A stretch of 64,000 bases of DNA from Octopus sinensis (Eukaryota). The notes under the pieces are model-generated. The model was not told the origin of the DNA. It did not search any database and saw nothing but the letters and a program-made list of their open reading frames with translations. The stretch is from assembly GCF_006345805.1 (NCBI RefSeq), contig NC_042998.1:84196001-84260000 (forward strand), in the 5' to 3' direction. How positions within the stretch are numbered: position 1 is the stretch's first letter; every line of letters begins with the position of its first letter. A program made the position numbers and the translations under genes. Below are positions 1 through 64,000 of this stretch, piece by piece.

Positions 1-1
1 G

Positions 2-630
2 TGCAAGGAAACAGAAGTGGATATCAAGGAATTCGGAAGACACAAAGAAGAAATGAACCGAGATGGGTTCGAAGTGAAGCTGTCGCCCCCGCAAGAGGTT
101 AAAAACGGAATAAGGGAAAAGGCGATAATCTATCGAAACTTTTCGATAAATAAAGAAAGAATAAACGTCGCCACGACAGAACAAATAGAAAAGGCGTGAA
201 AGCAGATTTGGGAAGACATAATATACCTGACTAGAGGCTCAACATTTGGAACAGTTGAAGGAAGGTTTCGTAATGCAGTAGCAGCAAGGAAACATGCAGC
301 GTCGACAATTCGGAGTGATGAAGTGGTGCTTTTGCCCATGTATAGAGGCATGAGAGCAATAAGGGTCTTGGTTGAAGGAATCCCACCAGAGATTGATGTG
401 ACCTGGGTGGCAGATGCGGTCCACTTTAGTAATGAGGACAACATAGTGGTACTCCAGGCCAAGAAAAAAGATTGCGTCAACTGGAGAGGTCAATCACTAG
501 AGATGATAGTCCAGGGTTCAAAAGAAATGATGGAAAAGATTACGGAAACAATAATTATGAAAGAAACAATTATGACTGTCAGGGTGGAAGGAAGAGTGCC
601 ACGCTGCTTTAAATGTAGCCTGAAGGGACA
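2..630 (+). pseudogene. 5' part of a degenerate ORF1/gag-like zinc-knuckle gene, interrupted by the Gypsy insertion
   Basis: ORFs 17-199 and 323-655 are in the same frame, separated by a single TGA (197-199). The frame ends in ...EGRVPRCFKCSLKGH at the insertion point. It continues after the element as HIRAEC, completing CX2CX4HX4C. Confidence 0.7.
627..630. repeat. 4-bp target-site duplication GACA (second copy 6502-6505)
   Basis: GACA immediately precedes LTR start 631 and immediately follows LTR end 6501. Confidence 0.9.
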
Positions 631-1209
631 TGTAGTGGATGCGTGGATGTATTAATAAATACATAAGTGCTTTGTAATAAATTAAAGATTTATTATCACT
701 ACATCAATTTGTAAGCAATGTTACACATCGCTTGTACAAAATGCATATTAAATAGTGGTTGCAAATAATACATATTAAAGGAATGCATAATACAGGATAC
801 ACATTAAAGCAGTATATGTTTGATGGTGTGTGTGTGTGTGTAAATCATGCATGACAGAGTCACCTTTCTGATTATTCTTTCGTCGTCCTCATAAATGCGT
901 GGCGTTCTCTTAAACGTTGGTTCGGGTTCTCTCCAGATACCTATTTCTCCGTTCTATTTATAACATCTCAAATAGCCAGAAAAATAGATATACCGCAAGA
1001 GTGTTATTGCGTACAGTAGGTCGCTGGTCGTCCTGTTAAACTTCGCCTGACCTGCTCGGGTCAGAGGTCGAAGGGAGACGATCCATCATTTTTTGTCAGA
1101 ACAAAGAGATTCTGATTTCGCGCCTTTTTGTGCATTGGTATTTTACGACCAATGATTCTTGGGTCTGATTTCGAATCCAAGCTTTGAGAAGGAAGTGCTA
1201 ATTCTTACA
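631..1209 (-). repeat. 3' LTR (579 bp)
   Basis: Matches 5917-6501 except for 2 substitutions and (GT)8 versus (GT)11 (by eye). Termini are TGTAG...TTACA. Confidence 0.97.
689..694 (-). terminator. Putative LTR polyadenylation signal AATAAA (5' LTR copy at 5975-5980)
   Basis: TTTATT on the plus strand, near the distal end of the LTR in element orientation. Motif and position only. Confidence 0.4.
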
Positions 1210-1222
1210 CTACCCCCCTTCT
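1210..1222 (-). other. Polypurine tract
   Basis: AGAAGGGGGGTAG on the minus strand abuts the 3' LTR. Confidence 0.85.
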
Positions 1223-1779
1223 AGTGAGAAAGCCACAGAGATCGAACGATATTGGAAATGTATTATTATTATTATTTTTATTATTTTTTTTTTTTTTGAT
1301 TGTGTGCATGTAGAAAAAAATTTTTTTTACACATTGAACGATAAAAATATGGATGAAAGGTTTACAATTTGTATGTGCTATATGGTGGGCAATATGTATA
1401 TGTGCCCAGGCAGAATTATGTTGGCGCGTTGAAAGAGATGTGCGTCTATTGATTACTCGACCTACTAGAGGTCTAATAGAGACAAGGTATCTTTCAGTGG
1501 CGAAAAAAAAAATCGAGTGATAGCACGCATGAGAACAAGATTTGTAAATGTGTGTGGATATACAGTTAGCAAAAAAATATATTTATGAGAAAGCAAACAT
1601 TTTGAAGAGAAAACAAAAAATATGTACATGCAAAAATGAAAGAAATGTTCATCGGCAAAGTTCGATTTTGAAATGTTCCGTAAAAGTTCATACAGACAGT
1701 TTTTGTTTTCATTTTTTTTTTCTTTACGTACACAAATGTTCTTTGATTTCTCTGGGTGGGTGATGCAGTTATGTGTTCA

Positions 1780-4700
1780 TTAGGAAGATGGATACGTTAG
1801 GAGTTCAGAACTTACCCGAAAAACTTGCACAAACCTTGCTGGCCATCGAACTGTTCTTCCTGATTTGGTGTGTCGGGGTTGTGCAGCATCTGTGGTGTTC
1901 GCTGGAGTTGCCGAGTCTGTTTGAGGAAAAGAGGGGACTGAATGTAAGTCCTCCTCGATGAAAGCTTTTTTTAAACGATCAATCGAGACCGTATTTCGTT
2001 TACCTCCAATATCGAGGACGAAATACTTGGGTTCTCTTTTGATGACCTTGTAGGGCCCGGAATATGGTGGTCGAAGTTGAGAGGGTATCCCATCATTCCT
2101 CACGAAGACATGAGTCCATGTGTTGATATCTTTTGGGACACGTGAAACGACGTTCTGTTGTCTGGGGCCTGAGGGTGATACTTGCGACATGGATGTTCGT
2201 AATCGGTGCACATATTGTTGTGGGTCAGGGAAGTTTTGTGAAACAGGTTCGATCATCTGCCCAGGTAAGGTGAGTGTTGTGCCATAAACGAGTTCGGCCG
2301 GAGTATATCCCAGTTCTTCCTTAATCGTGGATCGAATTCCAAGGAGGATGAGAGGGAGATGTTCCAACCAGTGAGAACTGTCTGGAGCTGCTTTTATAGA
2401 TGCCTTGAGTTGGCGGTGAAAGCGTTCCACCATGCCATTTGCTGCAGGGTGGTAAGCTGTAGTGCGGGTGTGTTTACACCCGAGGAGACGAGTCAGCTCG
2501 GTGAAAAGGTGGGAATCGAACTGACGTCCTCTGTCGGTGGTAATTGTTGCGGGTGTGCCAAAACGCGAAACCCATTGTGATATCAGCGTTTTAGCGACCG
2601 TTTCTGCTGATATATCAGATAGGGGCCAGGCTTCGGGCCATCGCGAGAACCTATCTACGCAAGTTAGCAAATATGAATAGTTCTGCGAAGGTGGCAGGGG
2701 TCCAACGATATCAATGTGAACGTGCTGAAATCGTGCATCGGGCTGCGAAAATGAACCGATTGGTGATTTTATGTGCCGGTGGATTTTCGCTTTTTGGCAC
2801 GCAACACAGCACTTGGTCCATTCTCTGATATCCTTGTTGATACTGGTCCACACAAAACGGGTCGATATTAGCTTTTGAGTGGAGCGAATACCAGGATGTG
2901 ACAGAGAATGTAGAGCGGAGAAAACTTCTCGACGATATTTCTGTGGTACATAAGGGCGTTGGTAACCAGTGGAAATATCACACCAAATATGGGCTGTGGA
3001 TGATGGTAGTGGAACATGCTGAAATTTCAGAGATGACGAATTCCGGAGCTTTAGAAGTTCTTCGTCATTCTCCTGGTCAGCTGCTATACGTGCCAGATCA
3101 ATTGTAGACGTGGTGTGGATAGCATTGATCTGCGCACGTGAAAGTGCATCGGCTGCCACGTTGGTCGTCCCTTTGATGTGGCGTATATCCGTCGTGTACT
3201 GCGATATGAAGTCGAGGTGACGAATTTCTCTCGGCGAATGGCGATCCGGTTTGGTGTTAAATGCGTATACTAATGGCTTGTGGTCGGTATATATGGCAAA
3301 ATTGGTACCTTCTAGCATATGACGGAAATGCTTAACGGCCAGGTATGCCGCCAATAATTCCCGACTGAATGTGCTGTATTTGGTTTCCGCGGGTTTTAAC
3401 CGCTTAGAAAAGAAAGACAACGGTTGCCATATACCGTCAACAAGCTGTTGTAGCACACCTCCGATTCCGGAATCGGATGCATCAACGAGTAAACATCGTG
3501 GGGCGTCTGGTTTTGGATAAACCAACATGGTAGCGCTAGATAACGCTTTTTTCAGGGCAGCGAAAGAAACGAGTTGATCTTCGGTCAGAGCTATATCTGC
3601 GTTTTTGCAGGTTCGCTGACGTAGCAAATCCGTGAGCGGTTGCGCTATTTCAGCGAGGTGGGGCACGAACCGTCGATAGAAATTCGCTAGACCGAGATAT
3701 TCCCTTAATTTGCGGAGAGATGTGGGTGGTGGAAAATCCACGATGGCCTTGACTTTCTCGGGAAGGGGACGAATTCCATTTTTATCGACTATATGGCCGA
3801 GAAAATGAAGGGAAGCAACTCCGAACAAACATTTGGTAGGGTTGATAACAATTCCAAATTGACGTAGTCGTCCGAATAGCAGGTGAAGGTGTTGATTATG
3901 CTCTTCGTCCGAGTTACTGGCCACGAGTATGTCGTCTATGTAGGCATAGACGAAAGGCAAACCTCTAGTCACCATGTCGATAAACCTTTGGAATGTCTGT
4001 GCCGCGTTTCGTAAACCGAAAGGCATACGCAGGAATTCAAACATTCCGAAAGGTGTAGTCACTGCTGTCTTTGAGATGTCTGCAGGTTCGACTGGGATTT
4101 GGTTGTATGCTCGCACCAGGTCGATTTTTGAAAAGATGCGAGCTCCATGCAGCGAGCTCGAAAAGTCCTGAAGAAAAGGCACCGGATAGGCATCACTGAT
4201 AGTGCTTTTATTCAGTGATCGATAATCGCCGCAAACCCGCCAATCGGTCGATGATTTTTTTGGGACGCAGTGTATCGGCGAGGACCAGTTGCTGCTGGAA
4301 ACGCGGATGATTCCGAGGTCGAGCATGTGCTGGAATTCCCGCTTGACGGCCTGGAGACGATCAGGTGGTAACCTTCTGGGCCTTGCAGCAACAGGTGGAC
4401 CGCTGGTTTTGATGTGGTGGGTAACGTCGTGCTTTATCGGCTGGTTATGAAAAACTGGCCGGGCGACATCTGGATAATCATTCAGGATGGAACTGTGACG
4501 AGTCGTTGTCGTAAGCATTACAGTTGGGCTGACTGTGTCCATTCGAGCGGCTATACCGCGCACAGTAAGCTTGGTGGTGGTGTCGACAAGTCGTCTGTTC
4601 TTTATGTCTACCAGGAGACCGAAATGATGCAGGAAATCGGCTCCTAAGATAGGGGTCGGCAGTTTAGCGACGACGAATACCCACTGAAATGTGCGGCGTA

Positions 4701-4947
4701 GTCCTATGTTTAATGTTAGGGACTGTTCACCGTAGGTTGGAATGGGTGAATGGTTGACTGCCTGAAGACAGACTGATGTCTCTTTTCTTTTTCCAGAAGT
4801 GTTGGAGACTGGGATGATGCTGACTTCCGCACCTGTGTCAACCAGGAAACGCGTGCCTGTTACACGATCGCAAACGAAAAACAGGCGACTGTGTGGGTGC
4901 GAACCAGGAACTTCCGTCGCGTTCAATTCCTGGCTGTGCCGTTTCCC
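1780..4947 (-). CDS. pol: Gypsy Pol (protease, RT, RNase H, integrase), probably expressed as a Gag-Pol fusion via -1 frameshift
   Basis: Open frame 1780-5022 with LVDTGA (protease), YIDD (RT), VDAS (RNase H), H-x4-HPG...CVAC (IN zinc motif), HIDIVGP/TTDRG/NGMVER (DDE) and PPYSGPY (GPY/F). No stops. Confidence 0.95.
4885..4947 (-). promoter_or_regulatory. -1 ribosomal frameshift signal: G GGA AAC heptamer plus predicted H-type pseudoknot
   Basis: The heptamer (plus 4941-4947) is in the gag frame and pol is in the -1 frame. After a 6-nt spacer come stem 1 GCCAGGAA/TTCCTGGT and stem 2 GCGAC/GTCGC. Confidence 0.75.
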
Positions 4948-5798
4948 GAACTGGGTGAGGAAAACGAGCACGGTACCGTACATTTTTGTGCCCGTGTTCC
5001 GAATGTTCGGTGGTACCAACACGTGTCATGTGAGTTTCGGGTAGCACTGGGGCTTCGAGACCGTCTGCCATCTCGTCGAGATCGGCTGGTGCTTCGACGC
5101 TGGGGACTAAACTTTAGGGCTTGTATTTGGGCTGTGAGAATTTGTATTTGCGCAGCTTGCTGCGTCATTAATGCACGCAAATCCGAAATCTCTGAAGAAC
5201 TGGTTTGTGCACGGAAAGGATTGGTACTGGGAGCGGCTGGCGTCACCGTCGATACCGTTGGATATCTGTGCGGTACTTCGGCTATTTTGTCAGCTAGCTC
5301 CGCCAGTTCTTCAAGGGATGTGTTTTCTCTGGTGGACGCGAGAACAACCTGGGTATTGGAGGGCAGACGCTGGAGAAAAAGTTGCTTGAAGATTTTTTCT
5401 GGGAGCGTCTCATCTCCGAGAAGCTGTTTCATTCTCCGAAGAAGCTGGGACGGCGTTTTGTCACCCAATTCTTCCGATATCAGAAGCTGGTGAAGTCTTT
5501 TTTGTTGGGATTCTGAGGTTCTGTTTATTAACGTGGTTTTAAAAACTTCATATGAAACAGAACCGGGTGGTGCCATGATAAGGTCGCGTATCACGTTCGT
5601 TATTTCTGGTGACAGAGAACTGATAACGTGAGAAAGTCGAGCCGCATCGCTCGATATTCTGTGAGAGGCAAACTGTGCCTCTATATGGTGAAACCACAAT
5701 GTCGGGTCGTGGGTCCAGAATGGTGGAATTTTTAACGAGATCGCCGCTTGGAATGCCATGTCGATGTTGGCCGCTGGGTTTTGTTCCGGGAGATTCAT
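4923..5798 (-). CDS. gag: Gypsy Gag-like protein (291 aa)
   Basis: ATG at 5796-5798. N-terminal [21 protein letters not shown] and C-terminal [18 protein letters not shown] motifs are typical of this Gypsy group. Confidence 0.92.
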
Positions 5799-5903
5799 TG
5801 TTTTCGTCGGAATTTTCAGTTGCTTCGTTGCTGGTGATGTGCAAACTGTAATTCTTCGACGCGGTTGATGAAGCTGGTTCCAGGGAAGGCGCGATTCGTT
5901 TTA

Positions 5904-5914
5904 CGGGGTCACCA
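5904..5914 (-). other. Primer-binding site complementary to the tRNA-Trp 3' end
   Basis: TGGTGACCCCG lies 2 nt after the 5' LTR. Animal tRNA-Trp ends ...CGGGGUCACCA (recalled sequence). Confidence 0.8.
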
Positions 5915-5916
5915 AA

Positions 5917-6501
5917 TGTAGTGGATGCGTGGATGTATTAATAAATACATAAGTGCTTTGTAATAAATTAAAGATTTATTATCACTACATCAATTTGTAA
6001 GCAATGTTACACATCGCTTGTACAAAATGCATATTAAATAGTGGTTGCAAATAATACATATTAAAGGAATGCATAATACAGGATACACATTAAAGCAGAA
6101 TATGTTTGATGGTGTGTGTGTGTGTGTGTGTGTAAATCATGCATGACAGAGTCACCTTTCTGATTATTCTTTCGTCGTCCTCATAAATGCGTGGCGTTCT
6201 CTTAAACGTTGGTTCGGGTTCTCTCTAGATACCTATTTCTCCGTTCTATTTATAACATCTCAAATAGCCAGAAAAATAGATATACCGCAAGAGTGTTATT
6301 GCGTACAGTAGGTCGCTGGTCGTCCTGTTAAACTTCGCCTGACCTGCTCGGGTCAGAGGTCGAAGGGAGACGATCCATCATTTTTTGTCAGAACAAAGAG
6401 ATTCTGATTTCGCGCCTTTTTGTGCATTGGTATTTTACGACCAATGATTCTTGGGTCTGATTTCGAATCCAAGCTTTGAGAAGGAAGTGCTAATTCTTAC
6501 A
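5917..6501 (-). repeat. 5' LTR (585 bp)
   Basis: Near-identical to 631-1209. Contains TATAAATA (plus 6247-6254) and an upstream CCAAT on the minus strand. Confidence 0.97.
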
Positions 6502-7080
6502 GACACATAAGAGCAGAATGTACATCAAAGCCAAGAAAACCAAAGGAAAAGCGACCAGAAAATACGGAAGAGAAGATAGAAGAGAGCCACAGAAAGGAAG
6601 TAACCGAAAAAGAAAACCAAGTAGCAGAAATAGAAAAAAATAAATGGGAAAATGTGACAGGAAGAAAAAGAAAAAGGGCAAGTGAACTGTAAACCCCATT
6701 CCACCACACCCTCTCGGACCCATCCGACACAAAAACAAGAGGTAAACACATACAAAGAAACCCCAAACCCCTCCCCCAAGTCAAAAGAGAGAAGGGAAAA
6801 GTGTAGGATTTGTACGTTGCTTAGCGACGAACTGCTAAGGGATTCGGCGGAATGGGACATAAAGTGCATTGGAACTAAGGGGTATGATAACGTGGAGGAA
6901 TATCACTTGTATGTAATACCAGATAAGAAGCAGGAGGAAAAAATACAAGAGTATATGGTTGGATTTTATTTTTGGGGGGTGGACTGCAGCTGGAGCTCAT
7001 CCCCAGACTTTACTACGTACGATAGGTGGTTAGAGGAAACAGGTATCGATGTGTTGGAAGGTTCAAGATTTAAAAAGTAG
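6502..7080 (+). pseudogene. 3' part of the degenerate zinc-knuckle ORF
   Basis: Resumes as HIRAECTSKPRKPKEK... into a Lys/Glu-rich linker. There is an apparent frameshift near 6685-6692, then the 6682-7080 frame ends ...EGSRFKK*. AATAAA at 7232-7237. Confidence 0.6.
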
Positions 7081-10000
7081 AAAATGAGGCCATTCGTAAG
7101 TGGGGCGAGTGGTTCCATTTCCATTTTTCATATTCACGTCTTCATACATTATAATATTCATTTCTATTTTTTATATATGTTTTATGTTCCACATGTTTTG
7201 TTTTGTCACTTCTATGTTAGCCCGCATAGCTAATAAAAAAACAGATCCTTATTATATGGCTTATACTGTGAAGTGTATAATGCGGGAGGGGGGTTCAGGA
7301 TTTTTTTTATTTATGTTGCCCAAAAGTTTCGAAAAAATACAATATATAAGGTGGGAAACGCGATTCGTTACAAATGGACACATTTTTATGTATTCTAACT
7401 TTGCTGTAGCAGACCATATGCATATGAAACAGTAATGCTGTGAAACTGCTGGAAATAAACCTTGGTCCCGACTTTTTTGGTGTCGGCTCGACTAGAAAGG
7501 GTGTTGTCTGGGCAACTAGGGCAATACCCCAACATTCGCCACTGTAATGTGTTGAAGAGGTATAATAATAACGAAACATGTTTGCAGTTATTTCCCATGC
7601 TTGTCGGAATTATAAGCCATTGATACTAATTAGTCTTTTCCTTGATGCATTTGTATTTCTTTTCGGGCATTTAATGATCACACATTAAATATGTTGTCAC
7701 TAAACCATTATTTTTGGTGCAGGTGTTGTTTCTTAGTAATTAACATCACTGATTTATCGTGTTATCTTTATCTTACGTTGCAAATTCAAATCTTGACAAA
7801 GCAAACTTCCAGCTTTCTGGGATTAGTGAAATAGGTTGAGTGAGATATGTTGTTGTCGGATAGCAAAGAGCGGAAACAAATGCGACAAAGTGCTTGGTCC
7901 GTCACTTTAATATTCCACTCCTCTGGATTTTTACTTTATTAACCACCTGAGGAATAAAAGGTAACAACTGATCTTGGTAGGATTTGAACTGAATATCATA
8001 AGGAATACAGAAAAGCATTATAGCCCGCTTCCGCCGATTCTTTAACGATTCTATCAATTCACCGCTATTGGGTCTTTCTAAGGCCAATAATATTGGTTTC
8101 AAATTTTGGCACAAAGCTATTTAAGTACCAGTGATACACTGGCCTGATTTATTCGAGTACTAAGTTAAAAAGAAATTAATATGTTCTAATAAAAATATAT
8201 TATTGTCTTTCACTCTTCTTCTTCAGCATCTTTGTGTGTGTGTGGAGGGACAACAGTTGACTAAGTTAAAAGACACCTCTCATTCGCAATGTCTGCTTTA
8301 TTACGTTAGGAAAGTTAAATAAATACAACTAAAAGCAGTTTAAAGTTTCGAGGCAATAAACAAACATTATTCTGAATCAGACTGTTGCTCAAGTGAATCT
8401 AATGACCCAGTCTTCAGAGACAATACTAGCAGTAGGATTTACTAATCCCTGTTAGCCTTATTCACTTGGCGAGAACTGACAGATAACGAAGTACAATTCT
8501 ACAAACTCAGTCGGTTCGGTGCGGTAGAAGTAGAGAAAAAAAACGTGTTTGTATATGTATAACGGATGTGTATATATGCGTGTGTACAGCTTATGAGCTT
8601 TCTTCGCTAAATGTATCGCTCCATTTTATTGGCTCGACGTTTTTATGTTGATGTCGACTGCATGTTCAGACATGGGATCTGGTTTGAGTGGAATTATGGA
8701 AGTGGCGCTACTGTCACCGCCACCACCATCATCACTACCAACATCATCATCACAATTATTATAAATACTATTATTTATACTTTTATCATTCATTCGTCAA
8801 CCAAATTAGATTTTTATTATTTTTTTCTCTAGTCTGACATCATCCACATAAAATCCTGTTGCTATAGAGCAATAATGTAAAATACTCGTTATTACCATTA
8901 TACAACTTTATAATAGTTAGAAGAAAGTTTCTGGACGTTTAAAATCTTCATAAATTTCAATTTTTTAAAAAACTTTATCAGTATTAATTATTAAGTTACC
9001 ATTTTATTTTACTTTATCTGCTTTTTTGTCTTTCTCCTTCGGAATTTGTAATGTCAGGAAACTGAGCCCAAAACAAAAAGGTAAGGATTTCTGTTTTTAT
9101 AACGTTTATTCATTTATAATGGTTAGTTGAGGAAGCTGACTCTACAAAATCGAAATGTTCTCGTGTTCTTGTAACTACAACAAATAAAAAATGTTACTTC
9201 TTTAATAAACTTAGAGGCCTGACTACATGTAAGCTTGGGGGAGATGATGAAAAGAAAATCTGCTTTAAAAGATAAGAAAGAACAGAACGGGTGGAGGAAT
9301 TGACGTACGTTATTGTCAGGAACGTAGCACAAGTAAATCAAAGGGTCAGTCTTCGGAGACGCAACAGTCGCTTTGCTGAAAATGAGGGTCCCTAACCTGT
9401 GGTTCTCGAGCTACATTGATATCTAATGCATTTATTTTACTGACTTTTAAAGAAATATAATATTACATCATTCAGCTTTATTTTTTCCCTATGCTATTTT
9501 GGTCGTCCGCATTTGAGTTCGGAGAATTATTTCCTGCAGTTGTGAAAATGTTTAAGGATTTTTTTTTATCAGCTCGAGATAGCAACAACAACAAAGCGTT
9601 TTACAGCTGAACCAAACACAACATTGTTGCCATTTAACAAACATATCAGCTGGAGAGCCATGGCGTGTTTGTATGTATCTCTTTCTCTCTCTCTCTGTAA
9701 TTGTATGTATATCTCTCTACGTGTGTGTGTGTGTCAGGTTGACTCCCTGTCTCTTTCTACATGTGTGTTTCTCCCTCTCCGCCAGTCTCCCTTTCTGACT
9801 TTACGTGTTTGTATTTCTCTGCGTGTGTCGTTCTCTATCTATCTATCTATCTCTTTGCAAGTCTTTGTCTCTCCATTACATGTGTTTTTGTGTGTCTGTC
9901 TCCATGCGTGTGTGCCTTCTCTATCACTCTCCAACTCTCTCCCTTCCTCTCTCTACCTGAGTCTGTGTGGTCCTCTTCGCTGTTACTATAACAACCACCC

Positions 10001-10969
10001 ATGGATTGAATGAAAGTTAATATTACTCAATTTTCTCTTACTATTTAGACCACACACGTACACTCCATCACACCTACAGAACATATATATATATATACAC
10101 ACAGGTTTTGTTTTGTGATGTAGCCTTTTTTAGTACCTTATAACAATTATTGGAGATGTTTTTTTTCAAATAATTTTGACATTCTGAGATGTTTGTTTTC
10201 TTGAAGAAGGAAAATAAGGTAAAAAAAAATATATTCAGATGTAAGACACACTGACCGATTCCACCAAAATTTTCAAAAGTGAGCTCGAAATAATTTTATT
10301 TACTTTGTCTATTTAATTTCTTTACCTTGTGTAAAAAAAAAAAATTAAACTGAAATTACATTTTTTTTTAAGCTAATTCAAAAATGTCTTTTTAAAAATA
10401 TTCCATGCAAAAAGATGGGTTTTTTTCTATTGCAGGATAGTCTTAGAATTTCGGGCGAACAGGGAGCTTAGGAATATAGGTGAATTATTTAAGGAATATA
10501 CTTATCAATGAAATTGATAAAGAATATGAAAAATTTTTTTTTTTTTTTTTTTGACAAAAAATATTAAATATCCGTAAGTTTCCTTCTGTAAAGCAGATTA
10601 TAATACATCAGTTCGGATGATATTCCTAAATATCTGAGTTCGCGTTCTGGATCAGCAAAGTAAGGTTTACAAGTTCACGTTTTCATTATATATATATATA
10701 TAAATCTTTAGTCATGTAGCTTATTTCATTGCATTAATGCCCGTGTAAGGATATAAAAAAGATCAGTATTATTTACTCCCATCTAACGTTACCATCTTTC
10801 ATTACTTGCGAAAGTAGTAGTAGTAGTAGTAGTAGTGATTTGTGGGGACAACAGAAGTTTAATATTTGTCATATATATTAGGAAATTCTTCCCAGGATAG
10901 CCACTAAGTACAGGTATCTTCCACTCAGCACTTCAACACATTCAGATCATTAGGTCCAAAATCGCTGTA

Positions 10970-11002
<33 letters not shown>

Positions 11003-12339
11003 TCCATCAATTGTTTTGGATCTTCTGTTACTTTCTTTATAACTTGTACTAATTTTTTTTCTTTTCAGTAGATCATTATTAGTTTCTCTTTATTCCTCTC
11101 CAGTTTTGTGTGTGTGTGCGGGCACGCTCTTTATTATTTTTTTTTACTGCTAGGATTCTATGCCCTATATTTATGGCCAGCCTTAGTTATGCTAGTGCCC
11201 CGAGGGAAGCAGAGTTTTGGTACTCTTTGAAATATAATTTTGAAATATTTTCGCATCTTTATAACAACCACAGATGTAGAAATAAATTAATCATTTTCAT
11301 CATGAACATCATAACCTTTATTTTTCCATGCTTGTGTGAATCAGAAGAACTTTGATGGTGCCAATGTTCTATGGGCAGATGGCCGTTTTGCTGCCAACCC
11401 TTAAACAAGTTAATAGCTGGAATATTGTTAGCAAATACTTGCTTTTGTGTTGTGACATTGTATGCTGATACAATGTCAAGACAGGGAGATACAAACACAC
11501 ATTCTCACACACACATTCATATTACTTGGTGACTTTGCTGGTGCCACATAAAAAAAACATCCATTACACTATGTAAAGTGACTGGCTGTAGGAAGGACAT
11601 CCACCCATAGAAACCATGTCAAAGCAGATAGCAGAGCTTGGTGCGGTCTTCTGGCTCACCAGCTGCTGTCAAACCATCCCACCCATTCCAGAATGGAAGG
11701 CAGACAGTAAATGATATATATATATATCATTTTTAGTAAAACATAAATCTGGAGAAACACACTCTAAGAAGTCTTATGATCTGATGATACACTATAAAGT
11801 TAAACCCTTTATGGACAGGAAACCCTAGGTATCCATAAACCTGCCTTCACCAGGAATATAATATATTATATATATATAATATATATATATATTATATATA
11901 TAAACAAACATATATATACAAGTAAGTGGACAAATAAAAGAAGGGCACTCAACCAATTTATTGCGAGTTAAATGTATGGATCAAAACAGTTTGATTCAAG
12001 AGTTCCAACGAATTTGAATCAAACCGTTTTGATCCATTGCATGAAAATGATAAATTTATTTCTACGTCTGTGGTTGTTATACACATGCAAAAATATATTA
12101 AAATTATATTTCAAAGAGGACCAAAACTCTGCTTTCCTTGAGGCACTAGCATTTTTCTAACTCACTCTGAAAAAAAAAAATTTTATATATACACATGCTG
12201 ATATATGACCTACGTTGGACTCCTTAATTGCATAATCACCGAACCTGGAGCTTAACTATGGTCTATCCATAGCACTTATTCAACATTACCTGATACCTTT
12301 GGGTTTTATCGACACCATTCCACTCCTAACATCTATATA

Positions 12340-12394
<55 letters not shown>

Positions 12395-15300
12395 ATTATA
12401 TATATATATTGAACACAACACTTTTTTCTTTGGTGAAGTCCAGTACCGTGACAGGCTTGATAATTGTTGAGAGATTTCTCTCTGCAAGAAGCCAATGGTA
12501 GCCTTGTTAAACTCACAAATAAACAATATTTCTCCACCAATGTGGGCATTAAGAAGGGCATCCAGCTACAGAAACCATGCCAAATCAGATTGTAACCTGG
12601 TGCAGCTCCCCAGCTTACCAGTTTTCGGTCAAGCCATCTAACCCATGCCAGCATGGAAAACAGACATGAAATGATGATGATGATGATTACACACACACAC
12701 ACACACAAATACAGATATATATACACACGTCCAACAGGTTTCTTTTCGTTTCCATCTACCTAATTCACTCAGAAGGCTTTGATTGTTTGTTTGGCCCAGG
12801 CTGTAATAGAAAACAATTTTCCATTCCAAGGTGCTGCACAGTGAAACTGAATCTAAAACCACACAGTTGTAAAATAAAATTCTTAACCCCACAGCCATGC
12901 CTGCACCTGCAATTTATAATATCCTGCTTATTGCACTTCATTATTTGGATACAGCATGGTTGAATGGTGAAGAGATCCATTTTACAGTTACCCGGTCCCA
13001 GTTTCAGTCCTACTGTGGGGTATCATAGGTGTATCTCTTTTACTATTGTGTCAAGTCCACCCATAATATGTGAATAAATCTGAGTAAATGAAAACTATAT
13101 GGAAGCCTGTTGAATGGATTAAGTCTGTAACTTAGATGTACAGCCTTTCCACGCCCTGTATCACTCTAATTCTATCTGAGAGTTACAATAATGATACACG
13201 TCTGTGGAGTACTCAGTAACATACATACTACAATAAATTCATTATCCAGGGTCATCTTTGACTTTCAACCTGTCAGACGAAATAGTACCAGTTGTATAGT
13301 GGGGTCAATGTAATCAACTAGCCCCCTCCCTGAAAATTTCAGGCCTTGTACCTCTTGTAGAAAGGATTTTCACTTGGAAAGGGAAGTGCTCTCCCACCAG
13401 CAATTTTGTTAAAAGGTGGGTGAATGTTGCAAGAATGGTTCAAGTAAATGCACCTGTAGGTTGAAGGAGGACAATGTAAAAAGGGGGCACTTGCCCAAGT
13501 GGTCAGGGGGATTCTGGTTTTGCGGTGTCTCCCATGAGCAGCCCTAGGAAGTGCCCCTCTTTTGGGGAATTATTCATTGTTATAATTTCATTTTGTTTGT
13601 TTTTATACTTTCTACATATCTTTAATGTAATCCCATGTATTGTCCTATACCATAACTTAGTGTTTTCTGGTAAACTCTTAGTGATTAATAAAGAAAACAT
13701 TTTCCTTTTTTTTTGGTGGCAAGCTGGTTGAATCATTGGAACACCAGACTAAATGCTTACCAGCATTTCATCTGTCTTCACATTCTGAGTTCAAATTCTG
13801 CTGAGGTTGAACAAGTACCAGTTGAGCACTAGTGTTGGTTTGGTGCAGTTGACTAGCCTCCGACCCTATATTTTCAGACTTTGTGCCTATTGTAGAAAAA
13901 ATTATAAAATCAGTGAGCATTTAATTCCATTGAACAACCAAGTCCCCTTCATCAAAGCTAACAGAGATCCATTTTTAATTTAGAATTCATTAAATAAAGT
14001 GTTTGATTTATTAGTTTCATGTTTTTCTTTTTTAATTTGAAGAACACAAACACATGATGTGTCAACTTCACTCAATTTACCTGTATTTTCAGCTGGCCCT
14101 TCTTTAGTATCACATTATCAATTCTCTATAACAGAAAAGTATTGATCTCACAATATTTAATATGATACCAAAGCTCATCTGTGGTAGTTTCCTTTTCTGT
14201 AAAGACTATTGAGTTAAACTCTGTTTAAAGAGTCATGTAATCCAGAACTGGCCTTCCCATAAGGCCAGCTCCAGCTTACATAACTCTCCTTAGACACACA
14301 CCTCATGTTCTGTATTATCTACAACATATCTTAATGTATAATCAGCAAAGTATAATCTGTCATATTTTTGTCAAAGTAGCACCACAATCTTCATGTTACA
14401 GCTTGCTTGCAATCTGAGATGTGGTGTGAGCATAATTAACATTAATCAGCTTTATATAAATAGAGATAGACTTGTGTTAGCTATACTTGTAGCAATTCTC
14501 TCCAATGTCCTTCCATTTTTGCTCAAATACTAATGACTACACTATCACTACTGGCTCTACATTAGGCATTTTCAGCCATATAGCGACAGGCATGGCTGTA
14601 TGGTTTTGGAGTTTGGTTCTTAACCGTATGGCTATATGTTCAATCCCACTGCATGTCGCATTGGACAAGTGTATTTTACCATAGCCTCAGGGTCCAAAGT
14701 CTTGTAAGTCGATTTGGTAGGTGGAAACTGAATGAAGCTCATCATTTTAATAAAGTGTGTGTGTGTTTATATCTCTCTCTTGACACTGTGTAATAGTTGT
14801 AAATGAGTGTAACTGTCATACAAGCAGTGTCATTTATTTCTAGTATTCTGTGAGAACACTTCTGGCCATGGGGAAAAATTCCCTTTCTTAGAAGCAGGTG
14901 AGGACTGGCAATGGAAGAGTGTCTCTGAAAATCTGCCTCAATAAACACTACCTGTCCTTTGTAAGGTCAGAAAATTGTTGTTAAAATGATGATGATTGAT
15001 AGATAGAAGATACCTAGTAATCCAGAAAATCGTTCAAATCTTGAACAGTTGTGATAGTGACTGTATTTAACCTGTTATTATATTCTTGTTGTGATACAAC
15101 TGTTTTTGATTCAATATTATTTGATAAAACAACTTTGACATTATTAGCTGGTGTTTGAAACATAAATTAACATTACAATGAGGTAGTTTTTGTGAAGTGT
15201 AACTTAAGAATGTAGTTGTATAAAGCCAGAGCAATGCAAGGAGGTACAAAGTAAACTACAAGATGAAAAGAAAACAAACAGTTGCAGTTTTACCTAGTAT

Positions 15301-18300
15301 TTCTATATTTCAAGGTGAAGACTGACTCAACTACATTCTTAAAATTAACATTACATTTTGATATATTTTAATTGAGATCACTTTAAACAGGAAGTTTGTG
15401 CCATAGAATCAGGGTTGATTAATTCTCTGTACTTCAACTCTATCCTGGCTACTATACAAGCTTACTTCCCTGATGCTTTGACTGTCAAGGATTCTGTTTT
15501 TATACAGTACCTTAATTTTGGCCTCTCTTTTTCATTTTAAAAAGCATTTCTGTATTAAAAACTTCTATAGATATTTCTTCAACTATTTCTGCTATGAGAA
15601 CCTGATTGTAGCATACAAAACTTAACTTGTTTATTTAATTTTGACCTCTATAGTATTGCTTCAAGAACTAAAAATAGGAAAAAAGCTGAAGGCAGAACTT
15701 CGATGGATACCCACCTGTATAGTGACTGATTCACTGATTTCACAGCACATTCATATATGATCCCAACTACTACTATATGTCTTTTATATCTTGTTTCAGT
15801 CATTGGACTACAGCAGGAATTGTTAAAGGGAGTATGAGGGACTCTCTAGGGGTCGGCAAGGAATTACAGGGGGTCAATGATGTCCAAGGGGTTGATGATA
15901 GCCAACGGGTTAAATGGGGGTTGGTGTGTGAAAGACCAGCTCACTCAGATGAACTGCTTGAAATACTTAGTCAGCGCAATGCTCATACCTCACATTGTTG
16001 TTGTCAATTTCAATAAAAGATATTCCAGCAATATGATGCGTTTTTCACATTTTCTAACCATGGAAACAATTTCATAAAAATTGCAAGTTTAATACTGTAT
16101 ACTTGTACATGTAGTTTTAAATGTAAAAAAAATGTGTCGTCTTCAATAGAATTTCTTAATTTGTCGTACATGTATATTTTAGCTAACATTTTAATTGCCA
16201 GTACATATTTAAGATATGGAATGGCAGGGTTGGGTATTAAGATATTTTAAATGAGGAGGGTGATTGCTGCAGAAGTAGAAGTGGCTAAAGGGGGGAGATG
16301 CAGAAGGAGAAATGGCTAAAGTGGGGTTGATGCAGAAGAAGTGGCCAAAAGAGGCAATGGTCGAAAAAGTTTAGCAAACCCTGGACTACAGCCATGTTGG
16401 GCCATTGCTTAGAAGGGCCTGGTACTTATTCTATAAGTCTCTGGGACAAAACACGCACACACTATCTCTTTCTCTCTCTCTCTCTCTCTCATATATCACA
16501 GTTTCCGTTTACCAAATTCACTCTCAAGGCATTGGTCATCCCAAAGCTTTATTTAAAGACACTTGTCTAAGGTGTTGCCCAGGTGCACATATGGTTGCAA
16601 TGCAATCTTTTTAACTACACAGCCATGGCTATACCTAATAAAGATCTATCAATCAAAATTCAAAACTAAGCTGTTTGATTTTATCCACAAATTTGTTTTT
16701 GTATTTGTGCCATTAGAAATATTATCTATGGTTCCACATCCTGGTTGAACCCAAATTCAATGTAGCACCAATTTTGATACAATTTTTCCCACTATTTTTA
16801 TTGATGCAACTGTAATTTCCTTTCTTTCACTTACCTCTTTTACCCTTTTGGCAATTAAGGGTTTTGTTTCATCAATAGCCACGGGTGTGGCTGTATAGTA
16901 AGAATTTTACTGCTCAGCCATATGGTTTTAGGTTCAGTCCCACAGCATGTCACTGTGGCAAGTGTCTTCTAGTGTAGCTCCAGACTGATCAATGCCTTTG
17001 GGTAGATTTAGTAGACAGAAAGGGGAAGAAGCCAGTTGGCTTCAGAAAGACCTTTGCTTATGCTAAGAGATGATGGGGTTAAAGTATGATAGAAGGGGCC
17101 AGAGTAGAACAGCTACTACTAAGTATAATAGAAGGGGCCAGAGTACAACAACTTTCTTGCTTAAAGGAGCAACATGGTTATTCACATTTTAGAAGAGTGG
17201 GAGTGGAGTTGGGAAGTGATGAGGTGTTTGAGTGGCCCCTCAAAATACAAGGCAAGTAGAAGTGAGAGGGAGAGAATATTTGTGGAGATTTTTATCAGCT
17301 TCAGTTACATATCCTCAAAAAGCGCCCCTAAAAATCCTTTGCTACACCAACATTCATCATATCATTAGTTCTTGCTGTAGTTGTTATTTCGTCCTTGAGA
17401 AAGATTCTTTGTGTCTGAAGCAACATTATACAAAACAAAAAAAAAACAAAGAAACAAAGAAAATCAATGAAAATATGTGCAGTCAAAAATAGCTTTGTTA
17501 TAAATTCTTTTGTCGTATAATAAATACTTGATCGACTTAGAAGCAGGTTATGTATGTGGTTATACTAAACTTGATTAAACGAGCCAAAAATAATTGGGTA
17601 GAAACACAATCATTTGGTTATTAATACAACTTCCCTGTACACTTTTTATCTTAAATTGTTCTATGATAAGACATCATCACTATTATCATTGTCATTATCA
17701 CCATGTTACATCCATTTCAAGAGAAAAGGCATGCAGTATACTCTCTAAAGTTAATAGTGTTAGAAAGGGCTTCCAGATATATAGAAACCAACCATGCCAA
17801 AGCTGACATTGGAACTCATGATAGTCTTACATCTCATCAGATCCTGCCAAATCGTCCAGTCCATGCTGGCATGGAGAATGGACATTAAATGATGATTCTC
17901 CATTCTTATATGGTTTAGAAGGTCCTTGTTATTTTGGACACAAAGCAACTAAGACAGGATTGTTTGTTGTTGTTTAACCCCAGGTCAGCCTTGTTCAAGC
18001 ATTTGAGCCATAACCATCTCATCTTATATGCAAGGAACCCATTGCAATGTTATCCAACGTCATTTTTTTAAGATAGCAAGATGTATTTTGAAGGAGATCT
18101 AGCTGTTGTTTTTAGCAGTTCTAGCAACCACATAGAGACACCATTATTAGCTTATTGTATTTTATCATAGATTATCCCATGTAAGAAACTCTAAAGAGCT
18201 CTTTCTAACCTGTATCATTTCTTATTCTGAGTCACTGCCCTCCTGGACAGTTTGCCTGCAATGCACCTAATGGAATCTACCCTTCTGTCACATTCTGGTT

Positions 18301-18495
18301 TTTGGCACATTTTCTGTAGCTGAGTGCTCTTCCTTTCGCTAACCATTTTACAAAGTGTACTGGGTTTATTTCAACATGCTACTGGCACTAGAGAGATAGC
18401 TATGTCAAAGAGGACTAAACGGTCCTCTTTACACTGCATCAGTTCATATTTGAAGAAACTGCCCTTTTAGATGAGTAGCCATGACATGGATTTAA

Positions 18496-18714
18496 CCCTC
18501 TCGATACCATTCCACCTGTGACCACCCTCGGTATTATTATACAAACTTCCTGTCATAAAGTGATCTAAATTAAAATCTTTCATCAAAATTTTATATTTAT
18601 ACTCCAAACACCAACTTGATAATAAAAAAATGTTAGTTTACTAAATTCATTATATTTTAAAAATTAATTTAAATGAAGGTGAAGTATTTTGTCAGAAATA
18701 TAATATTGAAAGGG
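18496..18714. mobile_element. piggyBac-like MITE (219 bp)
   Basis: TTAA|CCCT...AGGG|TTAG ends. Internally similar to 40165-40384. Confidence 0.6.
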
Positions 18715-18796
18715 TTAGCTTATAACTCACATACACACCACATACATTACAATGTAAAATAACTTTTATTTTTTGTTTTACTTTTGCAAAAACAGG

Positions 18797-18999
18797 ATGG
18801 AAGCAAAAAATTCCAACCAATTTCCATTCTACCGAAATCTTGAGCATCGCCGAACTAGTGCTGATATAATTCGAGATGCGAAAAAGACGCTACGGTCTTT
18901 ATCTACAAAGAGGCCTTTTACACCTCGAGATGAAAAACGAACTTTGTTTGGTGAGATGAGCAATCGCAGCCGGGAAGCTCGACCTGCTAGTACCTACAG
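18797..18999 (+). CDS. ARMC2: ARMC2 coding exon A (MEAKNSNQFPFY...RPASTY), phase 2 out
   Basis: Acceptor AG at 18794-18795, ATG at 18797, donor GTAATA at 19000. Confidence 0.9.
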
Positions 19000-21879
19000 G
19001 TAATATTGTTAGTCTAAATAGTTGCTGAAAAAAATGCCAATAGCTTTTTATTTTTTCAAAATTGGATCAAAGACGTTTTTTATTATTTTTATTTTTTTTT
19101 TGTTTGTTTGGCTTTTTGGGGTGGAGTTTCAATTTTTATGAATTTGTGATGCACTAAAGATTGAATAAAAAGAAATATACTGTCACACTTCACATGAAAA
19201 TTACAAAAACCTGTAAACCAATATATGCACTTAAAACAGCATTATATTACAATGATGTGTATATAATTTATGAAATATGAACAACCATAGAAAGCACTAA
19301 GGTTTTTATTTTTTTAATTTATTTTTTGTTTTTGGATGGCTGATAGGGTTGTGTCTCAGAGAATCTTCTCTTGTGAGACTTTGTGTGTTTAAAATATGGC
19401 TTGCCCTGAATGATGTCAGTGGACCATCAGACACTGATGTTTCAGCTTATGTGTCAGCTCCTCAGTGACAGGTAGTCCTTGGTTAGAACTTTCATTCCTA
19501 TATAGATAGTTTTTTTTATTCTTTCAGTCATTAGACTGCAGCCATTCTGAGGCACCACCTTGAAGAATTTTATCCAAACAAATTGACTCAGTACTTATTT
19601 TTCTTTTTTTCTTTTAAGTCTGGTGCATAGTCTATTGGTTCTATTTGGCCAAACCACTAAGTTACAAACATAAATGCACCAACACTGTTGTCAAGCAGTG
19701 GTGGGGGACAAATACACACACACACATGACAGGCTTCTTGTAATTTCCATCTATCAAATCCTCTCACAGGGCTTTGGTTAGCTGGATGCTATGGTAGAAG
19801 ACACTTGTCAAACAAGGTGTCATACATGCAATGCCAGAGCTGAATAATTAAGATAAAAGGACTGAAACAAAATTAGATAAAGGGACTAAAACAACAATAA
19901 AGGGGTTAGGAATCGCAACATTACACCTGTTAGTTTTGCCCTCTTCAAGATTCTAGAGTGAAACTGTGCCAGGGGATGGGTTTAACTTTTTGACTTTTGT
20001 ACATTTCCACCCCAGATTTGGGTCAGGAAGGTACAAGGGATAATTCAATTGCTTATACTTTATCTCCAGTGAAAATTGGCATTGTGCCTAGTTAAAAGAA
20101 ATTACTGTTTACACAAAGAAAGATAAATCATGTTTGTTTCTTTACCTTTCTCTTCTGGCAATAAATCATTCTCTCCTCTTGTCTTTTAATATCCATGTCT
20201 CTCCACTTGCTCTTCTCTCTCTCTATCATTATTGATATTCTGCTTTCTTTTACCTCTGTTTTTCATTGACACCTCTCTCTCTCTCTTCACTCTCTTTCTC
20301 TCTCTCTTCACTCTCTTTCTCTCTCTCTTCACTCTCTTTCTCTCTCTCTTCACTCTCTTTCTCTCTCTCTTCACTCTCTTTTTCTCTCTCTCTTTCTCTC
20401 TCTACTCTCTTTCTCTCTCTCCACTCTCTTTCTCTCTCTCTCTCTCTTTCTCTCTCTCCCCACTCTCTTTCTCTCTCTCTCTCTCCACTTTCTCTCACTC
20501 TCTCTCTTTCTGTCTCCACTCTCTCTCTCCCCACTCTCTTTCTCTATCTCTCTACTCTCTTTCTCTCTCTCTCCACTCTCTTTCTCTCTCTCTACTCTCT
20601 TTCTCTCTCTCTACTCTCTTTCTCTCTCTCTACTCTCTTTCTCTCTCTCTACTCTCTTTCTCTCTCTCCACTCTCTTTCTCTCTCTCCACTGTCTTTCTC
20701 TCTCTATCCACTCTCTTTCTCTCTCTCTCTCACTCTCTTTCTCTCTCTCTCTCCACTCTCTTTCTCTCTCTCTCTCCACTCTCTTCTCTCTCTATCTCTC
20801 CACTCTCTTTCTCTCTCTATCTCTCCACTCTCTTTCTCTCTCTATCTCTCCACTCTCTTTCTCTCTCTATCTCTCCACTCTCTTTCTCTCTCTAAAAAGT
20901 CCCTGGCCTGGCAATGTTACAGAGGAGCTTTACCGGTTCGAGATAAGCTCTTTAGACATGGGTGTGCACCTTCGCCGGTTTGTGCAAGATGTAAGAGGGA
21001 CAGTGAAACTGTCCTGCACGCGATTGTGCAATGCCCCAAGGTGACTGAACTCTGGACTTGTCGAACACCTGCTGTCGCATTCGAGAAGAGTACAACTGTC
21101 GAGCGAATCTGTAATTAAGATAGTTCCGCCGACCTTCCTGAATAGGGAGGAGCGAGTCAGTTTTCTTTCGGTAGTTGCTATGGCGAAATAAGTAGTGTGG
21201 AAGACGAGAGTAAAAGGAATTGCAACAGGCATGTTTATCTCCAGTCTCGAGCTAATCGACTTTTTCGTTTTCCACATGAAACGGAAAATAAGGCTGGAGA
21301 AGAAATGCCTGTCGCAAAGTGTGTTTCGTAAAAGATGGAAGTCTATAACAAGTATGTTGCGAGTGAAAGAACCTGTTTAATCGAGAATGTAAAAAAGGAG
21401 AAAGCAAAGTCTTCAGTGTGAGTATGTGGTTTGTGGGGTCGACCGCGTCCTCCGCTTCATTTTTTGTTAATCACTCATTCTCATTTAATTGTATATATTT
21501 TAATTGTTTGTTTATTCATATGTTTCGTCTCATTCGATACCCTGACCCCCAACGTTTGTTTAGTCCCCTCTTTTTCTCAACCTTATGGTGAATAAAGAAA
21601 TACTCTCTTTCTCTCTCTCCCTCTCCACTCTCTTTCTCTCTCTCCCTCTCCCTCTTCCTCTCTTCACTCTCTCTCCCCCTCTTCACTCTCTTTTTCTCTC
21701 CTTTTCTCATTACCTTTTCTCACCAATTTACTTCTCCCATCTTTATTATGTACCTCACTAATTTTAGGTTTCTCCCTTATTGGAGAAACCTTCTTCACAC
21801 TATCTGCCCCTCTCCCTCTCCCCCTCAAAATCTTTGTTTTTTTTGTTTCTCTCTTTCACTCATGACCTCTGTGATATAT

Positions 21880-21939
<60 letters not shown>

Positions 21940-24900
21940 CCTAATTTGTCTCTCCAGCTTGCTTTCAACCACAGAAGATTGAAACACAATCAAACACTTT
22001 TCTCTGCAACAAATGAAAAAGAAAATAAAACAAATACAAACCAGAGTGGTGATATAATTTATTGCAATTTGCTGTTGCTGCCTGTAATGCAGAGGAGAGC
22101 AAAATAAACAAATACATGAGCCTGATCAGCTGCTATCAGTTTGTTCCAGTCACTGTTGTTGAGACCTCAGGTATTGTTGGAACCCTGCATTGCTGATTTC
22201 CTCCACAGAATCGGGATAATTGAGGCTCATCTGAGAAATGAGCCCCGCAAGGTAGGGTGGCGACAGCCACCAGCCACCCTATCCTACGGGGCTGGTCAAT
22301 GTTTATTCTCTGCAGCAACACCTTTGCAATCACATCTGCAAGACATGGCACAACCCATTACTCCCTCCCCCACCATCTTCTGTTGCTTAATACACCTCTC
22401 ATTTTTTTTTCTTTTTCTTTGTTTCCTTGGTAAGATAGCTATGGGAAAGATAGCTTTCTTTTCTTCCAGTAATATTTTGTTAATTAGTATTAATGTAATT
22501 TATTATTTATATTGTCTTTTTAAGTATCGGCTCCCGTCATTTTGAAGGCTGGGAATCTCGGCCAGTCTCTGGAACCAGACTCTCTCCCATCAACAATGTA
22601 AGTAAAACAAGAACAAATTATTATTTAAATGTTTTTTCTTGCATTGCCAGAAAATATCACAAGTTTTTAATTTTTTAAATTTTATATCAACAATAAATAA
22701 TTTATTCGATTGAAGTGATCAATTTCTTAATTAAACAATGATAAAGCCACATCCCTCAATACTACACCCCACCCCTCATTTGAAGGGTCTTGTTACTTGG
22801 GGATCTCAGGTTGCTGGTGCCATGTAAAAAGCACCCAGTATACTCTGTGAAGTGGTTAGTGTTAGAAAGGGCATCCAACAGTGGGAAACAATCTGAAGCA
22901 AATGTTGGAGCTTGATGCCGCCCCCTGGTTCAGTGGCACTTGTCAAACCATCCAACCCATGCTAGTATGGAAAACAGATGTTAAACAATGGTGATGATGA
23001 TGATGGCGGTGATGTTGATGATTAAATTAAATAAGATCCCTAGGTAGAAATATCTCATTTATAAACAAAAGAGGGGAAGGGAGTTGTCTGATATATATGT
23101 GGATGTTTGTACATCTCCTTGTCTTGAATCTTGTTTTTTCTTGCATTGCCAGAAAATATCACAAGTTTTTTTAATTTTTTTTAATTTTATATCAACAATA
23201 AATAATTTATTCGATTGAACTGATCAATTTCTTAATTAAACAATGATAAAGCCACATCCCTCAATACTACACCCCACCCCTCATTTGAGGGGTCTTATCT
23301 TCTGAGTTACTTGGGGACCTCAGGTTGCTGGTGCCATTGTAAAGAAGTGTCATCATCACACAAGTGGTGCCCTTTGTTTTCAATTTTCCATGAGAAACAT
23401 GTCTGGCCACAAGTAAATATCATTTTGCTTGAATACAGATGAGGGTTGGTGACAAGAAGAGCATCCATCCATTGAAAATCTGCCTCGACATATTCCGTCT
23501 GGTGCATGCAATCTTGGAAAAGTAGTCATTAAAGTTATGATAATGATGTACCTATTGATTTATAACTCAGGTCATAAATTTGTTATGAGTAAAATAGTTG
23601 ATTGTATCGACACCACTACTTGACCAGCAGCTACATATAGAATGTTCAGAATATTAGAATAATGGTGTGTGTGTGATTTATGTAATTTACTTGCTGGGTC
23701 TAGAGAAAAGAGCAGTGCCCAAAATAGCCTTTGCAGGTCATCATAGACCAGTGGGATTGACGCCATAAATGTTCTTTATAAATCTTAGTAAATCAACACA
23801 TGCAAGAAAGATATGAGCTAGGCAGGAAGCTCAAAGGAGCAGCATTCCAGGGAGGCAGGCCTGAATATAGCGATTAGTGTGGGACCTGGTAGGTTAGACA
23901 CAACAAGGGTGATGATGAGAGATGAATAGGATGGGAATGCCTAAGTGAGAGTCTGAGCTCAGCCAGCTCTAAGAGACAGAGTCAATTATAGTTGCAGTAA
24001 AGCATTCAGAGAGGAGACAGCATATCTGTTGTTTAGAGGCTAGTTCAAGTCTTTGAGTGACTTCATGCTGATCACTTGGCTGGCCCTTTTCTGGATGCAG
24101 TCTGAAATGGTTGTGCATGCATGAGCAGCACCATCTCAAATGTGAAATCAATGCTCCATTGTGGGCCACATCTGAGCTTTATAGAGTATCAATAATTATT
24201 GAGGGGGTTACCTCCTGGCTCTGAAAAGAAGGACCAGCTGCTGGGATGCAGTCCTATTTCTTTTAAGGATGTGCTTTTGTCCAGAGAGATCGTTGATTAT
24301 AGCTCAGTATCACTCAAATTATGAGTTTACGGGCTTTAGCCAAGTGCTACTCATGATTACGGTGGAGTGTGCTGTGATGATATTTTTTGATAATATATCA
24401 CAGTATCAACCAAACCACCAGATGTTATACACCACTGGTCACAATACACTTCCAATTCTGTCTTGATTGCACCATTCTTTCATATGTTGACCCAAATTGC
24501 TTAACTAGATCATTTCTCCATCATTGCGGAGGCCTTTTCCAATCTGTTGGATACCACTCAGTCAGGGCTGGATTAAAACCAGAGAGGTCCTAAACACTCA
24601 AAAGATTTTGGTGCCTCCATATAGAATTCAAAATGTAAGCAATAATAAACCATTTCATGCCAGTGGAACGTTAAAAGCACATCCGAGTGTGACCGCTGCC
24701 AGGGCCACAGATTGGCTCCCATGCTGGTGATACGTAAAATGCACCATTCAAGCATGATCGTTGCCAACATCGCCTTACTGGCACATGTGCAGGTGCCACG
24801 TGAAAACAACATTCAAGCGTGGTTGTTGCTAGTGCTGCTGGACTGGCTCCCATTCAGGTAGCATGTAAAAACACCTTTTGAGTGTGAGCATGGTCATTAC

Positions 24901-26241
24901 CAGAACTGCCTGACTGGGCCTCGTGTCGGTGGCATGTAAAAAGCACCCACTACATTCTCAGGGTGGTTGGCATTAGGAAGGGCATCCAGCTGTAGAAACT
25001 TTGCCAGACCAGATTGAGATTGGAGCAGCCACTGGCTCACCAGTCCTCAGTCAAACCATCTAACCCATGCCAGCATGGAAAGTGGATGTCAAACGATGAT
25101 GATGATGGTGATGATGAAACAAAACTAACAGCAAGATGGAAAATAATGTTTATTTTTGTATACTTCCACTTCATCTATATTTGAAAAGTTTCCTCTGATC
25201 TTTTTTAATTGCAAAATCTGTGATCAGATTCTCAAAATGAATCTTACATAAAACATCTGCTTCTATACTTTGTAGAGGTAAGGCATCCCGAATATTATTT
25301 TAGCAAGTTTAAAGTAGTTTCTTTTGTGCCATAAACCATTTACCATTTCTGAGGAGCCCCTCTTCCTTTCATGCTCTAAGCATGTGCTTATTTTGCTTAA
25401 TGGTTAATCCAGTGCTGTGTATATATAATCATCATCATCATCATCGTTTAACGTCTGCTTTCCATGCTGGCATGGGTTGGATAGTTTGACTGAGGGCTGG
25501 CGAGCCAGAAGGCTGCACCAGTCTCCAATCTGATCTGGTAAAGTTTCTACAGCTGGATGCCTTCCTAACGCCAACCACTCCAAGAGTGTTGTGGGTACTT
25601 TTACATGCCACCAGCACGAGGGCCAGTCAGGCAGTACTGGTATCAGCCACGCTCAAATGGTGCTTTTTACATGCCACCTGCACAGTAGCCAGTCCGGTGG
25701 CACTGGCAACGACCACACTCGAATGGTGCTTTTTTTTTATGTGCTACCAGCATGAGAGCCAGTCAGCAGCCCTGGCAATGATCACGCTCGAATGGTACTT
25801 TAATGTTCCACTGGCACAGGTGCCAATCAGGCGATACTGTCATTGGCCACGACAGTGATTTCACTTGCCTTAACAGGTCTTTGCAAGCATAGTTTATTGT
25901 CCAATGATTGAAGGGTACTCTTAAATGGGCTGATTATACAGCAAAAGCCACGGTTATGATCTCACTTAATTTGCAGGGTTTTCTCAAGCACAGCATATCT
26001 CCAAAGGTCGCGGTCACTTGTCATTGCCACGGTGAGGCCCAATGTTCAAAGGTCGTGCTTCAGCACCTCATCCCAGGTCTTCCTGGGTCTACTTCTTCCA
26101 CAGGTTCCCTCAACTGCTAGGGTGTGACACTTTTTCACACAGCTGTCCTCATCCATTTGCAACACCTGACCATACCAGTGCAGTCGTCTCTCTTGCACAC
26201 CACATCTGATGTTTCTTAAGTCCAACTTTTCTCTCAGGGCG

Positions 26242-26284
<43 letters not shown>

Positions 26285-28888
26285 TTATTTCAAGTTTTAT
26301 AAAAAATTCGACGTCATTCAGTTATTACTCTAAGTTTGTAAATAAATGTAGTTTTCAGGTGAACTGGATACTCCATGAAACTTTTGAACATTATTTTTCA
26401 CAGAAACTTATATGCTTTTTCTTCTGTGGTATACTTTTTGTTTTGTTTTGTTTCTTTGTTCTTTTTTTTTTCATTAGATCTTGTAGGTCATAAACTTTAT
26501 ATAGTGATTACTGGTGTACTGTCTGTTTGACTTTTGTCTCATTAACATTCTTAAGATATTTATTTTATGCTTTCATTTTGAAAATTCACTCAGTGAATGA
26601 TTTATAATTTTATCTCAAGATTTAATTCGTTGCTTGACAGAGATTATAGTGTCTTGAGTTATAATACCACAAATTTGTGTCACGTCTTAAAGCTCAAGAT
26701 TCCCTTTGGTATGTTGTGTGTCAGTTTATATTTTAGGTTACTCATTTGTATAAGTTGGTCATTTTTGATAAACTTACACAGCTGTAGTAGTACTCCTTTA
26801 ACCCTTCAGCATTCAGACTGGTCATATCCAGCCTAAATATTCTACTTGTTTTATGTTCAAAACCAGCCAGATCCAGCCTCTCACACCTATCTCTCAGTAT
26901 CCTTCTAAAAATAAGCAATTGTATCATAAAAATCTCAAAGCTACATGGATGATCTCATCTCTGGGATTTAGGGAGATTATGTGCAAAAATCATTGAGTCA
27001 TTTCTACTATAGCCCCTAACCAACCAAAGCCTTGTGAGTGGATTTGATAAATGGAAACTGAAAGAAGCATTTTATATAGAGTGAAGGCACATGGTCTGGT
27101 GGCTAGGGTGTTGCACTTGTGATCACTCACAATGTGTGTGTGTGTGTGTGTGTGAGACCTTATCTTGATATCATGTGATAGTTGTAAATGAGTGTCACTG
27201 TCAAAGAAACAGTTCGTCATTTCTAGTATTTTGTGAAAGGATGTCTGACCATAGTGAAATATTAACTTGCTTGGGAACAGGTGAGGGCAGGTGACAGGAA
27301 GGGCATCCAACCGTAGAAAATCATCCTCAGCAAACTTCGCCCAACCCATGGAAAAGTGAACATAAAACGATGATAATGATGGTCCTTTTATTTGATTGTT
27401 TGAAGTCTAACACTTTAAGGTAAATATAATTACAGCCTCCTGCTTTAAACGCCGAATCAGAACCAAAATTCTTACCTCCAAAACCACCACCTGAAGAATG
27501 TAAACATTCCGGTCATAAAAATATCCGTCCCCACACTAAACTAGTCCAGCCAGGCTCTGAAGGATCAGGTTAGAATTTCTAATTATATTTGTCAAATATT
27601 GCTTATTGCTTCTTTTTCTAGTTGTTGCTTTTTTTTTTCTACCTCTTTATTGTTACTAAAACATATTTACAAAGTTTTCCTTGCTTTTAATAAGAGAGAA
27701 AAAAATATATGGTACATGATTCAGTCATGTGGGCCATTGGTGACTAAACCACCTTGCCAGCTTGGTGAGTGGGCTGGTTTTTGGACACCCTGTGGGATGG
27801 AAAGCAAGACATGTCAAGAGACAAATGAACTCAGAAGAGTCAACATTCATCCAGGTGTGTGTGTGTGCGCATGTGTGTGTGCATGCGTGCGTGCATACGC
27901 GTGTGCATGTGTGGGTGTGCAGAAATTTCTAGTTTAGTGCCCACGTGCATATTTAACTACCAAGGTAGGTTTGACTCTAAGCTATGGTAAAGGCAGCTAA
28001 CCCAGGAGATAAGAAAAGCCTGCAGTATGTTGCTCATTGAAATTACATCAAACATTTGCTCCCACTTTCTGTTATCAGTATTTCCAAAGTGTGTGGCTGG
28101 TATTACACAAGCCTTCACCATAGAAAATAAATCATCTGTTTGGTAGTCTAATAGTTATAATATTGGTTGTTAGATCCTCGTTCATAGACACCAATGGTAG
28201 AATCTACTCTGTGTGTATGTCTGTATATATATATGTATGTGTGATTATGTTATAGTGTTTACCAATTTACTATATTGCATTCCTGGGCTGGGTAGTGCAT
28301 TGTGTCTCTGAGCAAGGCACTCTATTTCACATTAGTCTACTCACCTGAAATAAATACCAGCCAGGTGCTGGTGCAGCATCACCCTTTTCCTCCAGCTCTC
28401 ACACCCTGGATATTTTACTGAGTCAAGGATGAGAAGGCTGGAAGGATATCTCCCTGTTCTTGACTAGACAGACAACTATAATAACAAAACCATGGTACAT
28501 ACTACAGAGTCAAACTGACTTGGGAGAGACATCTGGTTTTTTTTTTTTAACGTATTTATACTCTGTACACATTTTTTCATTTTTCTCAACATCTGCTGCT
28601 TATATCATTTATATTTTATTTATATATTCACATCTTTATTTTATATATAGACAGACAGACAGACAGACCGACACACACACACACACACATTCTGTGTATT
28701 AGGATTTCATAGCATTTTCTTAAATATTTACACCTATAGGCACTGGAGTGACTGTATCGTAAGTAGCTCGCTTACCAACCACATGGTTCCGGGTTCAGTC
28801 CCACTTCAGCAAGTGTCTTCTAGTATAGCCTCGGGCCAACCAAAGCCTTTTGAGTTGATTTGGTTGATGGAAACGGAAAGAAGCCCAT

Positions 28889-28939
<51 letters not shown>

Positions 28940-31900
28940 CTTTGTTTGTCCCCCCAGCATCACTTGACAACCAATGTTGCTGCGTTTATGTCCCCATAAC
29001 TTAGCAGTTTGGCAAAAAGAGACACATAGGATAAGTACTAGGCTTACAAAGAATAAGTCCTAGGATCAATTTGTTTGACTAAAGGCAGTGCTCCAGCATG
29101 GCCACAGTCAAATGACTGAAACAAATAAAAGAATATTCCAAACATATATGATATACTATATATTATGTCATAACTTTGTTTTATTTTTATATATTTTTTT
29201 ATTAAATATTATATGATTATATTCCATTCATGAAAAAAATATTTGACCAACCAAGCTATCTTTCATAATTCTTTATAATCTTCAGAAAAAGTGAGAAGAA
29301 ACAAAGAAACAAGAGATGGAAAAGACAAAACACAAGCCTCGAAGAGAGCAACTTCTGAACAGTAAGTTGAAAGTCCTCACTCTCTTTCTCTCTCTCACTC
29401 TCTCTTACTGTTTTCATGTTGTGAATGAGGTGATGTAAGGGCAAACAAAATAGATGAAATGAAATGAAAATTTAAAAAATTGGTGGATGTGTGGTAAGAA
29501 GCTTGCTTCCCATCCACATAGTTCCAGGTTCTGTCCCACAGTGTGACACCTTGGGCAAATGTCTTTTGCTATAGCCTCAGATGACCAAATCCTTTTGAGT
29601 AGATTTGATAGATGGAAACTGAAAGAAGCCCATCGTGTATAGATATGTGAGTGTGCACGCGTTTGTCTTTGTGTCTCTGTTTGTCCTACACCACTGCTTG
29701 ATAACCAGTATTGTATTTACATCCCTATAACTTAGTGGTTTGGCAAAAAGAGACACATAGGATAAGTACTAGGCTTACAAAGAATAAGTCCTAGGATCAA
29801 TTTGTTTGACTAAAGGCAGTGCTCCAGCATGGCCACAGTCAAATGACTGAAACAAATAAAAGAATATTCCAAACATATATGATATACTATATATTATGTC
29901 ATAACTTTGTTTTATTTTTATATATTTTTTTATTAAATATTATATGATTATATTCCATTCATGAAAAAAATATTTGACCAACCAAGCTATCTTTCATAAT
30001 TCTTTATAATCTTCAGAAAAAGTGAGAAGAAACAAAGAAACAAGAGATGGAAAAGACAAAACACAAGCCTCGAAGAGAGCAACTTCTGAACAGTAAGTTG
30101 AAAGTCCTCACTCTCTTTCTCTCTCTCACTCTCTCTTACTGTTTTCATGTTGTGAATGAGGTGATGTAAGGGCAAACAAAATAGATGAAATGAAATGAAA
30201 ATTTAAAAAATTGGTGGATGTGTGGTAAGAAGCTTGCTTCCCATCCACATAGTTCCAGGTTCTGTCCCACAGTGTGACACCTTGGGCAAATGTCTTTTGC
30301 TATAGCCTCAGATGACCAAATCCTTTTGAGTAGATTTGATAGATGGAAACTGAAAGAAGCCCATCGTGTATAGATATGTGAGTGTGCACGCGTTTGTCTT
30401 TGTGTCTCTGTTTGTCCTACACCACTGCTTGATAACCAGTATTGTATTTACATCCCTATAACTTAGTGGTTTGGCAAAAGAGACTAATAGAATAAGTGCT
30501 AGGATCGATTCATTCAGCTACAAATTCTTCAAGGCAATGCTCCAGCATGGCCTCAGTCTAATGACTGAAACAAGTAAAAGATTAAAAGGATAAATAAAAA
30601 CTTACTGAATATATCCTGGTTTTAGAACAGATGCAATGCATCCCTGTGTGTCATGTGACTTAAAGGGTCATCAATAGAAAGGGTATGCAGCCGCAGAACA
30701 CTGTCTCCAGTAAACCTTTCCAACATACGCATGCATGGAAAAGCAAAAGTGGTGGTGGTGGTGGTGGTGAGAAGCCAAAGGTCAAGTAACCACATTGTGC
30801 ACATTCAGTCAGTGCCTTGCTTCAGCAGTTGTTTTTCCTTCACCACACAAGTATTTCTAATGAGGGTTTTCATAGATGCTACATTAAATATGTTAGCACT
30901 AAGTTAACTATTGTTTTAAATGCAGATATCATCATCATTTAATGTCCATCTTTTATGCTGGCATAGTTGGATGGTTTGACAGGAACTTGCAAGCCAGAGG
31001 ACTGCACTAAGCTCCACTATATGATTTGGCATGGTTTTTACAGCTGGATTCCAACCACTTTACAGAGTATACTCTGTGTAATTAACCTCAGTGGTTTATT
31101 TAATTATATACTTTTAGTTATTCCAATTTTCATGCATTCTCTAGCAAAATATTGTACATCTTCATAGAGATTCTCTCATCACTACTTCAGTAAGTACAGT
31201 GATGCCTATGCTTTGCTGATGAAGTGTAATAATACCAAAACATGTCTAGAATTATCTCCCATATTTACTAAAAGAACATAGATCCAATAACGGGCAGTCA
31301 ACAACTATTGAAGAGGTTGCAAGAAACAATGAAAATTTTAGCAAAAAAAATGTAAATGGGTAGAAATTGAATCGGTGAGTGTGTTAATTAATAAGGCATT
31401 AAAACAGAATGACTCTCCCCCGACACAACAAAATTAAAAGAATATTAGACAGTGAGCTAATGTTATGTGTTTTTTCGCAGCATGGGAAAAGCAGACATAA
31501 AAATGAAACAAATTTTCCAATTCCCCATGAAATAGAAAAATGCATGGCTATATATGTGAGAAAGTGTTGTCGTAATTCTGCTTGATAATTTTACATCTGA
31601 TTCATTGATTTATATCAATTGCTCGTCATTACAGTGTCGTTAATGAGGATGAACATATCAACCAAGATGGTTCTAAACAACATCTTGTAAATACTGACAG
31701 TAAGTAGTAATGTTTTTTTACCCCCACCATCACTCCCACTATAGTCATTGTTGTTGTTTTTTTCTGTTTGCTTTGTTTTCCTGATCAGAGTGTGAATGGT
31801 GAAGGCACTGGGCTTACTGGTTAGGGTGCTTGGTTCATGATTGTAAAGTTGTGATTCTGATTCTCGGCAGTGCATTGTGTCCTTGAGCAAGACACTTTAT

Positions 31901-34900
31901 TCCATGTTGCTCCAGTTCATTCAGCTGACAAAAATGAGTTGTACCTGTATTTCAAAGGGCCGGTCATGTCACATTCTGTGTCACACTGAATCTCCCTGAG
32001 AACTACATTAAGGATACATGTGTTTGTGGAGTGCTCAGCCACTTGCACATTAATTTCATAAGCAGGTTGTTCTGTTAATCATATTAACTAGAACCCTCAT
32101 CCTTGTAACCCATGGAGTGCCAGAGAAAATGGATTGAAAAGATTTTTTTTTGTAATTTTAACCTCTCTGTAAATTTATCAATTGCTGGCACTGTTTATTT
32201 TTATCATTTTGCAGAAATCAATGAAGAAATTACTGAAGAGTCCAGTTTCTTTGACCTGAATATCAACCCATTACTAGATAATTTATTTTACCACAAAGAA
32301 AGTAGGTATTTAAAATAATAATAATAATAATTTATAATATAAGCACAAGGCCTAAAATTTGTGGGGAAAGGAATAGTTGATTCCATCAACCCCAGTACTT
32401 ACTTTGTTGACCCTGAAAGGATGAAAAGCAATTGACCTCAACAGAATTTGAGCTAAGAACATGAAGACAGATGAAATGCTGCTAAGCATCCTGTCCAGTG
32501 TACTAATGATTCTGCCAGCTCACTGCCTTAATAATAATAATAAGAAGAAGAATTTCTTTTGTTTGCCATGTGGCAGGGCATATCTGATGAAGGAGTACAT
32601 TACGAGCACAGTTTACAATTTGTGTGAGGGTTTACATAGAAGATGAGAAAGAAAGGGAGAGGAGGGTAAAATGAGATAGACATATACAAAATATGTGAAC
32701 ACATCTATGGTGCTGCCCTCCTGATACAGAAGAACTTCCAACTAGGGTCATTGAAGGAATCATACAGATCTAGGATCACCCCATCCACCAAGGGCACAAG
32801 TCCTCACCCAACTGTTATTCTCCAATCTACAGGCACATGCTTAGATTAACTGTAGTCCTCTGACCATTTTTGCCATAATCATCTACCCTTTGACAAATTC
32901 ACTTAGTAAGAGCACTTCTCTCTTCTTCCTCAACTTTCTTTTCCAAAGAAATTGAGGACGTGATCAAAAACGGTGTCTTTTCTAAATCCTTTTGACCTTG
33001 ACTACCATACAGTCTCTTTCACCTACCTTCTGTTGTTAAAGATGGGTGGTGGAACAATCCTTATGATGGACTCAGCCTATTGCCAGACTCCAGTGGCACA
33101 TAAAAAGCACCCACTACACTCTCAGTGGTTGGCGTTAAGAAGGGCATGCAGCTGTAGAAACATTGCCAGATCAAATTGGCACCTGGTGCAGCCGCTGGCT
33201 CTCCAGACCTCAGTCAAACTGTCCTACCCATGCCAGCATGGAAAACAGACGTTAAACGATAATGATGATGATGCAACAACATCTGTTTGACATAACTCCA
33301 CATACCAGCAAAGCTTGGACACTGTATGAATGCATGCAGTACAGTTCCATTGTTCTGCATGCATCTGAGGCAGTCCAGCCTAGTACCTCTGCTAGACCAG
33401 AACCAGCAGTACTGTTTTCAGTTCTATTTACAAGAAAACTATAAAACTGCTTTATTAAATTATTATAAGCTTAATAAATAATTAAAGCATGACAGAACAT
33501 TGTCATTATATACAACCAACAATGTTGTCATTATTACAATTATCACCACCTCAACAATCACTGTCTTAGTATTTTTAATAATCAATTAGAATTTTATTCT
33601 AGGTTAGAAGTACAATGGCTGTGGGGTCAGCATGCTAGACTATTGAATTACTTGGTTATTAGTTTCAAGCTTACATCAATCGGTCTGTTGTTTAACCCCA
33701 GATCTGCCCTGAGCAGGCTTATGATCAAAAATCTGCCATGATCATACCATATTTTCATCATACCAGGTATCTAGAATTTTTTTTAAGTCATGTAATTTGA
33801 GGGAAATTTAGCTATTGTTTCTATCAGACTGCATAACCACATAGCTTGTCAGTACTGTGTGTGGCAAGGGACTTGAAGTGCATAACTACACTTACTTCAA
33901 TTTACCTAGTTGTCAAAATAGTGTCTATATGTATTTCATGGTTATAAAATTTAGAAATTGGAAATTCATCCAGTTTTAAAAACAAATATTCAAACAAAAA
34001 TCCTCTTCTCCGTGTTAGTCTATATAAATAGAAAACATGATGGAAAATGTTTGAAGATGTTCAGTCATTATGAATTACTTGAGTTTTCTTCAGTAGTCCT
34101 ATCCATCAATGAGTGATTGATACTGTAGACTTATAGCCAAGTACTTCTTTGGATAGTGTGAAAATTTGAAATGTCCACCTTTTCTTTGTAAAATGAAATG
34201 TCATGTTCCTCTACTGAAAGATGTATGATCTTTATATATAAACCATGATTCTTCATGTTTTATATATAATTACACATAAAAACAAAGATGATGATAGGAA
34301 AGCAAGCAGGCAGGTGGGTATAATAACCTGTATTCCTTTTACAAATGAGATAATGATTTTTTTGTCTTCATGAGTATAATTAAATGTTAATGACATATTA
34401 GATAATGATGTTTGATTTCTACTTGAGTGTAGTTAATTGTTAATTAATTAATACCATATTAATTTACTCATAATTTTAATTATTCTCTCCTGCTAATATT
34501 TCATCTTTTATCCATTGTTGTATTTTACGCAGGAAAAGCTGCGGACCAGATATGCTCCACAGCTGAAAGTTTATACAATTTACTGGAGAAGGAAAATTTG
34601 TTTGGTAGAAACTACAAACAACGCTCAACCATCTTAAAAGCTGTGTTTAAGTTATTGGATTTTGATAATGCAGATGTGTTGCTTTCTATGGCAGAAATTA
34701 TATTAGCTGTAAGTTTCAACACTTCTAAAAATTTTTGAATTTTCTGAATATCTTTGGAAACAATGGAAATTCATGGAGATGAATCTGTCTGGTTATATTT
34801 CTTCAAATTTTTAATAAAGTCATATTTTTGTAACTTAGACATCACTGTTTAAATAATTTCTTGACCTGAAATATCTTACATTATTTACATTCGACGGATA

Positions 34901-36301
34901 TTTGTCCTCATCTTGTTTGTTGTTAACACAGCATTTCAGCTGATATACCCTCCAGTCTTCTTCAGGTGTCTTGGGGAAATTTCAAACCTGGGTTCTCATT
35001 CCTGGAGGGAATGTCCTGCCCTTTCCGCTACTCTTTTAGCTTTATGTGAATCGACTGGTGTCATTATATTCAAGCCAGGTGGTATTAGCTTTGAGAGTCT
35101 ACATCTACATAAGAAAGTTAGATGGTTTGAAAGACAAGCTAGTTTTTGATGGAGTTTCTCTATATGTCTCCATTGAAGTCTAATGTCAGATTCGTACTGA
35201 TTAGATAATATAGTTCTATATTTAAGAGATGAGGAATTATGGACATTATTTACATTATCTACATTTGACAGATAAGGGTACACTAGGCACATGCATCACA
35301 ACCATATGTGCATGACATGGTGATCTCATATCAAGATAAACAGCACATGACCTTGCAGGTGGGGGCCCAGTTAGAATTTTCTTCTGGTCTAGTAGCCCAT
35401 CCTGCTCAAAAGGTCCCTGAATAAGGGTTGTTTAAAGATGTTGAACAAAACATCCATGTTTCCAGAGGTGAATTATTCAAACCCCAAAAAATCCCTCTCA
35501 ACACATGGCTATGATGCTCCCCCACTACTTCTGCTTGTGATCAAAGATGCACATATCGTCATCCACTAAGGGACATGCTCAACTGGTTACGGTCAAGCAA
35601 CTGACAAGCAAATCTGTGATATTAAGCAGAATATTTGCTGTCACCCATCTTTTATACCAAGACAAAACAATGTACATGATAACACTTCCAATCAGTTAAG
35701 ATCAGCAGCCTTGAGAGCCACTGCCTGGTATTGCATCAGGGCAATTATTATTATTATCATCATCATCATCATTATTATTCACTGAAAATCAAATGACATT
35801 TATCTTCTTTAATATTTCTTCATTTTTACATTTTTTTCTAGTTTCGAGTGACAGGCAAGAATCTCCTTAGCACCTGTAAATTGGTTTTCAAAGTCAGCCG
35901 CAATGAACAGAATGACCCCTTATTTTTGAAAGGACACATCCTTGGTATTATTTAAATTTCTTCGTTTTTCATCATTTTTCTTCAATAGTTTAAATATATT
36001 CCTAATAGGGATTAAACTCCTTATGTTGTTTTTAAACACAAAATTTAATGATTAATATTGTTAGTATTTCGTAATTATTTTATGAATTATAGTCATAATT
36101 ATTTCATTGTTTGTCTAATATATTAATTGTCTGAAGTGAGATAGTCTATTGACCTTAACCATTATACACTATTATAGACCAACAGACAGGTAAACCCCTG
36201 TGTTACCATATTTCTATTAAAAAAACACTGTCATTGTTTCAATTAATTTTGAAAATAATGAAGTTAGTAAAATAACTTCATCATAACTTAGCTGATGGAT
36301 G

Positions 36302-36338
<37 letters not shown>

Positions 36339-39300
36339 ATGTATGTCTGGGTGAGTCGATATGTCCCTCATTTTCATGGTGTGTGTTTTCTGTGTCATTT
36401 GCTTACAGTCCACCATGAAAGCATGTCCAGGTATCTTAGCATGTCTTGACATGTTGCACAATCTTTGTAAACAAATGGCTTATTCATATGGTGTTTGTTT
36501 CCAGTTCTCCACATAAATGTCTGGGCTGTTTGTTGTTGAATATTAACTCACTTGGAAATACGGAGGTTGGTAACAGGAAGACTATTTGACTGTAGAAGCC
36601 TCTGCGCCATGCTCTCATTTCACCCACACAAGCATGAAAAAGTAGGCATTTTAATGATAATACAAGAGAAAGTAATATACAAAAATCTTGTAAAGAAAAA
36701 TTTTTATATTTCTACATATCAAAAGAAGAGTATGGGTAAAATCACTGGAAGATTTTCCTAAATTCATTGCAGTCATATCATCTTGTCTCTCTAGGAACAG
36801 TGTTGCGTTTCTTGTCTTTGAAGCTGATAAAAATCAATTCAATCAATTATACGCATCCTTTATGAAAAATGTGCTTAATCAGGAAAATAAAATCAATGCT
36901 TGTATATAATAAAACACCTAAATATATATATAAAATAGATCATTGAATTACAAGGGTATTTGTTATAGCATATTTAAAAAGCAGCACCAGCTATTTCAGA
37001 TAAATGATATTCAAATATCATACAGGATAAGTATATTTGGTGTGAATAACTCCTTGAAACATTTTTCCCCTCCTTTTTGAAGGCTACATTAGAAAATTAT
37101 CAAACAAATTATTCTTGAAAGTCGTTATGTTAATGGTATGATTATAGATTTTTCCTTTTTATTTTTTTTTTACAAAGCTACAACACTATAAATGCCCAGC
37201 TGTTTCTGTTAACTCATTGTTCATGTATTGTATCATTATTGTTATCATCATAATTCTAATGTGTTTCCCATGCTTGCTTAAAAATATAAGGATAAAAATT
37301 CTTCCTGAGTTGTATAGGCTCATAAGGCTAGTTTCCCAATTTCTGTGGTGCATATATTCCCACTGGATGGAATGCCTGTCCATCTCAGGAATACTCATTT
37401 TTGCCTGCTGTGTGGACGAGAGCAACGTAAAATGAAGTGTTTTGCTCAAGAATGCAACACTTAACCCAGTCCAGGAATCAAAACCACAATCTTACGATCA
37501 TAAGTCTGACACCTTAACTTCTAAGCCACATACCTCCACCACATGCTGCATGTCATGCTGTTATTCCTTATAGTCTTTTGTCATTCCATCGATAATGCAC
37601 TGTAACCTAAGATTTGACCTTGCTACTTGTATTTCCCATGTCATTCTCAGTCTTCCTCTTTCTGTATCTACCACATTTTCCATCCATCATTCACCATCCA
37701 TTCACATCAAATGCCTTTATGTCTCCCTTCATGCCTTTAAATATGTAACCACACTTTTTGCTCTTCACCTTACAATTAGCTTTTAGTCACACTCTTAGCT
37801 CTTAGCCACACTCTATTTAGTTTGTGCTCCATATAAGTTGATATGGTACATTGACCAACTCATGCTTCACTTGTTTCTCATCACTCTCCATAAGTCCTCC
37901 CAATTTATTATTGATCTCTCACTATCATATAAAATCACTCTTCTCACACATGTCTTGCACAGTTTGTCTTTAACATTAAAAGAGAAGCCTTTTTGTTGCA
38001 AACAGATGTAATGCCTCTTTGAATTACTCCCACCTCTTCCTTACTCTTGCTACTAAACTTTCACTACAACCACCTCTGACATTTGTTATGTCACCTGGTT
38101 AACAGTTCTCCAGCAAGAACTTTGTGGTTGTCCTTTCATTTGTGCACTTAGGCTGGTGAGGGATCATCATTGTGCTAGTTAATTCTTATGTGGAATAACT
38201 GGACTCTTAGACTTTGTGTTGGAGGAACATGTCTTGCTCATGCATTTTATTTTTGACATGGTTTCTATGGCAACTATTGGTAACTACCACTGTGCAGTAA
38301 CTGTATATATATAACATATGAAGGATACTTGTGATAGGGAAGGTTATAGTAGGCTGGATAACTGCTATGTGGTGGGGGGAAATGCAGAGTTGATGGTGAA
38401 ATTTGAACCCAGATGCAGGTATGGCTGTGTAGTAAAGAAGCATGCTTTCCAACCTTGTAGGTTTAGGTTCAGTCCCATGCTACAGCACCTTGGGAAAGTG
38501 TCTTCTACTAAATATCTAGGCCATCTAAGGCCTTGTGAGTGGATTTGGTAGATGGAAACTGAAAAAAGCCCATTGTATATAGATTCAGATGTGTGTGTGT
38601 CTGTCTGTCTGTCCTTTCTTGACATCACATTGATGGTTCTAAACAAGTTTCAACATATACAAGCAATGTTGCTCATTTCCAGTCTTCCATGAATACTATG
38701 TCCAGCTATGGGAAAATATTTCTTGGCTTGGAATCAAGTTAGTGTTGGAAACAGGAAAGGCATCCAGGTGTAAAAATAATCTACCTCAATAAATTCCGTC
38801 TGACTCATATAAACATGAATAAGTGAACATTAAAACAACGATAATGATGATGAAAGTACATTAACAAAATTTAAACACTGTGATGTGTCTACTGTTTCAG
38901 TTACATTTACATCCAAGTCATTATAATGTATTGTAATTAATGTTGTTTCTTATTTCAGCTCAGCTGCTGCAGGTGGTTCCTATATCAGATCCAGTGTCCT
39001 GTTCTGAAGCTCTGACATATTGTGTTGGAACTCTTAAGCTTCTGTCTGGTAACAGCAGCATTATGAAAGAACTTGTGCACAGAGAATGTATAGAGTTACT
39101 TACTTCTTTGTTGCAGTCTATCAACCTGACTGTAAGTATGGTATGTACCTATTATACAGGTATATATGATCACACAGGTGTATTGTGACAGTAAATATTC
39201 TAGAAAGTAAAATGACCACTTGATTACAAGAAACTTGCTTATAATTAACTGACCCAATAATCAATAATTGGTGAGAACCATACAACAGGAAGTGCGTTCA

Positions 39301-42300
39301 TGACAAACTATGTCTTCAGCTTGGTTTCAATTATGAATTGAAGCCATTTTGCTTTGTTTGTGTTATTAATGCATTAGGGAAGGGCATAAATGTTAAAGTT
39401 TCTATTAAAATTAAGGGGAAACCATTTTGCCTGATGAATATGATTTTGGACTGTCAATTCAGAGATCTTAAGTTCAAACTCACTCCAGACATTTCAATGT
39501 CTATATAGAATTACACTGAATTTAACAACTCACTTCTCACCTAGCTGCTAAATTATGCATGAATACACTGGTGATAACTGACATCCTATCCAAGAGACTA
39601 TTTGTTTCTCATCTGCTTTTAATGAAGAGTTTGAAGCTAATCACTAACTCTTCATTTATTTTATATTGTAATTTGTGAATAATAGTCATTAATTGGAAAA
39701 ACAGGCTAATCACTTGTTCGCTACAAGAGTGAAAAGAGAGTGTCTAACTCAATGCAGAACATATCCCAAGAGCTTGCTGAGGACATGACAAATCTCTAGT
39801 GCTGATGCCACCATAGACCCCATGTCAAAGTAGAAATGTATGAGCAAGTTGTGGACCTTCAGTAGAACTAAGAGTCCAATAATTCCATATAAGGACTGAC
39901 ATGGCTCATGATGACTCACAAACCTATGCAATGTGGAAAGCAGATTTGGATGATGAAGATGGTGAAAGATTTCATTCACAAAGCACTGGTGATATACTTT
40001 GATCAAAGGTATGTGTGTGTATATAGAGGCTTCTGCATAGTTTTCATTTACTAAATTCTGCTCACAAGGTATTAGACAAACTGAAGCTACTATAGAATAT
40101 GCTTAACTAAGATGCAGTTCAGTGGAATTGAAACTGAAACCCACTTGAAAAACAAAGTTCTTAACCCTTTTGATTCCACACTGTCTGAGACCATCCCTGG
40201 TCCTATGCTACAGATTTCCTGTTTTAAAGTGCTTTGAGTTAAACCATTCCATCAAAATATCATTTGAATTTAAATTCCAAATATTAGCATAATAATGTCA
40301 GTTATTTTAATAAAGTCTTCATTAATGTCAAAATTAATTGAAATAACAGCAGTATATTGCATCAGGTATATAGTAACAGAAGGGTTAACCAAGACTATAA
40401 GCATTTGCTTTTTTCTCTCTCTACTATATCTTCCTTGTAGATGTGAATCATTAAATATTATTAGTCTATTAATTTATGGTTCTTCTCTTCATATCCACTC
40501 AGGAAGTTTGAAGTGTTGTCTCTAGGTAGGAACACTATTCTTCATGCCTCAGTTTACCTAACCATTGGAAGAATTGGAATACATCAGAGAAAGCACATGT
40601 GATAGACTAGATTCCTAGCCAGAGGAATATTATTAAAACTATCTAATGTCCATTTTCCATACTGATGTGGGTTGGGTGGCTCAATAGGGGCTGGTAAGCT
40701 GGAGGACTGTGCCAAGCTCTAGCGTCTGCTTTGATGAGGCTGTAACAGCTGGATGCCCTTCCTAACAGCAAAGCACTTTACAGAATATGATGGCTGATTT
40801 TTATATATCACTTACTCTAATGAGGTCACCAAGTAACTTACATGACAAATCCCCTCAATTAAGGCAGGGAGTAGAATTGAGGGAAGTGGCTTTTATGCCA
40901 GGTGATAAGTATGATAGAGGGTGTCATGCTTTAGCAGAGACATATAGTAATACCAGCTGGCAAAGAGAGAAGATATATCACTTATTTGATTAACTCTATA
41001 GAAATCAAATATGAACTTCAAAGTTCAACATAATCATTTTAACATCCATTTTTCATGCTAGCATGGGTTGGTGTTTTTAAGTAGATTTTCTATGAGATGC
41101 CCTCCTTGTTGCCAACTCTCACTTGTTTCCTAGCAAAATATTTTCCCCATAGCCAGACATGTTTTCACAGAACACTGGAAACAAATGACACCATTTGTAT
41201 GGCAGTATCACTTGTTTACAGCTATTATACAATATCAAGACAAGAAAATACACACACTCACTCACATTCACACACATATATGTTTGCAAACATATAGCAG
41301 GCTTCTTTCGGTTTCCAATTATCAAATCTATTCAGAATACTTTGGTCGGCCCAAGTCTATAATAGAAAGTACTGACCCATGGTGACATGCAGTGGGACTG
41401 AACCTCTCAACCACATGGTTGGAAAGCAAACTTGTTAACCATACAGCCATACCTAAGCCTCTTTCATGAAGACTTGTATACAATTCGTGAAAATAATTTG
41501 TTTTTCAAAGATAAAATAAAACAAAATACCTTCATTGAAACTTCACAATAAAATTGTCATAGCAAGTAATGTTTGGTGTCAAATGTGATAGTACAATATC
41601 TATTTAATCAATAGTACTGTCTATAGTTGACAATTGGATTTTATTATCACCATAGTATCGGGTAAATCAGCTCTGTTACTTGAAGTACATTGCTTGTACA
41701 TGTTATTAAGTATTGATTGTTTCACAGTTACTATAGAATGAAGTGAATTCAACCATAGTTAGTAAGAGGAAATGTAAGGGGGAAAAGCTTCCAACAGACC
41801 TTGGGTAATATTAATATTACATATTAACAGTCACCACCACTCCTTCAGTGGCCTGTTAAAGGTTTGATCTCTGTATTGCAAACTGGCATAACCTGTCACT
41901 TGTAACAGTGCCCCTGCCACCAGTCATGGCAATCTGCTATGCTTCTTTAAGGGCAGACGTCAAATGAGGTTGGTGGTGGTTTCACCACCAGTGAGTTTCA
42001 CCACCAGTGAGTTTCATTGGTTTCTCACCGATGTTTATATCTTTTATGATGTGGGAGGGGTTGTGTGGTAAGTAGCTTGCTTACCAACCACATGGCTCTG
42101 GGTTCAGTCTCACTGTGTGACACCTTGGACAGGTGTCTTCTACTATAGCCTCAGGCCAACCAAAGTCTTGTGAGTGGATTTGGTAAACAGAAACTGAAAG
42201 AATCCCGTTGTATATATATATAGATATAGGTGTGTGTCTGTGTTTGTCCCCCCACCCCCAGCATCGCTTGACAACCAATATTGGTGTGTTTACATCCCAT

Positions 42301-45300
42301 AACTTAGCAGTTCAGCAAAAGAGAGCAATAGAATAAGTACTAGGCTTACAAAGAATAAGTCCTCAAGTCAGTTTATATGACTAAAGGCAGTGCTCCAGCA
42401 CTGAAATGAGTAAAAGAATAAAAGAGTATGTAAATATATATATACTAGCAGTATCGCCCGGCGTTGCTCGGGTTTGTAAGGGAAATAATTATATAAGCAT
42501 TTTTAGAGATGTAAAGTATAATAGCCATCTCAATATGGCTAACCACAAAGGGGGAGGGGTGTTACTGTAGCTTTTTACGTTCTGAGATTTAATAATAAAT
42601 TTTAGAGAGTTACTTCCCTTATATATGTCAAAAATGGATTAAAAATGGGAAAAATTGATGGTAATTTTTTTTTTAAATCGTAGACTCATCGTAGACGCGC
42701 GCTAATACCCAGACGGTCTCGATATGAATCACGACTATAAGATACCTGGTTTTGGTTAAACTGCACCGCAAAATGTGGGAGTTGTTAGGAATCTAAATCG
42801 TAGGAGACAGACACACAACCTCACTTTTATATATAAAGATTTCCTCTATTTACATAATATTGAGGTCTCTTTCTTTCTTTTGTTATCTTACTGTTTTTAC
42901 CAATATACATATATATATATATATAAATATATATATAGTTACAGAGATGTACTTGCATAGCAAGTGACTTGATCTGAGATCGTGTGCTGGAACGAAAACA
43001 GTTGCAGCGTTGAAGGTGTTTATAAGCCATTTAAGAAACACAAAAACCGTTAGATTCACTTCAACATTTAAATTAAATTTGTCAAAATATTTTCGTCGCT
43101 TTGAGACCGCGACCTGTTAGCACGATATTTTTGTCAGTGAACAGGTCGCGGTCTCAAAGCGACGAAAATATTTTGGCAAATTAAATTTAAATGTTGAAGT
43201 GAATGTAACGGTTTTTGTGTGTTTCTTAAATGGCTTACAAACACCTTCCACGCTGCAATATATATACACACATATATATATATGTATGTATGTATGTGTG
43301 TATATGTGTATGCATGTATGTGTGTGTGTGTGTGCGTGTCTGTGCTTGTGATTGTCCTCCACCACTGCTTGACAACGAATGTTGGTTTGTTTACATCCCT
43401 GTCACCTAGTGGTTTGACAAAGGAAACAGATAGAATAAGTACAATGCTTACAAAAATAAAACTGGAGTTGATTCATTAAACTACAATTCTTCAAGGCATT
43501 GCCCCAGCATGGCCACAGAGCAATGGCTGGAAAAAGCAGAAGAATAAAAGAATTGAGGGGGACCTCTACATGGTAGCTAGACCTGGTAGAAATAGCAGCA
43601 AAATTTCCCCCAAATCACACCTTACTGTCTTATCTATGTATATATGTATGTATGAGCCTATGAGGGAGACCCCTACATGGCAGCTAGACATGGTAGAAAT
43701 AGCAGCCAAATCTCCCTCAAATCACACCTTACTGTCTTATCTTTCTGCTACTTGGATATAGGTGTTATATTCGTCTAAAAAAACTTTCCTGTCACACACT
43801 CAAGCACACGCACACACACACACACACACGCACCGTCACACACACACGCGCACGCACACACACACACGCACGTTAGCTTACAATTTTATTTATATATTTG
43901 CGTGTGTATGTGTGGAAAGAGGAAGTGGGAGGCAGAGTGAAAGAATCACTCACCACAGTAAGTGAATTAGTTTCATTTTATTCGTTGCCCACTGTGTGTG
44001 TGCGTTTGCGTGTGGTGTAAACCAGACTAAGAAAAGCATTTGACACACACACCAGAATGTGAGTTTTCTGTAAATTTTGCTTAATTGGAGTTTAAATTTT
44101 AAAAACTGGACCTGGCATGACGCGATGCATTGTACTCTTAAAAATGCCAGGTAAATTGTAATTGAAGAAATCCTATATTGTAGATTTGTATAACTCCCAA
44201 AGGGAGGCAGATAAAATCTGCCTTTTATAATAAGAGATATATATATATATCTCATCTAGCATCATCATCATCATCCAACATTCGTCTTTCATGCTAGTAT
44301 GTGTTGGATAATTTGACAGGAGCTGATAAACTAGAGGACTGTGCCATGCTCCATTGTCCACTTTGGCATGAGTTTTGCTTCCTAATGCTAACCATTTTCC
44401 AAAGTGAAATAGGTACTTTTTATGTGGCACAAGCACTAGTGAGGTCACCAAGTAAATTGCAAGACAAAGATCCCTCAACTGAGATGGGGAGTGGTACAAG
44501 GGAGGTGAAACATAGATAGGTGTATGTATGTATGTATGTATATATATATATATATATATATAAATATATATATAGTTACAGAGATGTACTTGCATAGCAA
44601 GTGACTTGATCTGAGATCGTGTGCTGGAACGAAAACAGTTGCAGCGTTGAAGGTGTTTATAAGCCATTTAAGAAACACAAAAACCGTTAGATTCACTTCA
44701 ACATTTAAATTAAATTTGTCAAAATATTTTCGTCGCTTTGAGACCGCGACCTGTTAGCACGATATTTTTGTCAGTGAACAGGTCGCGGTCTCAAAGCGAC
44801 GAAAATATTTTGGCAAATTAAATTTAAATGTTGAAGTGAATGTAACGGTTTTTGTGTGTTTCTTAAATGGCTTACAAACACCTTCCACGCTGCAATATAT
44901 ATATACACACATATATATATATGTATGTATGTATGTGTGTATATGTGTATGCATGTATGTGTGTGTGTGTGTGCGTGTCTGTGCTTGTGATTGTCCTCCA
45001 CCACTGCTTGACAACGAATGTTGGTTTGTTTACATCCCTGTCACCTAGTGGTTTGACAAAGGAAACAGATAGAATAAGTACAATGCTTACAAAAATAAAA
45101 CTGGAGTTGATTCATTAAACTACAATTCTTCAAGGCATTGCCCCAGCATGGCCACAGAGCAATGGCTGGAAAAAGCAGAAGAATAAAAGAATTGAGGGGG
45201 ACCTCTACATGGTAGCTAGACCTGGTAGAAATAGCAGCAAAATTTCCCCCAAATCACACCTTACTGTCTTATCTATGTATATATGTATGTATGAGCCTAT

Positions 45301-46171
45301 GAGGGAGACCCCTACATGGCAGCTAGACATGGTAGAAATAGCAGCCAAATCTCCCTCAAATCACACCTTACTGTCTTATCTTTCTGCTACTTGGATATAG
45401 GTGTTATATTCGTCTAAAAAAACTTTCCTGTCACACACTCAAGCACACGCACACACACACACACACACGCACCGTCACACACACACGCGCACGCACACAC
45501 ACACACGCACGTTAGCTTACAATTTTATTTATATATTTGCGTGTGTATGTGTGGAAAGAGGAAGTGGGAGGCAGAGTGAAAGAATCACTCACCACAGTAA
45601 GTGAATTAGTTTCATTTTATTCGTTGCCCACTGTGTGTGTGCGTTTGCGTGTGGTGTAAACCAGACTAAGAAAAGCATTTGACACACACACCAGAATGTG
45701 AGTTTTCTGTAAATTTTGCTTAATTGGAGTTTAAATTTTAAAAACTGGACCTGGCATGACGCGATGCATTGTACTCTTAAAAATGCCAGGTAAATTGTAA
45801 TTGAAGAAATCCTATATTGTAGATTTGTATAACTCCCAAAGGGAGGCAGATAAAATCTGCCTTTTATAATAAGAGATATATATATATCTCATCTAGCATC
45901 ATCATCATCATCCAACATTCGTCTTTCATGCTAGTATGTGTTGGATAATTTGACAGGAGCTGATAAACTAGAGGACTGTGCCATGCTCCATTGTCCACTT
46001 TGGCATGAGTTTTGCTTCCTAATGCTAACCATTTTCCAAAGTGAAATAGGTACTTTTTATGTGGCACAAGCACTAGTGAGGTCACCAAGTAAATTGCAAG
46101 ACAAAGATCCCTCAACTGAGATGGGGAGTGGTACAAGGGAGGTGAAACATAGATAGGTGTATGTATGTATG

Positions 46172-46208
<37 letters not shown>

Positions 46209-47323
46209 TAGCAGTATCGCCCGGCGTTGCTCGGGTTTGTAAGGGAAATAACTATATAAGCATTTTTTGAGAGTTATAGCCAAAAAATAGCAAAAAATGC
46301 ATTAAAAATGGAAAAAATATGATGGTAAATTTTTTGAAAAATCGTTGACTCATCGTAGACATTTTTAGAGAGTTACTTCCCTTATATAATAGCGAAAAAA
46401 TGCATTAAAATGGAAAAAAAACGATGGTAAATTTTTTTTTAAATCGTAGACTCATGTAGACGCTTTCTTAGCCTCATGTAGACGCTTTCTTAGCCATTTC
46501 TGTTTTGGTGTCTTCAAGCGATGAAGTCGTTGTTCTAAAAGAACGCTGGTCTCCTTGACAACGCATTACGACGTTGATTTCCTTACACTCCCTTCCCCAC
46601 AGGTGCAGGTGTGAGCGTGGACGCCAACTCCGCCGCCATCGACACACGAAAAATTATGCATTAAAATGGAATAAAAAATGATGTTAAATTATTTTTAAAA
46701 TCGTAGACTCATCGTAGACGCGCGCTAATACTCAGACGGGCTCGATATGAATCACGACTATAAGCTACCCGAATTTGGTTAAACTGCACCGCAAAATGTG
46801 GGAGTAGTTAGGAATCTAAATCGAAGGGGACAGACACTCACACAACTACAGTTTTATATATATAGATATACATAGCGCAGTAGTGGTGAGATGTGACAGC
46901 AAAGAAAAGCATACATTCACTCTCTGCATGCAATTAGACTCGGAAAGTTCGTGAGGAACCCATTGACCCAATTTGCTGACTTTTCCGATAGCACACAGGT
47001 CTCAATGAATGGTTGAATGACCAAATCCAAGCTTCTCTGCTAGTTCCTCAACAGTTACGATGAGATTTTGTTCCACCAGGGTTTTCAGGATGTCCTTGTC
47101 GAGTTCTACAGATCTTTCAGGATGAGGCTCGTCTTCTAGGCTGTTCCAATATAGCTTTGAAAAAAATAGCTGTTAAAATCGAAATGCACTCTTCAAAACT
47201 TGCACTATGAATAAGGACAAGATAAAATTACTACCTGCTTTTATAGCAAGTTAATATAAGTAGTTTATCCCATTCCCCTCTGACTTTTAGTTCAAGCTGT
47301 TGAAAAAACCGCATTATTATATA

Positions 47324-47355
<32 letters not shown>

Positions 47356-47646
47356 CACACACACTCTCTCTCTCACACACATGCACACATTTATATTCTG
47401 TTATTCTTTTATATGTTTCAGCCTTGAGGTTGTGGCCATGCTGGATCATGTGTGTGTGTGTGTGTGTGTCTATCTGTCTGTCTGTCTGTATGTGTATATG
47501 TATGTGTGTGAACAATAATATTTTCAACAGATGTGTTGCAAATGTATCTGATTGTTCTCAAGCTTCAATACTGTGTGTGTGTGTATGTGTGTGTGTATGT
47601 GTGTGTGTGTGTATGTATGTATATGTATGTATGTATGTGTGTATGT

Positions 47647-47686
<40 letters not shown>

Positions 47687-50600
47687 ATGTATGTATGTAT
47701 GTATGTATATATGAGTGTTCCTCAAATCACTATCTCTGGCTATTTACTCTCTTCCAAGAACATTTTCACTCACACTTATGTGTTAGCTTCCCATACATTT
47801 TACTCATGTATCTATCAGCGTGATAGAGAGAAACAAATATTACATCTAGTTTCACTTTATTCGTTGCCCACTGTGTGTGTGCGTTTGCGTGTGGTGTAAA
47901 CCAGACTAAGAAAAGCATTTGACACACACACCAGAATGTGAGTTTTCTGTAAATTTTGCTTAATTGGAGTTTAAATTTTAAAAACTGGACCTGGCATGAC
48001 GCGATGCATTGTACTCTTAAAATTGCTAGGTAAATTGTAATTGAAGAAATCCTATATTGTAGATTTGTATAACTCCCAAAGGGAGGCAGATAAAATCTGC
48101 CTTTTATAATAAGAGATATACATATATATACCTACCTACCTCTGTGCTCCCTATGGAGCATAGGCCATCAACAACTTTTCTCCACATTTCTTGATTCTAG
48201 GCTTCCTTTCTTCTCCCAAGTCTTTGTTTGAATAATCATCCATGCTTCTGTAACTTTGTGCTTTTCTTGATAGCGGTGTTAGACCAACACTAACCCATTT
48301 TTACCTTTGAAAGTGGTGGTTCAAATTAGTCTGGACTCTGTCCTTTGACCTGTCCAGCATGGGATGCCCTATCAGGAGCTTGCACTCAGCTCATATAGTT
48401 CTGAGGGTCACAAAACTGCAAGCCACCACAACTACGCCTAACCTTTGTGGTGGAGATATATATATACATGCTGGCTTATTGTACAATGATGGTTTAAGTG
48501 TAAGTCTATCCTTAACTGCAACACCCATAAATTCCAGAAACAATGTTAACCTAGGATCAGTGCATGTAAAATGTCTGGTGTCATAAAGAGCCACAATGTG
48601 AAAATATTGCATCCAGATGTTGAATGAAAGAAGCTGACCTGCAGTTGCTGAATGGAGGTCTGCTCTTTAAAGGGCAAATAGTGAAAAAAATTAAACATAT
48701 ATCAAGCTGATGTCTCTACCTGCATTACATCAACAAACAGTATAGGTTCTATAGAACATATTTCAAGGGGCACCAACACAACAACTCATTCTGTCATTGC
48801 CACTTGGACATACCACAGCTCATTCAAACTAAGTTGAGAGATAGAGCTGAGAGCACCAAATGCTGATGGTCTTAGCTTTATCTCTCAATTTTAAAAATCT
48901 ATTTCAAATAGTGTTCAGCCTTGACTGATGGAGGCCCCTCTCCTTCATCATATCCATGCCTCTATAAATATATTCAATAGTACATACCTAATCTGGTTTC
49001 TTTTTATTTTATCATTCTAACTGTGGAAGTGGAAGTTTGCTCATAGTCTTCATATTTCTTTTGAGCCCTTGGACACATAAGGCTAGTTACTTGGTTTCCA
49101 TGGCATAAAAGGACCAAGATCACAACATTCATCCCTGAATGGGACACTAGTTCATTGTAAGGTTCAAGGCCAGCAAGTCATTAACACCAATCCCAGTACT
49201 TGACTGGTACTATATTTTATTGCCCCTGAAGGGATGAAAGGCAAAGTTGGGTTCAGCTAGATTTGGAGACAGAACATAAAGAAATTCCACTAAGCATTTT
49301 GTCCAACGTGATAAGGGCTCTGCCAGCTCACTACTCCTCATAGTCTTCATAGGCTCTCCTAAATTGGGATACATGGGACAACAAGGAATAAAACTGGTAA
49401 TTATTGAAATTTGGTAGTTGGAGGGATGAATTAGTTGGGAGTTGTTGATCAGTCATTCTCAACCAGGGTTCATATGACCCTTGGGGAGTCCATAAGACCC
49501 TTAAGGGTCCATTTGAGATTTTGTTAAAATTTATGTGCGATAAATTGGTTATTCTTCTACAATATATGAAATATATTTTAACATTTTTTTTTTTATATAA
49601 TTCCTAATAATATCTGACCCTGTGCCACTTAAAACCACCCAGTTCACACTGTAAAGTGGTTGGTGTTCGGAAGGGCATCCAGCTGTAAAAACCATGCCAA
49701 AACTGACTTCGCCTGTGCTTGTCCCACATAAAAAGCACTCCTCACCTCACCTGTGCTTGTGCCATGTAAAAAGCACTAAATCCATTCTGCTGAGTGGTTG
49801 GTGTCAGGAAGGGAATCCAGCTGTAAAAATCTTGTTAAAACAGTCACAGAAGTCTGGCACAGACTTCAGCTTGGCCAGCTCTTGTGGAACCATCTCACCC
49901 ATGCTAGCATGGAGGGCGTTAAACGATGATGATGATAGCATTTTTTAAAACATCAAATGGCTATTGAGGTCCAGTAGAATAAAATGGAATCAAAGGGGTA
50001 TATAGGCAAAAAATGGTTGGGAATCACTGCTTTAGAGGGATGTACTTGTAGGAAAAAGTAATTGGTAGTGTGTTTGGTTGTTATCCTCAGTGGGAACCAG
50101 GAATGAAGAAAAGAAAATGCTGCCATAGGGTTAAGGTGGAGAAGGAGTAACACCAGTCATTGATGCTGATGTTTAACCCCAGGTCAGCTTTGGCTAAGCA
50201 CAATTTACATCAAAAGCATACTACTTGTGGCCATCCTAACATTTTGTACATCTTACATTACTTTGTTTTTTGTGTCTTTATTAAGATTGGTATAATGTTA
50301 TTTAAGGGAGTTGACAGCAGTTTCTAGCTGGTCAGGGGACAATGTGGAGGTTATTTTGTCAGTAACAGATGAGGAAGTAACCAAGTATACCTTGGTTATT
50401 GGATCTTTTTTTGGTGACATTTGGTAAGAGAGATGTATTTTTTATAATGTGTATTTGTGGGTGTGTGCATTTGATGCATCCTACCTTGCATACGTTTTGT
50501 GTAGTGATGGCTGAGGAATAATTGATAAATGTACTTCTCTAACCAGAGATGCATTGAAGAAGATTAAAGAATGCAGTTAATTCATTTTATTGATTTTTGT

Positions 50601-53600
50601 CTCAGTAAATACTTGTGTATGTTATTAATTTTAATTGAAAAAAATAAACATAACTGTCCAATTTAACTAGATTTTTGCTTCATCAATAATAATGTTGCTA
50701 TTTTCAGGATCCATCTGTACCCAGTGCCAATAAAGAACAACTTGGACATTTACTAATACAGGTGAAGTGTATTATAATTTGTTTACTAATATGTATGTGT
50801 GTGTGTGTGTGTGCCAACATGGAATATGGATGTTAAATGATGATGATATAAGTATGTATGCACTCATCTCTGTTTGCATGTGTGTGTGTGTGTGTGTGTG
50901 TGGCTGTTTACTCCTACCAGTGGAGTATATTACATTTTATTAATGTGTCCTGTGTGTGTAACAATTTATTAATAAAGATTAATCTATTGATGTGCATGTG
51001 GTGATACAGAAGAACTATATTTTATATATTTATGTATATACACCAGTATAATGTGTGTGTGCTTGTGTGTGTGTGTGCCTGTGTGTGTGCGCGATCTGGG
51101 TGAAGCCAACTCCAAGTGCAATAACTTCATGCACAGGCATTGCATGGACAATAGTCAGTGATGGTCTTCCTTGGTCACAAGTGGACAGCCATCATATCTC
51201 TCTCTATATAAACGGCAGTTTGTCTGTGTGTGTTTCTGTGTGTCTGTTTGGTTGTACCCTCACCCTGACCACGGCTTTCAACCAATTCTGATGAAACTTG
51301 ACACACACATAGCCCAATGTCATAATTCAAAACTGACGCAGCGAAAATTTTGAAAAGTTCCCTCAGTTCTGAAAAAAATCGATAAATTCGACATGGGGTC
51401 GAGAATCAGAAACACAAACCACAGACTGTCTAGGGGACGCAACTCGACCTTTTTTAACTCTCAAAAAAAATTTACCATAATTTTTTTTCCATTTTTTTGT
51501 TATTTTTTGGCTATAACTCTCTAAAAATGCTTTATAGTTATTTCCCTTACAAACCTGAGCAACGCCGGGCGATACTGCTAGTATTTAAATAAACCATAAT
51601 ATATACTACTACAACAAAGATTGTTGGTCTTCTCTATTGTGTGTATTATGTGATGATGGACTGTTAAATGTATCGTGACATTATGATGGATCAGACTTGT
51701 TTTATTTATTCTGACTTTGAAAAATGGATATAAAATGATGATGATGTATCAATAAGATCAATATAGTCGTGTCTGTATGTGTGTGTATTGATTGAAATAT
51801 GGCTTCAGTCTTGCATACAATAAATAACAAAATCAATTTTCATCGTCATACTTCTGCTGTTTTGGTAAAAGTAAAAGCTCACAAAAAAGAAAAATAAGAC
51901 CCATCCACCAAAGCTAACTTGAAAAGCAAACATGACAAAGTGAAAGAAATCTGCAACAGTGAAGTCTTTCTCTGATATTCTGTAATAAATATATTTATTT
52001 TGGGCATTGCTTTGCAGTCTTCCTGTATAGAAAATCCACTTTGTGACTACTTTATTTTGACTGATCAAAAGAAATCATTTTATGTATTGTTGTCCAGTCC
52101 CAAATCAGTTGTTAGTGAGTAGGCTTAGGATCAAACATTCCAGCCATGACCATCCATGATTTTTGGTGGGTACATAGGACTACATTTAGTAGTCCATGAT
52201 TCTTGGTGGATATAATTCTAATATCCACATTTCCATGCTTGCATGGGTGAGATGGTGTTTGCTAAGGCAGATTTTTTTACAGTTGGATGCCCCTCCTGTC
52301 ACCAACCCTCACGTGTTTCAAAATAAGATATTTCCTCATGGCCAGGCGTTTACATAGAAGATTAGAGACCAACAATGCCACCTGTATAACAATGATGCTC
52401 ATCTACAGCTGCCATGCAATGTCAAGACAAAGTGGGAACACACACTCACCGCCAGCTTCTTTCAGTTTCTGTCTACCACCAGATTCACTCATAAGGCTTT
52501 GGTTGGTTCAAAGTTATAGTAGAAGACACTTGTCTGAAACTGCATGGTGGCAAAGCAAGCTTCTTAATCCCACAGCTTTGTATATGATTTACATCTATAT
52601 AAAAGCATCGGATGTGGTGTGCAGGAGAGACGTTTGCGCTGGTATGGTCATGTACTAAGGATGGATGAGGAAAGATGTGTGAAGAAGTGCCACTCCCAAA
52701 CAGTTGAAGGAATCCGGGGTAGAGGTAGACCCAGGAAGACATGGGATGAGGTGCTCAAGCATGACCTTCAAACATTGGGCCTCAGAGAGGCAATGACAAA
52801 AGACTGAGATCTCTGGAGATATGCTGTGACTGCGAAGACCCGACAAATAAAGGGAGTTCAAGGCTGTATCCTACACCAGCTTCACACAACCAGCCCCAGC
52901 CCATTCAAACTACCTTGGATCACAGGATGGCCTGCTGTGCTTGAGGAGACCTATTAAGTCAAGTACATTAACATCAAAATAAAAATCAAATGGAAATTGT
53001 AGTTGTGATACTCGTGCCAGTGGCAACTAAAAAACACCACCTGAACGTGGCCGATACCAGCGCCACCTTAACTGGCGTCCGTGCCAGTGGCACGTAAAAA
53101 GCATCAACCAATTGTGGACATTGCCAGCCTCCTCTGGCCCCTGTGCCGGTGGCACGTAAAAAGCACCCACAACACTCGGAATGGTTGGCATCCAGCTGTA
53201 GAAACACTGCCAGATCAGACTGGAGCCTGGTGCAGCCTCCTGGCTTCCCAGACCCCAATTGAACCATCCAACCCATGCTAGCATGGAAAACGGACACTGA
53301 ACAATGATGATGATGATACGTATATACCCACATGTATAATTTAGCTACCAGTGATATATCTTAGTAATGTGAATCAATTATATTCTCTATTACATTTTTT
53401 TTGTATTGTTTCATAGAAGAAATATATTGATAAACTGTTGTATTTGTTTCAATTTTGTTTATTTTTAATAATTTACCTGCACTTTTTTTCTTTTTTTTAT
53501 ATAAATAGTTAACTGCATGTCTACGGAATTTAGTAGATGCTAGCAGCAGCCGACAGCGACTTCTCGCATGTGAGCTTATTCCAGCTTTGAGTACAGCTAT

Positions 53601-53654
53601 GGAGCTTAATTTGGATGATGGGGACCTAATCCTTAATATATCCAGAATATATAG
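18797..53654 (+). CDS. ARMC2: Armadillo repeat-containing protein 2, 5' part (11 coding exons, ~430 codons; 3' end outside the window)
   Basis: The exons have AG/GT boundaries and compatible phases, giving 1289 coding nt with no stop. Motifs PFY..TSADII.DA...R..TKRPFTP, SRPVSGTRLSP, KNLLSTCKLVFKVSRNEQND and GHLLIQLTACLRNLVD match recalled ARMC2 sequence. Confidence 0.88.
20210..20893. repeat. Complex CT-rich minisatellite (19-23 nt units such as CACTCTCTTTCTCTCTCTCTT)
   Basis: Read directly. It is the source of the spurious long low-complexity ORFs at 20186-21044. Confidence 0.95.
20894..21602 (+). mobile_element. 5'-truncated Tx1/L1-clade LINE (ORF2 C-terminus plus 3' UTR)
   Basis: Translates as KSLAWQCYRGALPVRDKLFRHG...CARC...ETVLHAIVQC (zf-RVT-like). 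One frameshift near 21060 and a TAA at 21189. Ends AATAAAGAAATA, with a 16-bp candidate TSD at 20878-20893 and 21603-21618. Confidence 0.8.
22128..22335 (+). mobile_element. Degenerate 3' end of a CRE-like (restriction-like endonuclease) non-LTR element
   Basis: Frameshifted translation YQFVPV..VETSGIVG....FLHRIG......NEPR...W resembles the C-terminal P.AVETLG..G...QRGNA region of CRE-clade ORFs. Confidence 0.45.
22525..22597 (+). CDS. ARMC2: ARMC2 coding exon B (IGSRHFEGWESRPVSGTRLSPINN)
   Basis: TTTTAAG acceptor, GTAAGT donor, phase 2 in / 0 out. Confidence 0.9.
23800..24215 (-). mobile_element. Old CR1/L2/Jockey-group LINE relic
   Basis: LLILYKAQMWPTMEH*FHI*DGA...DCIQKRA...PLNNRYAVSSL matches the post-RT motif LYKAQIRP.MEYCSHIW. 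Several stops. Confidence 0.6.
24640..25117 (+). mobile_element. RTE-LINE 3' UTR fragment with internal ~60-bp tandem units and (GAT)n tail
   Basis: Same sequence family as the 3' UTR of the coding RTE copy at 52601-53317. Similar copies lie near 33070-33273, 49620-49935, 54040-54388 and 56960-57312. Confidence 0.7.
25428..26242 (-). mobile_element. 5'-truncated RTE-clade LINE
   Basis: The minus strand reads ...CGVQERRLHWYGQVLQMDEDSCVKKCH...GRSRPRKTWDEVLKHDL..., then the 3' UTR and (GAT)n tail. The 5' end abuts (TA)n. Confidence 0.85.
27436..27568 (+). CDS. ARMC2: ARMC2 coding exon C (PPALNAESEPKFLPPKPPPEE...GSEGS)
   Basis: TTACAG acceptor, GTTAGA donor, phase 0 in / 1 out. PKPP motif as in the recalled vertebrate protein. 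Confidence 0.75.
28745..29133 (+). mobile_element. tRNA-derived SINE (family S1), left parent of the duplication
   Basis: A/B-box-like head (GGTTCAGTCCC), conserved CCAAAGCCTTGTGAGTGGATTTGGTAGACGGAAACTGAAAGAAGCCC-type core, central (TA/TG)n, and tail ...AAATGACTGAAACAA. Confidence 0.75.
29286..29361 (+). CDS. ARMC2: ARMC2 coding exon D, copy 1 (KVRRNKETRDGKDKTQASKRATSE)
   Basis: CTTCAG acceptor and GTAAGT donor, 76 nt. Only the phase 1 in / 2 out frame is open, which is exactly what bridges exon C to exon E. Confidence 0.7.
29482..29864 (+). mobile_element. Chimeric S1 SINE at the duplication junction
   Basis: The 5' part is identical to the SINE at 30213-30596 and the 3' part is identical to the SINE at 28745-29133. 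The switch occurs within GTTTGGCAAAA. Confidence 0.85.
30017..30092 (+). CDS. ARMC2: ARMC2 coding exon D, copy 2 (identical)
   Basis: Same splice sites and sequence as 29286-29361. Confidence 0.65.
30213..30596 (+). mobile_element. tRNA-derived SINE (family S1), right parent of the duplication
   Basis: Same architecture as 28745-29133, with a diverged sequence. Confidence 0.75.
31635..31699 (+). CDS. ARMC2: ARMC2 coding exon E (VVNEDEHINQDGSKQHLVNTD)
   Basis: TTACAG acceptor and GTAAGT donor. Phase 2 in / 1 out links D to F. It is a poorly conserved linker, so support is mainly splice sites and phase. Confidence 0.65.
31798..32123 (+). mobile_element. tRNA-derived SINE (family S3); second copy at 55796-56115
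   Basis: A/B-box-like head followed by TTGTGTCCTTGAGCAAGACACTTTA. Two dispersed similar copies. Confidence 0.65.
32215..32301 (+). CDS. ARMC2: ARMC2 coding exon F (INEEITEESSFFDLNINPLLDNLFYHKE)
   Basis: TTTGCAG acceptor and GTAGGT donor at 32302, phase 1/1. Aligns with recalled EVFWNTRIVPILREL. Confidence 0.8.
32332..32528 (-). mobile_element. SINE family S2 copy flanked by (TAA)n on both sides
   Basis: A diverged reverse-complement of the 55242-55640 family. (AAT)n at 32314-32331 and (TAA)n at 32529-32543. Confidence 0.65.
34533..34708 (+). CDS. ARMC2: ARMC2 coding exon G (KAADQIC...SMAEIILA)
   Basis: TTACGCAG acceptor, GTAAGT donor, phase 1/0. RSTILKAVFKLLD matches recalled RSILLKTLCKLVD. 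Confidence 0.92.
34876..35275 (-). mobile_element. Penelope-like element fragment: ORF N-terminus plus pseudo-LTR with decayed hammerhead core
   Basis: The minus strand encodes ...LHQKLACLSNHLTFLCRCRLSKLIPPGL (PLE N-terminal HLxFL.RC...LIP.GL motif). It also has CTGAAGA...GAAAT at 34933-34965 and 25-nt terminal direct repeats. Confidence 0.6.
35290..35760 (+). repeat. Unclassified interspersed repeat ending in an (ATT)n/(ATC)n tail
   Basis: Retroposon-like simple-repeat tail and no ORF. Recognised only as a likely repeat; no second copy was seen in this window. Confidence 0.35.
35842..35944 (+). CDS. ARMC2: ARMC2 coding exon H (FRVTGKNLLSTCKLVFKVSRNEQNDPLFLKGHIL)
   Basis: TTCTAG acceptor, GTATTA donor, phase 0/1. 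Strong match to recalled KNLLNVCKLIFKISRNEKND. Confidence 0.93.
37560..38120 (-). mobile_element. Old RTE-like LINE relic
   Basis: The minus strand gives degraded ...GGCSESLVARVRKRW..FKEAL... resembling the RTE post-RT region. Many stops. Confidence 0.4.
38415..38852 (+). mobile_element. SINE with S1 head/core but RTE-type 3' tail (similar copies near 14587-14998 +, 41032-41452 -, 52226-52570 -, 56548-56890 +)
   Basis: S1 head and core, then a different body ending ...GGAAAGGCATCCAG...AAACAACGATAATGATGAT like the RTE 3' end. Confidence 0.6.
38959..39131 (+). CDS. ARMC2: ARMC2 coding exon I (QLLQVVPISDPVSCSEALTYCVGTLKLLSGN...INLT)
   Basis: TTTCAG acceptor, GTAAGT donor, phase 1/0. EALTYCVGTLKLLSGN matches recalled EAFLYCMGSIKFISGN. 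Confidence 0.93.
40165..40384. mobile_element. piggyBac-like MITE (220 bp)
   Basis: TTAA on both sides (40161-40164 and 40385-40388), with CCCT...AGGG termini. Confidence 0.7.
42054..42426 (+). mobile_element. S1 SINE (another full-length copy at 60092-60480)
   Basis: Same head, core and tail as 28745-29133. Confidence 0.75.
42445..42839 (-). mobile_element. Non-autonomous Helitron (type B1, 395 bp)
   Basis: On the minus strand: A|TCTTTATATATAAAAG ... CCCGAGCAACGCCGGG hairpin ... CTAG|T. No TSD. Confidence 0.8.
43002..43258. repeat. Imperfect palindrome: 117/119-bp arms, 21-nt spacer (duplicate at 44639-44895)
   Basis: 43002-43118 is the reverse complement of 43140-43258, with 5 substitutions and one 2-nt indel. 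Confidence 0.95.
43966..44237 (-). mobile_element. Helitron-like 5' segment (type C); copies end at 44237, 45876 and 48116
   Basis: A|TCTCTTATTATAAAAGGCAG start resembles the other Helitron 5' ends. The ~270-bp body is shared with 47848-48116. No matching 3' hairpin/CTAG was found. Confidence 0.5.
46208..46866 (-). mobile_element. Non-autonomous Helitron (type B2, 659 bp) with internal repeats and an extra segment
   Basis: A|TCTATATATATAAAAC ... same hairpin and CTAG|T as 42445-42839. Three copies of an AAAATGCATT...ATCGTAGAC module. Confidence 0.8.
46875..47316 (-). mobile_element. Mariner transposase relic
   Basis: The minus strand reads SLEDEP...VEELAEKLGFGHSTIH*DLCAIGKVSKLGQWVPHELSESN. 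WVPHEL is at 46945-46962. Confidence 0.85.
50708..50761 (+). CDS. ARMC2: ARMC2 coding exon J (DPSVPSANKEQLGHLLIQ)
   Basis: TTTTCAG acceptor, GTGAAG donor, phase 0/0. GHLLIQ matches recalled GHLLVQ. Confidence 0.88.
51197..51581 (+). mobile_element. Non-autonomous Helitron (type A, 385 bp)
   Basis: A|TCTCTCTCTATATAAACGGCAG ... CCTGAGCAACGCCGGG ... CTAG|T. Confidence 0.8.
52601..53317 (+). mobile_element. 5'-truncated RTE-clade LINE (ORF C-terminus, 3' UTR, (GAT)n tail)
   Basis: VQERRLRWYGHVLRMDEERCVKK...GRGRPRKTWDEVLKHDL is the RTE C-terminal signature. Confidence 0.88.
53509..53654 (+). CDS. ARMC2: ARMC2 coding exon K (LTACLRNLVDASSSRQRLL...LILNISRIY), phase 2 out
   Basis: AAATAG acceptor after a T-rich tract, GTGAAA donor. 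Matches recalled VTATLRNLVD...NIARIFS. Confidence 0.92.
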
Positions 53655-55241
53655 GTGAAAAACTTTTTATTTTACCTTAATTACTGTTGTATTGATTCTT
53701 AAATTTTAATCATTTCTTTCATACTTTAGCCACTGAACACTTGGCAAAACACCTTCTTCCTCAATACTACACCCAACTCTTTCAGGGAATTTTGTCTTGT
53801 AAATTACATGGAGACCATGGAAAAAAAAAAAGCACCCTCTACACTCTGTAAAGTGTTTGGTATTAGGAAGGGCATCCAGCTGTAGAAAATTTCCAAACCA
53901 GACATTGGAGTCTGGCCCATACCAGCATGGAATATGGACACTAAAAGATGATGATAACAGCATTAGAAGTTTATAGTTAAACTATATTTTATAATGTATT
54001 AAAGTTTTACTTTTTTGAAACTATCAAAGCATCAACCAATTGTGACTGATGCCAGTACCCCTTGATTGGCTCCTTTTACGGTGGCATGTAAAATGCACCA
54101 TCCAAACGTGTTCCATGCCAGTACCCCCAGACTGGCTCCTGTGCTGGTAGCATGTAGAAAGCACCATCTGATCGTGATCGTTACCAAGCCCGCCTTACTG
54201 GCTCCTGTGCCGGTGGCATGTTAAAAGCACCCATTACACTCTTGGAGTGGTTGGCATTAGGAAGGGCATCCAACTGTAGAAACTCTGCCAGACTAGATTG
54301 GAGCCTGGTGCAGCCGCTGGCTCTTCAGACCTCAGTCAAACTATCCAACCCATGCCAGCATGGAAAACGGATGTTAAGTGATGATGATGAAAATATGGAC
54401 TGAGTACTTAACCCATCATTCCACTGGTAATGGCTTTAATCTGCATAAAATCCATCTTCTTATAAGCCTAATATGAATACTGCAAGTTAACAAAATACTT
54501 CTTCATTATACAGTGCTCTTGCTATTCACAATAACAAACTGACTTTGAAATAATAGTTAACTTATTGTGAACATATGTAATGCTGAGAGTTTCACAAAGG
54601 TAGCTAACAAAAAAATAGTGTATTGAAGTAAACACAATGTTAGTTATTGATTGAATCAACTCCACACATGTTTCAGTGTTATTAGACCTCTTCAGCTGAG
54701 TAAAGATTTCGTTATGCATGCCAAAGTCTTTCATTCCTTGAACCCTCAGCTTCTCATAGTAAAGGTGTCATTGTGACATGCTGCATCTTGGCATTTTATA
54801 TCTGGCAGAGCCTATTCTTCTCCAGCTCTAAACACAGCCAATTTCTTCTAGAAAGAGAGAGAGAAAGAAAAGCCATGTAAGGATTGCTCGCATTACAAAG
54901 AGTAGGTTATTTATAGACTCTAAAAGGATAAAAGGCAAAAATGACCCCAGAGTGCAGAGAGCTGAAGCAACTATCACAAGACATTTTCTAATGTCAACCC
55001 TCTAATGACTATCAACTCACCTCCATACTTGCCAGAGACATAATGAGAGAATGAGTAAATGCACAATAATATACACTTTTGTTGGCCTCCAGAATGTAAA
55101 TATATTAACAGGGAATAGAGGTCATCGACATGAAAACACATCAGTTTGTGTTTACATATTTAATGTGGGTATCATTAAAAAGCTAACTAGAATAAATTAT
55201 GCAACCACAAAAAAAATAAAGAAATCAATATTGATCATTAA

Positions 55242-55640
55242 GGCTGCAAGCTGGCAGAAACGTTAACACGCCAGGTGAAATGCTTAGCGGTATTTTGTCT
55301 GTCGTTACGTTGTGAGTTCAAATTCCGCTGAGGTAGACTTTGCCTTTCATCCTTTCGGGGTCGATAAATTAAGTACCAGTTACACACTGGGGTCGATGTA
55401 ATCGACTTAATACCTATGTCTGTCCTCGTTTGTCCCCCTCTGTGTTTAGCCCCTTGTGGGTAATAAAGAAATAGGTATTTCAACTGTCTTTACATTCTGA
55501 GTTCAAATTCTGCCGAGGTCAACTTTGCTTTTCATCCTTTTGGGGTCAATAAATTAAGTACTAGTTGCATACTGGGGGTCAATCTAATTGACTGGCCCCT
55601 CCCCAAAATATTTCAGGCCTTGTGTCTAGAGAAGTAAAGA
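55242..55640 (+). mobile_element. Young tRNA-derived SINE (family S2) followed by a partial second copy
   Basis: GAGTTCAAATTCC B-box-like motif and TTGCCTTTCATCCTTTCGGGGTCGATAAATTAAGTACCAG core. CpGs are retained. Confidence 0.7.
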
Positions 55641-58600
55641 ATATTGATTTGATTCTTTCTGCAAGTTTGTGTCTTTACAAGAGACACTGTCCAATGTGAA
55701 TGACAAGATACAAACTGCACTTTCTTCACAGCCTCAATGGCAAACTAAAGCATTTGGTTCTATCCATTAAAATAAAACTTATTTAACTGATTATAGTGAA
55801 GGTACATGATTAAGTGGTTAAGGTATTCAACTCCAGATTGTAAGGTGAGTTTGATACTCGGTAGCACATTATGTCCTTGAGCGAGACACTTTATTTCACA
55901 TTGCTCCAGTTCACTCAGCTAGCAGAAATAGGTTTCATTTCTATTTCAAAAAGCCAACCTTGTCACATTCTGTATCACTCTGAATCTCCATACGAACTAC
56001 ATTAAGTGTATGAATGTCTGTGGAGTGCTCAGCCACTTGGATGTTAATTTCATAAGCAGACTGCTCTGTTGATTGAATCAACTGGAACTCTTATTGTCGT
56101 AACTGGCAGTACCAGTTTATTTTTAGTAAAACAACCCTTAAATGACTCGGCTCTCATCAAATTCCCCACTTAAATATCCTCACCACCATTTGATGTTCAT
56201 ATTTTATGCTGGAATGGGTTGGATGGTTAGACAGGACCTGGAAAGCCAGAGGACTGTGTCAGGCACCATTGTCTGCTTTGATGACGTTTCTATGACTGGA
56301 TGCCCTTCCTAACACCAACCACTTTACAGAATGTACTTGGTACTCTTTACATGGTACTGGTACACACCTAAAATTTATCAGTTTCAATTCCTAGAAGTAT
56401 GCAAGCCTGATATAGGTGCCACCAACTTTATGAAAGTATTGCCGTCCTGAAAATCCTGCCTCTAATGTGGAATTCTATATCACTAATGTATTTCTTACTT
56501 ACTTCTATCTAACATGGAAATCAACTGAAAATAGGTCTTACATTACAGATGTGGCTGTGTGGTAAAAAGTTTGCTTCCCAACCACGTGGTTCCTTGAGCA
56601 AATGTCATCTACTACAGCCCTAGGCCAACCAAAGCCATGTGAATGGATTTGGTACATAGAAGCTGAAAGAAATTATTGTGTGTGCATATGTTACTGTTTC
56701 CTTGCCTTAACATTGTGTCAGTATCCTTCATTTCCAATCTTCCATGAAACATGCCTGGTCTTAGAGAATTATTATCTTACTTGGAAAAAGGTGAGGGTTG
56801 ACAACAAAAGCATGCAGCCATAGAAAATCTGCCTTTACAAAAATTCTATCCAACCCATGCAAGCCTAGAAAATTGGACATTATAACAATGTGATCCCTTA
56901 TCATTTCCGTAGTGAAGCCCAGCATCCAAAGATCCTTTCTCATATATAAATATACGCATGGGTCATTGCCAGTGCTACCTGACTGGCTCCCCATGCCTGT
57001 GGCGTGTAAAACGCACCATCTGAACATGGTCAATGCCAGTCCCTCCTCTCTGAGTTGCTCCTGTGCCGGTAGCACATAAAAGCACCATCCGAATGTGGCC
57101 GATGCCAGTGCCGCCTGACTGGCTCCCATGCTGGTGACACATAAAAAGCACCCACTACACTCTGAGTGGTTGGCATTAGGAAGGGCATCTTGCTGGAGAA
57201 ACCTTGCCAGATTAGATTGAAGCCTGGTGCGGCCTCCTGGCTTGCCAGTCGCCAGTCAAATCATCCAACCCATGCCAGCATGGAAAACAGATGTTAAACG
57301 ATGATAATGATGAGAATGAATTCCATATTATGGCAAATTTGCAGGAATGCAGCACTTGTGTAATGCTGAGTATGCCAGCATAGTCAAAGAAAGGTTCTTA
57401 TGTGTGGTAAAAAAATTATATTGTAAATATTGCCTAAAAGATATTGAGTTGGCTGAAACAATATCAAGTTTCATTCCTCTTTATTTTTATTTCAATGAAC
57501 AACCAGGATTAGTTGCTACCTTATATTCCACACCAGATGGATGAAAGGAAAATAAATGAAATGGAATGAGATAATTACCAACCATATATTGTGGTTGATC
57601 CAAATAACTATACAGCTTTGCTTCTGCAAAAAATTCTCATCTTCCACAGTCAAAAGGAATCAATATCGATTCTATTAAATAAAGAGAATATTGATCTTAG
57701 GTAACTGGGCAGATTTTATTGTTAATAGTTCTTTGTGTTTCTTATTTGTTCTGGGATTTTTTATTTATTTGATAACATTACATTAATATCTCTGTCTTTC
57801 AGTTTAGATCAATGAATCTCTAACTTTATAGCCCTTAATAAATTAAAACAGAAATTCACAACTCTCCCCTCCCTTTCTCTCTCTCACACATCGATTTCTT
57901 TATTCTTTGTATGAGCTTGTTCTATCCTGAATAACACAACAAATATCATTCTTTGGATTTACATTTGTACCTCCCATGAAGTTTCAACATATTACACACA
58001 CAGATAAAAAAAAAATTACGTAGAAGAATGATAAAGGAACACACAGAAAGATTGCACACAAAACACAGACATGCTCTTCCCTCACCTGTTGTTGTCCAAA
58101 AATCATAACAGTTTCAATATGAATATGTTATTTTAATTAAGTTCCTTAATATCCATGTTCACTTGTATCTTGTTTAAATTGTTTAACCTTAAATGGAAAC
58201 TGGAGTATTTACTATCTTGGTAATTCTTTACACACTAATATAACAAGGCACAAACCCCTCTCCCCTGCACCCTCCCCACCGAAAAGCAGGAAACAAACGA
58301 ATGAGCTTCTATGTAGTTGCTCGACCTGCTATCAATGGCAACCAAATCTCCCTCAAAACTTAAAAAAGAATGACACATTATTTAAAAGCTTGTCTGAAAC
58401 AAAACTGGAATAGTTATTAGTAAGAACACGTTTATTCCTGTCTGCTCAATGTACACGTGTGACAAACATCTCTCTAGAAAGCTGAATTAAAATAATATTG
58501 ATTGAATCAAAAGATTAGGTTTATCTGTTGAGATCAATGTGAGGCTTAAGGAACATATCTTTTACTTGTTTCAGTTATTCTACTCCAGCCATGCTGGAGC

Positions 58601-58926
58601 AGTGCTTTGAATGATTTAGTCAAACCAATCAACCCTTATACTTATCTAATTTTTTTTTAGTCTGATACTACTATCAGTATCTCTTTTGCTGTACCCCTAA
58701 GCAAACCAACACGGTAGTGAAATGGCGATAGGGAACAAGCTCAAACACAAAGACACATGCACCTGTGAGATATATATACAAGTGCAGGAGTGGCTGTGTG
58801 ATAAGTAGCTTGCTTACCAACCACCTGATTCCGGGTTCAGTCCTACTGCATGGGTTCAACCAAAGCCTTGTGAGTAGATTTGGTAAATGGAAACTGAAAG
58901 AAGCTCATCATATGCATTTATATATA

Positions 58927-58983
<57 letters not shown>

Positions 58984-58990
58984 TTATATA

Positions 58991-59836
58991 TAGTTTCTGC
59001 TACCTAGGTGACCAAGTTATTAGTGGAAGGTGGATGATCAGAGAGTGTCGCCACTATAATATGAATAGCCTGGGCAAAATTTAGAAAGCTCCTACCCCTA
59101 CAGGTGACAAAGAGTCTCTCGCTCAGAGTGAAAGGTAGATTGTATGATGCATGTGTACAAACTGCTATGCTTCACGGTAGTGAAACATGGGCTGTGACTG
59201 CAAAGACCCAAAATTAACGTGAGTCATGGCTGCTTCCTGCACCGGTTTCGCATAGCCCCAGCCCATCCAAAGTACCTTGGATTGCCGAACATCTGCTGTA
59301 CTTGAGACCTATTGAGTCAAGTACATCAACATCAAAATAAAAATCAAATGGAAATTGTAGTTGTGATACCTGTGCCGGTGGCATGTAAAAAGCACCATCT
59401 GAACGTGGGCGATGCCAGCGCCGCCTTGACTGGCTTCTGTGCCGGTGGCACGTGACCTACTGTGCTTGAGGAGATCTATTGAGTCAAGAACATCAACATC
59501 AAAATAAATATCAAATGGAAATTGTCGTTGTGATACCTGTGCCGGTGGCACGTAAAAAGCACCATCCAAATGTGGCCAATGCCAGCACCACCTTGACTTC
59601 TGTGCTGGTGGCACATAAAAAGCACCAACCGATCATGGCCACTGCCAGCCTCCCCTGGCATGTAAAAAGCACCCACTACACTCACGGAGTGGTTGGCGCT
59701 AGGAAGGGCATCCAGCTGTAGAAACACTGCCAGATCAGACTGGAGCCTGGTGCAGCCTCCTGGCTTCCCAGACCCCAGTCGAACCGTCCAACCCGTGCTA
59801 GTACGGAAAACAGATGTTAAACAATGATGATGATGA
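58991..59836 (+). mobile_element. RTE LINE copy with an internal deletion and a ~160-bp 3' UTR duplication
   Basis: SFCYLGD...AWAKFRKLLPL...RVKGRLYDACVQTAMLHGSETWAVT is joined directly to the ORF end. Repeat of 59295-59455 within the 3' UTR. Confidence 0.8.
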
Positions 59837-60498
59837 TATATATGCATGTATGTGTGTATATGTTTGTGTCTGTATTTGCTCCCCCAGCATCGCTTGACAA
59901 CTGATACTGCTGCATTTACATCCCCATAACTTAACAGTTCAGCAAAAGAGACTGATAGAATAAGTACTAGGCTTACAAAGAATAAATCTTGGTGTCAATT
60001 TGATCAACTAAAGGCAGTGCCCCAGCATGGCTGCAGCCAAATGACTGAAACAAGTAAAAGTATAAAAAGAAATAAATATATATATATATAAGCATAGGAA
60101 TGGCTTTGTGGTAAGTATAGCTTGCTTACAAACCACATGGTTCCGAGTTCAGTCCCACTGCATGGCACCTTGGGCAAGTGTCTCCTACAATAGCCTCTGG
60201 CCGACCAAAGCCTTGTGAGTGGATTTAGTAGACGGAAACTGAAAGAAGCCCATTGTATATATATGTGTGTGTGTGTGTGTGTTTATGTGTCTGTGTTTGT
60301 CCCCCCAACATCGTTTGACAACCAATACTGGTGTGTTTACGTCCCCATAACTTAGGAGTTTGGCAAAAGAGATCAATAGAATAAGTACTAGGCTTACAAA
60401 GAATAAGTCCTGGGGTTGAGTTGCTTGACTAAGGCAGTGCTCCAGCATGGCCACAGTCAAATGACTGAAACAAGTAAGAGTATATGTGTGTGTATATA

Positions 60499-60872
60499 TC
60501 TCTCTATATATAAACGGCAGTTTGTCTGTCTGCGTGTCTGTGAGGTTGTACCCTCACCCTGACCACGGCTTTCAACCGATTCTGTTGAAACTTGACACAC
60601 ATAGCCCAATGTCATAATTCAAAACTAACGCAGCGAAAATTTTGAAAAGTTCCCCCAATTCTGAAAAAAAATCGATAAATTCGACATGGGGTCGAGAATC
60701 AGAAACACAAACCACAGACTGTCTAGGGGGCGCAACTCGACTTTTTTAACTCTCAAAAAAATTTACCATAATTTTTTTTCCATTTTTTTGCTATTTTTTG
60801 GCTATAACTCTCTAAAAATGCTTTATAGTTATTTCCCTTACAAACCCGAGCAACGCCGGGCGATACTTCTAG
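60499..60872 (+). mobile_element. Non-autonomous Helitron (type A, 374 bp)
   Basis: A|TCTCTCTATATATAAACGGCAG ... CCCGAGCAACGCCGGG ... CTAG|T. Near-identical to 51197-51581. Confidence 0.82.
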
Positions 60873-61238
60873 TATATATATATGTGTGTGTGTGTGTGCA
60901 TTTATCTATTTTATGTATATATATTTATTTTATATATATATAAAAAGAAATATATATATATATATAATAAATAAATAAATAGATATACACGCACATATAT
61001 ATATATATCATCATCATTTAGCGTCCGTTTTCCATGCTAGCATAATAAATAAATAAATAGATATACACGCACATCATCATCATCATCATTAGCGTCCGTT
61101 TTCCATGCTAGCATGGGTTGGACGGTTCTACTGGGGTCTGTGAAGCCAGAAGGCTTCATCAGGCCCAGTCAAATCTGGCAGTGTTTCTACGGCTGGATGC
61201 CCTTCCTAACGCCAAGAATATATATATATAATATATAT

Positions 61239-61311
<73 letters not shown>

Positions 61312-61384
61312 TAAATAAATAAATAGATATACACGCATATATATATATATTATATATATATATATATAAATAAAAAGAAATATG

Positions 61385-61430
<46 letters not shown>

Positions 61431-61549
61431 AGGTTAGATGATAGCAATGTGTTGCTAAAGTAAATTCCTCAGGAAACAAGAGATGATACAGGCATGCATA
61501 TATATATATATATATATACATAAATGTAGAACAATGAAATGAGTGCTCA

Positions 61550-63900
61550 ATACCGCATTGGTGGATATATAATTTCTTTATTTGCGAATTAAGGCTACCA
61601 TTGGTTTCATGTTAAGAATAGTAGGAAAATATTCTAGTATCTTAACAATTTTTCAATCACTTCACATGGAAAAAGGTGTTTGCCTCCATTTTGGAAAATA
61701 GTCTCATATCATTGAGATTTCTCATAAATTCATGTAAATAAAATGATGATTCGAGGGACGTTACTCTAGAAGTCATTTTTTGGCATTTGTTTCTCTTAAA
61801 TTTGTCTTTTCTATAAATTTCTTAATTATTTTGCATTATTTGTTTGTTTTTGTTCTAGGCATGGGGCTGTTGTACTTATGTTTGGTTGTACAGCATTGGG
61901 ACTGATTTCTTCTCCTCATGTGGAATTTGTGACATATTTCTTCTTTGTGTGAAGTTTCTGTGCCATGTGTGTTCACATTTATGAAGGGGCTATCCTGGTA
62001 GGGTTGCCCTTGTTTATAGTTACCTTCATTTATAGGGGGTCTTTTTTAAAATATTTGAGTGTAAAATATTGCTTATGTATGCAGGGGAAGAAGGTTTCAC
62101 CCCTAATGTTTAAGATGTTGCCTGTTGATTGTATAATATTTAATTTTTCAGTAATACAGAGTTCACATTTGGGACCCTGTTCTCTGTATTTTTTGGCAAT
62201 AATTTTCCATTCTATCTGGGGGTTGTTTATTCCACCTTCTTTCAATGTCCGTATCATATTTGATAGGGATGTCACATGTTTTTTTTTGTTTTTGCCTTTG
62301 TATGATGCAAGATGTTGCAAATACACTCCTTGAATGAGTTTCCCATCATTCTGATATACGTCTTTAGTATTTCATCGGGGTCCGTAATCGTGACCTTGTA
62401 TGTGAGTTCTTTCTCAAGACAGTTGTTTAGAGGGTAACGGTTTGAGGATCTGGAGTTGCACTCCCTTTCTGGGGTGTTTCTGGTGTATTTATGTTTATTG
62501 TGATTAAGTATTATCGACCTTATATTGGGGAGACAACTATAGCTAACTTTAACAGTGTTTCTGTTGAAGATCTTTTAGTATTTGTGTGAATGAGGGAAGC
62601 GGTTGTCTATTAGTTTTAAGAATTTCCTAGATATGTTACTAACTGCATTCATGCTATAAGGTGGCTTGACCCATAAGATTTTCCTCTATTTCTTCTTGTT
62701 CTATTTGTATTTGGTTCAATGTAGTCTTTGCTATTCTTGAAGTTGGATCTTTCTAATGCAGCATTATAATATGGGGCAGATTTTTCAAAAGTGTCTTTGT
62801 TGACGGATAAATTGGAGACCCACCTGCTAATGTTGTTAACTATTTGTTTAATTACTGCTGGTGGGTAGTTGGAACTTATGTTTATGTACGAGGCTTCCTC
62901 ATTTTCTTTGTGGTAGGGTTTTAATTTTCCTGTATTAAGATTCATGTTCATGTTAATGTTTAGGAAGTTGACTTCTTTAAGATTTATATTAATTGTGGTT
63001 CTTAGGCCTAGTTGGCTAAATATTTTGCATAATTTTTTCCTTATTCTATCCATATCATGTCCATTTTTATTGTGTACTACTCCCAGGCCATTGTACCCGT
63101 ACAAACCTATGTTAGCTTCTTTTACTTCTTTTTTAAGGACATCTAGGATAAAGGCCCATAAGGTTAGCTATCTCTGCACTATTATAGCTCCCCATTGCTA
63201 CATCAAACAACTCGTCTCCATTCTTTTTTACCCAGTAGGAATTATCATGTCTATATCAGTATTTGTTATAGTGACGTATGTTTTACTAAATTCAAATGTC
63301 TACTGAAGCAAACTTTTGGAGATCGAGGGGTAGAAATCTATGATGGCGAATCGTATGAATTTGCATTTGAGCTTATCTATTTTCTTAAACCATTCAATAG
63401 TTGCACTACTGTATATCCATTGGGTAAGATTTGTGTGTACCCTGATATGTCGTATAATGTTATCTAATATAGATTTACTAATAATTCCTATTTCTCTTTT
63501 TATGGGATTTATTAGTTTACAGCTAGGATTTTGCATAAAATTGTTTTTATGGTCTTTCAGAGTTATAAAAGCATTTTGTAGGATAAGCTTTACTTTGACT
63601 TTTATTTTAAACTTTGCAGCTAGATTTTTTGCTTCTATATTAATGAAATTATATGTGGTGGGGTTTGTTTTCTTGTATGTTTTAGTTATGTTGTCGGTTA
63701 GTAATTTGTGGTGTGTTTGGTTGTTTACTTTGTAAATATTTTTTGTTTTATCTGCTTTAATAAACATGTTCATTGATGTTTTGAAAGGTTCGGTGTATGT
63801 CTCCAATGTGTGTTGAAACTTGTTTGAATTTTGGTTGAATTTTACATTTCTAACTAACTTTATAAGATCATCTTCAAATGTTTCTAGGTAATTATAAATG
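61550..63900 (-). mobile_element. Degenerate Penelope-like retroelement (RT plus C-terminal GIY-YIG-type endonuclease)
   Basis: Minus-strand fragments in order: AFITLKDHK..F..NP.C.LINP, F.IIDFYPSIS, FDVAMGSYNSAE, GLYGYNGL (decayed GLYRDDGL), YINISSNYPP, KVSYSC, TSLSN.I..LK...I.W.II...C.LCITEK...LN.R.E...C.H. Frameshifts and stops are present. Confidence 0.85.
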
Positions 63901-64000
63901 AGGGCAACATTACCAGGATAGCCCCTTCATAAACGTGAACTCATATAGCACACAAATGTCACACAAATAAGAAATAAGTTCCAATGACGTACAACCTCAA
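63901..64000 (+). repeat. Inverted copy of the element's 3' terminal region (pseudo-LTR)
   Basis: The reverse complement of 63901-63951 matches 61958-62009 (GTTCAC.TTTATGAAGGGGCTATCCTGGTA..GTTGCCCT). Confidence 0.8.

What the first reader, a model, noticed from the sequence alone, without database searches (positions are those of the whole stretch)
28745..30596. SINE-SINE unequal crossover duplicated a frame-shifting ARMC2 coding exon
The arrangement is SINE-A / exon D / chimeric SINE (5' from B, 3' from A) / exon D / SINE-B. The switch lies at the homologous position GTTTGGCAAAA, the footprint expected from non-allelic homologous recombination between two diverged SINE copies. Exon D is 76 nt (phase 1 in, 2 out). 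Using exactly one copy keeps the frame. Using both reads into TGA at 30087-30089, and skipping both also shifts the frame. The 655-nt spacer is long enough for both to be spliced and the splice sites are identical. So this allele either makes PTC-containing transcripts, needs mutually exclusive choice, or is a very recent or segregating variant. ARMC2 is a known flagellar axoneme assembly factor (human sperm flagellar defects; Chlamydomonas PF27 radial-spoke transport), so a fertility effect is conceivable. Identical copies also allow an assembly error.
Basis: partly seen in the sequence, partly recalled or inferred. Interest (0 to 1): 0.7.

Follow-up and report, generated by a model that had tools for sequence, protein, structure and literature searches.

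The report
SINE-mediated duplication of ARMC2 exon
In the Octopus sinensis reference genome a 731-base stretch holding one 76-base coding exon of the sperm-tail/cilia gene ARMC2 is present twice in tandem, joined by a hybrid of the two flanking SINE repeats, whereas the sister species O. vulgaris has it once; the type of event is ordinary, but this copy would break the gene unless exactly one exon copy is spliced in.

Summary
Window 29007-29748 equals 29738-30479 base for base (742 nt, period 731). The order is SINE-A, 76-nt exon, hybrid SINE (5' part from B, 3' part from A, switch inside GTTTGGCAAAA), the same exon again, SINE-B.

The gene is ARMC2. The window is Octopus sinensis assembly GCA_006345805.1. 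Splicing in exactly one exon copy reproduces 429 residues of the annotated O. sinensis protein. Two copies stop at TGA 30087-30089. No copy stops at TAA 31688.

New evidence:
- The independent O. vulgaris assembly has the pre-duplication arrangement (SINE-A, one exon, SINE-B).
- Argonauta hians has a single 76-nt orthologous exon.
- Both O. sinensis copies share all five differences from O. vulgaris, so the event post-dates the species split (about 2.5 My).

The two SINEs are only about 80% alike and share no exact block longer than 15 nt. The exchange is therefore better described as homeologous or microhomology-mediated, like human Alu/Alu rearrangements, than as classical homologous recombination.

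Two things remain untested: whether the duplication is real in the animal or an assembly error (about 0.3), and how the exon pair is spliced. This is a new member of a known kind, of modest interest.

The parts
28744..29135 (+). SINE-A, the upstream parental repeat copy (about 390 nt, with an internal (TA)n(TG)n run)
   Evidence: Aligns with the two other copies and with at least 15 further copies or fragments on both strands of the window. The orthologous copy is present in O. vulgaris at L002 25224-25612.
29007..29737 (+). Duplicated unit, copy 1 (731 nt): 3' part of SINE-A, unique intron sequence, exon D, unique intron sequence, 5' part of SINE-B type
   Evidence: Identical to 29738-30468. 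Differs from the O. vulgaris orthologue at 4 substitutions and 1 indel.
29286..29361 (+). ARMC2 coding exon D, copy 1 (76 nt, phase 1 in, 2 out), encoding (E)KVRRNKETRDGKDKTQASKRATSE
   Evidence: Splice sites and phases. Collinear match to Argonauta ARMC2 residues 136-161. [quoted passage not shown]
29480..29866 (+). Hybrid SINE at the duplication junction: B-type 29480-29737, switch interval 29738-29748 (GTTTGGCAAAA), A-type 29749-29866
   Evidence: Three-way alignment. Absent from O. vulgaris, which has only A and B.
29738..30468 (+). Duplicated unit, copy 2 (731 nt)
   Evidence: 0 differences from copy 1.
30017..30092 (+). ARMC2 coding exon D, copy 2, identical to copy 1. It contains the out-of-frame TGA (30087-30089) that is read if both copies are spliced in.
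30211..30596 (+). SINE-B, the downstream parental repeat copy
   Evidence: Orthologue in O. vulgaris at L002 25959-26340. Also aligned in O. bimaculoides (window 30112-32339 matches L003 19354-21622 at 90%).
27436..27568 (+). ARMC2 exon C, upstream neighbour (133 nt, phase 0 in, 1 out)
   Evidence: tblastn of Argonauta ARMC2 residues 93-136; boundaries and phases.
31635..31699 (+). ARMC2 exon E, downstream neighbour (65 nt, phase 2 in, 1 out). It contains the TAA at 31688 that is read if both D copies are skipped.

Best explanation
This is a young tandem duplication on the O. sinensis reference haplotype.

Origin:
- The ancestral allele, still seen in O. vulgaris, carried one 76-nt ARMC2 exon between two old, diverged SINE copies in the same orientation.
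- An exchange between misaligned copies took place inside an 11-nt identical block at the same position of both SINEs. SINE-B of one template paired with SINE-A of the other.
- The exchange was either an unequal crossover or, more likely given the low similarity, a replication template switch or microhomology-mediated repair.
- It duplicated 731 bp and left a B-5'/A-3' hybrid SINE between the copies. This part is shown, apart from the choice of repair pathway.

Inferred consequence:
- The exon is 76 nt (3n+1), and both copies carry the same splice sites and flanking intron sequence.
- Only transcripts with exactly one copy encode ARMC2.
- Transcripts with both copies, which I take to be the default outcome for two equally good exons 655 nt apart, stop after 185 codons, before all armadillo repeats. 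They should be removed by nonsense-mediated decay.
- The allele is therefore most likely a partial or complete loss-of-function variant. It would be carried heterozygously or at low frequency and caught by chance in the reference individual.
For: - Repeat structure and in-register hybrid junction.
- Parental single-copy arrangement with intact SINE-A and SINE-B in an independent assembly of the sister species.
- Both copies carry all 5 O. sinensis-specific states, and the copies differ at 0 of 731 positions. The event therefore lies on the O. sinensis lineage and is recent relative to the roughly 2.5 My split (PMC10700109).
- The exon is real and constitutive. It occurs once in all annotated O. 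sinensis and O. vulgaris isoforms and in Argonauta, and the Argonauta orthologue is 76 nt with the same phases.
- Reading-frame consequences were computed directly.
- No N run or contig boundary lies in the window.
- The duplication boundaries sit at homologous positions of two repeats, as in human Alu/Alu rearrangements with a hybrid Alu and short junction microhomology (PMC6071635).
- ARMC2 loss causes flagellar and ciliary defects in Chlamydomonas, mouse and man (PMC8789290, PMC13246696). A loss-of-function allele should therefore be young and rare, which fits copies that are still identical.
Against: - No read-level or transcript-level evidence could be obtained.
- Perfect identity of the copies and a clean hybrid junction are also what a false overlap between the two SINEs during assembly of noisy long reads would produce.
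- The O. sinensis assembly has ten times more duplicated BUSCO genes than the O. vulgaris assembly (5.2% against 0.5%, PMC10700109), which hints at some false duplication.
- The annotated proteins all use the exon once. That is compatible with normal expression from this allele, so the loss-of-function inference is untested.
Confidence: 0.62

Rival explanations
1. Assembly artefact. The animal has one copy. The long-read assembler joined reads through a false overlap between SINE-B and SINE-A (or mishandled a heterozygous region), writing the 731 bp twice with a consensus that switches from B to A inside the overlap.
For: - The copies are 100% identical over 742 nt.
- Such a junction would also be in register.
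- The assembly derives from PacBio reads with Hi-C (title of Li et al. 2020, cited in PMC10700109) and has raised BUSCO duplication of 5.2%.
- The same window holds another near-perfect tandem duplication (1637 bp, 99.64%), in a region where O. vulgaris is 4.7 kb shorter.
Against: - A 390-nt repeat pair that is only 70-80% identical is a poor substrate for a false overlap when reads of many kilobases span it.
- There is no gap or contig end nearby.
- Haplotype-type false duplications do not end at homologous positions of two different repeats.
- Structural differences of this size are common between the two species in this window (about ten in 64 kb), so a real one is not surprising.
Confidence: 0.28
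2. The duplication is real and is tolerated or fixed: a newborn mutually exclusive exon pair. Splicing includes one copy in most transcripts, nonsense-mediated decay removes the rest, and ARMC2 output stays adequate.
For: - The pair has equal length, equal phase and equal splice sites, and an exon length that is not a multiple of three. These are the signature used to predict mutually exclusive exons derived from tandem exon duplication (PMC6071210 and its references).
- All annotated O. sinensis isoforms contain the exon once.
Against: - The 655-nt intron imposes no steric block.
- No docking/selector complementarity was found; only microsatellite and AT-rich inverted matches turned up.
- The pair is not conserved: O. 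vulgaris and Argonauta have one copy.
- From my own knowledge, not tested here: in human disease, out-of-frame tandem exon duplications usually give transcripts with both copies.
Confidence: 0.12
3. An older duplication kept identical by gene conversion between the copies.
For: Tandem copies 731 bp apart are good substrates for conversion.
Against: - The duplication is absent from O. vulgaris.
- There is not a single difference in 731 nt, and both copies carry the same five lineage-specific states. Recent origin explains this more simply.
Confidence: 0.03

Closest known systems
Alu/Alu-mediated rearrangements in humans that duplicate or delete exons (for example in LDLR, BRCA1, SPAST)
   Same: - Two same-orientation SINE copies flank the affected exon.
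- The product carries one hybrid SINE with the switch at the same position in both parents.
- The junction has short microhomology (here 11 nt).
- An out-of-frame internal exon is duplicated.
(PMC6071635; PMC10835926, listed.)
   Different: - The repeat is an unrelated cephalopod SINE-like family, and the parents are more diverged (about 80% or 70%) than most Alu pairs.
- The event sits in a reference genome of a wild invertebrate, not in a patient, so its phenotype and frequency are unknown.
Mutually exclusive exon pairs born by tandem exon duplication, with frame-policing by nonsense-mediated decay (FGFR2 IIIb/IIIc type)
   Same: Adjacent exon copies have the same length, phase and splice sites, and the length is not a multiple of three. 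Only single inclusion keeps the frame (PMC6071210).
   Different: - The copies are still identical, so there is no protein diversity.
- The pair is not conserved in sister taxa.
- No competing RNA structure was detected.
- Mutual exclusivity was not shown.
ARMC2 / Chlamydomonas PF27
   Same: The host gene is the octopus orthologue (E 1.8e-130 to Argonauta ARMC2; named orthologues from molluscs to vertebrates). ARMC2 is the cargo adapter for intraflagellar transport of radial spokes, and its loss gives flagellar defects (PMC8789290).
   Different: Nothing is known about octopus ARMC2 function. The duplicated exon encodes a poorly conserved Lys/Arg/Glu-rich linker (11 of 26 residues shared with Argonauta), so what matters is the reading frame and not the peptide.
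False duplications in genome assemblies
   Same: Identical adjacent copies in an assembly with raised BUSCO duplication.
   Different: No gap lies between or beside the copies. The boundaries fall at homologous positions of two diverged repeats, and the unit is only 731 bp.

Membership tests
Repeat-mediated (Alu/Alu-type) tandem duplication | The ancestral allele has the segment once, flanked by two repeat copies in the same orientation | tested here: met
   O. vulgaris L002 25224-26340 reads SINE-A, exon D (25762-25837), SINE-B.
Repeat-mediated (Alu/Alu-type) tandem duplication | One hybrid repeat at the junction, switching in register, with 5' from the downstream parent and 3' from the upstream parent | tested here: met
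   Three-way alignment; the switch lies inside GTTTGGCAAAA at 29738-29748.
Repeat-mediated (Alu/Alu-type) tandem duplication | The rearrangement is present in the DNA of the organism (spanning reads or PCR) | not testable with these tools
   No read archive is reachable. The exact look-up of a junction-spanning ORF found nothing.
Classical non-allelic homologous recombination | A long stretch of near-identity between the substrates (hundreds of bp, per PMC6071635) | tested here: not met
   SINE-A against SINE-B: 286 identical of 359 ungapped columns (80%), 70% with gaps, longest exact block 15 nt, elements about 390 nt.
ARMC2 orthologue | Best matches are named ARMC2 across animals, and the exons are collinear with an orthologue | tested here: met
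   Eleven exons in the window reproduce 429 aa of XP_036370751.1 exactly.
Constitutive coding exon (exon D) | Present in the annotated products of several species, with conserved length and phase | tested here: met
   - Present once in 4 O. sinensis and 3 O. vulgaris products and in Argonauta.
- The Argonauta exon is 76 nt, with 50 of 76 nt identical.
- The O. bimaculoides models lack it only because the exon falls in an N gap.
Mutually exclusive exon pair | Same length, phase and splice sites, and sequence homology | tested here: met
   The copies are identical.
Mutually exclusive exon pair | Transcripts contain one and only one of the pair | not testable with these tools
   No transcript data are available. 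The protein search with the predicted two-copy product gave no relevant hit, but it also missed the known O. sinensis protein, so it is uninformative.
Mutually exclusive exon pair | A mechanism that enforces exclusivity (short intron, or competing RNA structures) | tested here: not met
   The intron is 655 nt. Only low-complexity inverted matches occur across 27569-31634. Frame-policing by nonsense-mediated decay remains possible.
SINE | Short interspersed repeat present in many dispersed copies | tested here: met
   At least 15 copies or fragments of the roughly 390-nt unit lie on both strands of the 64-kb window, with many more in the O. bimaculoides locus.
SINE | Head derived from a small RNA gene with pol III promoter boxes | tested here: inconclusive
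   ARAGORN and Rfam found no tRNA-like match. A B-box-like GGTTCAGTCC can be read in SINE-A, by eye only.

The most novel reading that the evidence does not exclude
The duplication is real, common or fixed in O. sinensis, and tolerated. That would make it a mutually exclusive exon pair caught at the moment of birth. The two copies are still identical, and nonsense-mediated decay of the 0-copy and 2-copy transcripts is the only thing enforcing 'one and only one', before any regulatory RNA structure or sequence divergence has evolved.
Probability: 0.12. Interest if true: 0.55.

Novelty: new member of a known kind. Interest (0 to 1): 0.33.

Why it matters
If real, the O. sinensis reference carries a probably damaging structural allele of a gene needed to build sperm tails and motile cilia. 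Users of this reference and its annotation should know that ARMC2 has an extra, frame-breaking exon copy there.

It is also a clean, datable example outside mammals of interspersed repeats reshaping a coding gene, with both parental repeats preserved in a sister species. It offers a natural test of what the splicing machinery does with two identical out-of-frame exons. If it is an artefact, it is a useful flag for local errors in this assembly.

Tried and rejected
- Word-index protein search with concatenated exons and with the predicted two-copy truncated product. Both missed even the 100%-identical O. sinensis ARMC2, so their silence on D-D transcripts means nothing.
- Pfam and PDB sequence searches of the N-terminal exon chain gave no useful match. 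Gene identity came instead from the full HMMER scan and source names.
- Human ARMC2 recalled from memory served only as a lead to locate exons and was replaced by database proteins.
- A crude splice-site and ORF scan for the neighbouring exons found exon F but not C or E. tblastn with Argonauta ARMC2 found them.
- L001 was fetched as a 'sister' locus but proved to be the window itself (56,341 of 56,341 identical). It is therefore not independent evidence.
- An exact look-up of a 59-aa ORF spanning the hybrid junction, aimed at read-level contigs, found nothing on record.
- Tandem Repeats Finder found nothing because its longest period is 500.
- Rfam and ARAGORN gave no tRNA-like head for the SINE.
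- The idea that competing RNA structures enforce mutual exclusivity found no support.
- The idea that exon D might be part of a repeat was rejected. The unique part of the unit has a single orthologous place in O. vulgaris and O. bimaculoides.
Full report
**What is in the sequence.**
- The region contains a direct repeat of period 731. Positions 29007-29748 and 29738-30479 are identical over 742 nt. The repeat finder reports the same pair and three copies of several SINE segments spaced 731 nt apart.
- Three copies of a roughly 390-nt interspersed repeat lie at 28744-29135 (A), 29480-29866 (middle) and 30211-30596 (B).
- In a three-way alignment the middle copy equals B up to the 11-mer GTTTGGCAAAA and equals A after it. 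That 11-mer is the only stretch shared by all three at the switch, and it accounts for the 742 versus 731 difference.
- The repeat family is dispersed. At least 15 further copies or fragments lie on both strands of the window. No tRNA-like head was detected by ARAGORN or Rfam, so 'SINE' rests on size and dispersion.

**The gene and the exon.**
- A full HMMER scan with the conserved exons of the + strand gave 352 hits. The best (E 1.8e-130, 82% identity) is the ARMC2-like protein of Argonauta hians. Others are named armadillo repeat-containing protein 2 in molluscs and vertebrates.
- tblastn of the Argonauta protein onto the window laid out eleven collinear exons, and I fixed their boundaries by eye.
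- Spliced with one copy of the 76-nt exon, either copy, they translate to 429 residues identical to O. sinensis XP_036370751.1.
- The phases are: exon C 0 to 1, exon D 1 to 2, exon E 2 to 1.
- Exon D encodes (E)KVRRNKETRDGKDKTQASKRATSE. This segment occurs exactly once in all four O. sinensis isoforms, all three O. vulgaris products and Argonauta.
- The Argonauta exon is also 76 nt with canonical splice sites, and 50 of 76 nt are identical.
- The two O. bimaculoides models lack exons C and D, but in that assembly both exons fall into runs of N (L003 16830-17819 and 19143-19351). The first 25 nt of exon D are visible at the gap edge. That absence is therefore an annotation artefact.

**Reading-frame consequences.**
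- One copy: ARMC2.
- Two copies: ...ATSEQKSEKKQRNKRWKRQNTSLEESNF, then TGA at 30087-30089, giving 185 residues without any armadillo repeat.
- No copy: a frameshift to TAA at 31688, giving 154 residues.
- The intron between the copies is 655 nt. The two exons share identical splice sites and at least 118 nt of identical intron on each side.

**Where the window comes from, and the sister species.**
- The O. sinensis ARMC2 locus fetched from GCA_006345805.1 (CM016860.1, 84,203,660-84,276,639) is identical to window 7660-64000 over 56,341 nt. The window is therefore that assembly, and this locus is not independent evidence.
- The O. vulgaris locus (GCA_951406725.2, OX597815.1; an ONT-based assembly, PMC10700109) is 96.6-99% identical in the aligned blocks outside the microsatellite-rich stretches (94% in one short block) and contains exon D once.
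- Read directly, that locus shows SINE-A, unique sequence, exon D, unique sequence, SINE-B. This is exactly the predicted parental arrangement, with no hybrid SINE.

**Age.**
- The 731-nt unit differs from its O. vulgaris orthologue at four substitutions and one indel. Both O. sinensis copies carry the same state at all five sites, and the copies differ from each other nowhere.
- With a species split of about 2.5 My (PMC10700109), a duplication as old as the split should show about five differences between copies. Observing none has a Poisson probability of about 0.007.
- The event is therefore clearly younger. By the local rate the bound is roughly under 1.5 My; by the regional rate it is roughly under 0.5 My.

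**Mechanism.**
- The polarity of the hybrid (5' from the downstream repeat, 3' from the upstream one) is that of the duplication product of an exchange between misaligned copies.
- A and B share 80% identity in ungapped columns (70% with gaps), and no exact block exceeds 15 nt.
- The human literature on the analogous Alu/Alu rearrangements argues that such substrates are too short and too diverged for classical homologous recombination. It favours template switching during replication repair or microhomology-mediated end joining, both of which also leave an intact hybrid element (PMC6071635).

**What it does (inferred).**
- Nothing in the sequence would make the splicing machinery choose one copy. 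The intron is long enough, and a search of the three introns for complementary docking/selector segments found only microsatellite and AT-rich matches.
- The default expectation is inclusion of both copies, a premature stop and mRNA decay. That means a hypomorphic or null allele of a gene whose loss disrupts flagella and cilia in Chlamydomonas, mouse and man (PMC8789290, PMC13246696).
- A recessive, male-sterilising allele would be expected to be young and rare, which fits the identical copies.
- The alternative is that single inclusion is frequent enough for the allele to be harmless, with decay of the other forms acting as the policing step, as in some mutually exclusive exon pairs (PMC6071210). 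This cannot be excluded.

**Artefact or real.**
- No reads could be reached.
- Perfect identity and an in-register junction fit a false overlap between the two SINEs as well as they fit a real recent event.
- The O. sinensis assembly has 5.2% duplicated BUSCOs against 0.5% in O. vulgaris.
- Against an artefact: the repeats are short and only 70-80% alike, no gap or contig end is near, and structural differences of this size are frequent between the two species here.
- I put the artefact at about 0.28.

**Verdict.** The event is a new member of a well-known kind (repeat-mediated exon duplication). Interest is modest, and would rise if the allele proves common and tolerated.

Noticed in passing
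window 631-6501 (- strand): A young LTR retroelement.
- 586-nt LTRs at 630-1209 and 5916-6501 are 98.6% identical.
- One 1081-aa ORF carries reverse transcriptase, RNase H and integrase domains, and one 325-aa gag-like ORF carries DUF7041.
- It is absent from the orthologous O. vulgaris site, where the two flanks join directly. The target-site duplication is GACA.
- It interrupts an older ORF that encodes a CCHC zinc knuckle (window 200-652 continued at 6480-6689).

   Followed up: partly
window 42441-48116: A second recent tandem duplication: 42903-44570 against 44540-46207 (period 1637, 99.64% identical), with a partial third copy at 47847-48129. O. vulgaris has only about 1 kb where O. sinensis has 5.7 kb, and parts are inverted. 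This is either a real expansion or a further sign of local assembly trouble.
   Followed up: partly
L003 16830-17819 and 19143-19351 (O. bimaculoides): Runs of N cover ARMC2 exons C and D. Both O. bimaculoides protein models (XP_052821844.1, XP_014776348.1) skip them and patch the frame with odd residues (IF, ISIACHYS). This is an annotation artefact and not a species difference.
   Followed up: yes
window 39131-39140: Two donor sites 9 nt apart at the end of exon I explain the annotated isoforms with and without the tripeptide VSM (SINLT|DPS against SINLTVSMDPS).
   Followed up: partly
window 2-97: The 899-aa O. vulgaris ARMC2 model (P0269) starts with an 80-residue extension, and part of it (CKETEVDIKEFGRH...SPPQE) is encoded here. 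This sits at the start of an ORF series that looks derived from a mobile element (CCHC knuckle downstream), so the extension may be a chimeric annotation. The O. sinensis models start at MACLMEAK or MEAK instead.
   Followed up: no
window 20198-20894: A CT-rich repeat block that translates as long LSLSLS runs aligns to many shifted positions in O. vulgaris, so the array is length-variable between the species. It lies in the ARMC2 intron between exons 1 and 2.
   Followed up: no
window 10884-13858, 23133-23337, 51197-51582, 60499-61275: [quoted passage not shown] With those above, this makes about ten structural differences in 64 kb.
   Followed up: no
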